Below, one piece after another: positions 1-64,000 of a DNA stretch of 64,000 nt. Under the pieces are notes generated by a model. That model was not told where the DNA came from and made no database searches. It saw only the letters and a list, made by a program, of their open reading frames with translations. The first letter of the stretch is position 1. Each line of letters starts with the position of its first letter. Origin of the DNA: an uncultured Gammaproteobacteria bacterium. GTDB taxonomy: Bacteria > Patescibacteriota > Patescibacteriia > Patescibacteriales > UBA12465. The stretch is from the NCBI GenBank assembly GCA_964639785.1, contig CAZXEE010000001.1, positions 179,832 to 243,831 on the forward strand. The letters run 5' to 3'. The position numbers were made by a program, and so were the translations under genes.

Positions 1-31
1 TTGCGGAAGCTGCCGCCAAGAAAGAAAAATT

Positions 32-841
32 ATGTTCAAAGCGATAAGGAGATTATTAATATTTGTCATCATCGTCCTGATCGGGCTAGCCTATTACCGC
101 AATGTCTATCTGGATAACAAGAAGAAGGAGCAGGCTAAGCTGGCGGCTCGACCGGAGAAGGTGATTACGATTATCGAAGGTTGGAATATCAAGCAGATTG
201 ATAATTATCTGAGCGAGCAAGGCTTGGCAAAAGACCAGAAGATCGCAACTTTCAAGGTCAAGGATTATCAGGCTGACTATAGTTTCTTGGCTGATGCCCC
301 GGCCAAAGCCGATCTTGAGGGCTATCTGTTTCCGGATACCTATCGGGTCTTTGCCTCTACCACCGCTGATGAGATTGTCCGGAAGATGCTAGATAATTTT
401 GAATCCAAGGTTAATCAGGAGATGCTGACTGAGATTAGTCGCCAGAAGAAAACCTTGCATCAGGTGGTGACCATGGCTTCGATCGTGGAAAAGGAAGTGA
501 CCAGTCGGAAGGATATGAAGATCGTGGCCGGCATCTTTTGGGATCGAATCAAGAATGGCCAGGCTTTGGAATCTTGCGCTACTTTGGCTTATATTTTGGG
601 GGAAAACAAGCCTCAATATACCTATGAAGATACTCGGATCGATTCGCCTTACAACACCTATATCAATCGTGGTTTGACCCCGGGACCGATAGCTAACCCT
701 GGATTGAATGCTATCTCGGCTGCCATCTATCCGACCTATACTGATTACAATTATTTCTTGTCCCGTCCGGATACCAAGGAAACCGTCTTCAGTCGGACCT
801 ATGAAGAGCATACTGCCAACAAGCAAAAATATTTAAAATAG
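32..841 (+). CDS. mltG: Endolytic murein transglycosylase MltG (YceG-like)
   Basis: 269-aa ORF. N-terminal TM helix (LLIFVIIVLIGLAYY) followed by YceG-type motifs MASIVEKE, GIFWDRI, DSPYNTY, GLTPGPIANPG. Confidence 0.85.
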   Translation: MFKAIRRLLIFVIIVLIGLAYYRNVYLDNKKKEQAKLAARPEKVITIIEGWNIKQIDNYLSEQGLAKDQKIATFKVKDYQADYSFLADAPAKADLEGYLFPDTYRVFASTTADEIVRKMLDNFESKVNQEMLTEISRQKKTLHQVVTMASIVEKEVTSRKDMKIVAGIFWDRIKNGQALESCATLAYILGENKPQYTYEDTRIDSPYNTYINRGLTPGPIANPGLNAISAAIYPTYTDYNYFLSRPDTKETVFSRTYEEHTANKQKYLK

Positions 842-856
842 TTAATATCTAATAAT

Positions 857-3304
857 ATGTTTGAAAAAGCTGAGGAGGCCAAGAAGGCGACTGATCCCGT
901 TTCTCCGGCTCCAATTTCTTCCAGTCCCAATTTCGCTGATGCTAGTTCCAGTCATATGGACGATGGCGATTCCGGAGAAATCGGCAAGAAGATTGCCGGC
1001 ATCGTTATCTTGCTGATAGTGCTAGCCGCTTTGGGGTTCGGCGGATTTTGGGCTTACAAGAAATTTTTCAGCCAGCCGAAATCAAGTTCGACTAGTCCTT
1101 CGGCCTTGAGCGATGCCCAAAAATTGCAAGAAGAATTGGACCAGGCTAAGCTGACTGCCAATCTGCCGGGCAATGAGAATGCCGGATCGGATTCAGCCAA
1201 TTTGAATGGCACCGAACAAGGCGTCGAGTATCTCAGTTTTTCCAACTTTTATTCTGAACCAGATAATTCTTTGGCAGCTAATATCAATGATTATAGCTTG
1301 CCTCTTAACATCAAGTCCGATGTTTTGAATTACTATGATGTGGCTCGGAAATTGAATCTGGACAAGAGTTTGAACGATTTGAATAATAACGGCTTTACGA
1401 TTATTGATAATCCTTTTTCTAACGATCCGAAAAATCCTGATGCCAAGAAACTGAATAATTTTTATAGCGTTTACAATACTCTAAATAGCAAGCAGATCCC
1501 GACCTTGGTTACGGCTGACTTCCTGACTTACTACCACCAGAACATTATGAAGAAGGCTTTCAAGGATATTGAAGAGAACGTCTTTTATGGCAATTTATGG
1601 GATATTGCCAACCATTTGTTTGAGGTTTCCAAGAACCGGTATAATACCCGCCTGACCGAAGTCGGCAACATTAATGATCCGATTCTGGAGGGAGCTCGTT
1701 TAGAAATGGCTTATTCCGCCACCTTGATTGAAATCTTGAAGCCGGCTGAAGGCCAGATCAATACCAAGAATGATTTGAATGACAAGAGCAAATTCACTTT
1801 GCAGGAAGCTGAAGATTTCAGTTTCAATCTGCCGCAGTATCTGAAAGTCGATGTCTTGAAAGAAGTCCAGAATATCCGAGAGCACAAAGTATCGGCTAAG
1901 TCGCCGGTCATGCTCTATACCCGCGACTACCGGGAATTCGTCGTACCGGAAGAGTATAAGGCTAATGCTAAGTTGAACAATTTCTACCTGGCAACCCGTT
2001 GGCTAAATACTGTTTTCCCAATCTACTACAAGAGCTCGGCTTGTCCGGGCTGCGCTTTAGATGCCGAGGATTGGCGCATCCAGATGGTGGCAGCCAGCTA
2101 TCTGGCTCAGGATGTTTTCGGGGATCAGAATACCAAGGATAAGTGGGCTCGTATCTATAAGGTGCTGACTTTCTTCAAGGGGCTGCGGGATGATGTCAGC
2201 TTGGTGAACCATCGTGATGCCTTGGTTGAGTTGTTCGGCGCCGACTACAAGCTGGAGGAGATATTCAGCAATGCCAATAGCCAGTCAGGTGAGAATTTTC
2301 AGAAGCTGCAGGATAAGATCTTGAGTTTGGAATTCCTTGATGCCTATGGCGCCTTCAACAAGAAAGATAGCCAGAATTTCGGCAAGCTGGGAGTCAAGAT
2401 GTTGGCTGATTTCTATTGGCCAAATGACTATATTTTTTCCCAATTAACCAATCCGGCTGTCTCAACCTATAAAGGAGTGACGCCTAAGGCTTCTAATAAT
2501 ACTGCTTGCCGTTTAGGCGGCATCTGGCAACGGTGCATCGGATTTGCTTTGGATATCATTAATGTAGTCTTTCCGATTCCTTCCCAGAACGCTTATTTCA
2601 CCGAAAATACCAATTATCAGAGGTATAATGACCAGGTAGGGGCCGTCAAGAAGCGTTTGGATGCTTTGAATAATACTTGGCATAATAATAATTATTGGAC
2701 GACCCTGAAGACTATTAAGACTTCGCTAAGTAATCCGGAAAACTATAAGCCGGCTTTTGCCCGCAATACTTCCTGGGTTAGCAAGGAAACCAATCGCGCT
2801 TTGGCTACCTGGGTCAATCTTCAGTTACCGGCGGATAAGTTCGGATTATATCAGAAATATTCCCAAGCAGAGAATGTTAACGGCTCGGTAAAATTTTTGG
2901 AATATTCTTATGTCGAACCGAATCTGATCTTAGTTAACGAGCTGTTAGCTAATAATACCATGGTCAAGGATATGTTCTCGGCCTTGAAGATGAATAATGA
3001 AGTCAACCAAGTAGCGGTCAGCTTGAATGAGACTGAAACCAAGTTGAAAACCTTGAAAGCTATTATGGAAAAAGAATTAACCGGCATTACTCTGTCCGAT
3101 GATGATATCCAGTTTATCGACAAACTGATCAAGGAATATAAGGTGGATGAGAATAGCAGCAAGACCTTTAAGATCAAGGGCCTTTCAAACCGCACTTTGA
3201 CTGAGGACCTGTCTGATGTCCGGCTCTTGGTGTTAGTCCAGAAGAGGGGCAATGACTTGGTGATGGCAGTCGGACCGGTTTTCAAGTATTGGGAAAAGAA
3301 GTAA
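857..3304 (+). CDS. Large membrane-anchored extracytoplasmic protein, possibly DUF3160-like; function unknown
   Basis: 815-aa ORF with a single TM helix (IAGIVILLIVLAALGFGGFWAY). The segment NGFTIIDNPF...IPTLVTADFLTYYHQ resembles DUF3160 from memory. No HMM run. Confidence 0.5.
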   Translation: MFEKAEEAKKATDPVSPAPISSSPNFADASSSHMDDGDSGEIGKKIAGIVILLIVLAALGFGGFWAYKKFFSQPKSSSTSPSALSDAQKLQEELDQAKLTANLPGNENAGSDSANLNGTEQGVEYLSFSNFYSEPDNSLAANINDYSLPLNIKSDVLNYYDVARKLNLDKSLNDLNNNGFTIIDNPFSNDPKNPDAKKLNNFYSVYNTLNSKQIPTLVTADFLTYYHQNIMKKAFKDIEENVFYGNLWDIANHLFEVSKNRYNTRLTEVGNINDPILEGARLEMAYSATLIEILKPAEGQINTKNDLNDKSKFTLQEAEDFSFNLPQYLKVDVLKEVQNIREHKVSAKSPVMLYTRDYREFVVPEEYKANAKLNNFYLATRWLNTVFPIYYKSSACPGCALDAEDWRIQMVAASYLAQDVFGDQNTKDKWARIYKVLTFFKGLRDDVSLVNHRDALVELFGADYKLEEIFSNANSQSGENFQKLQDKILSLEFLDAYGAFNKKDSQNFGKLGVKMLADFYWPNDYIFSQLTNPAVSTYKGVTPKASNNTACRLGGIWQRCIGFALDIINVVFPIPSQNAYFTENTNYQRYNDQVGAVKKRLDALNNTWHNNNYWTTLKTIKTSLSNPENYKPAFARNTSWVSKETNRALATWVNLQLPADKFGLYQKYSQAENVNGSVKFLEYSYVEPNLILVNELLANNTMVKDMFSALKMNNEVNQVAVSLNETETKLKTLKAIMEKELTGITLSDDDIQFIDKLIKEYKVDENSSKTFKIKGLSNRTLTEDLSDVRLLVLVQKRGNDLVMAVGPVFKYWEKK

Positions 3305-3323
3305 TCGAATCATTTTGAGAAAT

Positions 3324-3362
3324 AAAAAAAGGATGGCCGAGGGTCATCCTTTTTGGTTTTTT
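3324..3362. terminator. Bidirectional rho-independent terminator between convergent genes
   Basis: Hairpin AGGATG-N9-CATCCT (3330-3350) flanked by an A-run upstream and a T-run downstream. Confidence 0.6.
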
Positions 3363-3372
3363 TGTTTTTGAA

Positions 3373-3732
3373 TTAATTCAGATTTTGTTCAGCGAATTCA
3401 ATTTTTCTTTGGGCCGCTTCTACTTCGACTCTGGTTCTTTCTGGCAGAATCAAGCAGTTAAGGGGGATCGGTGTCGGTCGTTCTTCCGGTTCTTCTCGGA
3501 TAACGCCGATTAGATACCCGCCGCCTATTTCCTGATCCTTTTCCAATGTTTCAATCAAGATTATAACGCGTTCTCCCGGCTTGAACATGTTGCAGGGAAT
3601 CAGGAATTTCTTGATAGTGGCAAAATATTGCCCGGAATACGGTTCGTTGGTGGAATTGATTTGGCTCGGCGGCGTAATTGATTTGGCTCGCATCTTGTCA
3701 ATGTTTTCCTGGGTAATGTCAGGTCTTATCAT
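3373..3732 (-). CDS. Hypothetical protein
   Basis: 119-aa ORF with its own leader motif and a downstream terminator. No recognisable domain. Confidence 0.5.
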   Translation of the reverse strand: MIRPDITQENIDKMRAKSITPPSQINSTNEPYSGQYFATIKKFLIPCNMFKPGERVIILIETLEKDQEIGGGYLIGVIREEPEERPTPIPLNCLILPERTRVEVEAAQRKIEFAEQNLN

Positions 3733-3820
3733 TTTCTTCGGGTTTTTGGTTAATAAAAAGGACTATTGAAACCACAATAACATTTTTAAGCCTGTAAGTC
3801 AATAGTTTTTGCTGGTATGA

Positions 3821-3850
3821 AAAAACCCCGTTTTTGGCGGGGTTTTGAAG
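3821..3850 (-). terminator. Rho-independent terminator of the 66-aa gene
   Basis: CCCCG-N7-CGGGG hairpin followed by a T-run on the minus strand. Confidence 0.6.
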
Positions 3851-3862
3851 AAACCTAAGGTT

Positions 3863-4063
3863 TTAACCAACTTGATGGTATTTTCTGGCAGTTTCCAGAG
3901 AATCGGTTACACAAGGCTCAGGAATAAGTTGTAAATCTACTTCTTCCAGCTCTCCATAATGGAGGGATCCAGAGTTTCTTTTTTGAATCGGTTGAATTGT
4001 GGCGGTTTTTCCGCTGACATTGATAATTTGGACCAATTGTCCGTCTTTGATTGAAAACAGCAT
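3863..4063 (-). CDS. Hypothetical small protein
   Basis: 66-aa ORF flanked by a leader motif (4064-4100) and a terminator. No domain recognised. Confidence 0.4.
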   Translation of the reverse strand: MLFSIKDGQLVQIINVSGKTATIQPIQKRNSGSLHYGELEEVDLQLIPEPCVTDSLETARKYHQVG

Positions 4064-4152
4064 GTTTCGGTGGTTTTTGGTTGATAAAAAGATTGTTTAG
4101 GGTTCAAAAGAACGGACTTCTAATATACGTTATTTTTAAACATTAGTCAAGA

Positions 4153-6162
4153 CTAACGGGAATACTTGAAGATATAGATCTGGCCTTCGTCCAGGCTTTG
4201 CCAGGAATTGGCTGAGAGTTTGGCTTCAGCGACTATCCGGCTGAAAGCCCACCAGTATTTTGGTATGACGAAATAGGCTTCATCGACTTGGGACAGGTCC
4301 ATGGCTTTGGTCATTGTATCTCGGCTGGCATAATCATAGACCATGCTGAGGAAATATTGATAGAGCGGGCTGGAAGTCGGGATCGGGTAGAAGTAGAGGC
4401 CTTGGTAATAGCGGTTAAATCCGAAGCTCCTGAGAGCCACGGCTCCGGTTTGTTGGTTGGCTAGGACGATATAAGGATTTTTAGTTTGGTTTTCGATCCA
4501 GTTAACTGCTGCCTGATCGCTGGCACTGACGGCATAGGCTTTGGAATTGTAGTAATGGTCTTGGCGCGGATAGGAGATGTACAGGGAGGCGGTGATGAGA
4601 GCGGTCAGCATGACAAAGAAACTGATGCGATAGAACTTATCTTGTTCGCTTATTCTCTGAGAGAGATGGCCGAGAGCGATGATGATGGCCGGAAGCATCA
4701 AGATGGTTGCGGTTAGCAAGAGCCTTCTAGCGAAGTCGTTCTGTTCATAGGAAATGAGATTGAAAGATAATTGGGAAACCAGAAAGAAAGAGCCAAGAAC
4801 CGCCAGGGCTGTTATTAGCGGAGCATTCAATCGGAAGTCGCGGCGATGATAGCGATAGATCAATATGATGCCGCTGATGATTAAAAGGGTGATAATCAAT
4901 TGCTGGTTCTGGCCATAGAAATAGGTTAGATTCAAGAGCCAGGTTTCTTTGTGTGGCAAGTGCAATTGGGGCATCAGGGCCAGCAGGTAACTGGAGAAAG
5001 ATTCCAGTTTTAGAGTTAATTGAGATTGGCCGGATAGATAGAAGGCGAAGGGTAGCCCCAGGAAGGTTAATAGGAATAAGCCTAGATAACTGATTTTGAC
5101 TATTTTTTGGTTAATTTTTGCTCTAAAATGGTTGATTGTCACTAAAAGACTGAGGGTCAGGGCCGGTATGCCGGCGAGAGGATGGATTAGGCAGGCAGCT
5201 AGTGACAAGGTTAAAGGCAGGCGATAATCGGTAGCGCTATAGAGTACGGTTAGTATTAGGAATAAGAAAGCCAGATTTTGTGGCGTGCTTAATATGAAGC
5301 AACTGAAAGGAATGACCAGAATCGCTAATAGAAGCAATTGCTGATTTTTTTGGTCGGGAAAATAGCGGTTGATGAAAGTGCTCAAGGCTGGTGGCAAGAA
5401 GATTGCTGCTATTAGAGGTACTAACAGTTTGTCTAAGATGACTAGGGATATGCCGCTCAGCTTGTGGATGGTAACTAACAATCCATATTGTCCGAGATAA
5501 TAGAAAGGTTTAGGTTCGACGGCTCCTTGTTTGTCAATCAGGTCCATGGTGGCTTGATGGATGAAAGGATCATAGCCGTAGCCGATACGATAGACTATGA
5601 CAGCAATCAGGAATGATAATAGGTAGTGAATACTGATCAATGTTGAATTCAAAAATTCCAGGGATTTGCTTTTCCTATCCCTGGCAATCAAGAATAGCAG
5701 CAGGGCGGTGGCCAGAAAATAGATAATAAAAAAATATCCGGGAATAACCGACCAAGGCGTAACCAGGGCTTTGTCAGAACGGCTTTGCCAGAGGATATAG
5801 AATGATGTAATAATCAAAATAAGATAAGTCCCAGACAGGATCCAGTCTTTAATATTGATATTCTTGATTCTAAATTTCTCTTTTTGTTCCGGTTTGATAT
5901 CCCGGCTATTGATTCTTAAGGCTCCAAGCCATAAAACTAGGGTTAGAATCAGGCTGATAACAACTCCGGTCCAGTTCAGGGCATAGAGTTTGTAGACTGA
6001 GGCGGAGATGATAATCAAGCTGGAAAATAGCCATAAAATGGCTTCCAGGGGTTTGGTTTTGAGGTATTTGTTCATGCTATCATCATACCAGAAAACATTG
6101 CCAAAATAAACAGGTATTGCTAAGATAAGGGTATCTATGAAGCTTAAAATGCCTCCAATCAA
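4153..6162 (-). CDS. Polytopic integral membrane protein (possible GT-C-like glycosyltransferase), C-terminal soluble domain
   Basis: 669-aa ORF, hydrophobic helices throughout the first ~520 aa. The first start overlaps the divergent gene by 26 nt. Alternative ATG at 6073-6075 (MNKYLKTKP) is plausible. Confidence 0.6.
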   Translation of the reverse strand: MIGGILSFIDTLILAIPVYFGNVFWYDDSMNKYLKTKPLEAILWLFSSLIIISASVYKLYALNWTGVVISLILTLVLWLGALRINSRDIKPEQKEKFRIKNINIKDWILSGTYLILIITSFYILWQSRSDKALVTPWSVIPGYFFIIYFLATALLLFLIARDRKSKSLEFLNSTLISIHYLLSFLIAVIVYRIGYGYDPFIHQATMDLIDKQGAVEPKPFYYLGQYGLLVTIHKLSGISLVILDKLLVPLIAAIFLPPALSTFINRYFPDQKNQQLLLLAILVIPFSCFILSTPQNLAFLFLILTVLYSATDYRLPLTLSLAACLIHPLAGIPALTLSLLVTINHFRAKINQKIVKISYLGLFLLTFLGLPFAFYLSGQSQLTLKLESFSSYLLALMPQLHLPHKETWLLNLTYFYGQNQQLIITLLIISGIILIYRYHRRDFRLNAPLITALAVLGSFFLVSQLSFNLISYEQNDFARRLLLTATILMLPAIIIALGHLSQRISEQDKFYRISFFVMLTALITASLYISYPRQDHYYNSKAYAVSASDQAAVNWIENQTKNPYIVLANQQTGAVALRSFGFNRYYQGLYFYPIPTSSPLYQYFLSMVYDYASRDTMTKAMDLSQVDEAYFVIPKYWWAFSRIVAEAKLSANSWQSLDEGQIYIFKYSR

Positions 6163-7843
6163 ACAGCTTTATATCTGGCTTTCTATCCTAATATTGGCCA
6201 TTATTTTTGTATTGGGGTCATCGGCTTATAACCTGGCTAATCAGAAACCCGGCTATGTCCGTTTTTCTTCTCCGGATGAGACGGCTAACTATTTCTTCAC
6301 TAAGCTTTATGCCAAAACCGGCGAGCTGGCCGTCTTGGAAAATTATAATCTTTATGCTGCGGATATCGTTCATCCGCGCAGTTTCCGGAGTGATTGGGGC
6401 TTCATGAAGCCGGTTAGTTTTTTGGGAATCATTTTGATCTATGGAACTTTGGCTAAGGTTTTCGGATTAGGTATCATTCCTTTTCTGACTCCGATCTTTG
6501 GAGCCATCGGCATCATCTTTTTCTATCTATTGGTCAACAAGCTATTTTCTAGCCGGCGGGTGGCTTTGATTTCAGCGGCTATCTTAGCCTGCTTCCCGGT
6601 TTACGTTTATTATTCCGCTCGGTCGATGTTTCATAATGTTCTGTTCATAGTCCTGTCTATCATCGCTTTCTATTTCTTGGTATCCCTATTAGAGAAGAGG
6701 GATAGAGCTAAGTCTAGATTTTTAGATTGGCGTTTCAATGTGCAGGATTTCATCTATTCAGCTTTGGCCGGGTCATTCTTCGGTTTAGCTACGATGACCA
6801 GGTTGTCAGAATTATTGTGGTTGGCTCCGGTATTATTAATAATCTTCATCTTTTATTTCCGCCGTTTCAATATCTTCCGGCTGTCTATTTTGGTTTCATT
6901 CTTTTTGATATCGTTGTTGCCGATGGCTTATTGGAACCAGGCCTTGTATGGCTCTTTTACCTCCGGCGGTTATACGGAAATGAATCAGTCTTTGTCTTCC
7001 ATTGCCAATATTAGCAGCAACAGTAATTTTTCTCTGGGAGAAGCGGCCAAGAAAGTGGGAAGCACTATCTTCTATTTCGGTTTCAAGCCGAAACAATCGC
7101 TGACCATGTTTTATAATTATGTCATCCAGATGTTTCCTTGGTTAGCAGCTTTAGCTGCCTTGGGATTCGTCTGGTTAGCGGCTAATTTCCGGAAATTCAA
7201 GAAGAAGCATCTAGTTTATCTGTTGGTCTGGGCTGCATTATCGGCTATTCTGATCTTGTATTACGGTTCTTGGAAATTTACGGATAATCCGGACCCGAGC
7301 CGTATCACTATCGGCAATTCCTACACCCGTTATTGGCTGCCTATTTATCTGTGCGCCATACCTTTAGCAGCTTATTTCATTGATAGTTTCTGTAGTTTTT
7401 TGAGCCGGAAAAGTGGTATTGTGCGGGGTTCTTTGGCAATCTTGGCGGTAGCGGCCATCTTCATGTATTCAGTGCTTTTTGTAATGTTCGGTTCAGAAGA
7501 GGGCTTAGTCCATGTTACTTATAGCAACAAGGTGGATTATGAATTATATCAGCAAGTGATCGAACTGACTCCGCCCCAGGCTGTTGTTATCACCAAATAT
7601 CATGATAAAGTTCTGTTTCCGGATCGGAGAGTCTTGATCGGATTATTCAATGATAATCAGATGAACCAGCTTTATGCCAAATTGGCTCATGTCGCTCCGC
7701 TTTACTATCTTAATTTCCAGTTCGCCCAAGCCGATTTCGATTATCTGAAATCCCGAAAGCTGCCGAGTTACGGTTTGGATATTGAGATGGTAAAAGTGAT
7801 CAACAAGGATTTCGCTTTGTATAAATTGAGTTTAAAAAAATAG
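6137..7843 (+). CDS. GT-C fold glycosyltransferase, ArnT/PMT (family 39/83)-like
   Basis: 568-aa polytopic ORF. First extracytoplasmic loop carries SSPDETANYFF (a DE motif typical of ArnT/PMT-type enzymes). Confidence 0.65.
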   Translation: MKLKMPPIKQLYIWLSILILAIIFVLGSSAYNLANQKPGYVRFSSPDETANYFFTKLYAKTGELAVLENYNLYAADIVHPRSFRSDWGFMKPVSFLGIILIYGTLAKVFGLGIIPFLTPIFGAIGIIFFYLLVNKLFSSRRVALISAAILACFPVYVYYSARSMFHNVLFIVLSIIAFYFLVSLLEKRDRAKSRFLDWRFNVQDFIYSALAGSFFGLATMTRLSELLWLAPVLLIIFIFYFRRFNIFRLSILVSFFLISLLPMAYWNQALYGSFTSGGYTEMNQSLSSIANISSNSNFSLGEAAKKVGSTIFYFGFKPKQSLTMFYNYVIQMFPWLAALAALGFVWLAANFRKFKKKHLVYLLVWAALSAILILYYGSWKFTDNPDPSRITIGNSYTRYWLPIYLCAIPLAAYFIDSFCSFLSRKSGIVRGSLAILAVAAIFMYSVLFVMFGSEEGLVHVTYSNKVDYELYQQVIELTPPQAVVITKYHDKVLFPDRRVLIGLFNDNQMNQLYAKLAHVAPLYYLNFQFAQADFDYLKSRKLPSYGLDIEMVKVINKDFALYKLSLKK

Positions 7844-7844
7844 C

Positions 7845-9152
7845 ATGAAAAATTATCATATCATTACTTTCGGTTGCCAGATGAACAAGGCCGACAGCGA
7901 ACGGCTTTCTTTTTATTTAGAGAAGAGCGGCCTGGTTTTAACTAGCAACAAATTCAAAACCGATGTCCTGATCATCACTACCTGCGGCGTGCGGCAATCG
8001 GCTGAGGACCGGGTTTATAGCTTAGTCCATCAGGTTAAAAAGAAAAATCCTCGGACCGCTATTGTCATTACCGGTTGTCTGAGTCAGAGAGCGGACGTGC
8101 AACGACGGATTAAGGACAAGGTTGATATCTGGCTGCCGATTACTGAAATGCCTTCTTTGATTCCGAAGCTCCGATCTTTGTGGTCGGAAGCAGATGGTGA
8201 GTGTCCGGATGCCAAAGACTATCTATCTATCCCACCGAAATATGAATCAACCTTTAGCGCCTATGTGCCTATAGGCAATGGCTGTAATAATTTTTGTTCT
8301 TATTGCGTCGTGCCATATGCTCGCGGTCGGGAAAAATACCGCCGGGCCAGCGAAATCTTGGCTGAGGTCAAGAAATTAGTTAAGGGCGGCTACAAAGAGA
8401 TTATCTTGATTGCTCAGAATGTTAATAGCTATCGGTCTGGAACGGCTGATTTCACCACTCTCTTGTATAAAATCAATGATATTCCGGGGGACTTCTGGAT
8501 TAGGTTCGTTTCTAGCCATCCGAAAGACATCAGTCCTAAGCTGATCGAGGCCTTGGGCCGTTGCTCCAAGGTTTGCGAGCATGTCCATTTCGCTTTGCAG
8601 TCCGGAGATGATGAGATCTTGCGATTGATGAACCGGCGTTATACGGCGGAGCATTTTTCTGATTTGGTGGAGAAGATCAGGGCGGTTGGGAAGAAGTACA
8701 AGCCGGATTTACCATTAGCGATTACCACTGATGTCATCGTCGGTTTTCCGGGTGAGACGAAAAAGCAATTCTTGAATACAGCCAAGGTTTTTCGGGAACT
8801 CAAATTCGATATGGCCTATGTCTCCCAATATAGTCCGCGTTTCGGAACTGTTTCATATCAGATGACTGATGATGTTCCAAAGTTAGAAAAGAAACGGCGA
8901 GAGAATGTCCTGACTCAGATCTTTACCCGGACAGCCCAAAGCAATAATCGAGCTTATTTGAAAAAAGTCGTCCCCATTTTAGTTGAAGGAAAGAATCGTC
9001 AGGGCGAATGGTATGGCAAGACTAGGACCTACAAGCTGGTTCGTTTGTCTGGAGCTCCAGCGAGCGACCTGACCGGAACTTTCGTGATGGCTGAGATTAA
9101 AAAAGTCGATGGCTTGGCTTTGATTGGAAAAATAATCGCTCAATATGAATAA
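7845..9152 (+). CDS. miaB: tRNA-2-methylthio-N6-dimethylallyladenosine synthase MiaB (radical SAM methylthiotransferase)
   Basis: UPF0004 N-domain FGCQMNKADSE; radical-SAM CNNFCSYCVVPYARGRE; C-terminal TRAM-like domain. Adjacent to miaA. Confidence 0.9.
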   Translation: MKNYHIITFGCQMNKADSERLSFYLEKSGLVLTSNKFKTDVLIITTCGVRQSAEDRVYSLVHQVKKKNPRTAIVITGCLSQRADVQRRIKDKVDIWLPITEMPSLIPKLRSLWSEADGECPDAKDYLSIPPKYESTFSAYVPIGNGCNNFCSYCVVPYARGREKYRRASEILAEVKKLVKGGYKEIILIAQNVNSYRSGTADFTTLLYKINDIPGDFWIRFVSSHPKDISPKLIEALGRCSKVCEHVHFALQSGDDEILRLMNRRYTAEHFSDLVEKIRAVGKKYKPDLPLAITTDVIVGFPGETKKQFLNTAKVFRELKFDMAYVSQYSPRFGTVSYQMTDDVPKLEKKRRENVLTQIFTRTAQSNNRAYLKKVVPILVEGKNRQGEWYGKTRTYKLVRLSGAPASDLTGTFVMAEIKKVDGLALIGKIIAQYE

Positions 9153-10095
9153 GGAATCGAAGACAACCAAAGAAAAGGTGGTGGTTATCTTGGGCACGAC
9201 AGCCGGTGGCAAGACCGGGCTAGGCGTGAAGCTGGCCGACATCTTTAATGGCGAAATCATTAGCGCTGATAGCCGACAGGTATATCGAGGCATGGATATC
9301 GGCAGCGGCAAAGATTTGCCGGATTATACCATCAAGAAGCCGGGAGGGAAAAGCAAGCAGATCAAATATCATCTGATCGATGTGGCTAGCCCGAAGACTG
9401 AATTCAACTTGAAGAAATACCAGAAACTGGCTTTCAAGGCAGTGGCTGATGTCTTGAAGCGGAAGAAATTGCCTTTGATAGTCGGAGGTACCGGCCTCTA
9501 TTTGCAGGCCGTGGTTGATAATTATCATCTGTCTAGCGTCAAACCGGATTCTAAATTACGGGAAGAATTAGAGCTTTTAAGCGCTTCTGAGCTGTATGAT
9601 AGGTTACTTGAGAAACATCAAGCTTTTGCTAAGAAGCTCAACAATAGCGATCGGAATAATAAGCGCCATCTGATCCGGTATCTGGAGGTTTTAGATGGCG
9701 ATTTGAGCTATCAGGCCAAAACCGCTGAGCCTCTCTATGATTTCTTGCTTTTAGGAATAGATTTGCCTAAGGATATCTTGCGGGCTAGGATCAGGAAGCG
9801 CTTGGAAGAGCGTTTGGCTGACGGGGTAATGGTTGATGAGATCAAGAGGCTACATCAGGAGGGTGTTTCGTGGAAGCGTTTGGAGGGTTTCGGATTAGAA
9901 TATCGCTACGTATCTTTTTATCTGCAAGGCAAGATGGAGTATGAAGAGATGGTTGAGAAGCTATTTACTGCCATCTGCCAATTTTCCAAGAGGCAGAAGA
10001 GCTGGTATCGCCGTTGGGAAAAGCAGGGAAAGAAGATCCATTGGATAAAGGATCTGGAAGAAGCTTCAGAATTAGTCGAGAAGTTTATAAAATAA
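9145..10095 (+). CDS. miaA: tRNA dimethylallyltransferase MiaA
   Basis: P-loop GTTAGGKTG, SADSRQVYRGMDIGSGK, GGTGLYLQAV motifs. 8-nt overlap with miaB. Confidence 0.9.
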   Translation: MNKESKTTKEKVVVILGTTAGGKTGLGVKLADIFNGEIISADSRQVYRGMDIGSGKDLPDYTIKKPGGKSKQIKYHLIDVASPKTEFNLKKYQKLAFKAVADVLKRKKLPLIVGGTGLYLQAVVDNYHLSSVKPDSKLREELELLSASELYDRLLEKHQAFAKKLNNSDRNNKRHLIRYLEVLDGDLSYQAKTAEPLYDFLLLGIDLPKDILRARIRKRLEERLADGVMVDEIKRLHQEGVSWKRLEGFGLEYRYVSFYLQGKMEYEEMVEKLFTAICQFSKRQKSWYRRWEKQGKKIHWIKDLEEASELVEKFIK

Positions 10096-10097
10096 AA

Positions 10098-10127
10098 AGA
10101 CCATTTAATAAGTAAATGGTCTTTTTT
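10098..10127. terminator. Bidirectional terminator (miaA / pilin-FISUMP gene)
   Basis: AGACCATTTA-N5-TAAATGGTCT hairpin with flanking A/T runs. Confidence 0.6.
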
Positions 10128-10141
10128 GTTTATTCAAATTT

Positions 10142-11278
10142 TTAATCCCTCAAGCAACGGACAGGAAAGCCATAATTCCGGCTCGAATAATTATACTGTA
10201 TAATATCATCCCTGGATGGTATCATTGCGTAATAAAAAGCGTCATAGTTTCCACTAGTTCTTGTTATCCAGTAAATGGCATGTTGGTTAATATACATAAA
10301 TCCCCCGCTGCTAAAGCGATCTCCGGCTGCCAAAGCGCTGAAGGTTGAGGTGCTGATTGTTTGGAGTGTGGCTCCGGCTGGGGAACATTCCCAGTTGTTG
10401 ACTCGATTTTCATTACAAGTATTAGTGGCTAATCCTAATTCTAATTCATGCCAGTCTGATTGGCTAGGTATGTGCCAGCCAGTCGGACAGATACCTTGAT
10501 GTTTTTCGTTGATAGTATAGGTTGTTTCCGTGCCGCAATTACTGCTACCGCTGGAAAAATCGCCATATCCGCATTGATAAGGGAAGCCCATCATTTCAGT
10601 CCATTCATATAGCCCGCCATAAGTATTGCAGTTATTAGCATCATCTTGATAGCAATATTTTTCAATGATGTCAGGGTTGACCTGGCATGACCAGTAACCA
10701 GCGGTGATATTGTGGCAAGGTGGTTCGGAACTGACGCCACTAACCATTGTTCCAACATCCAGGTTTTCTCTTAACCAGCATTGGTTATTAATTTGGACAG
10801 TGTGGTAGGTTTTATTTTGGTATAAAACATTATCCTGGCCGCAAACGAAGCATTCCCCGTCTGATATGCCTTGAGGGGTGGCGCATTTTTTCCCGGCTGT
10901 CAGGTTTCCGGCGGCGTTAGATAAGCAGAAATCTATCTTATATCCGGTTCCGTCGTTTTCGTAATAATAGTCGCTATCCGGGCAGTCGCCGTCATTTCTG
11001 GGATCGGGATTACTAGGAATCCGAGCCATGTAAGTGCTGGAAGAAGTTGATCCCATTAAAGCCTGCCCAACAGTAATGGAGCTGGGATAACTCTTTTCAG
11101 CTGCGCGATATAATTCTAGGGCTGATTGGATCTGCTTAATATCAGAAATCCTAATGGCATTTCGACTATTCTGCCGAATGCTATTTAAAGAGACAGCTGA
11201 CAATGTGGCGATGACCCCGATTATTCCCAAGACGATTACTATCTCGATTAGGGTAAAACCGGCTTTATTATTTTTCAT
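10142..11278 (-). CDS. Prepilin-type N-terminal signal + FISUMP (Fibrobacter succinogenes major paralogous) lectin-like domain protein
   Basis: N-terminus KAGFTLIEIVIVLGIIGV (class III signal). C-terminal motifs CWLRENLDVG, YGGLYEW, GICPTGWHIPS, GFPVRCLRD typical of TIGR02145-type domains. Confidence 0.8.
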   Translation of the reverse strand: MKNNKAGFTLIEIVIVLGIIGVIATLSAVSLNSIRQNSRNAIRISDIKQIQSALELYRAAEKSYPSSITVGQALMGSTSSSTYMARIPSNPDPRNDGDCPDSDYYYENDGTGYKIDFCLSNAAGNLTAGKKCATPQGISDGECFVCGQDNVLYQNKTYHTVQINNQCWLRENLDVGTMVSGVSSEPPCHNITAGYWSCQVNPDIIEKYCYQDDANNCNTYGGLYEWTEMMGFPYQCGYGDFSSGSSNCGTETTYTINEKHQGICPTGWHIPSQSDWHELELGLATNTCNENRVNNWECSPAGATLQTISTSTFSALAAGDRFSSGGFMYINQHAIYWITRTSGNYDAFYYAMIPSRDDIIQYNYSSRNYGFPVRCLRD

Positions 11279-11299
11279 ATTTTGACTTGGTTAAAATTT

Positions 11300-12487
11300 C
11301 TAATCCTTGATACATCGGACCGAAAATCCAGCTACGTTAGTGCCTGTTACTGAGGGAACGTTAGCAATAGTAGCTTCAAGATCAAGGACGGTTGAAGATT
11401 CTTCGGATGTTAATGATGATGTCCAAGTGATGTTATATCCGTTTAATCCAAAGAAAGATCCATTAATAGCTCTAATTCCAGCTGGTAGGGCGGTAAATCC
11501 AGAGCTATCGCAAGTGGCTGTTGGTGAACTGCCATTATCACAAGTAGCTTGGCTCCAGTGGGCAGTTCCAGCTTCTTTTAATTTTCCACCGGCATCATTT
11601 ACATCGCCGGATCCACCTTGCCCATCAACTGATACGTAATTGATTAGGGTAGTTAATTCATCACTGCTTGGAATATGCCAACCGGTAGGGCAAATACCCT
11701 GTGCGGGGGTTGCGACAGGATCAGGGTGATTGCATTCGGGAAATAAATTTGAACTGCAGGTATTGCCGTTGCAGACAAAAAAAGCACGGTTGCATTGATA
11801 TGGAAGATTCATGGTTTCGGCCCACTCATATAGACCGCCATAGGTATTACAATTTGAAGAGCTGTCGGAATAACAATATTTCTCAATAGTGTCCGGGTCC
11901 ATTTGGCAAGACCAAGTACCAGTTCCAACGTCTTGGCAGGGAGCAGCGCCATAGCTAGGAATCATCGTTCCAACATTGAGATTGTCTTTGAACCAGCATT
12001 GGTTTCCAATTAGCACGGTTCGATAACTTTGGTCATTGTAGTATACTGAGCTGGATCCACATTCAAAGCAAGCCCCGTCATTTATCCCTTGCGGCTTGGC
12101 ACATTTGCTGCCAGCATCCATCTGATTGGTCGTCTCTGATATGCAGAAATCGATGGAATAGGAGTTGCCATTTTTGGAGTAGGTATATTCGCCGTCTGGG
12201 CAATTCCCGTCGTTTCGAGGAGCGGGATTTTGAGGAATGGTGGCGATATAGATAGCGTGAGAACTGGAGCCAACCAGGCTCTGGCCCGGGGTCAAAGAAT
12301 CGGGATAGGCGCCTTCATTACGGTAATAGTCTTCCAGAGATTTTTGCAGCAGTTTGATATCGGCAATTCTTTGGGTGTCGCGGGCTTTCTGTCGGACATT
12401 GCTAAAGGAAACGAAAGAGACTGAGATGATAATCCCTATGATGGCGATAGCGATAAGAAGTTCGATGAGCGTGAAAGCTTTTTTCAT
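11300..12487 (-). CDS. Prepilin-type N-terminal signal + FISUMP lectin-like domain protein (paralog)
   Basis: N-terminus KKAFTLIELLIAIAIIGI, then CWFKDNLNVG, YGGLYEW, GICPTGWHIPS, GFSVRCIKD. Start lies 1 nt after the gatB stop. Confidence 0.8.
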   Translation of the reverse strand: MKKAFTLIELLIAIAIIGIIISVSFVSFSNVRQKARDTQRIADIKLLQKSLEDYYRNEGAYPDSLTPGQSLVGSSSHAIYIATIPQNPAPRNDGNCPDGEYTYSKNGNSYSIDFCISETTNQMDAGSKCAKPQGINDGACFECGSSSVYYNDQSYRTVLIGNQCWFKDNLNVGTMIPSYGAAPCQDVGTGTWSCQMDPDTIEKYCYSDSSSNCNTYGGLYEWAETMNLPYQCNRAFFVCNGNTCSSNLFPECNHPDPVATPAQGICPTGWHIPSSDELTTLINYVSVDGQGGSGDVNDAGGKLKEAGTAHWSQATCDNGSSPTATCDSSGFTALPAGIRAINGSFFGLNGYNITWTSSLTSEESSTVLDLEATIANVPSVTGTNVAGFSVRCIKD

Positions 12488-12488
12488 C

Positions 12489-14003
12489 TTATTGGCTTAA
12501 TATCTTTTTTAATTCTTCAATCAATGTCTTGGGGTTAGCTTTGCCCTTGGTTTCAGCCATTACTTGTCCGACAAAGAATTGTAGTAGGGCGGTCTTGCCG
12601 CTCTTGTAGGCGGCAGTCTGGTCTGGGTTAGAGGCGATCACTTTATTGATAGCTTCAGCCAGTTCTTCGGAGTTGTCTAATTGTTCCAGTCCCAAATCTT
12701 TCATAATTTGGATCGGAGAACCGCCCTTATCAGCCATGACAGCCAAGATCTTCTGTCCAGCGGAAGAATTGACCTTGTCTTGGAAGAGCAAGGTAATCAA
12801 TTCAGCGAAATTTTCAGCGCTGACCTTATTATCAGCCTTCAATTGGTTGAAGTTGTTTATCGGATAATATTTAAAGAGTTCGCTGCTTAGCCAGTTAGCG
12901 GCTGAAGTAGATAGTTTCTGGTTTTGCCTTTCGAAATCATCGCCATTAGCTTCTATCCAAGCCCTCAACTCTGAGATAACTTCTTCGTACCAATTAGCCA
13001 GGAATTTATCGCTCACTAAAAGGTCTGCCAAATCGGCTGTCAGGCCGTATTCATTTTGGAAGCGGCGGGATTTATCGTCGGGTAATTCGATTAAGGTTGA
13101 TTTGATATCATCAATCATCTCTTGGCTGATTTGGAGCGGAGGGATATCAGGCTCGGGAAAATAGCGGTAGTCGGCCGAGCTTTCTTTCTTACGCTGGGAA
13201 ATGGTCTTGTTCTGGCTATCGCTCCAGCCTCGAGTTTCGACTTCAATCTCCTCGCCTTTATCCAATAACTCGGTTTGTCGGGCGACTTCAAAATTAATCG
13301 CTTTTTCCACCGATTTAAAGGAATTGATATTCTTTATCTCTACTTTTGGATTCAGTTTTTCTGATCCGGTCGGGAGGATCTGCCCATCTTCATATTTCCA
13401 TGATCCCGGCACTTGCAGGCTGATATTGGCTTCACAGCGCATCTGGCCCTTTTCCATGTCGGCATCGCTGATATTGAGATAGCGTAATATCTGCTGGTAT
13501 TTCTGGCAGAACTTCTTGGCGGCAGCCGCATCTTTGATTACCGGCTCGGTCACCATCTCGATGAGTGGCGTACCGGATCGGTTATAGTCGATTAGTGTAT
13601 AGTTTTCTTTTTCCGGATGGGTTAGTTTCCCAGTGTCTTCTTCTAGGTGGATCCGAGTAATATCGATTTTTTCATTGTCGACTTCTAATTGGGCATTGTA
13701 GATCAGCGGCAGGTCATATTGGGAAATCTGGTAGCCTTTAGGAAGATCGGGATAGAAATAGTTTTTGCGGTCGAATTTGGATATCCGGTTGATTGATCCG
13801 TCCAAGGCCAAGCCTAACTTGATGATCATATTGACCGCTTCCTGGTTCAAGACTGGAAGAGTGCCGGGATGGCCAAGGCAAATCGGGCAGACAGCCGTAT
13901 TGGGCTCTTTGCCTAAAGGATTATTATGGCAACGGCAGAACATCTTGCTGGCCGTCTTTAATTCGGCGTGGATTTCCAGGCCGATAATGATATCGTAAGT
14001 CAT
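12489..14003 (-). CDS. gatB: Asp/Glu-tRNA(Asn/Gln) amidotransferase subunit B
   Basis: 504 aa. GLEIHAEL, CPICLGHPGTLP, YFYPDLPKGYQISQ, C-terminal YqeY-like tail. Confidence 0.92.
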   Translation of the reverse strand: MTYDIIIGLEIHAELKTASKMFCRCHNNPLGKEPNTAVCPICLGHPGTLPVLNQEAVNMIIKLGLALDGSINRISKFDRKNYFYPDLPKGYQISQYDLPLIYNAQLEVDNEKIDITRIHLEEDTGKLTHPEKENYTLIDYNRSGTPLIEMVTEPVIKDAAAAKKFCQKYQQILRYLNISDADMEKGQMRCEANISLQVPGSWKYEDGQILPTGSEKLNPKVEIKNINSFKSVEKAINFEVARQTELLDKGEEIEVETRGWSDSQNKTISQRKKESSADYRYFPEPDIPPLQISQEMIDDIKSTLIELPDDKSRRFQNEYGLTADLADLLVSDKFLANWYEEVISELRAWIEANGDDFERQNQKLSTSAANWLSSELFKYYPINNFNQLKADNKVSAENFAELITLLFQDKVNSSAGQKILAVMADKGGSPIQIMKDLGLEQLDNSEELAEAINKVIASNPDQTAAYKSGKTALLQFFVGQVMAETKGKANPKTLIEELKKILSQ

Positions 14004-14077
14004 ATTAAGATACTTTTATTTTATCAGAAGAAAACCTTAAAAGCAATAAAAAAGGCTGGTTTTATCCAGCCTTTGGG

Positions 14078-14872
14078 TTATTCATAGAATGAAAAAGCGT
14101 AGTTTATGTAGAATTCCTCGGCTTTTTGCAGAGTGGTTAGTCTTAGATAGGGCAGGTACCTGGTTATCAGGCTCTCTTTGCCGTCGGCATAGAAGGATAT
14201 GGCCGAATTGCTAATGGTATTGCAAGTAAATTCTTCCGGAAAGGGCAAACAGATTACTTCAGCGATATTCTGACGGATAATTACTCCGCAGACTATTTGA
14301 GAATTTTTGCTCGTTTCGTCGTTGCTGAATAATGAGAATTCATTCTTGTCGACCGGAGTCAGGATGACGCCGTCCGGTTCGTAGTATCCGCTTAGGTATA
14401 AGCTGGCTATCGCCTGGAAGATGATGAATGACTCTAGAGTTTTGGTATCCTTGGGCAGGTCTTTCTTTAGGCTGTTCAGGTCACCATTGCTTTCGCCTCC
14501 TTCCGGAATGTTGATCAATCGATAACCTGTCGGACATTGGACCGTTGAATAAAAATCTAGGTTGCGATAAAACTTTTTTAAATCTGCAGTGCTGAGATCG
14601 AAGATTGGAATCAGAAAAATATTGTAATATCCGCTAGCGTTCAGTGCGGCGGCTTTTTGGATCAGTTTTATATCCGGCAAAGTAGTATCGGAAAATAGCT
14701 CGACTTTGACGCCGATCTTTTTCCAGGATTCAACTACTGTCTGCCTGCTGATAATCCGATTTTCACCTAATATTTTTTCTGCTTGGTCGAAGCTGGTTTT
14801 GGCGGGTCTCTTTCCTTGGACGATAGATAGCCCGGCTATCATTATCCATAATAGAATTAAGGCTTTTTTCAT
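14078..14872 (-). CDS. Secreted hypothetical protein (paralog A)
   Basis: 264 aa with signal peptide MKKALILLWIMIAGLSIVQG. Shares AEKILGENR / FLIPI / YRLINIP blocks with the 279-aa neighbour. Confidence 0.6.
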   Translation of the reverse strand: MKKALILLWIMIAGLSIVQGKRPAKTSFDQAEKILGENRIISRQTVVESWKKIGVKVELFSDTTLPDIKLIQKAAALNASGYYNIFLIPIFDLSTADLKKFYRNLDFYSTVQCPTGYRLINIPEGGESNGDLNSLKKDLPKDTKTLESFIIFQAIASLYLSGYYEPDGVILTPVDKNEFSLFSNDETSKNSQIVCGVIIRQNIAEVICLPFPEEFTCNTISNSAISFYADGKESLITRYLPYLRLTTLQKAEEFYINYAFSFYE

Positions 14873-15004
14873 TGCTATTATTATGTTGGTTGATTTTTAA
14901 AGGACGATATTTTAATCTGGTACTATATAATGATTTTGCTCATTTGTCAATGCTAAGAGTAATAAAAAAGAGCTTCTGAGAGAAGCCCTTTTAATTTTTT
15001 TGCT

Positions 15005-15844
15005 TTAGAAATTTGGGAAATCCGGCTTGACCATTAGAATAGCTCCAACCTCATATGATTTTTCTTGCTGTATGCAGGAGATGTTTTTGAGCGGTGCCAT
15101 GTTCAGGCCATAGACTTCATCGTTTTCGAGTGCCAAGAAAGTTAGGCATTCCTTGGTTATCGTTCCGGGAGTAAAATCTCGTTCTGGAAAATAAGTTACC
15201 AAGGTTTCGCGGCAGCTGTCTTCGATGTTTGAGGCGTAAGCCAAGATCAATTCGCCGTTAAAATTACTGATACTTTGAGGCGGCTTGTCTCTGGTGATGA
15301 TGAGCCAGCTCCAGTTGGAGAAAAAATTATTTCCGGTAGCCATCGATAAGGTGGCGACAACTTCGAAATAATCCGGCGGGGACATCAAGTCCATCGCATC
15401 GATTCTCTTGTCGGTATAGCCGAAAAGATCAACGAATCCCCATTCTATTTCCCGGTCGCTTGCTCCGCTTAACGGGTTTGGCATCTTTAGGTTTACCAAA
15501 CGGTAGCTGGCGGTAATCCTGGGAGGTAGATAGCTGGGCGGTTCATAATTTTTCCAGAATTTTTTCAGTATCGTATCCTCTAAGGCCATAATCGGAAGGA
15601 GATAGAAATTAGCTCTTCCTTTCTGGTTTTCCGTGGCGCACCATCTGATGGTGGCTTCGGTATAGGGGATTGATAATGGCGGACAGTTTATGCCTGAGTC
15701 TATCTTGAGCCAGGCACTCATCGCTTGTTCTTGCATGAGGAAACGGTTTCCCAGTATTTCTTTAGCGGTTTCCGGACTGACTTGCGGCTGAGCCGTCAGG
15801 GTCAGGCCAAGGAACCACAGGGTAAAAAGGACAATGGGTTTCAT
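15005..15844 (-). CDS. Secreted hypothetical protein (paralog B)
   Basis: 279 aa with signal peptide MKPIVLFTLWFLGLTLTAQ. AKEILGNRF / YLLPIM / YRLVNLK blocks parallel paralog A. Confidence 0.6.
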   Translation of the reverse strand: MKPIVLFTLWFLGLTLTAQPQVSPETAKEILGNRFLMQEQAMSAWLKIDSGINCPPLSIPYTEATIRWCATENQKGRANFYLLPIMALEDTILKKFWKNYEPPSYLPPRITASYRLVNLKMPNPLSGASDREIEWGFVDLFGYTDKRIDAMDLMSPPDYFEVVATLSMATGNNFFSNWSWLIITRDKPPQSISNFNGELILAYASNIEDSCRETLVTYFPERDFTPGTITKECLTFLALENDEVYGLNMAPLKNISCIQQEKSYEVGAILMVKPDFPNF

Positions 15845-15993
15845 GATATATTCCTTTCTGTCTTCGGTTTTTATTTGTATTGATTATTAATGACTATATC
15901 ATAATTATTTTATTTTGTCAATTGAGTTATGCACCGCCATTTAAAGAAAAAACCGGCTTTTGGCCGGTTTTTTCTTTGATATTAGGGATATTA

Positions 15994-17826
15994 TTAGGTT
16001 TCCATGGTGATGGTCTGTCCGTTTGGAGTGACAAAATTCTTTACTTTGAATTCTGTGTTTTCTAGGTCTTCTAATTGCTTCTCCAGCTTTTCTAAGCGTT
16101 CCTTGGCAATCTTGCGGAATTCGCTCCGGAGCTCTTTGTTCTCGATCTGCTTTTTGGAAGTTTCAATGTCTTTGTTGATCTTATCCAATTTTTTCTGGTA
16201 TAGGTCGTTAAAATTCTTGCTGACCTCCTCCAGGGAAACTTTCAGGACTTGCTGGTTGTCATCATATCCGAGGTTGAAATAAACCTTGATGCCCTTCGTT
16301 TGGGAATTGATTAGTAGCTTTTCCAGCTCAGCTTTAGTTGTCTGGACAGCTTCATCGGTGTTGATAATGAGTAATTTGCTTTCCATCATCTTGTCGCCGC
16401 TCATGTCGAAATTTTCTATAGCCTGGTCAGCTACAAAGATTGATCTTTCATGAGCGCTGCCGCCAGTCGGCATACCCTTTATGATTTCTCCGGCTTGCTT
16501 AAAGTTATCGGTGGCTGACATGTTATTCAGCTTGTCGGAGAAAGTGGCTACTTTGATATTAGCTTCTTTATCGACGGTTTGTAGTTGGCCGCCCATGTAA
16601 TTCTTGGAATCAAGCATAGACGGGCTATTGTCGACCAAGATGATAGTCTGGTCGTATTCAGATATTAGGGTTAAATCTTTCTTGACCATATTCGTACTGG
16701 TACTTATCTCGATGGTCGTTGTCTTGGTTGGAATCGGCTGTATTTCTTCATTGGCTTGGGCCATCAAGTTAATCTTGATGTAGCGGCATTCTCTCAAGAG
16801 GTCATGGTACTTGGTCAGGTTGGTTTTCTTCATCTCGTTGACTTCCTTATCGGTGTAGTTCTTGCCGGTGTCAGGATTGGTTAGGTCGGTGATATGGGTG
16901 ACGCCATCTTCTGGAACGCCATGCTTGAATTCCTTGCCTTGCAGTTTCTTGATCTCTTCCTGGCTTAGGTCTGAATTAGAGAAATCATGGCTTTCCAGTT
17001 CTGATTTCATGATTTTTTCGGCAGCGGCGATGCGAGCTTCGGTTAGTTCCAGATTGCCGCCTTTCCAGGTACTGGTTGGACGTTCATCGCTGGAGCCGTA
17101 TATTTTGAAATCCAGTTGCAAAACCTTGTCGATATTTTTCGAATTTACTTGGTCCAAGAAAGCCTTGAAATCAGCTTTGATTTCATTAGCATCAGCTTCG
17201 GAGATGAGGGCCTGGTCAGTCTCATAGCTGTTGGTTAGGTCCATAACGGCCATATTTTCCATACTTGGCGGGGTGTCGAGGTGATAGGCTGCTTTTTCCG
17301 TGTCATCGCCGCCTTCATAAGTTTTTTCTGTTTTGTGCTTGGCATCGCCGCCATCTTTAACTGGAGCTTCATGGGCCTGGCTGTGAGGGGCGAATTTCAA
17401 GAAGAGCAGCAGGGTGACGAAAGCAACTTTGCTGGCTGGCTTGCGCAAGAATTCTTTGAACTTGTTGCCTTTGTAAGTGTCATTCAGTTCGCCATTCAAT
17501 ATCTGGGAGATGTTTTCATGCAAATTCTTGACGTCTTTTTCTTTGATGTTCTCGCCGCCGTTGATATATTCCATAAAATCGCCGACATTCATCTGCATGA
17601 TATTTTCCAAGACTTTTTCGTCCAGCTTCAAGCCCTGGGCTTCCATTTTGCCCATAGCTTCCTTTAAGTCGTCTAAGCGCTCGGTAAAATTCTGCGGTTC
17701 GGTTTCGGCTTGGTCTTTCTTGATTTCGGAAATAGTTTCCGGCTTAGTTATCGGGGTTTCTACTGCCTCCACTTTAGGGGTAATATTTTCCGCTTTGTGG
17801 TTGTTAAAAAATTTGAATAGTCCCAT
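15994..17826 (-). CDS. Single-pass membrane protein with OmpA-like segment and vWA-like domain, C-terminal coiled coil
   Basis: 610 aa. TM helix VAFVTLLLFLKF; FKIYGSSDERP...NLELTEARIAAAEKI (OmpA-like); MIDAS-like ILVDNSPSM ... GGSAHE ... INTDEA. Confidence 0.55.
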   Translation of the reverse strand: MGLFKFFNNHKAENITPKVEAVETPITKPETISEIKKDQAETEPQNFTERLDDLKEAMGKMEAQGLKLDEKVLENIMQMNVGDFMEYINGGENIKEKDVKNLHENISQILNGELNDTYKGNKFKEFLRKPASKVAFVTLLLFLKFAPHSQAHEAPVKDGGDAKHKTEKTYEGGDDTEKAAYHLDTPPSMENMAVMDLTNSYETDQALISEADANEIKADFKAFLDQVNSKNIDKVLQLDFKIYGSSDERPTSTWKGGNLELTEARIAAAEKIMKSELESHDFSNSDLSQEEIKKLQGKEFKHGVPEDGVTHITDLTNPDTGKNYTDKEVNEMKKTNLTKYHDLLRECRYIKINLMAQANEEIQPIPTKTTTIEISTSTNMVKKDLTLISEYDQTIILVDNSPSMLDSKNYMGGQLQTVDKEANIKVATFSDKLNNMSATDNFKQAGEIIKGMPTGGSAHERSIFVADQAIENFDMSGDKMMESKLLIINTDEAVQTTKAELEKLLINSQTKGIKVYFNLGYDDNQQVLKVSLEEVSKNFNDLYQKKLDKINKDIETSKKQIENKELRSEFRKIAKERLEKLEKQLEDLENTEFKVKNFVTPNGQTITMET

Positions 17827-17843
17827 ATGTTTTTAGTTAATAT

Positions 17844-18179
17844 TTAGCTTTGGGGGCTAAATAATTTCATGAAATTATTTAAAAGCTCTTCTGTTGTTTG
17901 GTTGGTGGCGGCAGTTATCAGTTCGGATCTTTTTTCTGGCGGGGTCTGATCCAGTTGCTCTAAAAGCGGGATTATTCTGGATTCGTCTTCCTTGGCGGCT
18001 AGGACGGTTAGGTATTTATTGAAATCGATATAGATCATAGTGCGGATCTGGAGTTCCCGGCTGAGATTAATCGGTTTATCTTCCAGCAAAGCCCTGATCT
18101 TCTTATCCAATTCTATCAATATCGGATGGTTGAAATCCAAGAAGGGGATGAAGGGGGTAAAATTATTATTTTCAGTCAT
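17844..18179 (-). CDS. Hypothetical protein
   Basis: 111-aa ORF directly upstream of and co-oriented with the vWA gene. No domain recognised. Confidence 0.45.
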   Translation of the reverse strand: MTENNNFTPFIPFLDFNHPILIELDKKIRALLEDKPINLSRELQIRTMIYIDFNKYLTVLAAKEDESRIIPLLEQLDQTPPEKRSELITAATNQTTEELLNNFMKLFSPQS

Positions 18180-18257
18180 ATTTTTTGATAAGTTGCTGAT
18201 AATTATAGCACAAAACTAGGAAAAAATCAAAAAAGAGGTTTTTAGCCTCTTTTTGAT

Positions 18258-18947
18258 TTAGGAATTGATGATTTTCAGGGAATTTTCCAGGATCATTCCA
18301 TGGATTTCTTCGATGCTCATTATCTGCCCATCTTTCATGCATTCGACCATGACGAAGTCATCGAAGGTCTGGGCGATTTCAGTATAGACATCAACGGCAC
18401 TCTTCAGGTGATTGATGTCGGATTCATGGATGTCTCTCTTTTCTCCGCCGACGTAATCGCGGTGACCTTTCTTGTCGACTAATTTTTGTCCGACTTCGGC
18501 ATTGACGTGGAGGATAATATTGATATCAGGACGAGGGATACAGAAGATGTCATATTCTAATTCATGGAGCCATTTGAAATAGATCTGTCTTTCGATGTCG
18601 TTCTTGATCTTCCCGCCTTGATGGGCCATGTTGGAAGCGACATAACGGTTGGAGAGCACTATCTTGCCTTCCTTGAGCCATTCTCTAATCTTGAAGCTGG
18701 CATCATAGCGGTCGATGGCATAGAAGATCGAAGCGCCATATGGTCCGACTTCATCAGCTGTGCCATAGCGGCCATTGAGATATTCTTCGACCATTCCGGC
18801 TGACTTCTGGCCATATTGGGGAAAGTCGATGATCTCGATCTGGTAGCCCATGGCACTTAATTTCTCAGCTAAGAGTTTTAGCTGGGTAGCTTTGCCTGAA
18901 CCGTCACCGCCATCGATGACGATCATCTTGCCGTGTCTTTTTTCCAT
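18258..18947 (-). CDS. tmk: Thymidylate (dTMP) kinase
   Basis: 229 aa. P-loop IVIDGGDGSGKATQ, DRY motif region, LID-like segment. Confidence 0.9.
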   Translation of the reverse strand: MEKRHGKMIVIDGGDGSGKATQLKLLAEKLSAMGYQIEIIDFPQYGQKSAGMVEEYLNGRYGTADEVGPYGASIFYAIDRYDASFKIREWLKEGKIVLSNRYVASNMAHQGGKIKNDIERQIYFKWLHELEYDIFCIPRPDINIILHVNAEVGQKLVDKKGHRDYVGGEKRDIHESDINHLKSAVDVYTEIAQTFDDFVMVECMKDGQIMSIEEIHGMILENSLKIINS

Positions 18948-18967
18948 AAGATAATGATTATTTGTAA

Positions 18968-19297
18968 TTACCTATTATCTCCATTCCCGCCGAGGACATT
19001 CCTTTGTTGGCGAGATGATAGTTTGTCTAGATTGTCTTGGGCGATCTTTTCCAGCGAAACGCCTAACTCAGTAGCTATCTGGGCCAGATACCAGAGAACG
19101 TCGCCGAGTTCTTTGCCGATTTCTTGGCGGTCCTCATTGCTGATCTGGTTATTCTTGTCTCTGATAATCTTCTTGACCTTGTTGGCTATTTCTCCGGCTT
19201 CTCCTACCAACCCTAGGGTCGGGTAAACGAAATTATTGCCGACATTAGGGTAAATGGCGGTCTTTTTGGCGTCTTGTTGGTAATCAGAAAAGGTCAT
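18968..19297 (-). CDS. MazG-like nucleoside triphosphate pyrophosphohydrolase
   Basis: 109 aa. LGLVGEAGEIANKVKK ... ELGDVLWYLAQIA (EXXE/EXXD helix pair typical of the MazG/YpjD family). Confidence 0.8.
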   Translation of the reverse strand: MTFSDYQQDAKKTAIYPNVGNNFVYPTLGLVGEAGEIANKVKKIIRDKNNQISNEDRQEIGKELGDVLWYLAQIATELGVSLEKIAQDNLDKLSSRQQRNVLGGNGDNR

Positions 19298-19301
19298 CTT
19301 G

Positions 19302-19868
19302 TTAGATATTATGTTTCTTGATGTCGGCGATGATATTGTCGACCTCTGTGTCTAATTCTTGCAAACTGCTTTCATTGATTATTTCGTAGTCGGCGGCGGC
19401 CATGACTTCCGGAATTTGGATCTCAGTTTCTTGTTGCTGGTCTTCTAGGAAGTCAGCGAAAGTCTTTTTGTCATCTCCGATATTCTCATTGCGGGAAACG
19501 ACTCTTTCGTGGCGCAGTTTTTCGTTAGCAACGATCCGGATCAGTTTGAATCCCGGAATAGTTTTCAAGAATTTGATATCAGCTAAGCGGCGGATGCCGT
19601 CGATAACCATGAAAGGAGATTCATCATTTTTGATATCTTCGGCCATAGCGCTGGCTAACAGGTCTTCGCCGAAGTTCTGGCGCAGGATAGTGGAGATGTT
19701 CATCAGGTTTTCTCTGGTGGCTTCAAGATGGAGGCGTTTCAATAGGTCGCGCAGGATAGTGGAGAAGCGGTAGTCGCTGGCGTCGTACTTTTCCATCAAA
19801 TGTTTTTTGATCACGCCTTTACCGCAGGCGATTTGCCCGGTTAGGCCGATGATTATTCTGTTTTCCAT
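19302..19868 (-). CDS. P-loop nucleotide kinase (dephospho-CoA kinase / dNMP kinase-like)
   Basis: 188 aa. Walker A IGLTGQIACGKG. Lies between the mazG-like and thyX-like genes. Substrate not assignable by eye. Confidence 0.6.
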   Translation of the reverse strand: MENRIIIGLTGQIACGKGVIKKHLMEKYDASDYRFSTILRDLLKRLHLEATRENLMNISTILRQNFGEDLLASAMAEDIKNDESPFMVIDGIRRLADIKFLKTIPGFKLIRIVANEKLRHERVVSRNENIGDDKKTFADFLEDQQQETEIQIPEVMAAADYEIINESSLQELDTEVDNIIADIKKHNI

Positions 19869-19882
19869 AGTTGTATATAAAT

Positions 19883-21172
19883 TTATTTTTTAACGATATC
19901 TTGCAGGCCGCGGCGGATATCCCAGTCGTCGGCTCCTCGGTCGCAATGCAACAATAGTTTAGGGAAGGCGGTTTGCAAAGCGGTTTGCATCTGATGGGCT
20001 ATCTTCCGTAAAGTCGGATGGACTGTCTTGTTGGATCTCAGTTCAACTGTGTAGACTGTGGCTGGCAGGCCGTAGGTGACGCGGCAAGGAACATTGAAGC
20101 CCATGGCGATATAATATTGTTTGGTTTCTGGGATGGTTTCCAGTTTTTCCAAAGCGGCTGTCTGTTCTGCGATCAAATTCTTGGCTTCTTCTTGGAGCTC
20201 GATCGGTAATTGTTCCAAGTACCAATTATTAAAGCCTAATTCCGTGGTTAATAGAGGCATGCGGCAGACGCCGTTGCGATGCCTTTGGATGTCGCGGAAA
20301 GAGCCGTAGTCCAGGATGAAGTCGTAGGTGACTTGGCCTAATTCAGCTAGGAAATTCGGCAGGTTGGTCTTGATCGGACGGTTGATGATAATGTCAGTGT
20401 AGTTTTCTAAATCTTCATTCTTGATAGTCGTGGTCATTTGGAAAGGAACAGGATTTTCCGGTTGGAAATAATTGTATTTGGAAATGGCATAGCCGCGGTA
20501 GGTTTCCTGTTCTTCATATAACGGATGGCTGAAACTGTGGGAATATTTTTCGCGCAACTTTTCCAGTATCCCATTGGCAATATCGCGGACTTCAGTTAAT
20601 GGATGGTGGCGCATCAATGATAATTTGTCCCAGGCTTGGCGCAGGTTGGTGTGCCAGCTCAATTGGGTGGTGATACCGGCCGGCAAGAAGCCGCGCATGG
20701 CATCGAAAGTTCTGGCTTTGACGGCTTTCTCGTAGACGGTAGCGTCTTCGTCGTCACCCTTAGGATATTTTTGCTTGATGAAATTCTGGACTTTTTCCTG
20801 GTTGTTGATGTAGAAAGCCATCCACTTGTCGTGTATCGCTTTGGATTCCGGCGTGCCTAGGGGATCGATAATGGCTTGCTTGCTCATGTCGATATAACGA
20901 GTAGAGGTTTCCTGGCCGGAGTACAATTGGTTGTCTTGGATAGCTTTGTCAGCCAGGATACTGAGCTGTTCTATGAAGATGGTAGTAGAACCGCAATCGG
21001 CGATACTCATGTGGCCATAGCCGACATAGAAAGTTTCCATGAATTTTCCGGAGCCGCTTTGCTTTACTTTCTCCACGTGTTCTTCGACGCTCTTGGGACT
21101 GCGGGAATAGAGGGCTTGCATCATCGCTGTGTCCTCCGGTCCGAACTCGTCATACACAAAAATCTTAGCCAT
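19883..21172 (-). CDS. thyX: ThyX-family flavin-dependent thymidylate synthase, fused/duplicated long form
   Basis: 429 aa. First half has GHMSIADC...SGQETSTRY (SxRY kept, RHR lost). Second half has FRDIQRHRNG (RHR motif). Flanked by dCMP deaminase and kinases. Confidence 0.65.
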   Translation of the reverse strand: MAKIFVYDEFGPEDTAMMQALYSRSPKSVEEHVEKVKQSGSGKFMETFYVGYGHMSIADCGSTTIFIEQLSILADKAIQDNQLYSGQETSTRYIDMSKQAIIDPLGTPESKAIHDKWMAFYINNQEKVQNFIKQKYPKGDDEDATVYEKAVKARTFDAMRGFLPAGITTQLSWHTNLRQAWDKLSLMRHHPLTEVRDIANGILEKLREKYSHSFSHPLYEEQETYRGYAISKYNYFQPENPVPFQMTTTIKNEDLENYTDIIINRPIKTNLPNFLAELGQVTYDFILDYGSFRDIQRHRNGVCRMPLLTTELGFNNWYLEQLPIELQEEAKNLIAEQTAALEKLETIPETKQYYIAMGFNVPCRVTYGLPATVYTVELRSNKTVHPTLRKIAHQMQTALQTAFPKLLLHCDRGADDWDIRRGLQDIVKK

Positions 21173-21193
21173 AGTTATGTAATTATTTTTTAT

Positions 21194-21688
21194 TTATTGT
21201 TTTTCATATTGTAATACCTCGTCATTGACGTATTCCAGAGAAATTCCAGCTTGCCTGAACATCTCTTCTGATTCTTCTCCGGCATGGTATTTCTTTTCGC
21301 ACATCACGCGGACGATACCGCAATTGATGATCAGCATGGCGCAGGTCCGGCAAGGGGTCATACGGCAATATAATGTGGCTCCTTGTAATGAGATTCCTAG
21401 CTTAGCAGCTTGGCAGATGGCATTCTGTTCAGCGTGGACAGTGCGGACGCAATGCTGGGTGATGTTCCCGTCTTCGTGGATCATTTTTTTCATCTGATGA
21501 CCGACTTCATCGCAATGGGGTAGTCCTTTCGGGCTGCCGACATAGCCGCTGACCAGCAATTGCCTGTCTCGGGCGATTACGCAACCGCTTCGACCGCGAT
21601 CGCAAGTAGCTCGTTTGGCTACGGTGTTGGCGATCTCCATGAAATATTCGTCCCAAGAGGGGCGGCGATATGGCTCATTTTCACTCAT
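21194..21688 (-). CDS. comEB: Deoxycytidylate (dCMP) deaminase
   Basis: 164 aa. Zinc motifs VHAEQNAI and PCRTCAMLI. Confidence 0.88.
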   Translation of the reverse strand: MSENEPYRRPSWDEYFMEIANTVAKRATCDRGRSGCVIARDRQLLVSGYVGSPKGLPHCDEVGHQMKKMIHEDGNITQHCVRTVHAEQNAICQAAKLGISLQGATLYCRMTPCRTCAMLIINCGIVRVMCEKKYHAGEESEEMFRQAGISLEYVNDEVLQYEKQ

Positions 21689-21812
21689 AATTTTAGAGAT
21701 AATGAATTAAGGCGCAAGCTCATTTTAACAAAATAAAAGTGGCGGCGCAATATTGACAATATGATGGATATGGTTCGAAAATGGCCATTTTTGGTAATAA
21801 AAGAAGGGGTTT

Positions 21813-22076
21813 TTAAAACCCCTTCAATATCTTTTTAAAAAATTTTGGCGTTGCCCATTTAATGCCGGAAGCTATCAGGCGCCAGAGCAGGAAGATTATT
21901 CCGACAATCATCTTGATGATGAGTATCGGGATCCATTGGAGCCATTTATTCCGGCTGGCCGGTTTGGGCCTAAGCTTCTTGATGAGGCTAGGCGTCTGGG
22001 CATTTCCTAAAGAACTATTGGCGACAATCATTGCGATTACCACCATTATTAATATTACAACCAGGTCATTATGCAT
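21813..22076 (-). CDS. Small membrane protein
   Basis: 87 aa with two hydrophobic helices. Has its own TTGACA-17-TATAAT promoter and leader motif. Confidence 0.45.
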   Translation of the reverse strand: MHNDLVVILIMVVIAMIVANSSLGNAQTPSLIKKLRPKPASRNKWLQWIPILIIKMIVGIIFLLWRLIASGIKWATPKFFKKILKGF

Positions 22077-22120
22077 CTGAGTATGGTTTTTTGTTTGATA
22101 AAAGGACTATTATGGTTATA

Positions 22121-22149
22121 ATTATAGCATTTTTTGTTGTTTTTGTCAA
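22121..22149 (-). promoter_or_regulatory. Sigma70-type promoter for the 87-aa gene
   Basis: Minus strand: TTGACA (22144-22149), 17-nt spacer, TATAAT (22121-22126). Confidence 0.5.
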
Positions 22150-22200
22150 TTATAATTAGCTCGGTTTTGTTTTATCGCCTTCTTGCGTTATAATATAGAT

Positions 22201-22470
22201 ATGTTAGAACAATATCGACAAATACTAGAAGATAAGGGCGAAGCTTATCTCCGGGTTAAGGCTCGTCCGGGTGCGCCGCGGACGGAGTTGAAGGCTGTTA
22301 TGGCGGATGAGACTATCAAGATCGACATTGCAGCTGCTCCAGAGAACGGCCGGGCCAATGAGGAGTTAATCGCTTTCTTGGCCAAGGAGTTCCAATTGGA
22401 CAAGAAAGCTGTCCGGATCCTGAGCGGAGCAGGCGATCGTCTAAAATTAATCAAGGTTACTAAATCATAA
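22201..22470 (+). CDS. DUF167 (YggU) family protein
   Basis: YLRVKARPGA...IDIAAAPENGRANEELIAFLAKEF matches the YggU pattern. ATG 22201 preferred over TTG 22183. TATAAT at 22189-22194 implies a very short or absent leader. Confidence 0.8.
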   Translation: MLEQYRQILEDKGEAYLRVKARPGAPRTELKAVMADETIKIDIAAAPENGRANEELIAFLAKEFQLDKKAVRILSGAGDRLKLIKVTKS

Positions 22471-22471
22471 T

Positions 22472-23317
22472 ATGAATATTTCTGTAATTATCGTTTCCTG
22501 GAATGTGCGGGAAAAATTAAGAGAGAATCTCAAGGCATTATTCGCTTCCCAGGGCGATGTCCGCTTTGAGGTTTTTGTCGTTGATAATGCTTCTGCTGAC
22601 GGTTCGGCTGAAATGGTGGAAAAAGAATTTCCTCAGGTTAAGTTGATTATCAACCCGGATAATTTCGGCTTTTCCCGGGCTTGCAATCAGGGCATCAGGG
22701 AATCAGCAGGTGATTTCGTATTGCTGCTCAATCCCGATATGAAAGTCTTTCCGGAAACCTTGGCGGCGATGTTGGAATTCATGAAAGAGCAGAAATCAGC
22801 GACTGTAGCCGGTTGCCATCTGGTCGATCAGACAGGAAAGACAGTGGAACAAGTGCGACGCTTCCCGAGATTGAAGGATCAGTTGATTGTTATTTTAAAG
22901 TTGCCTCACATTTTTAAGAAGATCAATCGGAAATATCTTTGTTCCGATTTTGATTATAATCGGTCTCAGTCGGTTGATTCGATTCGAGGATCTTTCTTTA
23001 TGATCAATAAGTCTAATTTTGGTGAGCTGCCATTATTAGATGAGCGTTATTTCATCTGGTTTGAAGAGGTAGATTTTTGCCGCCAGGTCAAGAGTCGCGG
23101 CGGGGAAGTTTGGTATAATGCGGCCGCTCGTTGCGAAGATTACGTGGGAGCCAGTTTCAGCCAGGTCAAAAGAGGCCGGACCCAATTGTATTTCCGTTCT
23201 TCAATGTTAAAGTATTTCTTAAAATGGCAGCCTTTTCATGAATATCTGATTCTTTATTTGGCTTGGTTGCCGATTTTTATAATTACTAAGATTCTATGTC
23301 TAAGAAAGTCGCGATAA
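22472..23317 (+). CDS. Glycosyltransferase family 2
   Basis: ISVIIVSWN, VVDNASADGS, LLLNPD, FEEVDFC motifs. Confidence 0.85.
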   Translation: MNISVIIVSWNVREKLRENLKALFASQGDVRFEVFVVDNASADGSAEMVEKEFPQVKLIINPDNFGFSRACNQGIRESAGDFVLLLNPDMKVFPETLAAMLEFMKEQKSATVAGCHLVDQTGKTVEQVRRFPRLKDQLIVILKLPHIFKKINRKYLCSDFDYNRSQSVDSIRGSFFMINKSNFGELPLLDERYFIWFEEVDFCRQVKSRGGEVWYNAAARCEDYVGASFSQVKRGRTQLYFRSSMLKYFLKWQPFHEYLILYLAWLPIFIITKILCLRKSR

Positions 23318-24357
23318 TCCTGATTAATTACAAGGATTATGCCAAAAAATATCTGGCGGAGTGTTTAGACGGCTTGCGCCGCCAGGATTATGCTGGCCAT
23401 TCCCGTTTGTTCATTGTCGATAATGCCAGTACCGAAGACAGTTGGAAATATCTGAAAGAGCTGGCGCCGGAAGCGGAGATTATCCGGAATGAAAACAACG
23501 ATGGTTTTGCTAAGGGTAATAATGATGCTATGCGGGTGGCGATGGCTTTAGATTTTGATTATGTTTTTCTGTTGAACATGGATACGATCATCACGGAAAA
23601 TTGTTTGAGCGAATTGGTCAAAGCGGCGGAGATCGATACCAAGGTGGGAGCGGTCCAGGCTCGCTTGATGCTCCATCCAGAAACCGAATTGATTAACAGT
23701 TTAGGGAATACTACTCATTTCTTGGGCTTCGGTTATTGCGTTGGTTATCGGGAAAAGATGGATGACCAGAAGATGGCCATCAGGGATATCATGTATCCGT
23801 CTGGAGCGGCTGTCTTGTTTCCGGTTTCCGCTTTGCGCGAGGTCGGATTATTGGATGAAGTGTTCTGGATGTATAATGAGGATCAGGATTTGGGTTGGAG
23901 ATTGTGGTTAGCTGGTTATTCTTGCATTGTCGCTCCGGTGGCTGTGGTCTATCACAAATATGAATTTTCTAAATCGATCAGCAAGTATTATTGGATGGAT
24001 CGTAATCGGGTTCTCGCTATGTGGAAGAATTATCGTTTGCTGACTTTGGTGTTAATTTTTCCGGCTTTTGTTATAATGGAGTTGGGTTTGCTGTTATTCG
24101 CTATCAAGGGCGGTTGGCTGAAGGAGAAGCTGAAGGTCTGGGCCTACTTCCTAAAACCGGCTACTTGGATTTATATTATAAAAGAGAGAGCCAGTGTTCA
24201 GTTAACCAGGAAGGTCGGAGATTATCAGATATTATCGTTATTTTCCGGTCGGATCTGGTATCAGGAAGTGGGCGATTGGAAGCTGAGGGCTGTTAATCCT
24301 GTCTTTGCCGCTTACTTCTGGTTAGTTAAATTATTAATTAAATTATTCCGGGTTTAA
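23296..24357 (+). CDS. Glycosyltransferase family 2 with C-terminal TM helices
   Basis: VAIILINYK, IVDNASTEDS, FLLNMD, NEDQDLGWR motifs. Confidence 0.85.
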   Translation: MSKKVAIILINYKDYAKKYLAECLDGLRRQDYAGHSRLFIVDNASTEDSWKYLKELAPEAEIIRNENNDGFAKGNNDAMRVAMALDFDYVFLLNMDTIITENCLSELVKAAEIDTKVGAVQARLMLHPETELINSLGNTTHFLGFGYCVGYREKMDDQKMAIRDIMYPSGAAVLFPVSALREVGLLDEVFWMYNEDQDLGWRLWLAGYSCIVAPVAVVYHKYEFSKSISKYYWMDRNRVLAMWKNYRLLTLVLIFPAFVIMELGLLLFAIKGGWLKEKLKVWAYFLKPATWIYIIKERASVQLTRKVGDYQILSLFSGRIWYQEVGDWKLRAVNPVFAAYFWLVKLLIKLFRV

Positions 24358-24361
24358 TACT

Positions 24362-25159
24362 ATGGACTTATCAATCATCATCGTCAATTATAAGAGCAAG
24401 GTCAAAACCACTAGATGTCTGGAGGCTATCTTCAAATCTGATTTTAAGGGATTGAAATATGAAGTGATCGTAGTCGACAATGCTTCCGGTGATAATCTGG
24501 ATGACTTGGCTCAGAAGCATGCTGAATTGAAACTGCTATATAGTTCGCGGAATCTAGGTATGGGCGGCGGTAATAATCTGGGCCTCAAGGAAGCCAAGGG
24601 CCGTCTTATCCTGATCCTTAATCCAGATACCGTAGTCCATCCGAGTGCTATCCGGACCTTATTTGATTATCTGGATTCTCATCCGGATGTCTATATCGTC
24701 GGTCCGAAGCTCTTGAATCCGGATGGTACCTTGCAGCCTTCATGTTCTCGTTTTCCTAAAGTATATACTCCAGTATTGCGCCGGACTTTTTTGGGAGATT
24801 TCTTCAGTTCCAGTCGGGACAAGTTCATGATGACTGATTTCGATCATGAAGAGATTAAGGAGGTTGATTGGTTAATGGGTTCATGCCTGTTGATCAAGAG
24901 TGATGGCTGGGAGGGATTCGATGAGAGATTTTTCATGTATTTTGAGGATATCGATGTCTGCCGCCGCGCTTGGCGCTTCAAGAAGAAAGTGGTCTATGAT
25001 CCGCAGGCTATTGTCATCCATGACCATGCCCGGCAGAGCGCCCGCCACCCTTGGTATATTGCTCCTTTTACTGACAAGATGACGCAGGAGCATATCAAGT
25101 CCTGGGTCAAGTATTTCTGGAAATGGAAAACAAAAAATAATCTAATTTTAACCATATGA
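24362..25159 (+). CDS. Glycosyltransferase family 2
   Basis: LSIIIVNYK, VVDNASGDN, LILNPD, FEDIDVC motifs. TGA stop overlaps the galU ATG (ATGA). Confidence 0.85.
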   Translation: MDLSIIIVNYKSKVKTTRCLEAIFKSDFKGLKYEVIVVDNASGDNLDDLAQKHAELKLLYSSRNLGMGGGNNLGLKEAKGRLILILNPDTVVHPSAIRTLFDYLDSHPDVYIVGPKLLNPDGTLQPSCSRFPKVYTPVLRRTFLGDFFSSSRDKFMMTDFDHEEIKEVDWLMGSCLLIKSDGWEGFDERFFMYFEDIDVCRRAWRFKKKVVYDPQAIVIHDHARQSARHPWYIAPFTDKMTQEHIKSWVKYFWKWKTKNNLILTI

Positions 25160-26034
25160 GTAAGATCAACAAAGCTATTCTGCCGGTGGCCGGTTTCGGT
25201 ACCCGGTTTTTGCCGGCCACTAAGGCTCAGCCAAAAGAGATGCTGCCGATTGTCGACAAGCCGGCTATCCAATATTTGGTAGAGGATGCCGTCAAGGCGG
25301 GAATCGAGGAGGTCATCTTCGTTACCGGCCGCGGCAAGCGGGCAATCGAGGATCATTTCGATTATTCTTTCGAATTAGAAAAGACTTTGGTGGAAAAGAA
25401 CAAGATGGACTTGGTCAAGAAGATCCAAGAGATCGATTCATTGGCCAAGTTTTCCTATGTCCGCCAGCCGATTCCATTGGGAGATGGCCATGCTATCAAC
25501 TGCGCTGCTCATCTGGTGGGTGATGACGAATCGGTCTTGATCATGTTCGGTGATACTTTATATGACGCTCCGGTTTCTCCGGCTAAGCAGATCATTGATG
25601 TCTTTGAAAAATATGGTTATCCAGTTGTCGGATTGTCCGAGGTCAAGCCGGAAGAAGTTAGTAAGTTCGGCGTGATTGACGGTATTGATATCGGCGATGG
25701 CGTCTATGAGATCAAGAAATTCGTCGAGAAGCCGAAGCAGGAAGAAGCGCCGTCTAATCTGGTGGCGGTCGGCATCTATGTTATTACTCCGGAAGTCTTT
25801 CGGATCTTGTCCGAAATGAAAGACGGCAAGTCCGGTGAAGTCCGTCTGGCCGATGCTTTCGATATCATGCTTAATTCCGGCAAGCCTCTGTATGGCAAGA
25901 AGATTGATGGCGATTGGTTGGATACCGGTAACAAGTTCAATTTTATCAAGGCTACTCTGACTTTGGGATTGAAGGACCAGGAAATCGGTGGGGAACTGAA
26001 AGAGTATTTGAAAGGGTTCTGTGACAAGTTATAA
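25156..26034 (+). CDS. galU: UTP--glucose-1-phosphate uridylyltransferase
   Basis: KAILPVAGFGTRFLPATKAQPKEMLPIVDKP; VEKP motif; 292 aa. Confidence 0.9.
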   Translation: MSKINKAILPVAGFGTRFLPATKAQPKEMLPIVDKPAIQYLVEDAVKAGIEEVIFVTGRGKRAIEDHFDYSFELEKTLVEKNKMDLVKKIQEIDSLAKFSYVRQPIPLGDGHAINCAAHLVGDDESVLIMFGDTLYDAPVSPAKQIIDVFEKYGYPVVGLSEVKPEEVSKFGVIDGIDIGDGVYEIKKFVEKPKQEEAPSNLVAVGIYVITPEVFRILSEMKDGKSGEVRLADAFDIMLNSGKPLYGKKIDGDWLDTGNKFNFIKATLTLGLKDQEIGGELKEYLKGFCDKL

Positions 26035-26056
26035 TCGTGGTGATATATAATACAAA

Positions 26057-26090
26057 AGAGCCGCTTTGAGAAGCGGCTCTTTTTATTTTT
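26057..26090. terminator. Bidirectional terminator (galU / PEGA gene)
   Basis: AGAGCCGCTT-N4-AAGCGGCTCT hairpin followed by TTTTTATTTTT. Confidence 0.65.
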
Positions 26091-26096
26091 AATCTT

Positions 26097-27014
26097 TTAT
26101 TTAATAAACAATTTATACAACCCCTCCTGGTTTCCAATCTTGGCGGTGAAGTACAGGGTGTCGCCTTTGGAGTTGAGGACTGGAGCTGATATCTTTTCCA
26201 GGCTGACTAAGACAGTGGGGTTTTCCCGGTCTTTGAGATTGATGACATTGATAGCTTTGTCGGTGGAATAGACGATGTAGCCGCCTTGGCGCCAAGCAAC
26301 TGAAGTTATTTTCTGGCTTAGCCTGGTAATCAGGGTGTGCTTATTCTCTTTGGCATCGAACAGGTATATTTCCCAATCGGTAGCATAAACCAAGAGGTCA
26401 GAACTGATCAGGGAAAGATATTTGACGTCTTTAGGCTTGATGATCTTATCGGAATCTTCTGGCCGCTTGAAGGTGTCGGCAGAAAGGGTGATTTGGGTTT
26501 CAGCTTCAGTTTTCAAGTCGATTATCTTCTTTTCATCCTGGAGCATGACGTAGCCATCATCGTTAGTTATCTTTATCCCTTGGGTCTTGGCATCGAATAT
26601 CTTCAATGGCAGGTCTTGGCGGAAAAGGTCGATGTCTTCTAGATAAGTAGCTTCGCTCGGGTAGACGCGCAGCTTCTTCTCATATGGCCAATAGCCGGCT
26701 AATTCGAAACGGACTAGGTATTCCCCCGGAAGGAGATTTTTGATCTTGGCTGGAGTATTGTAGTATTTGTTAGTCTTGGAGCCGAAATATTTTCCGATCA
26801 AGTCTTGGTTTTTGTTGCTGCTGATCGAGATAGTGGCTCCTTCTGGATCGGAATTCAGGATCAAGGTGCCGGTCTGTTGCAAGATGGTTTTGAAATTAGG
26901 CGGCCAAGACAGACTAAGCCGATAGCCGGTGGCATAAAGGGAAATCAAAGTGGTCGCAACGATAAAGATTGCGAAGAATAGCCAGAAGATGAAATTACGG
27001 ATGCGGACAGTCAT
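26097..27014 (-). CDS. PEGA domain-containing membrane-anchored protein
   Basis: 305 aa. N-terminal TM helix, LNSDPEGATISI (PEGA motif), beta-rich C-terminal half. Confidence 0.7.
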   Translation of the reverse strand: MTVRIRNFIFWLFFAIFIVATTLISLYATGYRLSLSWPPNFKTILQQTGTLILNSDPEGATISISSNKNQDLIGKYFGSKTNKYYNTPAKIKNLLPGEYLVRFELAGYWPYEKKLRVYPSEATYLEDIDLFRQDLPLKIFDAKTQGIKITNDDGYVMLQDEKKIIDLKTEAETQITLSADTFKRPEDSDKIIKPKDVKYLSLISSDLLVYATDWEIYLFDAKENKHTLITRLSQKITSVAWRQGGYIVYSTDKAINVINLKDRENPTVLVSLEKISAPVLNSKGDTLYFTAKIGNQEGLYKLFIK

Positions 27015-27017
27015 ATA

Positions 27018-28277
27018 TTATTCAATGCGTTTGATATCGGCGCCGATAGCAGCCAATCTTTCATCCAGTTTTTCATAGCCGCGGTCGATCTGGTAAATAT
27101 TGTCGATCTCGGTGCTGCCTTCAGCGATCAATGCGGCGATGACTAAGGCAATACCGGCCCGGATATCAGGCGAGATCATTCTTTTGCCATACAGTTTGCT
27201 GGGACCGCTGACTACGACGCGATGCGGGTCGCACATGATGATATTGGCATTCATCTGGGAAAGGGTATCGGTCCAGAGTAGGCGACGGTCATAGATGCTT
27301 TCTTGAATCAGTGAATTGCCTTCAGCTTGGGTCATGAGGACGACATAGGGTGACTGCAGGTCAGTCGGGAAGCCTGGATATTCGTGGGTCTTGATGTTAT
27401 ATGGCTTGATATGCTCGGCCGGTTTCATCTTCAAGTAATCTTCTCCCGCTTCAAAAGGGATGCCGATTTTTTGGAAGATGGATAGGAGGCTCATCAGGTG
27501 TTTCGGGTTACAATGGGTGATGGTAATTTCAGACCGGCTAGCGGCGGCTAACAAAGCGAAAGAACCGGCTTCAATCCGATCCGGGATAACTTGGCATTCG
27601 CCGGCGCTGATGCTGGCGACACCTTCAATCTCAATAGTTGGAGTTCCAGCTCCTTTGATTTTGGCCCCCTGGCTATTCAAATAGTCGGCCAAAGCTTCGA
27701 TTTCCGGTTCCATGGCGCAATTGCGCAAGATAGTCTTTCCCGGAACTAAGGTAGCGGTCATCATCAAAGATTCAGTAACGGTAACGCTGACGGTTGTGAA
27801 AAAATATTCAGCTCCATGCAGTTGGGTGGCCTTGATATGATAATCTTTATCGGTAACTTCTATTTCTGCACCGAAGGCTTTAAAGCCTTCCAAAAACAGA
27901 TCGATCGGCCGGCCGCCGGCACCGATGACGCAGCCTCCAGGGTGAGGGAACTTCGCTTCGCCTAAGCGGACCAGTATCGGGCCGACGAACATGACTGAGG
28001 TTCGGAATTTATCGGCCAACTTGTTAGGGAATTCGGTTTGGTTGATTCCGGTGGTGTCGATTTCGACGAAATTCTTGCCGCGTTCGATCTTAGCGCCTAA
28101 TTCAACGATCAATTCTAGCGATTTATCGACATCTTCGATGTTAGGCAGATTCTTGATGGTAGTTTTGCCTTTGGATAGGATGGTGGCCGGTATGATCTTG
28201 AGGGCCATATTCTTGGCGCCTCCGACAGGGATTTCTCCTTTTAACGGTTTTTGGCCGGAAATGATGAATTTTGGCAT
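27018..28277 (-). CDS. murA: UDP-N-acetylglucosamine 1-carboxyvinyltransferase
   Basis: 419 aa. GAKNMALKIIPA, PGGCVIGAGGRPIDL (catalytic Cys loop), DRGYEKLDERL. Confidence 0.93.
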   Translation of the reverse strand: MPKFIISGQKPLKGEIPVGGAKNMALKIIPATILSKGKTTIKNLPNIEDVDKSLELIVELGAKIERGKNFVEIDTTGINQTEFPNKLADKFRTSVMFVGPILVRLGEAKFPHPGGCVIGAGGRPIDLFLEGFKAFGAEIEVTDKDYHIKATQLHGAEYFFTTVSVTVTESLMMTATLVPGKTILRNCAMEPEIEALADYLNSQGAKIKGAGTPTIEIEGVASISAGECQVIPDRIEAGSFALLAAASRSEITITHCNPKHLMSLLSIFQKIGIPFEAGEDYLKMKPAEHIKPYNIKTHEYPGFPTDLQSPYVVLMTQAEGNSLIQESIYDRRLLWTDTLSQMNANIIMCDPHRVVVSGPSKLYGKRMISPDIRAGIALVIAALIAEGSTEIDNIYQIDRGYEKLDERLAAIGADIKRIE

Positions 28278-28358
28278 ATTTTAGCTTTATAGTTTATTAT
28301 GATTAAACTATAACCTATCCTGAGTTATTTTTCAATCTTAGCCGCCTTTATCGTTTAT

Positions 28359-28386
28359 TTGACATTTTCTGGTTTTTTGCTATGAT
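28359..28386 (+). promoter_or_regulatory. Sigma70-type promoter upstream of rplU
   Basis: TTGACA (28359-28364), 16-nt spacer, TATGAT (28381-28386). Confidence 0.5.
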
Positions 28387-28437
28387 ATCTAAAGATATTT
28401 AGGAATATCTTTTTTATTTATTATAACCAGTATTTAT

Positions 28438-28752
28438 ATGGCAAAAATCGCAGTTATCAAAACCGGCGGTAAGCAATACAGAGTTCAAGAAGGCGAAGTC
28501 GTCAGAATTGAAAAATTGGACCAGAAAGTCAACGACAAAGTCACTTTTGAAACCTTATTGGTAGCTGATGCTGATGGCAAGGAAGTTAATATCGGTACTC
28601 CATCACTCGGTGAAAAAGTTACCGGTGAAATTATCGAAGAAGGCAAGGATGACAAGGTAACCGTAGTTAAGTATAAGAGCAAGACTCGTTACAAGAGAAC
28701 CTTGGGACACCGTCAACCGTATATGTCTGTTAAGATCACTTCTATCGCTTAA
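28438..28752 (+). CDS. rplU: 50S ribosomal protein L21
   Basis: MAKIAVIKTGGKQYRVQEG ... KYKSKTRYKRTLGHRQ; 104 aa. Confidence 0.93.
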   Translation: MAKIAVIKTGGKQYRVQEGEVVRIEKLDQKVNDKVTFETLLVADADGKEVNIGTPSLGEKVTGEIIEEGKDDKVTVVKYKSKTRYKRTLGHRQPYMSVKITSIA

Positions 28753-28768
28753 TAGTCCAAACATAAAA

Positions 28769-28792
28769 AACCGCTATTTCAGCGGTTTTTTG
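28769..28792 (+). terminator. Rho-independent terminator after rplU
   Basis: AACCGCT-N5-AGCGGTT followed by TTTTT. Confidence 0.65.
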
Positions 28793-28800
28793 GTACCCAT

Positions 28801-28830
28801 TTGACATTTTTAGAATCTTTTGGCTATAAT
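28801..28830 (+). promoter_or_regulatory. Sigma70-type promoter for the 130-aa gene
   Basis: TTGACA (28801-28806), 18-nt spacer, TATAAT (28825-28830). Confidence 0.5.
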
Positions 28831-28868
28831 AATATCATTCACTGAAGTCTAACCAAATCTGTTTAGTA

Positions 28869-29261
28869 ATGAGTCGTACTTTTAAAGATCAGATCAAGAG
28901 CCGTCAGTCGGACAGCTCAGAAGAAAAGTTTATTCCTAAGGGAGTTGTTATTTTAAATAATGGCCAGGAGCTTTTCGTTGATAAAAAATTTATTTCCGGT
29001 TTTACTTTTCGGGCAAATAATTCCAAGGAGGATAAGGCCTTGAACCAAAAGACCTTTCACCAGTTGGTATCAAAAGCCAAAGAAACCGGTATTCGCCTGT
29101 TCGGCGCTAGCCCTCATAAGATGGGGCGTAACAACGCTGACCGTTTCGAAAATTTTATCAAGCAAAATGGTCTGAAAAAGGGTTGTAATTATCAAATCAA
29201 AGAAGTAGTTAAAGAAAAAAGGGAACTTTCCGGGGAAATGAAACAACCGGAGGTGGTTTAG
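28869..29261 (+). CDS. Hypothetical basic protein
   Basis: 130-aa ORF with its own promoter and terminator. No domain recognised. Confidence 0.45.
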   Translation: MSRTFKDQIKSRQSDSSEEKFIPKGVVILNNGQELFVDKKFISGFTFRANNSKEDKALNQKTFHQLVSKAKETGIRLFGASPHKMGRNNADRFENFIKQNGLKKGCNYQIKEVVKEKRELSGEMKQPEVV

Positions 29262-29308
29262 TTTAGGGTTGTTCGTTGTTTACTGTTCGTTGTTCGTTTT
29301 TTTGGGTG

Positions 29309-29341
29309 ATCCCCGTTGCAAAGCAACGGGGATTTTTTTTG
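29309..29341. terminator. Bidirectional terminator (130-aa gene / recR)
   Basis: ATCCCCGTTGC-AAA-GCAACGGGGAT followed by T8. Confidence 0.65.
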
Positions 29342-29345
29342 TCTA

Positions 29346-29954
29346 TTAAATAGTATTGCGATATTTGAAAGCGTTGCCCAGAGTCAATTCGTCGACATAT
29401 TCCAGGTTAGCTCCGGAGGGTAGGCCTCGAGCTAAGCGAGTGATCTTGATATGCGGGTCCTTGAACATCTTGGAAAGGTAGAGGGCTGTAGTTTCACCTT
29501 CCAAGTTAGGGCTGAGAGCCAGGATGATTTCCAGGCTATTTTGATTTTGGAGTAATTTCTTTATCTTCTCATCTAGTTTCTTGAGCGGCAGGTCGTCAGG
29601 GCGGACATTCTCGATAGTATTGATCAGTCCGCCAAGAACAAAGTATTTACCTTGATATTGCCGGGTGTTTTCTAGGCTAATCATGTCCTGCAGGCTGGCA
29701 ACTATACAGAGAGAGTTGTCGGTCCGGTTTCGATCGGAACATATCGAGCAAGGATCGCTTTGTGAGATGGCCAGGCATTCCGAGCAGACTCGAAGATCTT
29801 TTTTGAGATTATATAGATACTGGGCAAAAAGTTGGATCTTTTCCGGACTGGATTTTAGTAGGTGAAAGACATATCTTTCGGCCGTTTTAGGGCCGACGCT
29901 GGGTAATTGGGAGAATTGGTCGATGAGATTTTGGATAGCGGCCGGATATTTCAT
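29346..29954 (-). CDS. recR: Recombination protein RecR
   Basis: 202 aa. LPSVGPKTAERY (HhH), zinc finger CSEC...CSIC, Toprim region. Confidence 0.92.
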   Translation of the reverse strand: MKYPAAIQNLIDQFSQLPSVGPKTAERYVFHLLKSSPEKIQLFAQYLYNLKKDLRVCSECLAISQSDPCSICSDRNRTDNSLCIVASLQDMISLENTRQYQGKYFVLGGLINTIENVRPDDLPLKKLDEKIKKLLQNQNSLEIILALSPNLEGETTALYLSKMFKDPHIKITRLARGLPSGANLEYVDELTLGNAFKYRNTI

Positions 29955-29958
29955 ATAT

Positions 29959-29986
29959 TTGACAAAAGTTGGTAATCGTGTATAAT
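29959..29986 (+). promoter_or_regulatory. Sigma70-type promoter for the 122-aa gene
   Basis: TTGACA (29959-29964), 16-nt spacer, TATAAT (29981-29986). Confidence 0.5.
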
Positions 29987-30047
29987 ATTAATCTCTTCTA
30001 TTGTACTTTAAACCCAAAAAAAAGTCTAACCTAAAAATTTCTAAAGC

Positions 30048-30416
30048 ATGACAGGAACTAGAAACGTACCGGATGGAATGAAAGGCAAAGAAATTTCCGC
30101 CTTTAATATCGTTTTCTTATTAAAGCTCGGCCATCACACGATTGAGGTGCCAGCTGATTATTGCGGCACTAGCCGAATGACGTATGTAAGAAAGAGGATT
30201 AAGCACGGAAAGTCGGTAACACGCCATTTCAACCACGACGACAAGGTCTGCCCCAAAAATTACAAGAACAAAGAAATCATTTTCCTCGGACCGAAACCTA
30301 AGCCCGGAGGAGTCATTACTTTTCCTGAGCTGTTTTCAGAGGCTCGTAAGTTTGTGACTGGAGAAAAATATCAGGTTGCCGGAGTGCGCTTACGTCACGC
30401 TTTGGGTAACCGGTAA
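30048..30416 (+). CDS. Hypothetical basic protein
   Basis: 122-aa ORF with promoter and terminator. No domain recognised. Confidence 0.45.
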   Translation: MTGTRNVPDGMKGKEISAFNIVFLLKLGHHTIEVPADYCGTSRMTYVRKRIKHGKSVTRHFNHDDKVCPKNYKNKEIIFLGPKPKPGGVITFPELFSEARKFVTGEKYQVAGVRLRHALGNR

Positions 30417-30440
30417 GTAGGTTAATTAACAAAAACAAAA

Positions 30441-30466
30441 ACCCGCTATGAAAGCGGGTTTTTTCT
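30441..30466. terminator. Bidirectional terminator (122-aa gene / ybaB)
   Basis: ACCCGC-TATGAAA-GCGGGT followed by a T-run. Confidence 0.65.
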
Positions 30467-30477
30467 TTTTAATATAT

Positions 30478-30756
30478 TTAGTTCAAGCCTGGAAATCCGC
30501 CCATCTCCTGCATTTTCTTAGCCATCAGTTTCTGGGTCTGTTTGATAGCGTCATTGACAGCATCTTTGATAGCGACAGCTAAGGCCTCTTTGTTATCGGT
30601 TTCAGCGTTGATCTTGACGCCGTTGATCTGCATGTTGCCATCCATAGTGATGACGATGCCGTTTTTTTCAGTGGTAACTGTCTCAGTAGCTAGAGCGCTC
30701 TGCATCTTCTTGGCTTGGTCGCGTAAGTCTTTCAATTGTTTTAATTTGTTAAACAT
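30478..30756 (-). CDS. ybaB: Nucleoid-associated protein YbaB/EbfC
   Basis: 92 aa. MFNKLKQLKDLRDQAKKMQ ... typical YbaB layout, located next to recR as in many bacteria. Confidence 0.85.
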   Translation of the reverse strand: MFNKLKQLKDLRDQAKKMQSALATETVTTEKNGIVITMDGNMQINGVKINAETDNKEALAVAIKDAVNDAIKQTQKLMAKKMQEMGGFPGLN

Positions 30757-30783
30757 AGTTTTTTGAGATTATTTTAATGATAA

Positions 30784-32211
30784 TTAAAAGCTGACTGGTT
30801 GGTCTTGATTAGTTTTGGCTAGGTTGCGGAAACTAGCGGTGTCGTCTGAGAAATAGAGGTCGATCTTTCCGGTCGGACCGTTACGATGCTTGGCGATATG
30901 GATTTCGGCCTTATGCCTTTCTTCAGTTGGCAGATCATCAACGTTATAGGCCCGATCAGCAGCCTTTCTATAGATGAACATAACGACATCGGCATCCTGT
31001 TCGATGGAACCGGAGTCACGCAAATGAGAAAGTTTTGGGATAGCTGGTCCGCCTTGTTGTTCGACGGCTCGAGAGAGCTGGGCTAAAGCCAGAACCGGAA
31101 TATCTAATTCACGAGCGATACCCTTTAATCCGCGGCTGATTTCAGATATTTCCTGGACTCGGTTGTCGCCATATTTGCCTCGGCCTTCCATCAACTGCAA
31201 GTAGTCGATAACTATCAAGCCTAAGCCTTTTTCCATTTGCAATCTTCGGGCCTTGGCTCTGATTTCCATGACGGAAACGTTGGCGGTATCATCGATATAG
31301 ATCGGAGCTTCATACATCTGGCTCATAGCTTCATTGATCTTCGGGAAGTCGTTATCGGCTAAGTTACCGGTACGCATTTTCCAGAGATTGATATCAGCTT
31401 GAGCGCAAAGCATTCTGTCGACTAATTGTTCCTTGCTCATTTCCAAAGAAAAAACTCCCACACCTTCTTTGTTGATAATGGCGGCTTGACGAGCAATGTC
31501 TAGGGCAAATGAAGTTTTACCCACACTAGGACGGGCTGCAAGAATGACTAAATCGGATCTTTGGAGGCCGGCTAACAGGGAGTCCAAGTCATGGAATCCG
31601 GTTGATAGTCCGCGCATCTTGCCGCCTTTCTTGTGTAATTCATCGATTCTTTCAAAAGCTTGGCCGAGCAGGTCGTCGATAGCGGTGAAGGAATTTTTTA
31701 GGTATTTATGGGAGACGGCGAAGATTTTTCTTTCAGCTGAATCCAATATATCTTCAATCTCTTTTTCTTCTTGGAAGCTCAAGTCCATTATATCGGAAGA
31801 AGCGGCTTGCAAACGGCGCAGGGTCGCTTTGCGCTGGATAATCTGGCCGTAGTGGTTGATATTAGCTGAGGTAGCTGAGACATTGGAAAGCTGGGCGAGA
31901 TAGACGCTGCCGCCGGCTTCTTTGAGTTTGCCTTTCTCTTGCAAGCGGTTCTTGACTGAGACGATGTCGATCGGTTCTCGGGCTTCGAATAATTCCTTGA
32001 TAGTCTCATAGATCAACTGATGGCTTTCTTTGTAGAAATCTTTTTCCATGACGCTGTCGGCCACCTTAATCATGGCGTCCTTGTCGATGAGCAAGCAGCT
32101 GAGGAAATATTGTTCCGCTTCGATGTTCTGAGGCGGAATCTTCTCGATGATTTCTTGAGGTCTCTTGTTTTCCATATCCTCCATCTTATCCGATATCAGG
32201 GTAATTTTCAA
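30784..32211 (-). CDS. dnaB: Replicative DNA helicase DnaB
   Basis: 475 aa. PPQNIEAEQYFLSCLL, Walker A ARPSVGKTSFAL, IVIDYLQLM, SRGLKGIARELDIPVLALAQLSR. Confidence 0.93.
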   Translation of the reverse strand: MKITLISDKMEDMENKRPQEIIEKIPPQNIEAEQYFLSCLLIDKDAMIKVADSVMEKDFYKESHQLIYETIKELFEAREPIDIVSVKNRLQEKGKLKEAGGSVYLAQLSNVSATSANINHYGQIIQRKATLRRLQAASSDIMDLSFQEEKEIEDILDSAERKIFAVSHKYLKNSFTAIDDLLGQAFERIDELHKKGGKMRGLSTGFHDLDSLLAGLQRSDLVILAARPSVGKTSFALDIARQAAIINKEGVGVFSLEMSKEQLVDRMLCAQADINLWKMRTGNLADNDFPKINEAMSQMYEAPIYIDDTANVSVMEIRAKARRLQMEKGLGLIVIDYLQLMEGRGKYGDNRVQEISEISRGLKGIARELDIPVLALAQLSRAVEQQGGPAIPKLSHLRDSGSIEQDADVVMFIYRKAADRAYNVDDLPTEERHKAEIHIAKHRNGPTGKIDLYFSDDTASFRNLAKTNQDQPVSF

Positions 32212-32330
32212 GCGTCATTTTCCCCCTCTTTTCAACCCATTATACACACTATTGCCAAATTTTTATTGTTCTGGTATTATAATTTTAAGAAATAAAATTT
32301 CTATTTTTTTATTGGAAAATTTTACATAAT

Positions 32331-32403
32331 GCGCTGTTAGCTCAGCCGGTAGAGCAGCTCCCTTTTAAGGAGAAGGTCGAAGGTTCGAATCCTTCACGGC
32401 GCA
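32331..32403 (+). tRNA. tRNA-Lys (anticodon UUU)
   Basis: Hand-folded cloverleaf: acceptor GCGCTGT/ACGGCGC, anticodon loop CTTTTAA, T-arm GAAGG-TTCGAAT-CCTTC. CCA not encoded. Confidence 0.9.
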
Positions 32404-32439
32404 CATTAAAAAACAGTCTTATCCAAGGCTGTTTTTTGT

Positions 32440-32468
32440 TTGACAAAAGCCCATTTTTATCTTATACT
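32440..32468 (+). promoter_or_regulatory. Sigma70-type promoter upstream of glmS
   Basis: TTGACA (32440-32445), 17-nt spacer, TATACT (32463-32468). Confidence 0.5.
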
Positions 32469-32515
32469 TCAAGGAATTTCTAGTTCATTTACAAACAATT
32501 TAAAACCTCATAATT

Positions 32516-34348
32516 ATGTGCGGAATAATGTGTTATTGCGGCGGGAAACCCGCCTTGCCTTTATTGTTAACCGGTTTGAGCCGATTGGAATATCGCGGTT
32601 ATGACAGTAGCGGCTTAGTACTTCTGGAATCCGAAAAATTCGTCGTTTATAAAGCGGCAGGAAAACTCGGAAACCTGAAAGCTAAGCTGGAAAATTGTAA
32701 TTCTTCTTCTCGTTTTGGTTTTGCTCACACCCGTTGGGCGACCCACGGCGGAGCGACTGAGACCAATGCCCACCCTCACGTTTCCTACAGCGGGAATCTG
32801 GTAGGTGTCCATAATGGGACGATTGAGAATTACTTGACCCTCAAAAAGAAGCTGGAGAATTCCGGCTTTAACTTCTACAGCCAGACCGATACCGAGGTTC
32901 TGCTTAACTTCATCGAATTCATCCAGAACGAAAAACATCTATCCTTGGTTAATGCTCTGCAGATTGCTTTGTCGGAGGTGGTTGGAACTTGTGTCCTGAT
33001 CATTTATTCCCAGAGCGAAGATTGCTTGGTGGCGATTAACAAGGGCGGCCAGTTATTCGGTGGCCTGGATGGATCGGAATGTTTCATTGCTTCCGACAAA
33101 GTGGCTTTTGCCGGCTTCACGGAGGATTTCTTTGAAATCAAGAGCGACCAGTTATTGGTCTTGGCCAAAGATCAGGAACCGCAACTTCTGAATTCTGATT
33201 TAGGAGAGATGATTCCTTTGTTGGAGAAGATCAATATTGACATCCGTGAGCTTGATCTGGACGGTTTTGATAATTTCATGACTAAGGAAATCTTTTCCCA
33301 GCCCCAGATCGTACGTGACGGTTTGGCTGGCCGGGTTGATTTCCGGAAACGGGATTTCTGCTTCGGCGGCCTGTCGCATTATTGGCCGGAAATCAAGAGT
33401 GCCAAAAGTCTGACTATCGTGGCTTGCGGTACTTCCTGGCATGCCGGCCTCTTGGGTAAGTATTGGTTGGAAAAGCTAGCCAATCTTTCCGTCAAAGTAG
33501 AGTATGCCTCTGAGTTCCAGGCGGGAACTATCGGTCCGGGCGATCTGGTTTTGGGAATTTCCCAATCCGGAACTACGGCTGATACCCTCATTGCTTTAGA
33601 GGCGGCCAAGAAACGCGGCGCGATAATTTTTGGGATCTGTAATGTGGTCGGTTCGGCTATGTCTCGCCTAACTCACGCCGGTATCTATACCAGGGCAGGA
33701 GTAGAAAATGGCGTAGCTTCGACCAAGGCTTTCACTGCCCAGATCTTGGCTTTGTTGCTCCTGTCATTGAAATTGGCCAAGGACAAGAAGACTATCGCGG
33801 CAGCGGAGCTGAAGGAGATTATCAGCCAGCTGAAGATGATGCCCGAGCTTATGGAAAAAATCTTGGCGGAAGAGAAAAGGATTAAGGCTTTGATGTCGAT
33901 GTTCCAGAATTCCGCTAACTGTCTCTATATGGGGCGGGGATACAATTTTCCGGTAGCTCTTGAAGGAGCTCTGAAGCTGAAAGAAATTTCCTATATCCAT
34001 GCCGAAGGTATGCCGGCCGGAGAATCGAAACACGGGCCATTAGCCCTGATCGATGAACATATGCCGGTGGTGGTTGTAGCTACCAAGGGAGAGTTCTATG
34101 GCAAGACCATTAATAACCTGGCGGAGATCAAATCTCGGCAGGCTAAGGTAATCGTTCTGGTCAATGAAGATGATAGTCAGGCAGTGAAACTGGCTGATGA
34201 GGTCATCGTCGTGCCGACCGTCAATGATGTCCTTTCGCCTTTCTTGAACGTTATCCCGCTTCAGCTTCTGGCTTGTCAGGTAGCTTTGGCCCGAGGTTGC
34301 GATGTGGATCGTCCGCGTAATCTGGCTAAGTCAGTGACGGTGGAATAA
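32516..34348 (+). CDS. glmS: Glutamine--fructose-6-phosphate aminotransferase
   Basis: 610 aa. N-terminal MCGI (Cys2 nucleophile), two SIS domains, C-terminal LAKSVTVE. Confidence 0.95.
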   Translation: MCGIMCYCGGKPALPLLLTGLSRLEYRGYDSSGLVLLESEKFVVYKAAGKLGNLKAKLENCNSSSRFGFAHTRWATHGGATETNAHPHVSYSGNLVGVHNGTIENYLTLKKKLENSGFNFYSQTDTEVLLNFIEFIQNEKHLSLVNALQIALSEVVGTCVLIIYSQSEDCLVAINKGGQLFGGLDGSECFIASDKVAFAGFTEDFFEIKSDQLLVLAKDQEPQLLNSDLGEMIPLLEKINIDIRELDLDGFDNFMTKEIFSQPQIVRDGLAGRVDFRKRDFCFGGLSHYWPEIKSAKSLTIVACGTSWHAGLLGKYWLEKLANLSVKVEYASEFQAGTIGPGDLVLGISQSGTTADTLIALEAAKKRGAIIFGICNVVGSAMSRLTHAGIYTRAGVENGVASTKAFTAQILALLLLSLKLAKDKKTIAAAELKEIISQLKMMPELMEKILAEEKRIKALMSMFQNSANCLYMGRGYNFPVALEGALKLKEISYIHAEGMPAGESKHGPLALIDEHMPVVVVATKGEFYGKTINNLAEIKSRQAKVIVLVNEDDSQAVKLADEVIVVPTVNDVLSPFLNVIPLQLLACQVALARGCDVDRPRNLAKSVTVE

Positions 34349-34368
34349 TCGAAGAATCGCATAAAACA

Positions 34369-34400
34369 AAGCCGTTCTCATTGAAGAACGGCTTTTTATT
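34369..34400 (+). terminator. Rho-independent terminator after glmS
   Basis: AAGCCGTTCT-N6-AGAACGGCTT followed by TTTATTTT. Confidence 0.65.
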
Positions 34401-34451
34401 TTATCCCCTAGACAAAAGTCTCCGGATAATTTATTATGAGAAAGTGCTTTG

Positions 34452-34524
34452 GCCGTCTTAGCTCAGCTGGTAGAGCAGCTGTCTTGTAAACAGCAGGTCG
34501 TCGGTTCGAACCCGACAGACGGCT
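34452..34524 (+). tRNA. tRNA-Thr (anticodon UGU)
   Basis: Acceptor GCCGTCT/AGACGGC, anticodon arm GCTGT-CTTGTAA-ACAGC, T-arm GTCGG-TTCGAAC-CCGAC. CCA not encoded. Confidence 0.9.
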
Positions 34525-34539
34525 CATAAGAACAGAAAA

Positions 34540-34565
34540 ATCATTGCTTAGCAATGATTTTTTGT
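34540..34565 (+). terminator. Terminator after tRNA-Thr
   Basis: ATCATTGC-TTA-GCAATGAT followed by a T-run. Confidence 0.6.
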
Positions 34566-34604
34566 TATTGTTTCCGCTTTTATTTTATGATAAAGTCTGC
34601 ATAT

Positions 34605-35852
34605 ATGAAAAATATCAGTTTCAAAATCTACACTTTAGGCTGCAAGGTTAATCAATATGATTCTGGCTGCTTGGAACGGCTATTGCTCCAGGCTGGTTTT
34701 AGCTCGGTTGAGAGCCGGGCTGATCTGGCTATTATCAACACTTGCGCTGTTACCAAGACTGCTATCTTGAAGGATAAGCGGATGGTCAATCTGGCTCGGA
34801 AAGAAAATCCGGGAGCTAAGATTGTAGTGATGGGCTGTTGGCCGAAAGCTTATGAAATCGATGAAGCGGTGGAACTTGTCGGCAAGGGTAAGAAGGTTGA
34901 AGAGACGGCCAAGCTGATTATCAAGATGTGCCAGCCGGAGAAGAAGAGCAGCAGCTTTGATCATGCTGGTTCTTTGGTCTTGTCTCATCAGGAACGTTCC
35001 CGCTATTTCATCAAGATCCAGGATGGCTGCAATCAATTCTGTTCATATTGTATTATTCCATATACTCGAGGCAGGCTGCAGAGCCGGCCTCAGAGCCAGA
35101 TAATTTCTGAGGTTAAAGCAGCTGTAGCGGCTGGCTATCAAGAATTAGTCTTGTCCGGCATCCATTTAGGATTATATGGGCAAGAGAAACCTGGCTCCAA
35201 GATTAATCTGACCGGACTATTGAAAAAGCTGGTTAAGATTAAGGGCTTGGGCCGCTTGCGTCTGAGTTCGATCGAGATTACGGAAGTCACCGACGAGCTG
35301 ATCGCTTTCATGGCCTCGGAACCGAAGATTTGCCGGCATCTGCATATTTCGCTTCAGTCTGGTTCCGACAAGATATTAAAAGCTATGAACCGCCCTTACA
35401 GTACTAGTTATTTCTCGAAGAGAGTCAAGAAATTACGTCAGGCTATGCCGGATATCGCTATCAGCACTGATATCATCGTCGGTTTTCCGGGAGAGACTGA
35501 AGCCGACTTCATCGATACTTATGATTTCTCTCAAGAAATCAACTTCAGCAAGATCCATGTCTTTTCTTTCTCGGCTCACGAGAAGACCCCGGCCGCCAAG
35601 ATGGACGGCAAGGTAAATGGCCAGGACATCAAAGACCGTTCCCGGAGGTTGAGAGAGCTCTCGTCTAGATTAGAATCAGATTACAAAAAAAAGATTTTGC
35701 ATGGCCTTAAAGGAGAAGAGATAGAAGTGATAGTAGAGGGAGAGTATAAAGGAAAATTAAAAGGGAAGACGGAATTCTATTTTGATATTTATTTTGCCGA
35801 CAAGCGGCGGCCCGAATCATTGGTCGGGAAGATTGTGAAGGTTGAATTGTAA
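34605..35852 (+). CDS. mtaB: MiaB-like radical-SAM methylthiotransferase (MtaB-type)
   Basis: FKIYTLGCKVNQYDS, CNQFCSYCIIPYTRGR. ATG 34605 chosen because the track start 34554 lies inside the tRNA terminator. Confidence 0.8.
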   Translation: MKNISFKIYTLGCKVNQYDSGCLERLLLQAGFSSVESRADLAIINTCAVTKTAILKDKRMVNLARKENPGAKIVVMGCWPKAYEIDEAVELVGKGKKVEETAKLIIKMCQPEKKSSSFDHAGSLVLSHQERSRYFIKIQDGCNQFCSYCIIPYTRGRLQSRPQSQIISEVKAAVAAGYQELVLSGIHLGLYGQEKPGSKINLTGLLKKLVKIKGLGRLRLSSIEITEVTDELIAFMASEPKICRHLHISLQSGSDKILKAMNRPYSTSYFSKRVKKLRQAMPDIAISTDIIVGFPGETEADFIDTYDFSQEINFSKIHVFSFSAHEKTPAAKMDGKVNGQDIKDRSRRLRELSSRLESDYKKKILHGLKGEEIEVIVEGEYKGKLKGKTEFYFDIYFADKRRPESLVGKIVKVEL

Positions 35853-35860
35853 AATAAAAA

Positions 35861-35885
35861 AGCTCCAGTTATCTGGAGCTTTTTG
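35861..35885. terminator. Bidirectional terminator (mtaB / T9SS-CTD gene)
   Basis: AGCTCCAG-TTAT-CTGGAGCT with A/T runs. Near-identical copy at 38633-38652. Confidence 0.7.
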
Positions 35886-35904
35886 TTTTTGTTAGGTTTA
35901 AAGC

Positions 35905-38493
35905 TTATTTCTTGATGATCTTGAATATCCAGGTTTCATTCCGGCTATCCGTGATCTTTATGGTGTATACGCCCGATCTGAGATCGGACATATTCAGAGC
36001 TTTCAAGTTGGGGGTTTGTGGTAAGATGGTTTGTCCGTAGATGTCGGTAAAGCTTACACTAACGAGATCTTGTTCGGTCTCGATGTATAAGATGTCGCTA
36101 ACCGGATTAGGATAGAGCCTGAAATCTTTTTCAGAACCGCATCCCTTGGCGGTGATAGGCGGAAAATATTCGAATTTTCCGTCAAAGTCGGTTTGTTTCA
36201 AACGATAGTAGACGGTCTTGTCCGTTTCGTCTGTCAGATAATAGGTGATAGGTTGGCTGCTGTTGCCGCTGCCTTTTACCTTCTTCCAGAAATGCCAGTT
36301 CTTGGCATCATCGCTCTTTTCGATCGTGAAATAATCGTTGTTGGTTTCTGATGCCGTGGTCCAGGATAGGTTTATTGATCCATCATGGCATTCGCCTTTG
36401 AAGGCGGTTAATGTTATTGGCATGAGATTGATCCCGGTCTTAGCCGAGATGAAGAAATCACAGACGTCTCCGGCCCAGCCATCGATCATCAGGTAATAGG
36501 TATTGCCGACGGTCAGTCCGGTAGCGGTTATTATCCCGTCGGTCATGACTCCTGGATTCCAACAATTGGAATAGGAGGTGAAGGTCGAGCAATCCGAGGT
36601 GGCAAAAATTTGCATCTGGATTCCATCACCTTCCGTACAATTGCTAACAAAGATATTCAATGTAGCTGTTGTAGAGTCGGCCACGAATTTCAACCATGAA
36701 TTATTATCTATTGACCCGCAGAACAAACTTTCAAGATTTCCTGGAGTGTCAGCGTCATATGAGGCGCTAGTATTGCTGCAATATCCGTTTAAGTTAGATA
36801 TTAGCGTGGCAATATCGCAGGAATCAGCTGCTGGGTCATTAGTAACGCAAGATGGCGGAGGGGTCGGAGTGGTGATGCATAAGGTGAATCCGGCGGCAGT
36901 TCCAGTGATAGCTGTCGAGCCGTAGGAATAAACCCTGATGTAATAGGTACTCCCGATCGTTAATCCGCCCCATTTGGTGGCTGAAGGGTTGGCGTCATAG
37001 CAGCCGGCACTAGTCAGGCCAGCGCATGATCCAGAAAAGAACTGGGTGTAGAAGTCAGTGCTTCCTTCGGTTGATAAGGTGATTGCATGGCAGGTGTCAG
37101 CCGCTATGAATGAAAACCAGACATCATCGTCAGCAGTCCCTGAACAGGGAGAGACGGCGATATTGGAATTCGTAGCGTTTTCTATCGTGCCATTAGCGCA
37201 GTTTCCGACGGTAATTTGTGTCGCATCAGAACAATCATCATTGCTGGGAGGAAAGACTTCGGCGGCTTCTTTGACACAGATGCCAAAAGTGCCTTCGGCG
37301 TCTCCGCCATATTCCCAGAAACGGATATAGATAGTCGATCCGGGTGTTAATCCGAACTTATCTATCTTCGGCATGGCTCCATTGTCACTGTCGTCGTCAT
37401 CGCATTCAATGGCGGTTAAGCCGCTGCAGGTTCCGGAATATATTTCCATACCCGCATCAGTTATCCCGCCGGTTTGTCCGTCGATGATTACGTGTCCCGT
37501 GCTGGGAACGACGAAGGAAAACCAGACGTCCTTGTATGTACTGCCGGCGCAGGTCGGCAACGGAGTTGTTCCGCTGGCGGTGCATCCAGTGTTGTCATAC
37601 GTGGCATAGTTGCAAGCAGTATCAACCGTCAAGCTGATCGCTCCAGAGCATTCATCATTAGTGATGCAATCACTAGTCGTGAAATTGCTGCTGGTGGCGG
37701 TGCTGGAATTAGTATTATCGCAGCTAGTCTTGGCATAGACTGTAAAGTAATAGCTGCTGCCGCAGGTTAGTCCGATGGCTGTCGTTGAAGTGCTTGTGGT
37801 GTTTCCAGAGGTGACTAGGGTCGCCCCGGAAGTGTACAAGCTCCAGTAATAAGTGACGGTGGCAGAACCGGCTGGCGTACCAGCTGACTATGACAGGTTA
37901 GCGGTCGTAGCCCCAGTTCCTGATCCGGATAAGGTGGTCGGTGTTCCAGGAGTCGTACAGACAATGTGAGATATGAATATATCATCCACGTCTTGATAGA
38001 ACATATTTACGGCCGAATAACAATTCCAGCCGAAGTAATATGTTCTGGTAGTTCCTGGAGTAAAGGTGGTCGTTCTTTGGACATATGACCCTGAAGTAGA
38101 GTGTGATCCCAAATCTTGTAATGTTGTACTTTGTCCAGCTATGGTTTGGGCTGTTCCTACGGTTACTTTTAATTGTTCATTATAAGTACTGCTGGTCTTT
38201 TCCCAGTAGGTGATATTGTAAAGGACCCCCGCCGTTAAGCTGACCCCCGGAGAGATTAGCCAAGCATTAGCTGCTTTAGCGGCATCGAATTTGTATTCTG
38301 CTGCTCCGGTTCCTCCATGGGCGGACCCAGAAGAAACCGTTGTCCAATCATTACCGCTCCCGCCTGCCTTGACGGCAACCCAGCCTGATGGCGGAACTCC
38401 GCTCTCAAAATCTTGCGAAAGCACTGTTTGCGCTTTAATACTGCTAACGATTGCTATTAATAGCAAGATTGTTAGCAACCCCTTCTTTTTCAT
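35905..38493 (-). pseudogene. Large secreted surface protein with T9SS-type C-terminal sorting domain, interrupted by one in-frame TAG (37888-37890)
   Basis: ORFs 37888-38493 (signal peptide + choice-of-anchor-J-like domain) and 35905-37839 are in the same frame, 16 sense codons apart. C-terminus is YPNPVSDILYIE...GVYTIKITD...KIIKK. Confidence 0.75.
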
Positions 38494-38632
38494 TTTTTTC
38501 CTTTCTTTTTGCGTTTTTATTGTTAATGTACTGGGGTTATATTAATATATATTTAATTTTTTATCAATTATAATAAATAGCCAATATTAGCTATTTTTAT
38601 ATAAAAGTTGCTCAAATAAAAAAGCTCCAGTT

Positions 38633-38657
38633 GTCTGGAGCTTTTTGATAACCAGGG
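38633..38657 (-). terminator. Terminator of the 846-aa T9SS-CTD gene
   Basis: AGCTCCAG-TTGT-CTGGAGCT. Differs by 1 nt (in the loop) from the hairpin at 35861-35880. Confidence 0.7.
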
Positions 38658-38664
38658 GATCTTC

Positions 38665-41205
38665 TTATTCCTTGATTATCTTGAAAGTTTTTAGGCTGTC
38701 GGCAGTCTTTATCGACAGATTATATATTCCCGGTCGAAGATTGGAAATATTAATCGTCGGTTGGTTGCCGGTAATCTTTAAGATAGTTTGCCCTAACAAG
38801 TTGGATAATTCCTCCCGCTCGATGGTCATTCCGTCAGTTTCGATATTTAAGATGTCGGAAGTCGGGTTAGGATAGACGCGGATTAAGCCGTTTCCGCCAT
38901 CGCATATCACTGATATAGGCGGGAAGGTCTTAAATTGTCCGTCATAATCGGTTTGGCGTAAGCGATAGTAATGGGTTGAATCGGAATATTCCTGGTCAAC
39001 GTACGAATAGTATAATTGTCTATTGCTGTTTCCGATTCCGGCAATTTTAGTTATCGGTAAATAGTTTATCCCGTCGGGACTTTTTTCAATCGTGAAAAAG
39101 CTATTATTAGTTTCGGTGAAAGTCGACCAACTTAGCATAGTCTTCCCGCCATGGCATTGACCGTCAAAGAAGGCCAAGGATATCGGCAGTCCGGATTTCA
39201 GTTTCACTTCGATGTCATCTACGAATAAATAGAACATATCGGCATCGGAATAAGCATTGAAGCCTATGAAATAGATGCCGTTAGTTGTCGGAGTAAAAAC
39301 ATATGAAGCATCTTGAGGACTGCTCTGGGTGATATTGGGAAAATCCATCAGGACTGTAGTCATTGATGCTGCTGCCGCCGAAGTTCCATAAGCTACTTTT
39401 AATTTTTCAGGGAAAGTAGTTCCGGTGTTACCGTATTTGAAAGTGACCTTGTATTCCGTCCCTCCTTCTAAGATTAGTCCGGGGGTATAGAACCAGGCAT
39501 TGGCGGCATAGGAAGCGTTCCAACGATATTCTAAGGTTTGACTGGTAAAACCATATCCAGGATTATTAGCGGTAATCCAGCTATTTCCAGACCCAATATT
39601 TTGGATCGAAGTGCAGGCTGGGATGGCTGGAATAATAGCTGTTTCGAAATTTTCGGAATAAGGAATGCTTATTGGACCGCAGATATTTACCAGATAGTCT
39701 TCGGTTTCACCATAACCATAAGTCAAACAAGGGGTTAAGCTGGCTCCGGAAAGGTTTTCAACGACGATAATTCTCATCATGGTCGTTCCTGAGACGGCAT
39801 TCGTCGGGACTGTGAAGGTTCCGGAAATTGTCCGTGGGCTGATCGTCGTGCTGTTTTCAACGTATACTTGTTCTCCAGCATCCAGAAACGAGCCGTTATG
39901 GTTGTAGTCTATCCAGATAGCGCAGCCATTGGGATAATAGGTGGCTCCGTCACACTCATTTTCAGCAATGGAAAAAGAGATGGTGCTTCCAATAGAAATC
40001 GTAGTTAATGGCCCTAGGGTTGTGAAGTTTGAATACTTATAAGCCACTGAACCAGCTCCCGGTGCGACCGTGCCGCAAGTGGAGCTATTAGTGATTCCGT
40101 TAATCGTGACGCTATAGATCTCTTCGTCTGCGGTATAATTAGCAGATGAAGAACAATAGCAATTCAGGAAACTATTGATAACCACTTGGGTAGGGGTAGA
40201 ATAAGAACTTAAGCTGCTATTAGTGCAAGTTACTAGACAGCGATAATAGGTGGCCGATGTCTGTGTGGCAGAATAGCTGGAAGCATTTGCTCCGCTGATG
40301 TTGCCATAAGAGACTCCGTCAGCCGAAGATTGCCATTGGTAAGTTGTACCAGGGCTTAAGGCGTTCTGTAATGACAAGCTAAAAGTATTTCCTGGACAGA
40401 CTGAACTTGACGATGCGATTGTGTTTCCTGGATTCGGCGTGCCAGAACAAGAAGTTATACAGGCGATTGTAAAATCAAATCCGCTGTTTTGGATGGATCC
40501 ATCTGAAACGAATCGGACAGTCAGAGCTCCGGTGGCATCAGTAGAGGTGATGGCTCCAATCGAGGTTGAAGATGATGTTGATCCAGTTAATAATATTGCT
40601 CCGCTAGTTCCGACTCCATTGTAAACATAAACATAGTCATAACCGCTTTCGGTGTAGTATGACCCGGTCAGCTGGACGAAGCTTCCGGCGGTGCTAGGGT
40701 AGATTACCGTATAGCCATCGCTTGTAGCTGCATAACTGCTGTTGGGTCCGCCATTGTCATAGATGTGCTCAGAGCAGGTGGTAACCGAGTTACTTCCTGT
40801 CTTGGGCACCGTTACGACGTGCTTGATAGCCGTTGTCCGGCTAGTAGCTGACGTGCCGCAACTGGAATTAGTATTGCAGTGGACATAATATGTCCCGCTG
40901 ACGGTTGCTTTCCAAGTTAATGGCGTGACTCCGGAGGCGATAACTGTCCCATTATACGTACCTTGTCTGACAGTTAAGAAGTCAGTAGCGATGCTACTGG
41001 TTGAGGTGTAGAAGGCTTCGGCCGCTACTGAATTGATAGTGGCGTATTCGGTGGCATATTGGACAGTGCTAATCGTTACGCTAGCTCCTCCCGTCGGGGC
41101 GGTTACTGTTCCGTAGGCGCTAGTGTTAGTGCACTGTGCCCAGGTTTCAATCGGCGAAAAAGCTATTATCAACAATAATAAGCTTACTTTCTTTAACTTT
41201 TTCAT
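38665..41205 (-). CDS. Large secreted surface protein: CUB-like, GEVED-like, choice-of-anchor-J-like domains + T9SS type-A C-terminal sorting domain
   Basis: 846 aa. Signal peptide ...IETWAQ; YGETEDYLVNI; ENFE...NSW...DDIEV; C-terminus VYPNPTSDILNIE...GIYNLSIKT...FKIIKE. Confidence 0.8.
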   Translation of the reverse strand: MKKLKKVSLLLLIIAFSPIETWAQCTNTSAYGTVTAPTGGASVTISTVQYATEYATINSVAAEAFYTSTSSIATDFLTVRQGTYNGTVIASGVTPLTWKATVSGTYYVHCNTNSSCGTSATSRTTAIKHVVTVPKTGSNSVTTCSEHIYDNGGPNSSYAATSDGYTVIYPSTAGSFVQLTGSYYTESGYDYVYVYNGVGTSGAILLTGSTSSSTSIGAITSTDATGALTVRFVSDGSIQNSGFDFTIACITSCSGTPNPGNTIASSSSVCPGNTFSLSLQNALSPGTTYQWQSSADGVSYGNISGANASSYSATQTSATYYRCLVTCTNSSLSSYSTPTQVVINSFLNCYCSSSANYTADEEIYSVTINGITNSSTCGTVAPGAGSVAYKYSNFTTLGPLTTISIGSTISFSIAENECDGATYYPNGCAIWIDYNHNGSFLDAGEQVYVENSTTISPRTISGTFTVPTNAVSGTTMMRIIVVENLSGASLTPCLTYGYGETEDYLVNICGPISIPYSENFETAIIPAIPACTSIQNIGSGNSWITANNPGYGFTSQTLEYRWNASYAANAWFYTPGLILEGGTEYKVTFKYGNTGTTFPEKLKVAYGTSAAAASMTTVLMDFPNITQSSPQDASYVFTPTTNGIYFIGFNAYSDADMFYLFVDDIEVKLKSGLPISLAFFDGQCHGGKTMLSWSTFTETNNSFFTIEKSPDGINYLPITKIAGIGNSNRQLYYSYVDQEYSDSTHYYRLRQTDYDGQFKTFPPISVICDGGNGLIRVYPNPTSDILNIETDGMTIEREELSNLLGQTILKITGNQPTINISNLRPGIYNLSIKTADSLKTFKIIKE

Positions 41206-41312
41206 TGTATTCTTGGTTTTTGTTGTTTGTTAAAGGACGATAATTACTCGGTATAATATTGTCATTAATTTATATTTTTGTCAATTATCTTAATGAAGTG
41301 GGAATACAAAAA

Positions 41313-41336
41313 ACCCGCTATATAAGCGGGTTTTTC
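41313..41336. terminator. Orphan terminator-like hairpin in divergent intergenic region
   Basis: ACCCGC-TATATAA-GCGGGT flanked by A6 and T5. No convergent gene ends here. Confidence 0.4.
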
Positions 41337-41511
41337 TTGTAGTCCTCCGAGAGGAGATATCTAAACATTTAAGCGAAATTATTGAGGAAATTAAGATCTG
41401 GGCGGTGTTTTTTACACTGATAAATTAATATTACTTTTTATAACTAGAAAAGTCAATTAACTTAAAGTCTAAATTTTTTGTTTTAAAACCCAGTTCAAAT
41501 CTGCCCCACTA

Positions 41512-41538
41512 TTGCCGGGGGGGGGGATATGGTATAAT
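41512..41538 (+). promoter_or_regulatory. Putative promoter of the DGR target gene with G10 tract in the spacer
   Basis: TTGCCG (41512-41517), 15-nt spacer that starts with the G-run, extended -10 TGGTATAAT (41530-41538). ATG follows at 41578. Confidence 0.45.
41517..41526 (+). repeat. Homopolymeric G10 tract
   Basis: Read directly: ...attgcc GGGGGGGGGG atatggtataat... Confidence 0.95.
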
Positions 41539-41577
41539 ACGAGTATTAATAAAAGTTAAGTATTAATCTTGTTTTAT

Positions 41578-42678
41578 ATGAAATCTAAAAAAGCCTTCAC
41601 CCTCATCGAGCTCTTAGTAATAATAGCCATCATTGGTATCTTAGTAACTATTTCCGTTTTAGCTCTCAATAATGCTAGGGCTAAATCCCGTGACGCCAAA
41701 AGAGTGGGGAATATGAAACAAGTCCAAACAGCCCTAGAGCTATTCTTTAACGACAAACAAAGATATCCCACCGCTGAAGAATGGAACACTGGAAAAATAT
41801 ATTCCACTACCACCAATTCCACCTCGACCTATATGCAAATAATACCAGTTGCTCCCACCCCTAATGATGGTAATTGTACCACCGATCAAAACGCTATTAA
41901 CTATATCCCTACCTCAGACGGAGCATCCTATTCTATCTCTTTCTGTCTGGGAGGTACTACCGGAACCCTAGCTCCCGGACCAAAATGTTTGACTCCTAGT
42001 GGAATTGTGGATATGGATTGTAGCGCTGGTAGTCCACCAGCTTTTGCTTGTGGTATTAGCCAAGTTACAATTTCTTCTATTGCCGGCCACACTTGTAATA
42101 CTGGCGCCCCAGACTATGACACTTGTACCTATGACACTGTTGATATTAACGGTCAATGCTGGATGAAGCAAAATATGAATATCGGTACTTATGTCACTGG
42201 TGCCACTACCCAAACCAATGACTCTAATTTACAAAAATATTGTTACGGCGATAATACCGGTAATTGTCTAACTGACGGTGGTCTCTATCAATGGGATGAA
42301 GCTATGCAATATTCCGTCACTGAATTAGCTCAAGGCGTTTGCCCCGATGGTTGGCATATCCCCACTGACGCTGAACAAAATACGCTTGACCAATCATTAA
42401 ATGATACTACTTGTGATGCTAATAGAATCGGGCTTGGTTGTGCTAACGCTGGAACGAAATTACAAGTTGGCGGCACTTCTCATTTCGAGGGACTATTAGC
42501 CGGCCTCCGCAGTACCATTGGGTTGTTCTACTATCAGGGGACGCGCGCGGGCTTCTGGTCGTCATCTATGAGCGGGTCTGATGCTTGGGATCGGTACTTG
42601 CGCACCGGCTATGCGACCGTTTTCCGCCTTCATACTGACCGAGCCTTCGGCTATTCTGTGCGTTGTCTTCAGGACTAA
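41578..42678 (+). CDS. DGR variable protein: prepilin-type signal + FISUMP/C-type-lectin-like domain
   Basis: MKSKKAFTLIELLVIIAIIGILV; CWMKQNMNIG, GGLYQW, GVCPDGWHIPT, GYSVRCLQD. The last 59 codons are the VR. ATG 41578 preferred over TTG 41569. Confidence 0.85.
   Translation: MKSKKAFTLIELLVIIAIIGILVTISVLALNNARAKSRDAKRVGNMKQVQTALELFFNDKQRYPTAEEWNTGKIYSTTTNSTSTYMQIIPVAPTPNDGNCTTDQNAINYIPTSDGASYSISFCLGGTTGTLAPGPKCLTPSGIVDMDCSAGSPPAFACGISQVTISSIAGHTCNTGAPDYDTCTYDTVDINGQCWMKQNMNIGTYVTGATTQTNDSNLQKYCYGDNTGNCLTDGGLYQWDEAMQYSVTELAQGVCPDGWHIPTDAEQNTLDQSLNDTTCDANRIGLGCANAGTKLQVGGTSHFEGLLAGLRSTIGLFYYQGTRAGFWSSSMSGSDAWDRYLRTGYATVFRLHTDRAFGYSVRCLQD
42499..42675 (+). repeat. DGR variable region (VR)
   Basis: Gap-free 177-nt match to 43258-43434. 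26 mismatches, 24 at positions where the TR has A. Confidence 0.85.
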
Positions 42679-42705
42679 TTCGACTATTTCGACTATTTTG
42701 ACTAT
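42679..42705 (+). repeat. 3 x 9-bp tandem repeat just after the VR and stop codon
   Basis: TTCGACTAT TTCGACTAT TTTGACTAT, read directly. Confidence 0.9.
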
Positions 42706-42708
42706 TTT

Positions 42709-42732
42709 TCCGCCTCGTGTCAGCGAGGCGGA
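42709..42732 (+). promoter_or_regulatory. GC-rich hairpin downstream of VR (candidate DGR target-site hairpin or weak terminator)
   Basis: TCCGCCTCG-TGTCAG-CGAGGCGGA: 9-bp stem, 6-nt loop. No strong T-run follows. Confidence 0.5.
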
Positions 42733-42749
42733 ATTAATTAAATTTTCCT

Positions 42750-43094
42750 ATGGCTACTTATGATAACTTGCCGGTGTATAAAGCCAGTTATGATTTATTG
42801 TTAGAGATATTCCTTTTCAGCAAAAATATGGATAAGGAATATAAATATACCATTGGGGAAGATTTGAAAAAAGAAACCACGGCTATGATTACCAATATCT
42901 ATCGTGCCAATTGCAATCAGAACAAAAGGGATTTAATCCAAGGTGGTCGGGAAAATTTAGAAGTCATCAGATTATATTTACGCTTAATCAAAGATTTGAA
43001 ACAGATATCTCTATTAAAATTCGTAAAGATTAATGAAATTATTGAATCAATTTCTAAACAATTGAATTTTTGGCAAAATGCCATGAAATCATAA
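42750..43094 (+). CDS. avd: Four-helix-bundle protein, Avd-type DGR accessory variability determinant
   Basis: 114 aa. LPVYKASYDLLLEIF...KEYKYTIGEDLKKE pattern of the 23S-rRNA-IVS/four-helix-bundle family. Lies between the DGR target and the TR. Confidence 0.7.
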   Translation: MATYDNLPVYKASYDLLLEIFLFSKNMDKEYKYTIGEDLKKETTAMITNIYRANCNQNKRDLIQGGRENLEVIRLYLRLIKDLKQISLLKFVKINEIIESISKQLNFWQNAMKS

Positions 43095-43257
43095 TGGGCC
43101 AGAGTCGTCATCGGTTACGGCCATGACGAGTGCGCCTCACTAGTCCAATAATCCACTAAATTTTCTAAATTTAGTAATTGACGGAGCAACCTGTCATTCT
43201 GCTGATTTTTTAGATAATATCAAATCAGCCGAAGAGTTTAGCGATTATTATAAAAGA

Positions 43258-43434
43258 GCCGGCAACCGCAATACCAATGGGTCGTTCAACAATCAGAGGA
43301 CGAACGCGAACTTCTGGTCGTCATCTATGAGCGGGTCTAATGCTTGGAATCGGAACTTGAACACCGGCTATGCGACCGTTAACCGCAATCATAATGACCA
43401 AGCCAACGGCTTTTCTGTGCGTTGTCTTCAGGAC
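43258..43434 (+). repeat. DGR template region (TR)
   Basis: Asn-codon-rich (15 AAY codons) copy of the VR. Non-coding in context; the track ORF 43370.. reads through it spuriously. Confidence 0.85.
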
Positions 43435-43489
43435 TTGTCAAAAGAAGCCATATAACAATAGCTTCTTTTATTTTACTAAAATATTTTTT

Positions 43490-43801
43490 ATGTCCGATAA
43501 ACTTCTTGTTGACCTCTTTCAAGCCTATTACGACGCTCGGCGTTACAAGAGAAATACGATGAGCGCTTTAAATTTTGAAATTAATTTAGAGCATAATCTA
43601 TTTGAGTTATATCAAGAGATAAAAAATGGTACTTATCAAATTAGTCCCAGTCTGGCCTTTATAATTTTCGATCCGGTTCAGCGGGAAATTATCGCCTCTC
43701 CCTTTCGGGATCGAGTCGTTCATCATCTCGTTTTTAATTATATTAATCCTGTTTTAGAAAAACTTTTTATTTCCGACAGTTATAGCTGTCGCCAAAGATA
43801 G
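43490..43801 (+). pseudogene. DGR reverse transcriptase, N-terminal fragment only (~103 aa)
   Basis: MSDKLLVDLFQAYYDARRYKR...PFRDRVVHHLVFNYINP...SDSYSCRQR*. Stops where DGR RTs continue with GKG and the catalytic domains. No RT motifs downstream in any frame. Confidence 0.75.
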
Positions 43802-44342
43802 GCTGGAAAATCAGTTCAGCAATTATATCAAAGAAATATCGCCTGATCCTGATTTTGCTAAAGCCTATCAAAAAATTGTGGTTGAGGAATGGGAAAAGGG
43901 ACTGCAAAATTATAAGGGTAGTATTGTTAATCTCAAGAATGAATTAGATAAACTAGAAATAGAGAAGTCTAAATTAATTGAAATGAAGAAAAAGGATTTG
44001 CTTGACGATGAGGACTTTAAAGAAGAAATGTATAAAGTAAAGATTAAAATAGCCGAAAAGCAGTCTATCCCAGCCGAGAGTATAGCTGATAATTTTGATG
44101 TTAAAAAAGAATCCAAAAAAGTTTTTGATATTATCCCCGACCTCAATAAATTCTATAATGGTCTCGGCTATTACGACAAGCTGAAATTACAGGGTTTGAT
44201 TTTTCCTGAAAAGGTCTATTTTGATTTTTCCGAAAGTCGAACCCCTAAATTGTCGCTAATATTACAAATCAAAAGAGAGCTGGCAACTGCCAGCTCCCCG
44301 AAAGTAGCCTCTAGGGGAATCGAACCCCTGTTACATGGTTGA
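43797..44342 (+). pseudogene. C-terminal remnant of a large serine recombinase-like protein
   Basis: The frame opens at the RT break. K/E-rich coiled coil plus LQGLIFPEKVYFDFSESRTPKLSLILQI tail. No catalytic N-domain. The 3' end reads into tRNA-Glu. Confidence 0.45.
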
Positions 44343-44376
44343 GAACCATGTGTCCTAACCGTTAGACGAAGAGGCC
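44305..44376 (-). tRNA. tRNA-Glu (anticodon CUC)
   Basis: Minus strand GGCCTCT...CATGG-TTCTCAA-CCATG...AGGGG-TTCGATT-CCCCT-AGAGGCT-A. 72 nt, hand-folded. Confidence 0.85.
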
Positions 44377-44381
44377 AGTAT

Positions 44382-45344
44382 CTATTTCAATATATTTCCG
44401 ATGATATTTTGGTTGCCGCGCAAGAAAGAATCGACTTCCATCACTTTGCGTCCTTCAAGCTGTAATTCTACAACAACTAAAGCATTATGTCCACATTGGA
44501 CGGCCAAGGCGCTCTCATAGAGGAATAATTGGCCTACCTTGTACTTGTTGATCTTGAGCGGTTTCGGTCTCACTGCCCATAGTTTAAACAAAACCTGATT
44601 AATTTTCAAGCCCTCATCGCTTAAGTAGCCATAGGCTCCAGGCCAAGGGTTGAAAGCCCGAGTTAGCCTTTCGATTTCTTCGGCGCTATGATGCCAATTG
44701 ATATGGCCGTCTTCTTTCTTGAGCATCTTGACGTAGCTGGCATAGCGGGATCTTTGTTTCTTCGGTTTGACCCGGCCCTTGATATAGCGGACTAAGGTTT
44801 TGAGCAATAATGGAGCGCCTAGTTCAGCTAATTTGTCATGCAGGGAAGAAGCGGTTTCGTCCTTGGCCAAGCGGATCTTCTTTTGGGCTAGGATCGGACC
44901 GGTATCCAAGCCCTCATCCATCTTCATGATGGTTATGCCGCTGAATCTTTCTCCGTTCAATATCGGAGCTTGGATGCAGGCCGCACCGCGGTATTTAGGT
45001 AGAAGGGAGCCATGGACATTAATGCAGCCATATTTTGGAATCCCTAAGATGGAGGCTGGGATGATCTGGCCGTAGGCGGCGACGACTATCAGGTCTGGTT
45101 GCAGTTCTTTGATCAACGCAGCTTCCTGTCTGATTTTTTCAGGTTGGTGGATCTTTAATTGATATCTCTGGGCCACTTTCTTGATAGCTGAAGTCGAGAG
45201 TTCTAAACCACGACCGACTTTTTTGTCCGGTTGGGTAACGACAGCGATAATCTCAAAAAAATCGCTGTTGATCAGCGCTTCTAGGCTGCGGGCTCCGAAT
45301 TCTGGAGTGCCCATGAAGATTGTTCTAATCGGTTTATTTTCCAT
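44382..45344 (-). CDS. fmt: Methionyl-tRNA formyltransferase
   Basis: IRTIFMGTPEFG, INVHGSLLPKYRGAACIQ motifs. Start MENKP (45344) or MISF (45359). Overlaps the end of def. Confidence 0.9.
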   Translation of the reverse strand: MENKPIRTIFMGTPEFGARSLEALINSDFFEIIAVVTQPDKKVGRGLELSTSAIKKVAQRYQLKIHQPEKIRQEAALIKELQPDLIVVAAYGQIIPASILGIPKYGCINVHGSLLPKYRGAACIQAPILNGERFSGITIMKMDEGLDTGPILAQKKIRLAKDETASSLHDKLAELGAPLLLKTLVRYIKGRVKPKKQRSRYASYVKMLKKEDGHINWHHSAEEIERLTRAFNPWPGAYGYLSDEGLKINQVLFKLWAVRPKPLKINKYKVGQLFLYESALAVQCGHNALVVVELQLEGRKVMEVDSFLRGNQNIIGNILK

Positions 45345-45810
45345 GATAAAGCTTATCAATGAATAAGATGCCGTCTAAGTGGTCGGTTTCATGCTGGATG
45401 ATCCGAGCCAGGATATGCTGGGCGGCTATTTTTTGTTTTTTGCCTTTGGCGTCTAAATAGACACACTGGATTTTGCTGTGGCGTTCGACATTCCCAAAAA
45501 TGATATTGCCGTTCTTGTCTAAGACTGATAAGCAGCCCTCTTCATCCACTTCTTTTGACCAAGACTTCTTAGTGATCTGCGGATTGATCATGACCATTAT
45601 CTTCTCATCATCCCGTAGTACTATCAATCTGATGTTCTGTCCTATTTGAGGAGCGGCTAATCCAGCACCATCCTTGATGAGCATAGTTTTTTCCATATCA
45701 GAAATCAGGCTCTGGATCTTAGAGTCGTTGATTTCCTCCATGGTCAGGGGACGGGATTTCTTCCGGAGGGTCGGATTGGGGTGATTAAGGATGGGCAAAA
45801 GCTTGGCCAT
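45334..45810 (-). CDS. def: Peptide deformylase
   Basis: GAGLAAPQIG, EGCLS, QHETDHLDG motifs; 158 aa. Confidence 0.92.
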   Translation of the reverse strand: MAKLLPILNHPNPTLRKKSRPLTMEEINDSKIQSLISDMEKTMLIKDGAGLAAPQIGQNIRLIVLRDDEKIMVMINPQITKKSWSKEVDEEGCLSVLDKNGNIIFGNVERHSKIQCVYLDAKGKKQKIAAQHILARIIQHETDHLDGILFIDKLYHGK

Positions 45811-45813
45811 ATA

Positions 45814-46122
45814 TTATTTGTTTTCTTTTTTTTCTTTTTCTTCTTTCTCTTTTTCCTTGGTTATCTTCTGCAGAGTATCTAGGCTGGCAATAACTTTGAA
45901 AAAATATTGCCATTTGGATCCGGTCTGGCATAATTCCTTGGTTTCATTCATCGCTTTCTCGACGGTATTCTTGTGATAGTCCCGGCAGATCTTAAAAACG
46001 GCTGAGCGCTTGAAGTCTGGGATAGACAGCTCTTTGATAATACGCAAAGCCAGGTCCTGCCATTCATAGGCGGGCGGTTTGACTGTTTTTCTAGATTTTA
46101 AGATGTCAGCCAGATTTTCCAT
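45814..46122 (-). CDS. Hypothetical protein with K/E-rich tail
   Basis: 102-aa ORF tightly packed upstream of def. C-terminus KEKEKEEKEKKENK. Confidence 0.45.
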   Translation of the reverse strand: MENLADILKSRKTVKPPAYEWQDLALRIIKELSIPDFKRSAVFKICRDYHKNTVEKAMNETKELCQTGSKWQYFFKVIASLDTLQKITKEKEKEEKEKKENK

Positions 46123-46129
46123 AATGTGA

Positions 46130-46927
46130 TTATTGTTCGATGTTCATGGCCATGGTTAGATAGCCGATGCCGATTTCAGTCTGGTAGGAAAGAACTTTTG
46201 GTTCGTATTCCAGGCCGTCTAATATTCCGAGCAGGACGCAGACTGATTTTAATCCGCACTCCATGGCATCTTTGACCAGCTTGTCATCCATTTGCAGGAC
46301 GTTCTCGCTGGCGCTCTCCGGCTGGTTCAGATATTCTATCAGCTTGTTATCGAATTTGGCTCCTTTGGCGCTATAACCTCCGGGCGAGCTGCGTTTCAGG
46401 CGATGGGAAAGATCAGCTGAAGCGATGACAGCTATCCGCTTATCTTGGCTGATAATGATATCTTTCAAAGCTTGGCCCAGGGCGAAATGGCTTTTCCGGT
46501 CTGAGACGGCATGCGAAAGAGAAATTATTTTGACATTTTTCAAAGCCGAAGACAAGAGCTGCAAAGGGATAGCCGATCCATAATCCAACTCTGCTTCGCT
46601 GCTGAGCTGGATTTCAAAATTATTCTTCAATGATTCTTTCAGTTCATGGGCTAAGATCATATCACCGCTGATCTGGCCGCGGGTAGCGAAGTCGCCGAAA
46701 TTAGCAAAGCCGATCTTGAACTCCGGGGCGCTATTTATTAGCCAGCCGTTTTCTGGAGAACTTAAGTGAGGTGAAATGATAATGATCGATTCTACTTTTT
46801 CAGCTTCTAATTGTTCGGCGATCTTCTGGTATGATTCGGTCGTCTTATCCAATATCAAATTATTGGCTTTGCCGATAGCCGGAATCAAAATCGGGGAATG
46901 CGGAGTAATGTATGAAGAAATCAGCAT
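46130..46927 (-). CDS. Class III extradiol dioxygenase (LigB/MEMO-like) family protein
   Basis: 265 aa. ITPHSPILIP, IIIISPH, VIASADLSHRL pattern. Family-level guess only. Confidence 0.5.
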   Translation of the reverse strand: MLISSYITPHSPILIPAIGKANNLILDKTTESYQKIAEQLEAEKVESIIIISPHLSSPENGWLINSAPEFKIGFANFGDFATRGQISGDMILAHELKESLKNNFEIQLSSEAELDYGSAIPLQLLSSALKNVKIISLSHAVSDRKSHFALGQALKDIIISQDKRIAVIASADLSHRLKRSSPGGYSAKGAKFDNKLIEYLNQPESASENVLQMDDKLVKDAMECGLKSVCVLLGILDGLEYEPKVLSYQTEIGIGYLTMAMNIEQ

Positions 46928-46928
46928 A

Positions 46929-48419
46929 TTATTCGGTAATTGGAGGCAGGCTGACAGCTGAGCCGAGCGGATAGAGGGATAATAGCTGAGGGGAAACGGT
47001 GATAACGTTGTTCCAGTTATATCCTAAGGTTTCGAAAGTCTTGCCAGAATCGAAAGGTCGCTTCTGTCCGTTGTCGATCAGATAGACAGCCGGTGAAGCG
47101 TTGGACTTTAATAATTCGCCATTACCGAAGAGTACCGGAGCGATCTTGGTGTATTTAGCTAAAGTTGTTTCGCTGGCCTTGGTTATCCTTTTACCTTTGA
47201 ATTTAGTACTTAACAAAACCTTATCGACAAGGGGAGCCTTGGTATTGTCTTGGACGAAATAGACTCCGCCATTCTTGGTGCTCTGCATCAAGGTGCCGGT
47301 GATATTGGTGGAAGTGGCAGTCAGGTTGGCACCATTGCTATAGCCGGCTAGATCGCTGGCCGGAGCTTCAACGATCTCGTCTGGGTTGAAGCCGATTTTC
47401 TTGAAAGCTTCATTATTGACTATCAATCTCTTGGTGTTGTCGACTAGCAGATAGCGTTTTCCGTCAGGAATTTGGATGATGGAGTAGTTCGGGAATTTGA
47501 TCGGATCGCCTTTTTCATAGTTGTCCATAACGCTCTTTTCGACTAAGATGATCTTTTTTTCATCAAAACGGGTGTTCAAAGCGCCGCGGCTAGTGAATGG
47601 TCTTTTCTTGCCGCCGTCGATCAGCCAGACGCCGACTTCGCCGTTGACTCGCAAAAGGGAACCGTCAGGATAGACTACCGGGTTCTTCGGGAAGTATTTT
47701 TTCCAAAGCTTGAAGAAATTATAGTTGCCATTGAAGACATGCGGAGTGTAATTGTATAGTCCGGCGGTAGCGGCGTTTTCAATAGTGACGCTCATCGGTT
47801 CGTTAGTCACGGCTCCGTATGGATTAGTGAAGGTATAGGTGTTGCCAGCTTTATATTTGTAACCATTAGGATGATCGATATAGTAGCGGAATTGCAGGGC
47901 AGCGCTGTTAACCTGTTTGCCAAAGCCTTTGTAGTATGGGTTACAGGCCCAATTATCCGGGCAGCCATAGCCGGTAGCCCAGTCTAATTGGCTCTGTTTC
48001 GGATTAGTATCATTTATCAAGCTCTGTTCTTTCTGCAGCAGGACTAACAGGAATTTAGGGTTGACGGTGGTGACATGGCGGCATTTTAATTTTTTTTCAG
48101 CCTCGGTCGGTGAATCGCTTAATTCGACGCCATCGCAGTCATAGTTGGCTGTGGCCGCCTCATAGATGATCTCAGCGGCTGTCTTGTTTGGAGTGCCGTG
48201 GGAATTATAGGTGGAATATCCGGCCAGGAAGCTGTTCTGTTTGTTAAGGAAGCTCTGGATCTCATTTAAGCTCATGCTGTTAGTGTTCAAGACTTCGGCA
48301 TCGCTGACAATCCGGCCCGGATTGAATTCTGGGTCGATTTCGGTTTGGGCCATTAGGCTCAAAGGGGAAAATAACAGGATAAAGGCGGAAACTAGGCTGA
48401 TTTTAGCGATTTTGTTCAT
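46929..48419 (-). CDS. Secreted protein with N-terminal conserved domain and four ~55-aa C-terminal repeats
   Basis: Signal peptide MNKIAKISLVSAFILLFSPLSLMAQ. Repeats of type G.VYLID.G.KRPF.S...F..LGY. The track start 48500 lies inside the clpB terminator, so ATG 48419 is used. Confidence 0.6.
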   Translation of the reverse strand: MNKIAKISLVSAFILLFSPLSLMAQTEIDPEFNPGRIVSDAEVLNTNSMSLNEIQSFLNKQNSFLAGYSTYNSHGTPNKTAAEIIYEAATANYDCDGVELSDSPTEAEKKLKCRHVTTVNPKFLLVLLQKEQSLINDTNPKQSQLDWATGYGCPDNWACNPYYKGFGKQVNSAALQFRYYIDHPNGYKYKAGNTYTFTNPYGAVTNEPMSVTIENAATAGLYNYTPHVFNGNYNFFKLWKKYFPKNPVVYPDGSLLRVNGEVGVWLIDGGKKRPFTSRGALNTRFDEKKIILVEKSVMDNYEKGDPIKFPNYSIIQIPDGKRYLLVDNTKRLIVNNEAFKKIGFNPDEIVEAPASDLAGYSNGANLTATSTNITGTLMQSTKNGGVYFVQDNTKAPLVDKVLLSTKFKGKRITKASETTLAKYTKIAPVLFGNGELLKSNASPAVYLIDNGQKRPFDSGKTFETLGYNWNNVITVSPQLLSLYPLGSAVSLPPITE

Positions 48420-48480
48420 GTATTTAAAGATTATTTTTATTATCTTTATATTATAATATATTTTTTCGATTTTGGAAAAG

Positions 48481-48512
48481 AAAAACACGCCGGTTTCCAA
48501 TTAGGCGTGCTT
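48481..48512 (-). terminator. Terminator after clpB
   Basis: CACGCC-N12-GGCGTG hairpin with a T-run on the minus strand. Confidence 0.55.
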
Positions 48513-48524
48513 TCCTTTATCTTA

Positions 48525-51173
48525 TTATTTTACGGTCATGACGACTTCATTTTTGACGCCTAGGTCGATAGTGACTTTGTCGCCGTCATTTATTTTGCCT
48601 TCAACGATGTTTAAGGCCAGTTCATCCAAGATCATATTCTGGATAATCCGTTTGAGTGGACGGGCGCCGAAGGTAATGTCATAGCCTTTTTCAGCCAGCA
48701 TCTTCTTGACTTTCTGGCCGATCTTGAGAGTGATATTCCGGCTCAGCAATCTGGTTTCTACTTTTTGCAATTCTAGATCGACGATATTGATCAAGGCTTC
48801 GCGGCTCAGGCTCTTGAAGAGAACCGTTTCGTCGATTCGATTCAGGAATTCCAGCTTGAAGTACTCCCTTAGTATCTTGTCGATCTTTTCCTTCATTTCG
48901 ATATTATGGGTCTTGGTAGCGGAAGCTTCGTCAGTCGAGCCGCTGAAACCGATGGAATATTGCTTGATGACTTCGTTGCCTAAATTGGAGGTCATGATGA
49001 TGATGGTATTCTTGAAATTGACTACCCGTCCCTTGGAATCGGTCAGGCGGCCGTCATCTAATATCTGCAAGAGCATGTTGAAAGTTTCAGGATGGGCCTT
49101 CTCAATCTCATCGAAGAGGACGACGCTATATGGACGGCGACGGATCTTCTCGGTCAATTGTCCGCCCTCATCGTGGCCGATATAGCCTGGAGGTGAACCG
49201 ATCAGCTTGGCCACGCTATGCTTTTCCATGAATTCGCTCATGTCTAAGCGGACTAAGGCATTTTCGTCATTGAACATGAATTTAGCCAAGGCTTTAGCTA
49301 ATTCCGTTTTGCCGACTCCGGTCGGACCGACGAACAGGAAAGAGCCGATCGGCTTCTTTTCTTCGTTGATGCCGGCACGGGAACGGCGCAGAGCATTGGA
49401 TACGGCATGGATAGCCTCGTCTTGCCCGACGACTACTTGCTTCAATTCATCTTCGGCGTGAGCTAGCTTTTTGATCTCGCTTTCCAACATCTTTTGGACG
49501 GGGATTCCAGTCCAGCGGGAAACGACGCGAGCGATATCTTCTTCGTCTACCTCTTCCTTTAATATCCGTTGGCCTTTCTTCTGGATTTTGATTAGCTCAG
49601 CCTCCTGGCTGCTGATTTCTTTTTCCAATTTCGGGATCAAGTCATATTTGATCTGGGCGACCTTAGTCAGGTCGTCGCCGCGGCGTTGGATGATCTCGGC
49701 ATTGGCTTTCAGTTCATCAATTTTCTTTTTACTGTCGCGGATACGGGAAATGACATTCTTTTCATTCTGCCAATGGAGCTCGAGCTGATTAGCTTTTTCT
49801 TTGAGCTCGCCGAGCTGTTTGTTGATGTTGCGGATTTTTCCAGCATCACTTTTTGAATCTTCCTTGTTGGATGCCAATCCGGCTTTGACTATTTCCAATC
49901 TCTTGATCTCTCTTTTCAGGTTGTCTAATTCTTCCGGCATGGAATCGATTTCCATACGTAGGGAAGAGGTGGCTTCGTCGATCAGGTCGACGGCTTTGTC
50001 CGGCAGGAAGCGGTCGCTGATGTATCTAGTGGAAAGCTCGGCAGCGGCAACTAAAGCGTTGTCGGTGATGCGGACGCCATGGTGGACTTCATATTTTTCC
50101 TTGATGCCGCGCAAGATAGCGACCGTGTCTTCAATGGTCGGTTCGGCGACATAAATTGGTTGGAAACGTCTTTCCAGGGCTTGGTCTTTCTCGATATATT
50201 TTTGGTATTCTTTGGTGGTCGTGGCTCCGATAGTCCGGAGTTCGCCGCGAGCGAGTACCGGCTTCAGCATATTGGAAGCGTCCATTGAGCCTTCGGAAGC
50301 TCCGGCTCCGACTAAAGTATGCAACTCATCAATGAAAAGGATGATCTTGTCGCCGTGCGATTTGATTTCCTTGAGGACGGCTTTTAAACGCTCTTCGAAT
50401 TCGCCGCGGAATTTGGCTCCGGCTACTAAGGCGCCTAAGTCCAGGGATACGATTTCTTTATTCTTTAGCATTTCCGGAATATCGCCAGCTACGATTCTTT
50501 GTGCCAAGCCTTCAACGATAGCGGTCTTGCCAGTTCCGGCTTCACCGATCAATACTGGATTATTCTTGGTGCGGCGCAAGAGCACTTGCATGATGCGGCG
50601 GATCTCGGTATCGCGGCCGATGACCGGGTCGAGCTTTTCTTCCCGGGCTTTGTCGGTGAGGTTAGTGGTATATTTTTCTAGCACCTTGAACTTGGTGTCA
50701 GGATCCGGATCGGTGATCGGGGCATTGCCGCGCAGTTCTTTCAAGACGTCCATCACTTTCTGATAGTCCAGGTGGAAGTTCAAGAGGATTTTCTGGGCAG
50801 CCGTGGCTGAACCGATGAGAGCTAACAGGATGTGTTCGGTGGAAATATATTCATCACCCATGCCGTCAGCCTCTTTCTTGGAACGTTCCAAGACCATGGC
50901 CACATCATTAGTACCTTGGACAGCTTGGACCGGACCCTCGGTCGGGGTGGTTTTCACTTTCGGCAGCTTGTCGATTTCGCGGATAGTAAAATCTTCCAGG
51001 ATATCCGGATCGGCTTTCAGTTTTTCCAAGATTGGCTTGATCAAGCTCTCGTTCTGTTGCAGTAGGGCTAGCAAGAGGTGCAGGGCCTCGATATATTGCT
51101 GGCCGGATTCTTGGGCGATGACTTGGGCATTGATGATCGCTTCCTGGGATTTGTTGGTAAATTTATTGAACAT
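48525..51173 (-). CDS. clpB: ATP-dependent chaperone/disaggregase ClpB
   Basis: 882 aa. Clp_N repeats; D1 [16 protein letters not shown] / [14 protein letters not shown]; long coiled-coil M-domain; D2 [15 protein letters not shown] / [10 protein letters not shown]. Confidence 0.93.
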
Positions 51174-51198
51174 ATATTGATTTTATTATTATTTATTG

Positions 51199-51225
51199 TT
51201 AGCACTCGAGGCAATGGAGTGCTAA
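51199..51225. promoter_or_regulatory. CIRCE operator (HrcA binding site) upstream of clpB
   Basis: TTAGCACTC-gaggcaatg-GAGTGCTAA. Perfect match to the consensus TTAGCACTC-N9-GAGTGCTAA, 26 nt upstream of the clpB start. Confidence 0.85.
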
Positions 51226-51229
51226 TAGC

Positions 51230-51258
51230 AATATAGTATATATAATGAGGGGTGTCAA
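51230..51258 (-). promoter_or_regulatory. Sigma70-type promoter of clpB
   Basis: Minus strand: TTGACA (51253-51258), 17-nt spacer, TATATT (51230-51235), immediately followed by CIRCE. Confidence 0.55.
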
Positions 51259-51278
51259 TATAGGCTTGGCTTGGAGGA

Positions 51279-51309
51279 CAAAAAAACGGAGCTTTATTTC
51301 AAGCTCCGT
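51279..51309 (-). terminator. Terminator of the 88-aa gene
   Basis: ACGGAGCTT-N6-AAGCTCCGT followed by T7 on the minus strand. Confidence 0.65.
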
Positions 51310-51334
51310 TATTCGGTGGGTAAATATTATGTGT

Positions 51335-51601
51335 CTATTCGGATCTCTCTTCGCTAGCGTCGATCTCTTCTTTGGATTTTTCGATATCCACTAAGAGTTC
51401 GCCATCAGCGCCGGAGATAGTGACGCGGTAAGCATTCTTGATTTCACCGAAGGCATCGGCTACCCGGGATAATGCTTCCGGATTGTCCAATTTTTCTTCA
51501 TCGATGAAGACCTTCATGCCTTGTTCCTCGAGTTCTTTCTTTAGTCCCATGATCTTATCTTTTAGATTCTCATTACTGTTGTTTGGTTGCTCGAAATTCA
51601 T
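51335..51601 (-). CDS. Hypothetical acidic protein
   Basis: 88-aa ORF with promoter (TTGACA 51693-51698, TATATT 51670-51675 on minus) and terminator. Confidence 0.45.
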   Translation of the reverse strand: MNFEQPNNSNENLKDKIMGLKKELEEQGMKVFIDEEKLDNPEALSRVADAFGEIKNAYRVTISGADGELLVDIEKSKEEIDASEERSE

Positions 51602-51775
51602 AATATTTGTTAGAAGCTAGATAGCCTTGGTGGATATTTAGCTTTTTTATTTATTTTAAAGATGATATCAATATATCATTTTTTTATTATTTTGTCAATA
51701 GTTTTGGTTTTTATTTGGATTTATGCTATCATTATTATATATTTTAGCGCACTTTGGCGCCTCTGTCTAACTTTT

Positions 51776-52141
51776 ATGAATAAGAGTCATTTCTTGATCT
51801 ATTTGCCTAAGATCATCTTGCAGATCCTGCGGGATTTTGTTTATTTCCCGTTCTGGTGGTATAGCATCGGCCTGTGGCGGACCTTATTGCGAGTCGGTAA
51901 TTTTTTGCGAGAACAACAGATTAGCCTGGGCTTGGGGGTCTGGGTCAAGAATCTATTTACTCCGATGTATGGCCAGCGGGATATAACTGGCAAGCTCATC
52001 AGTTTCTTTATCCGTTTGATTCAGATTTTCGTTCGCAGCTTGCTGATGCTTTTCTGGCTGGTCCTATCTTTAATTTTTATTGCTTTCTGGCTTTTGTTGC
52101 CACCGCTGGTTATCGGCGGCATATTATATCAATTCTTATAA
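51776..52141 (+). CDS. Small membrane protein upstream of the membrane-anchored Clp ATPase
   Basis: ATG 51776 (MNKSHF) preferred, because the track start 51662 overlaps the divergent promoter. Hydrophobic C-terminal helices. 6-nt gap to the next gene. Confidence 0.5.
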   Translation: MNKSHFLIYLPKIILQILRDFVYFPFWWYSIGLWRTLLRVGNFLREQQISLGLGVWVKNLFTPMYGQRDITGKLISFFIRLIQIFVRSLLMLFWLVLSLIFIAFWLLLPPLVIGGILYQFL

Positions 52142-52147
52142 TCTTAT

Positions 52148-54727
52148 ATGGATAATCCAACGCCAATTTTATTCTGGGGCCTTGACTTGAGCCGTTCTTC
52201 GATCGCTTTGAAGCGGTTGAAGGCTAAGTTCGATGTGGTCGTTAACTTGTTGGCAGCCCTGTTCGGATTGGGAGGTTTGGCTAGTTTGGCATATTGGGTT
52301 TATCTGCATCAGGATTGGGCTTTAGCTCCGATCCAATTCCTATCTTTCTATAAGGATCACAGCGTCTGGCTGTTACTGTTTTTCATATCGATAATTTTCG
52401 ATATGTTTTTGTATTATCGGGCGAGTGAGAACAAGGCTAATAAGATCAAGATTAATCATCGCAGTCGTCGCCAGAAGATCGAAGTTTCATCCGGCCTATC
52501 TGGCCATTCTTTGCATTTAGTTGAAGACGCTTATCTCTTGGCGGCTAAATTGAAACAGACAGAAGTTACCGCTCGCCATATCTTCCGCGCGGTATTGACC
52601 GATAGGGAAGTCAAAGTTCTCTTGGTCCGTCTGGATATCGATCTGCGGACCTTGGTTGATAAATTGAAAAATTATTTGTCGGGTAATGATGGCGACAAGC
52701 TGAAAGGATTTTCGGAAGAGTCCCAGTCTTTATTGGTGCGAGCTTATGAATCAGCTTGGAATGAAAAGCGATTGAGCGTTGATGCTTTGGATCTTTTTTT
52801 CTGGTCTTATAGCCAGGATGAATTATTGCAGGAGATACTTTATGACCAGGAAATCACCGCCAACAAGATTGCTAATGCCATTAAGTGGTTCCGGGTGAAC
52901 GAACAGATGCGTATTAATTATTTGGCCTATCGGAAGATGGCTCGGCTCAAGCCGGGAAGCGGCATGAATCGGGCCTATACCGCAGTGGCTACTCCGACCT
53001 TGGATCATTTTTCCCATGACCTGACCTTGATGGCCAAGTATGGTTACTTGGAAATCTGCGTGTCTCGAGAAAAGGAAATCAAGGCTATCTTTGAAGCGAT
53101 GGAAAGCGGCCACACCGGAGTCCTGCTAGTCGGTCCGACCGGCGTGGGTAAACGGACTATTATCGAAGGCTTGGCACAATTGATGGTCAAGGAAGAAGTC
53201 CCGGTGTTTTTGAAGGACAAGCGCTTGGTGGAATTAGATATTTCTCGTTTGGTTGGCGGTACTTCTCCGGCTGAGGCTCAGGATAGATTATTGAATGTCA
53301 TGGGTGAGGCCATGCATTCTCGGAACGTTATCTTGTTTATCGACAACATCGAAACTATCATAGGAATCTCTTCCGGCGCTGAGGGCAGCTTAGAATTATC
53401 CGAGGTCTTGTCCGATGCCTTGAGCCGCCAGAGCATCTTCTGTTTGGCTTGCGCTTCTAGTGAGAATTATTCTAAATACATCGAAGAAAAATCTTTGGGT
53501 GAAATCATGACGACTGTCGGTGTCAGTGAACCGGACCATGATCAGGCTATCCAGATCTTGGAAAGCAAGGCCGGATTTTTGGAAGGGAAATACAATGTCT
53601 ATATCAACTATCATGCTATCGAGCAGGCCGTTGATCTGTCATCCAGATATATCAATGACAAGTTCTTGCCGGACAAGGCGATTAATATCTTGCAATTGAC
53701 TGCGGTCAAAGTGGGTAAGACGGGTAAGGATATGGCTTTCTGTGGCCAGGATGATATTGCAGCTGTCATTTCCGAGCAGACTGGAATTCCGGTTTCCAAG
53801 GTGAGTGAAAATGAGACCCAGAAACTATTATCTTTGGAAGATAACATCCATTCCCGGATGATCGGCCAAGAAGAAGCGGTTACCGCTATCTCCGGTAGCT
53901 TGCGCCGAGCTCGGGCTGAATTGAGAGAAAGCAAGCGGCCGATAGCCAGTTTCTTGTTCTTGGGACCGACTGGTGTGGGTAAGACGGAGTTGGCCAAGAC
54001 TGTGGCCGAAGTTTATTTTGGCGATGAGAACTATATGATCCGTTTGGATATGAGTGAGTATCAGTTGGCTGATAGCGTCAAGAAGATGATCGGCGATCCG
54101 ACCTCCGGTTCCTTGGGTTATTTAACCGAAGCGGTGCGGAAGAAACCGTTTTCTTTGGTGCTCCTAGATGAAATCGAAAAAGCCCATCCGGATGTCTTGA
54201 ATCTGTTCCTGCAGATGATGGATGACGGACGGTTGACTGACGGCCAGGGAAGGACGATAAATTTCACTAACTCGATTATCGTGGCTACTTCCAATGCCGG
54301 TGCTTTGTATATCGAAGATGCGGTATCTAAAGAGGTCAGCATGAATGTTATCAAGCAGGAGTTGATTGATAACCAACTTAATAAGGTGATGCGACCGGAA
54401 TTGATTAATCGTTTCGATGGTATCGTCGTCTTCAAGCCTTTGAGCTTTGATAATGTGGTGGCGGTTACTAAGCTGATGCTTAACAAGATCAAGAAAAATC
54501 TGGAACCGAAAGGCGTCGACTTGGTCGCTAGCGAAGAGGGTGTCAGAGAACTGGCTCGCCAAGGCTATGATCCGAAATTCGGAGCCCGGCCATTGCGTCG
54601 TTTGCTACAAGACAAGACTGAGAATCAGATTGCTAATCTGTTCTTGTCCCATTCCATCAAGCGTCGGGACATTGTCGTCATCGATGAGAAGGGTGATGTG
54701 CAGGTAGAGAAGGGGCGGGAGTTATAA
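52148..54727 (+). CDS. Membrane-anchored Clp/Hsp100-family AAA+ ATPase with degenerate D1
   Basis: 859 aa. Two N-terminal TM helices and Clp_N-like repeats. D1 is GPTGVGKRT / ILFIDNIE (non-canonical). D2 is [12 protein letters not shown] / VLLDEIEKAH (canonical). Confidence 0.8.
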   Translation: MDNPTPILFWGLDLSRSSIALKRLKAKFDVVVNLLAALFGLGGLASLAYWVYLHQDWALAPIQFLSFYKDHSVWLLLFFISIIFDMFLYYRASENKANKIKINHRSRRQKIEVSSGLSGHSLHLVEDAYLLAAKLKQTEVTARHIFRAVLTDREVKVLLVRLDIDLRTLVDKLKNYLSGNDGDKLKGFSEESQSLLVRAYESAWNEKRLSVDALDLFFWSYSQDELLQEILYDQEITANKIANAIKWFRVNEQMRINYLAYRKMARLKPGSGMNRAYTAVATPTLDHFSHDLTLMAKYGYLEICVSREKEIKAIFEAMESGHTGVLLVGPTGVGKRTIIEGLAQLMVKEEVPVFLKDKRLVELDISRLVGGTSPAEAQDRLLNVMGEAMHSRNVILFIDNIETIIGISSGAEGSLELSEVLSDALSRQSIFCLACASSENYSKYIEEKSLGEIMTTVGVSEPDHDQAIQILESKAGFLEGKYNVYINYHAIEQAVDLSSRYINDKFLPDKAINILQLTAVKVGKTGKDMAFCGQDDIAAVISEQTGIPVSKVSENETQKLLSLEDNIHSRMIGQEEAVTAISGSLRRARAELRESKRPIASFLFLGPTGVGKTELAKTVAEVYFGDENYMIRLDMSEYQLADSVKKMIGDPTSGSLGYLTEAVRKKPFSLVLLDEIEKAHPDVLNLFLQMMDDGRLTDGQGRTINFTNSIIVATSNAGALYIEDAVSKEVSMNVIKQELIDNQLNKVMRPELINRFDGIVVFKPLSFDNVVAVTKLMLNKIKKNLEPKGVDLVASEEGVRELARQGYDPKFGARPLRRLLQDKTENQIANLFLSHSIKRRDIVVIDEKGDVQVEKGREL

Positions 54728-54757
54728 TCAGGTCAATATATTTTTTGGATAAGAAAA

Positions 54758-54790
54758 AAGGAAGCATTTTTTGCTTCCTTCTTTTTTTGT
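54758..54790. terminator. Bidirectional terminator
   Basis: AAGGAAGC-N7-GCTTCCTT flanked by A- and T-runs. Confidence 0.65.
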
Positions 54791-54797
54791 TTTTTGT

Positions 54798-55079
54798 TTA
54801 GGCGACTTCTTTAGCCTTTTTTTTATCACGGTAGATAATGGCTAGGATTTTTTGTTGTCGTAAGACCTCTTTGAAGTATTCTAAATTTTTGGAATCCTCT
54901 GCCTTCTTTAAATCCTCAATTAAGTTGAGGATGCTATCGATGGCTGAATGGTATTTTTTTAGTTCTTCAATTGGAGTTTCTTCGGCCATCTTTTGTAGCC
55001 ATTCGAACTCAGCTAGTTCTTTGCAAGTTTTGTTCTCGACCCATTGCCATATGGGCAGTCCTCCGGTGTGATCTTCCAT
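54798..55079 (-). CDS. Hypothetical protein
   Basis: 93-aa ORF. No domain recognised. Confidence 0.4.
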   Translation of the reverse strand: MEDHTGGLPIWQWVENKTCKELAEFEWLQKMAEETPIEELKKYHSAIDSILNLIEDLKKAEDSKNLEYFKEVLRQQKILAIIYRDKKKAKEVA

Positions 55080-55175
55080 TAGGTGCTTTTTTATCAGGTT
55101 AATAATTAATTGTGAATTTACATCTTGTATATTCTAACAAAAATCGGCTATAATGTCAATGAATAAATAAAAGAT

Positions 55176-56732
55176 ATGAATTACTTTTTGCCAGCCTTAA
55201 TCGCCTTTGCTTTGTCTATGGTCCTGACTTTGATAGTCAGGAAATTAGCTTTGAAATGGAATATCGTGGATAATCCGGATAATTTTCGAAAAATCCATAC
55301 CACTCCGATTCCGCTTCTGGGCGGATTGGCAATATTTTCCAGTTTCTTTATTGTCGCTTTTAGTCTTTTGGGCCGTTTGACGGAAGGTAATCTGCAATAC
55401 CATCATTGGCTAGGGGTTTTATTGGGCGGATTGATCTTGATGATTGGCGGTTTCGGTGACGACAAGTTCAATTTCAAGCCTAGCTATCAGATTGTCTTTC
55501 CGGTGCTAGCCGTTTTTTCGGTCATATTGGGGGGCGTTGAAGTTGAGAAGATCACTAATCCGGGGGGCGGTTTCATTTATATTCCGGCTTTGATTTCAGC
55601 TTTGATGATTGGAATTTGGCTGATGGGTATGATGTATACCACCAAATTATTGGATGGAGTTGATGGCCTGGTTTCCGGGGTTTCAGCTATCGGCAGTCTG
55701 GTCATTTTCCTTTTTACCGTTACCACCCAGTATTATCAGCCGGATATCGCTTTGGCTTCTATTATTTTAGCCGGCAGCATCTTGGGATTCTGGGTCTTTA
55801 ATTTCAATCCGGCCAAGATCTTCTTGGGAGAAGGCGGCTCATTATTCTTAGGTTATATCCTGGGAGTTTTGGCCATCATTTCCGGCGGAAAGATCGCTAT
55901 CGCTCTTTTGATAATGGGCGTTCCGATCTTAGACGTGCTTTGGACGATTATCCGGCGGACAGTTACCGGCAAGAATCCTTTCCGGTTCGCTGATCGCAAA
56001 CATCTGCATCATCGTTTATTGGATTCCGGCTTGAATCAGAAACAGACTGTTTTAGTTTTTTATTTCCTGTCAGCAGCCTTCGGCTTGAGCGGTCTATTCT
56101 TGCAGAGCCGAGGCAAAATATTCACTTTGTTGATGTTATTTATCTGCATGGTCATTTTGGTGATTGGTTTCAGTTTCTTTGATCGGAAAAAGAAGAAGCC
56201 GCGGTTGCTGTTGCACACCTGTTGCGCCCCTTGCGTCGCTTATGTCGCTTCCCATGTTTTGGCCAAGGATTATGATATCACTCTGTTCTATTACAACCCC
56301 AACATCGACACTGAAGAAGAGTGGAATAGGCGCTTGGATGCGGTGAAATTCGTGGCGGACAAATTCCATTTTCCGTTGATAGTTGGATCGTATGGACATG
56401 AGGCTTGGAAAGAGCGGGTGGCTGGGTATGAGGTAGAGCCGGAGGGCGGCAAGCGTTGTGTTATCTGTTTCCGAGAACGCTTGGAAAAGACGGCAGAACT
56501 GGCCAAGTCGAAGCATTTCGATTATTTTACTACTTCTTTGACTACTAGCAGCTACAAGAATAGCCGAGAGATATTAGATTTGGGAGAGAGTATCGGCAAG
56601 GAGTTAGGGGTGGATTTTTTGGCTAAAGATTTCAAGGATGATGACGGTACAAAACAGTCGGCATTCTTGTCTAAGGAATTGGGAATCTATCGGCAGAAGT
56701 ATTGCGGTTGCGAATTTGCTCGGAAATTTTAA
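55176..56732 (+). CDS. Fusion: GT4 polyprenyl-phosphate HexNAc-1-P transferase (WecA/MraY-like) + epoxyqueuosine reductase QueH (DUF208)
   Basis: N-terminal ~335 aa polytopic with KLLDGVDGL, FLGEGGSLFLGY, PILDVLWTIIRR. C-terminal part has LLLHTCCAPC, YYNPNI, RCVICFRERL, RQKYCGCEF (QueH Cys pattern). Confidence 0.75.
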   Translation: MNYFLPALIAFALSMVLTLIVRKLALKWNIVDNPDNFRKIHTTPIPLLGGLAIFSSFFIVAFSLLGRLTEGNLQYHHWLGVLLGGLILMIGGFGDDKFNFKPSYQIVFPVLAVFSVILGGVEVEKITNPGGGFIYIPALISALMIGIWLMGMMYTTKLLDGVDGLVSGVSAIGSLVIFLFTVTTQYYQPDIALASIILAGSILGFWVFNFNPAKIFLGEGGSLFLGYILGVLAIISGGKIAIALLIMGVPILDVLWTIIRRTVTGKNPFRFADRKHLHHRLLDSGLNQKQTVLVFYFLSAAFGLSGLFLQSRGKIFTLLMLFICMVILVIGFSFFDRKKKKPRLLLHTCCAPCVAYVASHVLAKDYDITLFYYNPNIDTEEEWNRRLDAVKFVADKFHFPLIVGSYGHEAWKERVAGYEVEPEGGKRCVICFRERLEKTAELAKSKHFDYFTTSLTTSSYKNSREILDLGESIGKELGVDFLAKDFKDDDGTKQSAFLSKELGIYRQKYCGCEFARKF

Positions 56733-56754
56733 TAGATTGTCAGCTTAACAAAAA

Positions 56755-56786
56755 AGGACCATAGTTATTGATGGTCCTTTTAGTTT
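56755..56786. terminator. Bidirectional terminator
   Basis: AGGACCAT-N8-ATGGTCCT followed by TTTAGTTTTT. Confidence 0.6.
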
Positions 56787-57164
56787 TTAGGATTTAATTT
56801 CTTCTTCTTCAAAAAGTTTTTCGATTTTTTTAGGCGCATCTCCTTTGTAGATGGCTTGGTCACAGCCTAATGATTTCAAAAAAGCATTATACTCGTCTGA
56901 ACAGGAAATAGCGATAATCGGCCCGGTAAATTCCCGGCGCATCCTTATTACCAGTTCGGTTGTGCTTGGTTTGCCGTCTTCGCGGTGACTTCCCAAGCTT
57001 CCATCAACTAAGATGTGAGTGAGGTCTTTTTCAGTAGAGAATTTGGTTTCAGCTTCCTGGAGGGTAAAGGCCTGGATGATTTCTCCATATTCTGACAGGC
57101 AGTCTTTAAATAATGCCTGAATTATCATCCCGTCTTCAATTACCAGTATCCTTCTTTTTTTCAT
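56787..57164 (-). CDS. Stand-alone response-regulator receiver domain protein
   Basis: 125 aa. ILVIEDG, ILVDGSL (phospho-acceptor Asp), IIAISCS, IYKG. Confidence 0.7.
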   Translation of the reverse strand: MKKRRILVIEDGMIIQALFKDCLSEYGEIIQAFTLQEAETKFSTEKDLTHILVDGSLGSHREDGKPSTTELVIRMRREFTGPIIAISCSDEYNAFLKSLGCDQAIYKGDAPKKIEKLFEEEEIKS

Positions 57165-57316
57165 CGTTCGTCAGTTTTTGTTAATGGACTAGATTTTTGT
57201 TATAGCAGTATTATCATCTTTAGTGAAAACTGTCAATAATGGACTAGGGTTAGCTTTTGGCGCTCTATTATTTTTATGTTATAATAGAGGAGAAATAATT
57301 ATTAATTTCTAAAATT

Positions 57317-59563
57317 ATGAATAGTTTTAAAAAGATCAAAAATGTTCTTTTGCTGATTCTGATTCTTGCTATCGCTATCAGCGCCATCTTCTTGAAAATC
57401 CAACAGGACAAGAAGAAAAATGCCGAGAAGGATCAGTCTGGCGTTCCTACTGATCAGTCTCAAGATAATATTATCAAGACCGGCAATACCGGAGAGATCA
57501 AGAAATTTGCCAGCTATGACGAGGCTAAGGAATTCGTCGAGAGCCAATCGGCTAATTCTGGCAACTACTCGACCATGGTTAAGGGCTTAGGAATGCGGTC
57601 AGCGATGAATGAATCGACTGGTGCTGCCGTGCCAAGCATGGCCGTTTCTGATGCTGTAGCTCCAGCTGTTTCAGCTACTCCAGATTTTTCCAAGACTAAT
57701 GTCCAGGTGGCCGGAGTCGATGAGGCGGATATCGTGAAGACTGATGGCAACTATATTTATGCCGTTTCTTATAATACCTTGTTCATTATCAAGGCTTATC
57801 CGGGGGAAGCTTCAGAGATCGTCTCTAAGGTAGAATTCAAGTCTCGGCCGACAGATCTATATATCAGCGGTGATAATCTGGCAGTCTTTGGTTATGATAA
57901 TCAGATTTATACCATGGATCTTTATCGGAGTTTCAGACGCCAGAACCAATATACTTTTTTCAAGGTTTTCGATATTTCTGACAAGCAGAATCCGAAACAG
58001 GTCCGCGATTTGAATTTCGAGGGTAGTTATTTCAACTCCCGCTTGATCGGTGATTATGTCTATTTCGTTACTAATAATTATAATTACTCTGTCGGTTCCG
58101 ATCCGGTCGTACCGCGGGTTTTAGATTCTGGCGTAGCTTTATCCGAGAAATGTGGCGGCGATGATCTTAAGTGTTTTGCTCCGAATATCTATTATTTCGA
58201 TATTCCATATGATGCTTTTAATTTTACTACCATCTCAGCTATCAATATCAAGGATAATTCGACTCGGATTACCGGCGATGTCTACTTATTATCCGGAGCC
58301 CAGAATATGTTCGTTTCTCCGGAGAATCTCTATATTACCTATACTAAATACCTCAATGAATATGATTTGGAAATGCAGGTCAGCCGAGAGCTCTTATATC
58401 CTCGCTTGAGTGACAAGGAACGTGCCAAGATTACCAAGATTGAAGAAGTTTCCGATGATATCTTGAGTCCGAGTGAAAAGAAATCTAAGGTGCAGCAAGT
58501 TTTGGATAAGTATTTGTCTTCTTTGACGGCTGATGAGCAAGCTGCATATGATAAGGAGTTGGCTGAGAAGATGAAGCAGAAGTATAATGAACTGGCTAAG
58601 GAGATGGAAAAGACTATCATCCACAAGATCACTATCTCCGGCAGCAGCTTGCAGTACAAATCTAGCGGAGAAGTGGTCGGGTCAGTCTTGAATCAGTTTG
58701 CTATGGATGAATCCGATGGTTATTTCCGGATCGCTACTACCAAGAATACCACTTGGAGCCGCTTCGAAGAGCAGAACCGGCCGTCATATAATAATCTTTA
58801 TGTCTTGGATGCTGATATGAAGACGGTTGGCAGCTTGGAGAATCTAGCCGAGGGTGAGCGGATTTATTCCGTCCGCTTCATGGGCAATCGGGCTTATCTG
58901 GTGACTTATAAGCAGGTTGATCCATTGTTCGCTATCGACCTGGCTGATCCTCGGAATCCGAGAGTCTTAGGCCAATTGAAAGTCCCGGGATTCTCTACCT
59001 ATCTCCATCCTTATGATGAAAATACTTTAATCGGTTTCGGCAAGGATACAGGAGAGAATGAGTCCGGCAATACCATCACCAAGGGCTTGAAGATTTCCTT
59101 GTTCGATGTTTCTGACGTCTCAGCTCCGAAGGAATTGGATAAATATCTGATGGGCGATATGGGCAGCGATTCAGTCGCTCTTTATGACCACAAAGCTTTC
59201 TTGTTCTCACGAGAAAAGGACTTGCTGGCCCTGCCGGTTTCCTTGAGGAAATCGACCGGAGCTAACCAATGGGGAGAAATCAATTTTTCTGGAGCGATGA
59301 TTTTCAGTCTGAAAGACAAGAAAATTAATTATTCCGGCAAGATCGATCACTCTGACGGCAGCAAAGCAGCTAACACCGATTACTTCGATGGAGTCAACTA
59401 TTATGACAACTCAGTCAAGCGCAGCTTGTATATTGGCGATAATTTGTATACACTCTCTAATAATTACTTGAAGGTTAATGCTTTAAGCGATTTGAAAGAG
59501 TTGAAGAAGATCGAACTTAAGCCAGAATCAGGATCTAATACTGATATTAAGGTTATTAAATAA
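57317..59563 (+). CDS. Secreted beta-propeller domain protein (PF09826-like)
   Basis: 748 aa. N-terminal TM/signal, TNVQVAGVDEADIVKTDGNYIY, DPLFAIDLADPRNPRVLGQLKVPGFSTYLHP. Family recalled from memory. Confidence 0.65.
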   Translation: MNSFKKIKNVLLLILILAIAISAIFLKIQQDKKKNAEKDQSGVPTDQSQDNIIKTGNTGEIKKFASYDEAKEFVESQSANSGNYSTMVKGLGMRSAMNESTGAAVPSMAVSDAVAPAVSATPDFSKTNVQVAGVDEADIVKTDGNYIYAVSYNTLFIIKAYPGEASEIVSKVEFKSRPTDLYISGDNLAVFGYDNQIYTMDLYRSFRRQNQYTFFKVFDISDKQNPKQVRDLNFEGSYFNSRLIGDYVYFVTNNYNYSVGSDPVVPRVLDSGVALSEKCGGDDLKCFAPNIYYFDIPYDAFNFTTISAINIKDNSTRITGDVYLLSGAQNMFVSPENLYITYTKYLNEYDLEMQVSRELLYPRLSDKERAKITKIEEVSDDILSPSEKKSKVQQVLDKYLSSLTADEQAAYDKELAEKMKQKYNELAKEMEKTIIHKITISGSSLQYKSSGEVVGSVLNQFAMDESDGYFRIATTKNTTWSRFEEQNRPSYNNLYVLDADMKTVGSLENLAEGERIYSVRFMGNRAYLVTYKQVDPLFAIDLADPRNPRVLGQLKVPGFSTYLHPYDENTLIGFGKDTGENESGNTITKGLKISLFDVSDVSAPKELDKYLMGDMGSDSVALYDHKAFLFSREKDLLALPVSLRKSTGANQWGEINFSGAMIFSLKDKKINYSGKIDHSDGSKAANTDYFDGVNYYDNSVKRSLYIGDNLYTLSNNYLKVNALSDLKELKKIELKPESGSNTDIKVIK

Positions 59564-59568
59564 AAAAT

Positions 59569-60333
59569 ATGAAACCAGGACAGATTATTGTCATAGCCAA
59601 TCTATCAATCTGGCTTTTGTTGGAAACTTTCATTTTCTGGCCGAAGTTCTTTTATGTTACTTTGTTCTTATTGAATGTTGCTTTGGTCTTGGCGGTCTAT
59701 TTCTTGGTACGCCGGGAAGCAGGGTATCGCTGGTGGAATTTATGGATCTTACCGTTTTTGGTCTTAAATAGCATCGTGGCTTATATTATTTTGATTCCAC
59801 AGGATGTCTGGTTCAACAAATTCTTCATCCAGGCTCTTTTTGTCCTGGCTATCGGCTTTAATTTTTCGTATTTCAAGAATGCTTATGATTCCGTCTTTCA
59901 TCCGGAGCAGCCTAACAATATGCTGGCTCTGTCTTCCAATTTCAGTTTCTTGTCTTGGTTTTTCTTACTCTCCGCTGTCTATGGCTTGCAGTTGTTCTTG
60001 AACCTTTCATACTGGATATTGGTAGTCGTCTTGATCGTCTTGTCCTTGGTCACTACCCACCAGTATTTGTGGGTTAATAATCTGAGAGGGAAAGATAATT
60101 ACATCTTCGTCTTCCTGTCAGCTTTCATTGTGGCCCAGTTGGCCTGGAGCATCTATTTCTTGCCTTTTGATTATAATTCATTGGGCATGATGATGGCTCT
60201 TATCTACTATGTTTTTTTAAACCTTATCCGCCTCTATCTTAATCATAATTGGAATAGGAAAAACCTCAAATCATTATTGGTTTTTTCCGGGGTCATCATG
60301 CTCCTAATCCTCCTAACGCTTAAGTGGCGCTAA
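59569..60333 (+). CDS. Polytopic membrane protein, unknown function
   Basis: 254 aa with about 7 hydrophobic helices. Confidence 0.5.
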   Translation: MKPGQIIVIANLSIWLLLETFIFWPKFFYVTLFLLNVALVLAVYFLVRREAGYRWWNLWILPFLVLNSIVAYIILIPQDVWFNKFFIQALFVLAIGFNFSYFKNAYDSVFHPEQPNNMLALSSNFSFLSWFFLLSAVYGLQLFLNLSYWILVVVLIVLSLVTTHQYLWVNNLRGKDNYIFVFLSAFIVAQLAWSIYFLPFDYNSLGMMMALIYYVFLNLIRLYLNHNWNRKNLKSLLVFSGVIMLLILLTLKWR

Positions 60334-60350
60334 TTTAAAAATAAAATCAT

Positions 60351-61505
60351 ATGAAAAATAAATCTGACAACCTTAATTTGAAAGTTTTGGCCATCGCTTT
60401 GCTGTTTGGCATCGTCGGCGGTATCGGAGCTGACCTCTTGCTCCGTTTCTATTTTTTCAAGGATACCGCTTCAGTCATTTCAAATAGCGGAGAATTGAAT
60501 CTGTCCAGCGGCCTTTATGCCGGCTCCAATTTCGTTATCCAGGATCCTAAGAAGGTGGTCGTCAATCAAGACCTGAAGATCCAAGAAACCGTCAACGCTG
60601 CCAATGACAGCCTGGTCGGTTTTTTCAAGCGTCTGCCAGAATCGAAGACTAGTGAGGAATTCAACAAGGCGGATTATTATGATTTGAGCAAGCCGGAATT
60701 TGCCGGCATGTCTTTGACGGCCGATGGCTGGATTATGGTTGAGAGCCAGAAACTCAATGCCAAATTTCCCTTGAAGGATTATGTCGCTATCAGCAAGGAC
60801 AAGAAGATTTATTCTTTGGACCAGATATTGGAATACAAGAAGCAGAATGTCTGGATGGTCCATTTAGCTGGGGCTAATAATCTTTTGGTCAAGACCTTGT
60901 CAGCTTCGGAGAACCTGTCTGTCGGTCAGATGTTGTTGGCTGTCAATTGGAATAATGATGCCGCTTTGAATTCGATCGTTTCTTTGCCGGCCAAGCAACA
61001 GGCGGTCAAATCCAGCGATCGCTTAATTGAGACCATCCTCTTGGGAGAGGCGCTTGATGCCCGGTTCAAGGGGGCTTGGCTTTTCGGCCTGGGCGGTGAT
61101 TTAGTAGCTTTGGTCAATGATGAATTGCAGGTTATGCCGGTAGCTAATATGAATTCGGCTATCTATAGTTTCTTGAAGACCAAGCAATTCAGCACTCCGT
61201 TATTGGGAGTCAATTACATCAGCTTGTCTAACCTGGCACCGTCAGCTTCTAACAAGTTGGCGCAGAATGGAGCTGTAGTCTTTCCGGATGAGTCTAAGGT
61301 AGCCGTGGCCAAAGGAAGCCCGGCCGAGAAAGCCGGAATCAAGACTGGCGACATTATCATTTCGATTGATAATATCGAGATCAATGGTGACCATGACTTG
61401 GGTGTCACCATCCAATCCTATCATCCTGGCGATACCGTTACCGTCAAATACTTGCGCAAGGGGGCTGTTTCCAGCGCTGATGTCAAGTTAGGAGAATTAA
61501 AATAA
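60351..61505 (+). CDS. Membrane-anchored HtrA-like protein with PDZ domain, apparently lacking the catalytic Ser motif
   Basis: 384 aa. N-terminal TM helix; C-terminal PDZ (KGSPAEKAGIKTGDIIISIDN). GLGGDLV occupies the place of GNSGGPL. Confidence 0.6.
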   Translation: MKNKSDNLNLKVLAIALLFGIVGGIGADLLLRFYFFKDTASVISNSGELNLSSGLYAGSNFVIQDPKKVVVNQDLKIQETVNAANDSLVGFFKRLPESKTSEEFNKADYYDLSKPEFAGMSLTADGWIMVESQKLNAKFPLKDYVAISKDKKIYSLDQILEYKKQNVWMVHLAGANNLLVKTLSASENLSVGQMLLAVNWNNDAALNSIVSLPAKQQAVKSSDRLIETILLGEALDARFKGAWLFGLGGDLVALVNDELQVMPVANMNSAIYSFLKTKQFSTPLLGVNYISLSNLAPSASNKLAQNGAVVFPDESKVAVAKGSPAEKAGIKTGDIIISIDNIEINGDHDLGVTIQSYHPGDTVTVKYLRKGAVSSADVKLGELK

Positions 61506-61512
61506 TTTTTAT

Positions 61513-62736
61513 ATGACGATCAAGACAATCCGACAGATCAAAGAGTTAAAAGGCCAAGCAGTCTTCCTGCGGGTCGATTTCAATGTCCCTATCAAGAAAG
61601 GCAAAGTATTGGAGGATTTCAAGATCCGCCAATCATTAGCCGATATTAAGTATCTGACAGAGAAGGGTGCCAGGGTTATCGTCGCTACCCATCTGGGTAG
61701 CCCGAAGGGCAAGGTCGTTAAGGATTTGTCGACTAAACCGATTGCCGATTTATTGGGGAAGATCAGTAAGAAAAAAGTTAAGTTTTTGGATGTTTCTAAG
61801 ATGGGTAATTTTCCTGAGGCTCGAAAAAATATTTCTAAGATGAAGCCGGGCGAAATCGCTTTCTTGGAGAATCTGAGATTCAATAAAGGAGAGCAAGCTG
61901 ATGATCTGAAATGGGCGGAAAATCTGGCTAGCTTGGCTGATATCTATGTTAATAATGCTTTCGCTGTCTGTCATCGCGCTGATGCTTCCGTTTCCGCTAT
62001 CAACAAATTTTTGCCGGGATATGCCGGCTTGTTATTGGAAAAAGAGATCGTCAATCTGAACAAAGTTTTGCATCCCCAGAAGCCCTTGGTGGTATTGGTT
62101 GGCGGCGCCAAGATTGAGACTAAGACAACTTTGATTAAGAATCTGTTCAAGTCAGCTTCTCAAATCTTGATTGGCGGCGCTTTGGCTAATAGCTTCTTGG
62201 TGGCAGCCGGACATGATGTCGGCAAATCGATGACTGATGAAGAGAGTATCAAGACCGCTCGAGCCTTATTACGGAAGAACCGCTTGTTGTTTGCTCGCCG
62301 TTCCAAGATTATCCTGCCAATCGATATCGTGACCAGCACTGACTTGAAAAAGGATCATCAGATCGGATCCCATAATATCATCAAGATCAAGAAGCCGGAA
62401 GATATCACTCCGAGCGAATATATCTGCGATATCGGACCAGAGACCATCGGTTTATTTTCAAAATATATCAAGAAGGCCCAGACTATTATTTGGAACGGTC
62501 CGATGGGATTGTTCGAGATTCCTAATTTCCGCCAGGGAACTGTCATTATGGCCCGTTTGATCGCTTCCCGTGCCAGCGGCCATGCCTATGGCGTTATTGG
62601 CGGCGGTGAAACTATTGAAGCCCTGAATTTGAGCAAGATGGCCGAGTATATGGATTGGGTTTCGACCGGCGGCGGCGCGATGTTATCCTATTTAGGCGGA
62701 GAGAAGTTGCCGGGGCTGAAGGGAATCGTTAAATAG
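61513..62736 (+). CDS. pgk: Phosphoglycerate kinase
   Basis: 407 aa. RVDFNVP, ATHLGSPKG, LENLRFNKGE, GGGETI, STGGGAMLSYLGG. Confidence 0.93.
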   Translation: MTIKTIRQIKELKGQAVFLRVDFNVPIKKGKVLEDFKIRQSLADIKYLTEKGARVIVATHLGSPKGKVVKDLSTKPIADLLGKISKKKVKFLDVSKMGNFPEARKNISKMKPGEIAFLENLRFNKGEQADDLKWAENLASLADIYVNNAFAVCHRADASVSAINKFLPGYAGLLLEKEIVNLNKVLHPQKPLVVLVGGAKIETKTTLIKNLFKSASQILIGGALANSFLVAAGHDVGKSMTDEESIKTARALLRKNRLLFARRSKIILPIDIVTSTDLKKDHQIGSHNIIKIKKPEDITPSEYICDIGPETIGLFSKYIKKAQTIIWNGPMGLFEIPNFRQGTVIMARLIASRASGHAYGVIGGGETIEALNLSKMAEYMDWVSTGGGAMLSYLGGEKLPGLKGIVK

Positions 62737-62758
62737 AATTGAATTGTGAAAATAAAAA

Positions 62759-62788
62759 AGCTGTCTCGAGGGACAGCTTTTGTTTTTT
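62759..62788. terminator. Bidirectional terminator (pgk / receiver-like gene)
   Basis: AGCTGTC-N6-GACAGCT followed by TTTTGTTTTTT. Confidence 0.65.
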
Positions 62789-63194
62789 ACTGATAGAAAG
62801 TCATTAATGGTTTCAAAGTTGCTTTTAAAAAATCTTTAAAAGACATTGGCATTGGCAAGAGGCAATCAAAACCATCTTTTTTAGCATCTTCAAGCTTGTG
62901 TTGATCGTTGGTGGTGACTAGGATTATTTTAGCTTCTGAGCTGCTAGCACCTCTGACTAGACGGCAGAGATCGGAACTTAAAGCTCCCGGCACCCAGTCA
63001 GAAATGAAAGCGACATCAATCGCTATCCGGTTGTTTTTTAAGAAGCGGATGATGTTCTCAGCTTCTTTTTGGCTTTGAGCCTGATAGATATTACTAGTAT
63101 ATTCTCCCAGGATTTCCTTATAGAGAAAGAGTGATACTCCATCTCCGTCGATAATCAAGATTTTCTTGTCGACTATAAATGAATGATCTTCCAT
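62787..63194 (-). CDS. Receiver-like domain protein (atypical, conserved Lys apparently missing)
   Basis: 135 aa. ILIIDGDG, VAFISDW, IILVTTND, but LLPMP where K-P is expected. Confidence 0.55.
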   Translation of the reverse strand: MEDHSFIVDKKILIIDGDGVSLFLYKEILGEYTSNIYQAQSQKEAENIIRFLKNNRIAIDVAFISDWVPGALSSDLCRLVRGASSSEAKIILVTTNDQHKLEDAKKDGFDCLLPMPMSFKDFLKATLKPLMTFYQ

Positions 63195-63319
63195 GATACT
63201 TACTTTTTATGTTTAAGAACTACTGTTAGTATGAAACATTTGTTTTATTTTGTCAATGTTTGTGTAATTAATCGATTTCTAATATAATAGGAAAGTAATA
63301 AAATTAAATAGTTATAACC

Positions 63320-64000
63320 TATGACCAAAATCAAACAAGTCCTGGCCCGAGAAATCCTTGATTCCCGTGGCAATCCGACAGTCGAAGCGAAAGTCGTTCT
63401 AGATAACAAGATGATAGCTAAAGCTGCTGTTCCAAGTGGAGCCTCAACCGGTATGCATGAAGCCTTAGAATTGCGTGATGGCAATAAGAAGAGATATTCC
63501 GGCAAGGGAGTCTTGAAGGCAGTTGATAATATCAATAAGATCATCGCTCCGAAACTGAAAGGCTTGGATCCGACTAAGCAGCAAATGATCGATGACTTGA
63601 TGATCAAGCTTGATGGCACGAAGAACAAGAGCCGTTTGGGCGCTAATGCCATTTTGGCCGTTTCCATGGCTGTCGCTCGAGCCGGAGCCTTATCCAAGAA
63701 GCAGGAATTATTCGTCCATTTGGCTAAGACCTATAAGTTTTCCGGTAAATATAGCTTGCCGACTCCGTCTTTCAATATCTTCAATGGCGGCGCTCATGCT
63801 TCTACCAATCTTGATTTTCAGGAATTCATGATCATGCCCCTCAAGAAGACTTCTTTCGCTGAGAAGGTTCGGACGGGCGCAGAAGTTTTCCATGAACTGG
63901 GCCGGATTTTGAAAGTCAACAATATGGATACTGATTTGGGTAATGAAGGCGGCTATGCTCCGGATATTAAATCACGCGAGCAGGTAATCGAGATGATTAT
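63320..64000 (+). CDS. eno: Enolase, 5' partial (continues beyond the window)
   Basis: My own translation from ATG 63320: MTKIKQVLAREILDSRGNPTVEAKV...VPSGASTGMHEALELRDG...FNGGAHA...QEFMIMP. Absent from the ORF track because no stop lies in the window. Confidence 0.92.

What the first reader, a model, noticed from the sequence alone, without database searches (positions are those of the whole stretch)
35905..41205. Tandem Bacteroidota-style T9SS cargo proteins in a CPR-like genome
Both large proteins end in a textbook type-A Por/T9SS C-terminal sorting domain (YPNP[VT]SDIL.IE ... G[VI]Y ... [FK]IIK[KE]). Each domain is preceded by the ...LSW.T.SETNN.[YF]FTIEKS.D...YYRLKQTD.DG... module and by choice-of-anchor-J/GEVED/CUB-like domains, all typical of Bacteroidota cargo. 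T9SS is regarded as restricted to the FCB group and needs an outer membrane. The rest of this window looks like a Patescibacteria genome, which is generally thought to lack one. The genes do not look like a binning artefact. They are contiguous with housekeeping genes. The two terminators (35861-35880 and 38633-38652) differ by 1 nt, which points to a local duplication. The 846-aa gene also carries the same 5' leader motif as other native genes (see the leader finding). Possible explanations are horizontal acquisition from a Bacteroidota host or neighbour with the CTD repurposed, or a different taxonomic origin than I infer.
Basis: partly seen in the sequence, partly recalled or inferred. Interest (0 to 1): 0.6.

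Follow-up and report, generated by a model that had tools for sequence, protein, structure and literature searches.

The report
Bacteroidota secretion-tagged genes inside a Patescibacteria genome
Two neighbouring genes in an ultra-small Patescibacteria (Falkowbacteria-like) genome encode surface-binding proteins that still carry the export tag of the Bacteroidota type IX secretion system. They were almost certainly acquired from Bacteroidota; one is intact behind a native-style promoter and the other is broken by a stop codon.

Summary
Genes at 38665-41205 and 35905-38493 (both on the minus strand) each end in a T9SS type-A sorting domain. They score 38.0 and 38.3 bits on TIGR04183 (cut-off 23) and 42.7 and 43.8 bits on PF18962 (cut-off 27). 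Each tag follows an Fn3-like module and GEVED, choice-of-anchor-J or GBD_T9SS_assoc domains.

The host is a Patescibacterium. GatB is 82-85% identical to Candidatus Falkowbacteria, and both flanks are syntenic with Patescibacteria MAG contigs.

This is not a chimera. The same junctions occur in a second sample (SRR16642448). All named homologues of both proteins are Bacteroidota (27-65% identity over partial lengths), and contigs of three of the closest look Bacteroidota-like. Related CPR loci lack the genes. Their codon usage includes the two most atypical values in the window.

The second gene carries an in-frame TAG at 37888-37890, and the related strain has a different TGG-to-TAG mutation. 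The two genes are only 42% identical at their C-termini, so the near-identical terminators do not show a recent duplication.

Gene 1 has a sigma-70-like promoter. Its leader shares an exact 13-mer with a native gene, at the same distance from the start codon.

Most likely reading: horizontal transfer, Sec-only export, and a vestigial tag. Whether the rest of the genome lacks a T9SS could not be tested.

The parts
38665..41205 (-). cargo1: intact 846-aa gene. Domain order: signal peptide, CUB-like and Ig_7-like regions (both below cut-off), GEVED, choice-of-anchor-J-like region, Fn3-like module, T9SS type-A CTD.
   Evidence: It is 99.7% identical (7 nt differences) in the related strain L002.
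41137..41205 (-). cargo1 signal peptide, MKKLKKVSLLLLIIAFSPIETWA|Q. The inferred cleavage exposes an N-terminal Gln.
   Evidence: Read directly from the translation; no predictor was run. The Bacteroidetes Q-rule comes from PMC5837995. This is weak evidence, because native gene 15005-15844 also shows A|Q.
39685..39921 (-). cargo1 GEVED domain (residues 429-507)
   Evidence: PF20009, 72.1 bits against a cut-off of 24.4
38908..39189 (-). cargo1 Fn3-like pre-CTD module (LSWST.TETNN.FFTIEKS...YYRLRQTDYDG)
   Evidence: Alignment A1. AF2 model with pLDDT 89.9 shows two beta-sandwiches. Local HMM score 126.7 bits.
38668..38877 (-). cargo1 T9SS type-A C-terminal sorting domain (residues 777-846: YPNPTSDIL...PGIY...FKIIKE)
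   Evidence: PF18962 42.7 bits and TIGR04183 38.0 bits. The A1 profile matches solved T9SS CTDs 8glk_D, 8glj_D and 8qb1_A.
41206..41330 (-). cargo1 promoter and leader. It holds a -35 TTGACA (starting at 41284), an 18-nt spacer, AATATT, and the leader 13-mer TATCGTCCTTTAA at 41230-41242. An upstream hairpin lies at about 41300-41330.
   Evidence: No Bacteroidota-type TAnnTTTG motif is present.
35905..38493 (-). cargo2: an 863-codon reading frame interrupted by one in-frame TAG. Domain order: signal peptide, choice-of-anchor J, fn3-like region, GBD_T9SS_assoc domains (two stretches matched), Fn3-like module, T9SS type-A CTD. Probably a recent pseudogene.
37888..37890 (-). In-frame TAG in cargo2. 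The same codon is TGG (Trp) in related strain L002. L002 has its own TGG-to-TAG at the codon corresponding to window 38203-38205.
   Evidence: TAG ends 7 of 51 native genes.
37972..38424 (-). cargo2 choice-of-anchor J / cleaved-adhesin-like domain
   Evidence: NF038128 58.4 bits (cut-off 30) and PF07675 37 bits
37387..37662 (-). Best-scoring GBD_T9SS_assoc (galactose-binding-like) domain of cargo2. Further Cys-rich regions extend to about 36500.
   Evidence: PF23759 53.9 bits, two stretches
35908..36117 (-). cargo2 T9SS type-A C-terminal sorting domain (YPNPVSDIL...SGVY...FKIIKK)
   Evidence: PF18962 43.8 bits and TIGR04183 38.3 bits. Local HMM score 72.5 bits.
38619..38646 (-). Intrinsic terminator after cargo1 (AAAAAGCTCCAGACAACTGGAGCTTTTT followed by a T-run)
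35857..35884 (.). Bidirectional intrinsic terminator between the convergent genes cargo2 and MtaB. It shares 33 of 34 nt with the cargo1 terminator.
   Evidence: L002 carries a stem mutation in it.
38539..38567 (-). cargo2 sigma-70-like promoter (TTGATA, 17-nt spacer, TAATAT)

Best explanation
A 5.5-kb stretch (about 35853-41330) in a Falkowbacteria-like Patescibacteria chromosome holds two genes acquired horizontally from Bacteroidota. In the donor they were two-step cargo: Sec carried them across the inner membrane, and the C-terminal domain then carried them through the T9SS across the outer membrane.

In the recipient, which is presumed to have a single membrane, the N-terminal signal peptide alone should place the protein outside the cell (inferred). 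The CTD would then be a vestigial, uncleaved beta-sandwich.

Cargo1 is intact. It has been fitted with a native-type sigma-70-like promoter and leader and has a terminator. It most likely acts as a secreted or surface-exposed binding protein or adhesin, because it contains GEVED, CUB-like and choice-of-anchor-J-like modules and no recognisable enzyme domain.

Cargo2 evolved under purifying selection until recently. It is now being lost, with different nonsense mutations in two strains.

Shown here: the identity of the domains, the CPR host, genuine contiguity, Bacteroidota affinity, atypical codon usage, absence from relatives, and the nonsense mutations.

Inferred: Sec-only export, a vestigial CTD, and the adhesin role.
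For: - **Domain identity.** The CTD and cargo domains score above curated cut-offs. All conserved CTD positions are kept relative to 24 Bacteroidota homologues. The profile hits solved T9SS CTDs.
- **CPR host.** GatB is 82-85% identical to Falkowbacteria. Synteny with Patescibacteria MAG contigs is seen on the left side (MurA, L21, RecR, DnaB, GlmS, MtaB) and on the right side (pilin, Avd, RT).
- **Contiguity.** The Logan contig L001 is 100% identical over 16.6 kb. L002, from a different run, keeps the order pilin / cargo1 / cargo2 / MtaB.
- **Donor.** Every named homologue of both proteins is Bacteroidota, apart from one record labelled Rhizobacter and one labelled only 'bacterium'. Contigs of three of the closest homologues carry SprB, CHU_C, Por_Secre_tail or RHS-repeat genes.
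- **Foreignness.** Synonymous codon usage z-scores are -6.07 (cargo1) and -6.38 (cargo2 N-terminal part). These are the two most extreme of 54 genes.
- **Recency.** No copy is present in the related CPR loci L003-L005 and L183-L185. Nothing above 59% identity lies outside the gene's own cluster.
- **Domestication.** Both genes have AATTGA(C/T)AAAA -35 elements like native genes and lack the TAnnTTTG motif. The cargo1 leader shares an exact 13-mer with native gene 14078-14872, at the same 24-nt distance from the ATG.
- **Past constraint.** The 3' part of cargo2 shows 22 synonymous against 9 non-synonymous changes, dN/dS 0.11. MtaB gives 0.08.
- **Current decay.** In-frame TAG codons sit at different Trp codons in the two strains.
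Against: - Constraint on cargo1 cannot be shown. The two strains differ at only 7 nt (2 synonymous, 5 non-synonymous), so cargo1 could also be a young relic.
- The CTD is fully conserved rather than eroded. That fits either a recent arrival or retained function.
- Absence of T9SS and outer-membrane genes was checked only for the window genes that were scanned.
- No signal-peptide predictor, expression data or proteomics were available.
- No donor closer than about 59% identity (partial) for cargo1, or about 35-45% for cargo2, was found. The direction and timing of transfer therefore rest on taxonomic distribution, not on a phylogenetic tree.
Confidence: 0.62

Rival explanations
1. Both genes are non-functional relics of a recent transfer. 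Cargo1 is simply not yet broken, and neither protein matters to the cell.
For: - Cargo2 carries independent nonsense mutations in both strains.
- The N-terminal domain of cargo2 shows 0 synonymous against 7 non-synonymous changes.
- Cargo1 shows 2 synonymous against 5 non-synonymous changes.
- Codon usage has not adapted to the host.
- No other CPR carrier was found.
Against: - Cargo1 is an uninterrupted 846-codon ORF in two strains.
- It has a native-type promoter and leader, including an exact 13-mer shared with a native gene at the same spacing, and a clean terminator.
- The 3' part of cargo2 evolved with dN/dS 0.11, so this gene type was maintained for some time.
- The 3.6-kb cargo1 segment is far more similar between strains (dS 0.003) than neighbouring MtaB (dS 0.14). 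This suggests recent spread within the population.
Confidence: 0.24
2. The CTD is still used. The epibiont displays Bacteroidota-type cargo whose CTD is recognised by a Bacteroidota host's surface T9SS components (PorV, or the PorU/PorZ attachment complex). That recognition would dock or anchor the epibiont to the host. Alternatively, an unknown CPR sorting system reads the tag.
For: - All CTD consensus positions are retained in both genes.
- The donor phylum is the only one with the matching machinery (PMC12421860 and PMC12398890, abstracts).
- The genes lie next to pilin-FISUMP DGR targets of the kind associated with surface recognition.
Against: - There is no direct evidence.
- The host of this lineage is unknown.
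- Conservation of the CTD is equally explained by a recent arrival.
- One of the two genes is being lost.
- No such mechanism turned up in the literature searches.
Confidence: 0.07
3. Assembly or binning artefact: a Bacteroidota fragment was wrongly joined into a CPR contig.
For: Codon usage is atypical, and all homologues are Bacteroidota.
Against: - The island is internal to a 546,729-bp contig.
- Both junctions are reproduced in a contig of a different sequencing run that carries its own SNPs.
- The promoter and leader are of the host's type.
- The terminator at 35857-35884 lies between cargo2 and the convergent native gene MtaB and reads as a terminator on both strands.
Confidence: 0.03
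4. The organism is not a typical Patescibacterium. It has an outer membrane and a T9SS, or it belongs to the FCB group, so these are ordinary cargo genes.
For: Most of the genome (about 483 kb of the contig, plus any other contigs) could not be inspected.
Against: - GatB, MurA, DnaB, L21, RecR, GlmS and MtaB all find Falkowbacteria or Patescibacteria as their nearest relatives.
- The window genes that were scanned returned no T9SS or outer-membrane family.
- A genome of roughly 0.5-1 Mb leaves little room for more than 15 T9SS genes plus BAM and LPS pathways. This last point rests on established knowledge and was not tested here.
Confidence: 0.02

Closest known systems
Bacteroidota T9SS type-A CTD cargo proteins (TIGR04183 / PF18962), in particular GEVED, choice-of-anchor-J and GBD_T9SS_assoc multidomain surface proteins of Chitinophagaceae, Crocinitomicaceae, Saprospiraceae and Cytophagales
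   Same: - Same C-terminal sorting domain, scoring above the curated cut-offs.
- Same YPNP, GxY and KIIK positions.
- Same Fn3-like pre-CTD module.
- Same passenger domains.
- N-terminal signal peptide with Gln after the inferred cleavage site.

   Different: - Encoded in a Falkowbacteria-like Patescibacteria chromosome. That phylum is regarded as having neither an outer membrane nor a T9SS.
- Driven by sigma-70-type -35/-10 promoters rather than the Bacteroidota TAnnTTTG type.
- One copy is disrupted by a nonsense mutation.
- The nearest homologues are only 35-59% identical.
Solved T9SS CTDs (F. johnsoniae substrates in 8GLJ/8GLK, mirolase CTD 8QB1)
   Same: The profile of the window CTDs plus homologues matches them at E-values from 1e-10 to 1e-5 over the whole domain. 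The model is an all-beta sandwich.
   Different: Nothing shows that the window proteins ever meet a translocon. The Foldseek search on the two-domain model returned mostly generic tandem Fn3 hits.
Inter-phylum horizontal gene transfer into CPR genomes (a general phenomenon)
   Same: A small island with atypical codon usage, absent from sister genomes, sitting in a variable region next to another exchanged cassette, the DGR.
   Different: The transferred genes carry a sorting signal for a secretion system the recipient is not expected to have. I found no description of this in the searched literature.

Membership tests
T9SS type-A C-terminal sorting domain (TIGR04183 / PF18962) | HMM score above the curated cut-off | tested here: met
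   TIGR04183 scores 38.0 and 38.3 bits (cut-off 23). PF18962 scores 42.7 and 43.8 bits (cut-off 27)..
T9SS type-A C-terminal sorting domain (TIGR04183 / PF18962) | Domain lies at the extreme C-terminus and keeps the conserved PNP, GxY and K-I-I-K positions | tested here: met
   The domains cover residues 777-846 of 846 in cargo1 and the last 70 residues of cargo2. P123, N124, P125, G170 and Y172 are kept in alignment A1.
T9SS type-A C-terminal sorting domain (TIGR04183 / PF18962) | Beta-sandwich fold related to solved CTDs | tested here: met
   The AF2 model has pLDDT 89.9 and is all-beta. The profile hits 8glk_D, 8glj_D and 8qb1_A. Foldseek gave generic Fn3 tandems plus PorU.
Functional T9SS cargo | N-terminal Sec signal peptide | tested here: met
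   Read directly from the sequence: a Lys-rich n-region, a hydrophobic core, then TWA|Q and IKA|Q. No predictor was run.
Functional T9SS cargo | T9SS machinery (GldK/L/M/N, SprA/Sov, PorV, PorU, and so on) and an outer membrane encoded by the same genome | not testable with these tools
   Only this window was available. About 40 of its roughly 52 genes were scanned, and none gave a T9SS or outer-membrane family. The 546.7-kb source contig could not be retrieved.
Functional T9SS cargo | CTD cleaved and protein released or anchored after translocation | not testable with these tools
   Needs proteomics.
Functional T9SS cargo | Intact open reading frame | tested here: inconclusive
   Cargo1 is intact in two strains. 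Cargo2 has an in-frame TAG in each strain, at different codons.
choice-of-anchor J domain (NF038128) | HMM score above the cut-off | tested here: met
   The N-terminal part of cargo2 scores 58.4 bits (cut-off 30). In cargo1, residues 517-694 are 35% identical to this domain, but NCBIfam did not report it.
GEVED domain (PF20009) | HMM score above the cut-off | tested here: met
   Cargo1 scores 72.1 bits (cut-off 24.4).
CUB domain (PF00431) | HMM score above the cut-off | tested here: not met
   17.1 bits against a cut-off of 21.4. 'CUB-like' is a resemblance only.
Patescibacteria / Candidatus Falkowbacteria (host genome) | Housekeeping genes on both sides of the island find CPR genomes as nearest relatives and are syntenic with them | tested here: met
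   GatB is 82-85% identical to Falkowbacteria. Against L003 (Patescibacteria RA.bin4), DnaB is 87%, MurA 88%, L21 82% and RecR 76% identical. Against L004 (Falkowbacteria ELA342), GlmS is 71% and MtaB 76% identical. On the right side, the pilin/Avd/RT stretch is 95% identical to L003.

The most novel reading that the evidence does not exclude
A Patescibacteria epibiont keeps an intact T9SS sorting tag on a stolen Bacteroidota adhesin because the tag is read by the host's own surface T9SS components (PorV shuttle, PorU/PorZ attachment complex). The parasite's protein would then dock to, or become covalently anchored on, a Bacteroidota host cell. This would be molecular mimicry of host cargo used as an attachment mechanism.
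Probability: 0.05. Interest if true: 0.85.

Novelty: new member of a known kind. Interest (0 to 1): 0.45.

Why it matters
The T9SS and its CTD tag are treated as markers of the FCB superphylum (PMC12421860 and PMC12398890, abstracts). This is a verified case of CTD-tagged genes sitting natively in a CPR chromosome, not a binning artefact.

- **Annotation.** CTD hits alone should not be used to infer a T9SS, or to flag contamination, in MAGs.
- **Evolution.** The case shows what can happen to two-step diderm cargo after it lands in a presumed single-membrane cell. One copy has been rewired to a native promoter and the other is being lost.
- **Ecology.** It points to physical proximity between this Falkowbacteria lineage and Bacteroidota. 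That gives a testable lead to its unknown host.

If the tag were still used, the result would be much more significant. Nothing here shows that.

Tried and rejected
- **Source genome.** I tried to retrieve the 546.7-kb NCBI source contig to scan for T9SS genes. Exact look-ups returned only Logan contigs, or nothing.
- **Genome-contig scan with MtaB.** The source genome is not among the species representatives. The scan still gave useful CPR relatives (L003-L005), but 77 of the 80 loci were other phyla, mostly Firmicutes.
- **Metagenome-contig scan with cargo1.** No close relatives appeared, only matches at 53% identity or less. Four Hainich 0.1-um contigs (GC 25-27%) carry module+CTD-like proteins, but their taxon could not be resolved.
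- **Viral-contig scans with both cargos.** These found only distant relatives (34-47% identity). There is no evidence of a phage vector. PHROGs gave nothing useful for the small ORFs next to the best cargo1 homologue, P0007.
- **Donor for the divergent patch.** I searched all fetched DNA for a donor of the 200-nt divergent patch in cargo2 and found none.
- **TAG read-through or recoding.** Rejected, because TAG ends 7 of 51 native genes.
- **Recent tandem duplication as the source of the two genes.** Rejected. The C-terminal 200 aa are 42.5% identical, and each gene has different nearest homologues.
- **Origin of genes 14078 and 15005.** I tested whether these signal-peptide genes are also Bacteroidota imports. 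They are not. Their small family sits in CPR synteny.
- **Foldseek on the two-domain C-terminal model.** It returned generic Fn3 tandems and added little beyond the HMM evidence.
- **Literature.** I found no paper on T9SS CTDs in CPR or Patescibacteria.

Full report
**What is there.**
Two minus-strand genes fill 35905-41205.

Cargo1 (38665-41205, 846 aa) has an N-terminal signal peptide. Its GEVED domain scores 72.1 bits on PF20009. Its T9SS type-A sorting domain lies at the extreme C-terminus and scores 42.7 bits on PF18962 (cut-off 27) and 38.0 bits on TIGR04183 (cut-off 23). The CUB and Ig_7 matches fall below threshold.

Cargo2 (35905-38493) reads as 863 codons in one frame:
- a signal peptide;
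- a choice-of-anchor J domain (NF038128, 58.4 bits);
- an fn3-like stretch;
- GBD_T9SS_assoc domains (53.9 bits);
- the same pre-CTD module as cargo1;
- a CTD scoring 43.8 bits on PF18962 and 38.3 bits on TIGR04183.

Codon 202 of cargo2 is TAG, at 37888-37890. TAG is an ordinary stop codon here, ending 7 of 51 genes. As assembled, the gene is therefore split into 201 aa and about 659 aa.

I aligned the last 190-200 residues of both proteins with 24 Bacteroidota homologues. All conserved positions are kept (LP, W, SE.NN, YYRL.Q.D, PNP, G.Y, KIIK). An AlphaFold model of this region has pLDDT 89.9 and forms two beta-sandwiches. The alignment profile matches solved T9SS CTDs 8GLK, 8GLJ and 8QB1. 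A local HMM finds no further CTD in the window.

**Whose genome it is.**
GatB (12489-14003) is 82-85% identical to proteins labelled Candidatus Falkowbacteria. The next hits, at about 65%, are labelled Patescibacteria group.

A scan of species-representative genomes with MtaB returned two useful relatives. One is a Patescibacteria MAG contig (L003, MtaB 67%). The other is a Falkowbacteria MAG contig (L004, MtaB 76%, GlmS 71%). L003 also carries MurA (88%), L21 (82%), RecR (76%) and DnaB (87%) in the same order as the window.

The rest of the window holds typical CPR content:
- three pilin-FISUMP genes;
- a DGR;
- YceG, ClpB and Pgk;
- no T9SS or outer-membrane family among the roughly 40 genes scanned.

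**It is not an artefact.**
The identical protein is recorded on a 546,729-bp NCBI contig. A Logan assembly of SRR8925725 gives a 16.6-kb contig that is 100% identical to 32376-49014.

A contig from a different run (SRR16642448, L002, 8.2 kb) has the same order, pilin / cargo1 / cargo2 / MtaB, with its own SNPs.

**Where the genes came from.**
Every homologue of either protein that carries an informative organism name is Bacteroidota. One record is labelled Rhizobacter and one only 'bacterium'. The named taxa include Chitinophagaceae, Crocinitomicaceae, Saprospiraceae, Dyadobacter, Bacteroidales and Flavobacteriales.

BLASTP identity among the listed hits ranges from 27 to 65% over partial lengths. 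The best hit for cargo1 is 59% over 414 aa. Cargo2 hits are typically 35-45%.

Contigs of three close homologues hold SprB, CHU_C, Por_Secre_tail, RHS-repeat or succinate dehydrogenase genes.

Related CPR loci have no copy. In L003 the space between MtaB and the pilin/DGR cassette holds five unrelated genes. The CTD and module HMMs find nothing in L003-L005 or L183-L185.

I scored synonymous codon usage against the other genes of the window. The z-scores are -6.07 for cargo1 and -6.38 for the N-terminal part of cargo2. These are the two most extreme of 54 genes. The C-terminal part of cargo2 scores -3.19.

Both signal peptides expose Gln after the inferred cleavage site. This is the Bacteroidetes 'Q-rule' (PMC5837995). 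The evidence is weak, because native gene 15005-15844 does the same.

**Signs of domestication and of decay.**
Both genes have sigma-70-like promoters:
- cargo1: TTGACA, 18-nt spacer, AATATT;
- cargo2: TTGATA, 17-nt spacer, TAATAT.

The AATTGA(C/T)AAAA -35 context is the one seen upstream of native genes 14078 and 15005. Neither upstream region has a Bacteroidota-type TAnnTTTG motif.

The cargo1 leader contains TATCGTCCTTTAA. This exact 13-mer occurs only twice in the window. The second copy is in the leader of 14078-14872, and both copies end 24 nt before the ATG. That gene family is native to CPR. A homologue sits within MurA-L21-RecR-DnaB...Def-Memo-ClpB synteny.

I then compared the window with L002:

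| Segment | Synonymous / non-synonymous changes | dS | dN/dS |
|---|---|---|---|
| cargo1 | 2 / 5 (7 nt in total) | 0.003 | not informative |
| cargo2, N-terminal domain | 0 / 7 (including L002's own TGG-to-TAG at codon 97) | - | - |
| cargo2, patch 37732-37932 | about 35% divergent, no indels | saturated | - |
| cargo2, 3' part | 22 / 9 | 0.056 | 0.11 |
| MtaB | 34 / 11 | 0.14 | 0.08 |

So cargo2 was under purifying selection and has been knocked out independently in both strains. Cargo1 is too similar between the strains to test. Its segment appears to have spread recently within the population.

**The terminators.**
The 34-nt repeats at 35852-35885 and 38614-38647 differ at one base. They are the only copies in the window and are found in none of the 178 loci from other organisms.

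The adjacent C-terminal 200 aa are only 42.5% identical, and each gene has different nearest homologues. The terminators therefore do not date a recent duplication of the genes. Gene conversion, or recruitment of a short element, is more likely. This remains unexplained.

**How it most likely works.**
In a cell with a single membrane, Sec export alone places a protein outside the cell. A two-step diderm cargo therefore becomes a one-step secreted protein, and the CTD has no machinery to engage.

The passenger domains (GEVED, choice-of-anchor J / cleaved-adhesin-like, galactose-binding-like, Fn3-like) are binding modules without a recognisable catalytic domain. An adhesin or glycan-binding role is the best guess.

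These steps are inferences. They rest on the established view that Patescibacteria lack an outer membrane and that the T9SS is confined to the FCB superphylum (PMC12421860 and PMC12398890, abstracts). I could not scan the rest of the genome.

**Comparison with known systems and novelty.**
By every sequence test, the proteins are members of the T9SS type-A CTD cargo family. They cannot be called functional T9SS cargo, because the machinery criterion is untestable here.

I found no paper describing CTD-tagged proteins in CPR. I rate this a new member of a known kind in an unexpected host, a well-supported inter-phylum transfer. Interest is moderate at 0.45.

The most novel reading not excluded is that the tag is read by a Bacteroidota host's T9SS surface components as an attachment trick. 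I put that at about 5%.

Noticed in passing
window 41331-43834 (also L003 17134-19605): A diversity-generating retroelement lies directly upstream of cargo1. Its parts are the pilin-FISUMP target gene (41569-42678, variable region 42498-42676), Avd (42750-43094), the template repeat (43257-43435) and a reverse transcriptase. The reverse transcriptase is cut to about 155 of 443 aa. The stretch 41331-43794 is 95.4% identical to a Patescibacteria MAG whose housekeeping genes are only 70-80% identical. The cassette therefore seems to have been exchanged recently between lineages, and it is probably inactive here.
   Followed up: partly
window 41515-41524: A G10 homopolymer sits between the -35-like TTGCCG and the -10 TATAAT of the pilin-FISUMP gene. 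The near-identical cassette in L003 has G12. A length-variable spacer tract of this kind is the classic layout of a phase-variable promoter.
   Followed up: partly
window 37732-37932 (cargo2, fn3-like stretch): A 200-nt patch is about 35% divergent from the related strain L002. It has no indels and sits between flanks that are about 99% identical (70 mismatches in 200 nt). It looks like a gene-conversion or recombination patch. No donor was found in any fetched sequence.
   Followed up: partly
window 37888-37890 and 38203-38205: The two strains each carry one TGG-to-TAG nonsense mutation in cargo2, at different Trp codons. This points to independent inactivation of the same gene.
   Followed up: yes
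window 41230-41242 and 14897-14909 (both on the minus strand): The exact 13-mer TATCGTCCTTTAA occurs only in the 5' leaders of cargo1 and of native gene 14078-14872. Each copy is 24 nt upstream of the ATG and downstream of an AATTGACAAA -35 element. Its function is unknown. It contains an anti-Shine-Dalgarno-like TCCTTT.
   Followed up: partly
window 14078-14872 and 15005-15844: Two paralogous signal-peptide proteins have no Pfam, NCBIfam or PHROG match. They belong to a very small family, with 12 representatives among 1.84 billion proteins. The family is found in syntenic CPR contigs.
   Followed up: partly
L003 12647-13666 (minus strand): In the sister genome, the position where the window has the cargo genes holds a 339-aa ORF. 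It has a signal peptide (..WG|Q) and a C-terminal ...LIVRY, which gives it the look of an outer-membrane beta-barrel. It has no Pfam match. Not examined further.
   Followed up: no
L141, L150, L172, L173 (Hainich groundwater, 0.1-um fraction): These contigs have very low GC (25-27%) and many small ORFs. They encode proteins with the pre-CTD module and a CTD-like end (..GIYI.Y...F.K). Whether they are phage, CPR or tiny Bacteroidota was not resolved.
   Followed up: no
window, all genes: Stop-codon usage is strongly skewed: TAA 43, TAG 7, TGA 1 of 51 genes. Most genes lack a Shine-Dalgarno sequence.
   Followed up: no
window 10142-11278 and 11300-12487: Two more pilin (N-methyl) plus FISUMP-domain genes lie in tandem. 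They are 32-36% identical to the DGR target gene and also have atypical codon usage (z -3.3 and -3.7).
   Followed up: no

What the first reader, a model, noticed from the sequence alone, without database searches (positions are those of the whole stretch)
41512..41538. G10 homopolymer in the promoter spacer of the DGR target gene: candidate phase-variation switch
A run of ten G (41517-41526) is the longest G/C homopolymer I noticed in this AT-rich window. It sits between a possible -35 (TTGCCG, 41512-41517) and an extended -10 (TGGTATAAT, 41530-41538), 40 nt upstream of the ATG of the pilin-like DGR target. The spacer is currently 15 nt. Gain or loss of one or two G by slipped-strand mispairing would move it toward or away from the 17-nt optimum. 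Homopolymer tracts in this position control ON/OFF or graded expression of fimbrial and outer-membrane genes in Bordetella and Neisseria. Combining expression switching with DGR sequence diversification on the same adhesin would be notable.
Basis: partly seen in the sequence, partly recalled or inferred. Interest (0 to 1): 0.6.

Follow-up and report, generated by a model that had tools for sequence, protein, structure and literature searches.

The report
Variable poly-G tract in adhesin promoter
A run of ten G's sits inside the likely promoter of a pilus-tip adhesin gene in an ultrasmall (Patescibacteria) bacterium. The same run is 9 to 12 G's long in nearly identical strains elsewhere, so it is probably a slippage-driven expression dial like those of pathogens such as Neisseria, although no expression data exist yet.

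Summary
G10 at 41517-41526 is the only G/C run longer than 6 in 64 kb (0.08 expected). It lies between TTGCCG and an extended -10 (TGGTATAAT), 40 nt before the ATG of a pilin/FISUMP protein whose C-terminus is a genuine DGR variable region.

Comparative data support a hypermutable tract. Three strains more than 99% identical across the 5' region carry G10, G11 and G12, and this is the only indel there. In a second lineage, assemblies identical over 4,003 nt differ only by G10 versus G9. Six further lineages keep a tract at this position (G7, G10, G10, G11), or a T-interrupted version. About two dozen paralogues lack it. Other promoters in the window use TTGnnn-17-TATAAT. By that rule G12 is optimal and this window's G10 (15-nt spacer) is suboptimal.

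Caveats:
- There are no reads, no mapped TSS and no expression data.
- Three lineages sit at a 19-nt spacer.
- An extended -10 lessens dependence on the -35.
- This strain's DGR reverse transcriptase is truncated.

Verdict: this is a probable promoter simple-sequence-repeat (SSR) switch or rheostat, closest to porA and Treponema poly-G promoters. It is a new member of a known kind, in a phylum where I found none described.

The parts
41517..41526 (+). G10 homopolymer, the candidate hypermutable SSR
   Evidence: Orthologous tracts are G11 (L002), G12 (L006, L086), G9/G10 (L088-L090), G10 (L092-94, L101-102), G11 (L005), G7 (L091) and interrupted G5TG3TG (L003/4).
41512..41517 (+). -35-like hexamer TTGCCG. 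It is 15 nt from the -10 here, 16 nt in the G11 allele and 17 nt in the G12 allele.
   Evidence: Sequence. The TTG is invariant in the alignments A2/A3. Other promoters in the window have TTGnnn at 17 nt. Its function is inferred.
41504..41516 (+). Conserved motif CCCCACTATTGCC (family consensus CCACTATTGYC) directly 5' of the tract
   Evidence: It could be the -35 region or a regulator site. This is inferred.
41530..41538 (+). Extended -10 element TGGTATAAT
   Evidence: TGNTATAAT occurs 11 times in the window against 3.0 expected, and none of 100 shuffles reached 11. TGnTATAAT is at a conserved distance, about 35-50 nt before the ATG, in most paralogous pilin-FISUMP genes.
41578..42678 (+). 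Target gene: type IV pilin-like N-terminus (N_methyl) plus a FISUMP/Fib_succ_major domain, 366 aa
   Evidence: Pfam PF07963 (1e-06) and PF09603 (2.9e-26). 1,286 homologues, mostly Falkowbacteria/Patescibacteria.
42498..42676 (+). DGR variable region (VR) at the C-terminus of the target
   Evidence: 179-nt repeat with the TR. 24 of 26 TR-to-VR mismatches are at TR adenines.
42709..42732 (+). GC-rich hairpin just 3' of the VR, preceded by 9-nt GACTATTT repeats (42673-42707)
   Evidence: Sequence and repeats D2/D4. The stem is kept by compensatory changes across lineages. It resembles the target-side hairpin of DGRs (own knowledge).
42750..43094 (+). DGR accessory gene avd
   Evidence: Pfam bAvd PF22296, 7e-11.
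43257..43435 (+). DGR template repeat (TR)
43490..43801 (+). Truncated DGR reverse transcriptase (first ~101 residues only)
   Evidence: tblastn of the intact RT of L005 matches only 43490-43792. L006 has a 389-aa RT. Homology to L006 stops at 43794. The junction is confirmed by the independent Logan contig L001.
41338..41470 (.). Conserved non-coding block upstream of the promoter. It includes an invariant 25-mer (41419-41443) and a minus-strand promoter-like site, TTGACT-17-TAATAT (41456-41428).
   Evidence: Its role is unknown. It may be a divergent promoter or leader.

Best explanation
The G tract is a real, selectively maintained, hypermutable simple-sequence repeat. It is embedded in the core sigma-70-type promoter of a pilin-like FISUMP adhesin gene that is (or was) diversified by a DGR.

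Proposed mechanism:
- Slipped-strand mispairing during replication adds or removes G's.
- This changes the distance, and the helical phasing, between the conserved CCACTATTGCC/TTGCCG element and the extended -10 TGGTATAAT.
- That sets the transcription level of the adhesin, and possibly of the downstream avd.
- By the 17-nt rule seen at other promoters of this genome, G12 is optimal, G11 intermediate, and this window's G10 (15-nt spacer) is a low-expression state.
- Because the -10 is of the extended type, the effect is more likely graded (a rheostat) than strictly ON/OFF.

Shown: the existence, position, conservation and length polymorphism of the tract.
Inferred: that TTGCCG and TATAAT are the functional promoter, that the length differences arise by slippage in vivo, and that length changes expression.
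For: 1. The tract is an outlier. It is the only G/C run longer than 6 in 64 kb, with 0.08 expected, in a genome that otherwise avoids G/C runs. In 364 kb of related Patescibacteria loci, every G/C run of 8 or more except one lies at this promoter position.
2. Length is polymorphic on a near-identical background. The window, L002 and L006 differ by at most 7 substitutions over about 1,070 nt (41340-42400), and the only indel there is the tract: G10, G11, G12. L088 against L089 shows a single difference in 4,003 aligned nt, one G in the tract. L088 against L090 shows the same over 2,169 nt. L089 (JGI) and L090 (Logan) come from different pipelines and agree on G9.
3. The tract is retained across lineages whose proteins are only 63-77% identical: G11, G10, G10 and G7. 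One lineage has it 'locked' by T interruptions (G5TG3TG). About two dozen more distant paralogues have G5 or less.
4. Promoter context. The extended -10 is enriched in the window (11 against 3 expected). It is positionally conserved before the paralogues' start codons. Three other intergenic promoters in the window have TTGnnn at exactly 17 nt.
5. Three assemblies break at, or 15 nt before, the tract. This is compatible with heterogeneity or with low coverage.
6. There are direct precedents for poly-G between -35 and -10. In N. meningitidis porA, 11G gives high expression, 10G 2-fold less and 9G 13-fold less (PMC3639595). In T. pallidum tp0126 and tprL the optimum is a 17-nt spacer (PMC7864442).
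Against: - There are no raw reads, so within-population heterogeneity and reversibility are untested.
- Homopolymers are also the most error-prone sites for sequencing and consensus calling.
- The TSS is not mapped.
- An extended -10 can work without a -35, so spacer length may matter little.
- In lineages D, F and G the TTG-to--10 distance is 19 nt. It is identical in 3 (F) and 2 (G) independent assemblies. That requires these populations to be OFF, or the -35 assignment to be wrong.
- In paralogues with short G runs (L014, L025) the TTG lies only 9-12 nt from the -10, so the TTG cannot be a -35 there.
- G-richness is kept even when the tract is interrupted (lineage C). This hints at a sequence-specific role independent of length.
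Confidence: 0.6

Rival explanations
1. The tract is a static regulatory or structural promoter element. The G-rich stretch would be a fixed binding site or a rigid DNA element, for example for a regulator that recognises CCACTATTGCC-G(n). The length differences would be neutral slippage noise with no programmed effect on expression.
For: - G-richness at this site is kept when the run is interrupted (G5TG3TG in L003/L004/L087) and as G4-G5 in distant paralogues.
- Lineages F and G are invariant at G10 across 3 and 2 assemblies.
- The TTG-to--10 distance ranges from 15 to 19 nt between lineages, which is hard to reconcile with a strict spacing requirement.
- The extended -10 makes a -35 dispensable (established sigma-70 biology).
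Against: - A G9-12 tract is intrinsically unstable. Its retention at high length in at least 6 lineages, in genomes that otherwise purge G/C runs, argues for selection on the long tract itself.
- Any indel here necessarily shifts the conserved upstream motif relative to the -10.
- In every experimentally studied case of poly-G/C in this position, length changes expression.
Confidence: 0.22
2. The tract is real, but the length differences between assemblies are sequencing or consensus errors at a difficult homopolymer. On this view there is no biological polymorphism.
For: - Illumina and long-read platforms both miscall long G runs.
- L086 has only 3.4x coverage.
- Contigs L095-L097 break at or just before the tract, which shows it is a problem site for assembly.
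- L006 and L086 may be the same population (identical over 5,333 nt).
Against: - The window and L006 differ by two G's, not one.
- Two different pipelines and samples agree on G9 (L089, L090), while a third sample processed by the same JGI pipeline gives G10.
- Lineages F and G give identical G10 calls in 3 and 2 assemblies, so calling is reproducible at this length.
- No other homopolymer differs in the same alignments.
Confidence: 0.12
3. The tract belongs to a transcribed or structured element. Candidates are a CCCC...GGGG hairpin, a 5'-UTR element made from an upstream promoter, a tRNA-derived att remnant, or a DGR cis element. On this view it is not a promoter spacer.
For: - A C-rich run lies 9 nt upstream of the tract in lineages A, B, C and F.
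- A strongly conserved ~130-nt block lies further upstream.
- The sequence GTTCAAATC before the tract looks like a tRNA T-loop.
Against: - The hairpin is no better than shuffled sequence (z = -0.26) and shows almost no covariation.
- Rfam finds nothing at the tract, only terminator-like hits at 41309-41335. ARAGORN finds no tRNA there.
- No plus-strand promoter is detectable in the conserved block. The only good match is on the minus strand.
- Homology between lineages continues on both sides of the tract, so it is not an element boundary.
- The DGR cis elements (VR, hairpin) are at the other end of the gene.
Confidence: 0.06

Closest known systems
Neisseria meningitidis porA promoter poly-G tract
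   Same: A homopolymeric G tract of 9-11 lies between the -35 and -10 hexamers of a surface-protein gene. One-nucleotide slippage gives graded expression: 11G high, 10G 2-fold lower, 9G 13-fold lower (PMC3639595). The tract length range here (G9-G12) and its position are essentially the same.
   Different: - Here the -10 is of the extended type.
- The organism is a Patescibacteria (Falkowbacteria-like) MAG.
- The gene is a pilin-FISUMP adhesin that is also a DGR target.
- No expression or rate data exist.
Treponema pallidum poly-G promoters (tp0126, tprE/G/J, tprL)
   Same: Poly-G tracts of 7-11 lie within the promoters of outer-membrane protein genes in a small-genome, hard-to-culture bacterium. 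For tp0126 the tract lies between -35 and -10 and the optimum is a 17-nt spacer. Length varies within isolates (PMC7864442).
   Different: In tprL the TSS is 4 nt downstream of the tract, which is a different geometry. The Treponema cases were verified by fragment-length analysis, 5' RACE and GFP reporters. Here there is only comparative genomics.
Bordetella pertussis fim2/fim3 promoter C-stretch and Haemophilus influenzae hifA/hifB TA repeats (own knowledge; hif is cited in the reference list of PMC11868660)
   Same: A repeat tract between an upstream recognition element (the BvgA site or -35) and the -10 controls fimbrial or pilus gene expression through spacing. The regulated product is a pilus or fimbrial adhesin, as here.
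   Different: - The Bordetella tract is poly-C of about 13-15 and needs the activator BvgA.
- The hif tract is a dinucleotide repeat shared by two overlapping divergent promoters.
- Here the nearest divergent promoter-like site is about 60 nt away and does not overlap the tract.
DGR target cassettes of CPR/Patescibacteria (pilin- or FISUMP/CLec-type targets)
   Same: The cassette has target-avd-TR-RT order. The VR at the C-terminus of a FISUMP domain shows adenine-specific differences from the TR. A hairpin lies 3' of the VR.
   Different: I found no description of a homopolymeric tract in a DGR target promoter in the searched literature. In this window the RT is truncated.

Membership tests
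SSR-mediated transcriptional phase variation (contingency locus, porA type) | Long homopolymeric tract (about 8 or more) that is exceptional for the genome | tested here: met
   G10 is the only G/C run longer than 6 in 64 kb, with 0.08 expected. All but one of the G/C runs of 8 or more in 364 kb of related loci are at this site.
SSR-mediated transcriptional phase variation (contingency locus, porA type) | Tract lies within the core promoter, between the -35 and -10, of the regulated gene | tested here: inconclusive
   By sequence it lies between TTGCCG and a conserved, enriched extended -10. However, the TSS is unmapped, and the TTG-to--10 distance is 19 nt in lineages D, F and G.
SSR-mediated transcriptional phase variation (contingency locus, porA type) | Tract length is polymorphic between closely related strains while the flanks are conserved | tested here: met
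   G10/G11/G12 on a 5' region more than 99% identical. G10 versus G9 is the sole difference in 4,003 nt.
SSR-mediated transcriptional phase variation (contingency locus, porA type) | High-frequency, reversible length change within a clonal population | not testable with these tools
   No read data or cultures are available. Contig breaks at the tract are only suggestive.
SSR-mediated transcriptional phase variation (contingency locus, porA type) | Expression level depends on tract length | not testable with these tools
   This needs reporter fusions or metatranscriptomes linked to alleles.
SSR-mediated transcriptional phase variation (contingency locus, porA type) | Regulated gene encodes a surface-exposed or interaction determinant | tested here: met
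   The protein has a prepilin N-terminal methylation motif plus a FISUMP ligand-binding domain carrying a DGR VR.
Diversity-generating retroelement (DGR) cassette | TR/VR pair with adenine-specific substitutions | tested here: met
   179-nt repeat. 24 of 26 mismatches are at TR adenines.
Diversity-generating retroelement (DGR) cassette | Intact DGR-type reverse transcriptase | tested here: not met
   Only residues 1-101 are present (43490-43792) and no other RT is in the window. Orthologous cassettes in L005, L006 and L099 have full-length RTs. The window therefore carries a decayed DGR, unless an RT acts in trans from elsewhere in the genome.
Diversity-generating retroelement (DGR) cassette | Accessory protein Avd | tested here: met
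   bAvd PF22296, 7e-11.

The most novel reading that the evidence does not exclude
The poly-G promoter may drive the whole DGR operon (target, avd, TR RNA, RT) in relatives with intact cassettes. Slippage would then switch both adhesin display and mutagenic retrohoming ON and OFF. That would be a stochastic switch controlling a targeted hypermutation system, giving two-tier bet-hedging (whether to express, and what to express) in obligate episymbionts.

Support is indirect:
- All 7 Avd-adjacent targets examined carry the tract.
- There is no consensus promoter or terminator between the target stop codon and avd.

Against:
- A weak promoter candidate lies before the TR.
- One tract-bearing gene has no Avd nearby.
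- The seven cassettes are probably one clade.
Probability: 0.2. Interest if true: 0.8.

Novelty: new member of a known kind. Interest (0 to 1): 0.55.

Why it matters
Patescibacteria/CPR bacteria are thought to live attached to host cells through type IV pili. How they regulate host-binding proteins is almost unknown, because few are cultured.

A conserved, length-variable poly-G tract in the promoter of a DGR-diversified pilus adhesin would be the first indication I could find of a classical 'contingency locus' in this phylum. Such loci are known mainly from host-adapted pathogens. It would show that expression switching and DGR sequence diversification can be layered on one adhesin.

It also gives a cheap, directly testable marker. 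G-tract length distributions can be read from existing metagenomic reads and correlated with metatranscriptomes.

Practically, it warns that assemblies break at, or miscount, this site.

Tried and rejected
- Hairpin between the upstream C-run and the G tract. DNA fold z = -0.26, and there was essentially no covariation in 7 lineages. Rejected.
- Known RNA family or tRNA remnant at or near the tract. Rfam in e-value mode gives only sub-threshold hits, all upstream of the tract and most over the 41309-41335 terminator; ARAGORN finds nothing there. Rejected.
- Coding frameshift tract. No ORF of 20 aa or more spans it. Rejected.
- Element or insertion boundary. Homology with other lineages continues on both sides of the tract. 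The cassette homology to L006 runs from 41326 to 43794. Rejected.
- Exact-protein look-ups of the window's target and of the upstream 846-aa gene found nothing. The Avd look-up gave only a 1.9-kb contig that does not reach the tract.
- Viral-contig scans for the tract promoter, the invariant 25-mer and the CCACTATTGYC-G7 motif found nothing. There is no sign of a phage origin.
- The small ORF reading through 41338-41430 (...EEIKIWAVFFTLIN*) shows some synonymous-looking changes between lineages, but it has no start codon in the window. Not pursued as a gene.
- Pfam on the genes divergent from the promoter in other lineages gave nothing informative, except a LexA-like repressor in lineage B.
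- The Bacteroides DGR preprint contains no mention of phase-variable or invertible promoters.

Full report
**Observation**

The window reads ...CCCCACTATTGCC-GGGGGGGGGG-ATATGG-TATAAT....
- G10 is at 41517-41526.
- TTGCCG is at 41512-41517.
- TGGTATAAT is at 41530-41538.
- The ATG of the downstream gene is at 41578.

The tract is far from chance. The 64-kb window (44% G+C) contains only three G runs of 6 or more and no C run of 6 or more. A first-order Markov model expects about 16 and about 5. It expects 0.08 runs of G10 or longer. No ORF of 20 aa or more covers the tract on either strand.

**Context**

The downstream gene (41578-42678) encodes a prepilin-type N-terminal methylation motif followed by a Fib_succ_major (FISUMP) domain. 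It has more than 1,200 homologues, mostly annotated from Candidatus Falkowbacteria/Patescibacteria MAGs.

Its last 179 nt (42498-42676) are a DGR variable region. They repeat at 43257-43435, the template repeat, and 24 of 26 differences fall on TR adenines. An avd gene lies between them.

The reverse transcriptase is truncated after about 101 residues (43490-43801). The sequence then switches to unrelated DNA ending in a tRNA-Glu gene. An independent Logan contig from SRR8925744 is identical across this junction, so it is not a chimera of this assembly. No other RT is in the window. In this strain the DGR is therefore decayed, unless an RT acts in trans. Orthologous cassettes elsewhere have full-length RTs.

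**Is the tract in a promoter?**

- TGNTATAAT is over-represented in the window: 11 sites against 3.0 expected, and none of 100 shuffles reached 11.
- Three other intergenic copies that precede genes have TTGACA, TTGGCG or TTGATT exactly 17 nt upstream. The organism therefore appears to use canonical sigma-70 geometry.
- Across divergent paralogous pilin-FISUMP genes, a TGnTATAAT-like element recurs about 35-50 nt before the start codon. This phylogenetic footprint supports 41530-41538 as the -10.
- The TSS is unmapped.

**Comparative test**

I retrieved orthologous loci through protein homologues, a genome-collection scan and a gapped DNA-pattern scan of metagenomes.

| Lineage | Source | Tract |
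|---|---|---|
| A (this window's type; flanks ...CCCCA[C/A]TATTGCC-Gn-ATATGGTATAAT) | window | G10 |
| A | L002 (ERR14064713) | G11 |
| A | L006 (MAG RA.bin4) and L086 (activated-sludge contig) | G12 |
| B (identical 364-aa protein) | L088 | G10 |
| B | L089, L090 | G9 |
| C | L003/L004/L087 | G5TG3TG, a T-interrupted and presumably stabilised version |
| D | L005 | G11 |
| E | L091 | G7 |
| F | L092-L094 | G10 |
| G | L101/L102 | G10 |

- In lineage A, the strains differ by at most 7 substitutions over 41340-42400, and the only indel there is the tract.
- In lineage B, L088 against L089 shows one difference in 4,003 aligned nt, the extra G. L088 against L090 shows the same over 2,169 nt. L089 and L090 come from different pipelines and are identical.
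- All tracts in lineages C to G are at the same position, after a CCACTATTGYC-like motif.
- Three assemblies of lineage F end at, or 15 nt before, the tract.
- About two dozen more distant paralogues have runs of G5 or less in the 120 nt upstream.
- In 364 kb of Patescibacteria-like loci, every G/C run of 8 or more but one is this promoter tract.

The tract is therefore real and conserved over substantial divergence. It is also the most variable site of the locus between near-identical strains. This is the classic comparative signature of a contingency SSR.

**Mechanism**

Taking TTGYCG as the -35, the spacer to TATAAT is as follows.

| Lineage | Spacer (nt) |
|---|---|
| A | 15, 16, 17 (for G10, G11, G12) |
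| B | 16, 17 (for G9, G10) |
| C | 16 |
| E | 17 |
| D, F, G | 19 |

Under the 17-nt rule the window's allele is a low-expression state and G12 is optimal.

This matches well-studied precedents:
- In porA of N. meningitidis, 11G between -35 and -10 gives high expression, 10G 2-fold lower and 9G 13-fold lower (PMC3639595).
- In T. pallidum, tp0126 has its optimum where poly-G brings the spacer to 17 nt. tprL varies from 7 to 11 G within isolates, and 8G is more active than 10G in reporters (PMC7864442).

Points that weaken a simple ON/OFF model:
- The -10 is extended, so a -35 contact may be partly dispensable (established sigma-70 biology).
- Lineages D, F and G sit at 19 nt, and F and G do so reproducibly.
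- In paralogues with short G runs the TTG is only 9-12 nt from the -10.
- G-richness persists even when the run is interrupted.

I therefore favour a graded, rheostat-like effect of tract length on promoter strength (confidence 0.6). The main rival is a static G-rich promoter or regulator element with neutral length noise (0.22). Pure sequencing error for the length differences gets 0.12.

**Rejected alternatives**

- A hairpin between the upstream C-run and the tract is no better than shuffles (z = -0.26) and lacks covariation.
- No Rfam family or tRNA is present at the tract.
- The tract is not at a homology boundary.
- The DGR cis elements lie at the 3' end of the gene.

**Relation to the DGR**

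All seven pilin-FISUMP genes that are immediately followed by avd carry the tract: the window, L002, L003, L005, L006, L088 and L099. These are probably one clade. Two genes without a nearby avd also carry one: L091 with G7 and L101/L102 with G10.

No consensus promoter or intrinsic terminator separates the target from avd. The tract-bearing promoter may therefore also feed the DGR genes. A weak candidate promoter does precede the TR. This is the most novel reading not excluded by the evidence (probability about 0.2).

**Novelty**

Full-text searches found no paper that links SSR phase variation with CPR/Patescibacteria or with DGR target promoters. The large Bacteroides DGR study does not mention phase-variable promoters.

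Mechanistically this is a new member of a well-known kind, promoter-spacer homopolymer switches. It occurs in a new phylum and in a new combination with a DGR target. The interest is moderate, because expression and read-level evidence are missing but could be obtained from existing public data.

Noticed in passing
window 43490-44376: The DGR reverse-transcriptase gene stops after about 101 residues (stop codon at 43799-43801). Homology to the intact cassette of L006 ends at 43794. It is followed by an unrelated 154-aa ORF (43878-44342, no Pfam hit, coiled-coil-like) that overlaps a tRNA-Glu(CTC) gene on the minus strand (44304-44376). This looks like a deletion or rearrangement that killed the DGR in this strain.
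   Followed up: partly
window 41338-41470 (core 41419-41443): A ~130-nt non-coding block is about 90% conserved between lineages whose target proteins are only 66-77% identical. It includes an invariant 25-mer, GATAAATTAATATTACTTTTTATAA. It contains a minus-strand promoter-like site (TTGACT-17-TAATAT, 41456-41428), a small conserved hairpin (CTCCTCTCGGAGGA on the minus strand) and then a bidirectional terminator (41308-41335). It could be a divergent ~110-nt RNA or a leader. In L092 the same block precedes a divergent 63-aa gene. The minus-strand fold has z = -3.1, but most of that comes from the terminator, and covariation is minimal.
   Followed up: partly
window 42673-42732: Directly after the target's stop codon there are three or four tandem 9-nt repeats (GACTAATTC / GACTATTTC / GACTATTTT / GACTATTTT). 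They are followed by a GC-rich hairpin (42709-42732) whose stem is kept by compensatory changes in other lineages. This arrangement is present after the Avd-adjacent targets but not after the non-adjacent paralogues (L092a, L091). It is probably the DGR target-side recognition structure.
   Followed up: partly
L095 end (3872), L096 end (3856), L097 end (2546): Three independent assemblies of lineage F terminate exactly at the first G of the tract or about 15 nt before it. The tract is a recurrent assembly breakpoint, caused by heterogeneity or by a coverage drop.
   Followed up: no
L092 2501-3598 and 3934-5079: Lineage F has two tandem pilin-FISUMP genes that share the conserved upstream block. 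Only the second, which is adjacent to avd and the RT, has the G10 tract. The first has CGCTATTACTGAGTGG at the equivalent place.
   Followed up: partly
window 41539-41577: The predicted 5' leader has no Shine-Dalgarno-like sequence. It contains a repeated GTATTAAT motif (41543-41550 and 41560-41567). A similar GTATTAA motif follows the -10 in several paralogues (L008, L014, L016, L092a).
   Followed up: no
window 38665-41205 (minus strand): The divergent upstream neighbour is an 846-aa protein with GEVED and Por_Secre_tail (T9SS-type C-terminal sorting) domains, which is unusual for a Patescibacteria-like genome. The flanks of the DGR cassette differ between the window, L002/L006 and L003, so the cassette (41326-43794) sits in different genomic contexts.
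   Followed up: no
L088 1697-2302 (minus strand): In lineage B the gene divergent from the G-tract promoter is a LexA-like repressor (LexA_DNA_bind plus Peptidase_S24). This raises the possibility of SOS-type control of that cassette.
   Followed up: no
L040 5244-5252: The only other G/C run of 8 or more in the 364 kb of related loci is a G9 in a Saccharibacteria MAG contig, in an unrelated context.
   Followed up: no
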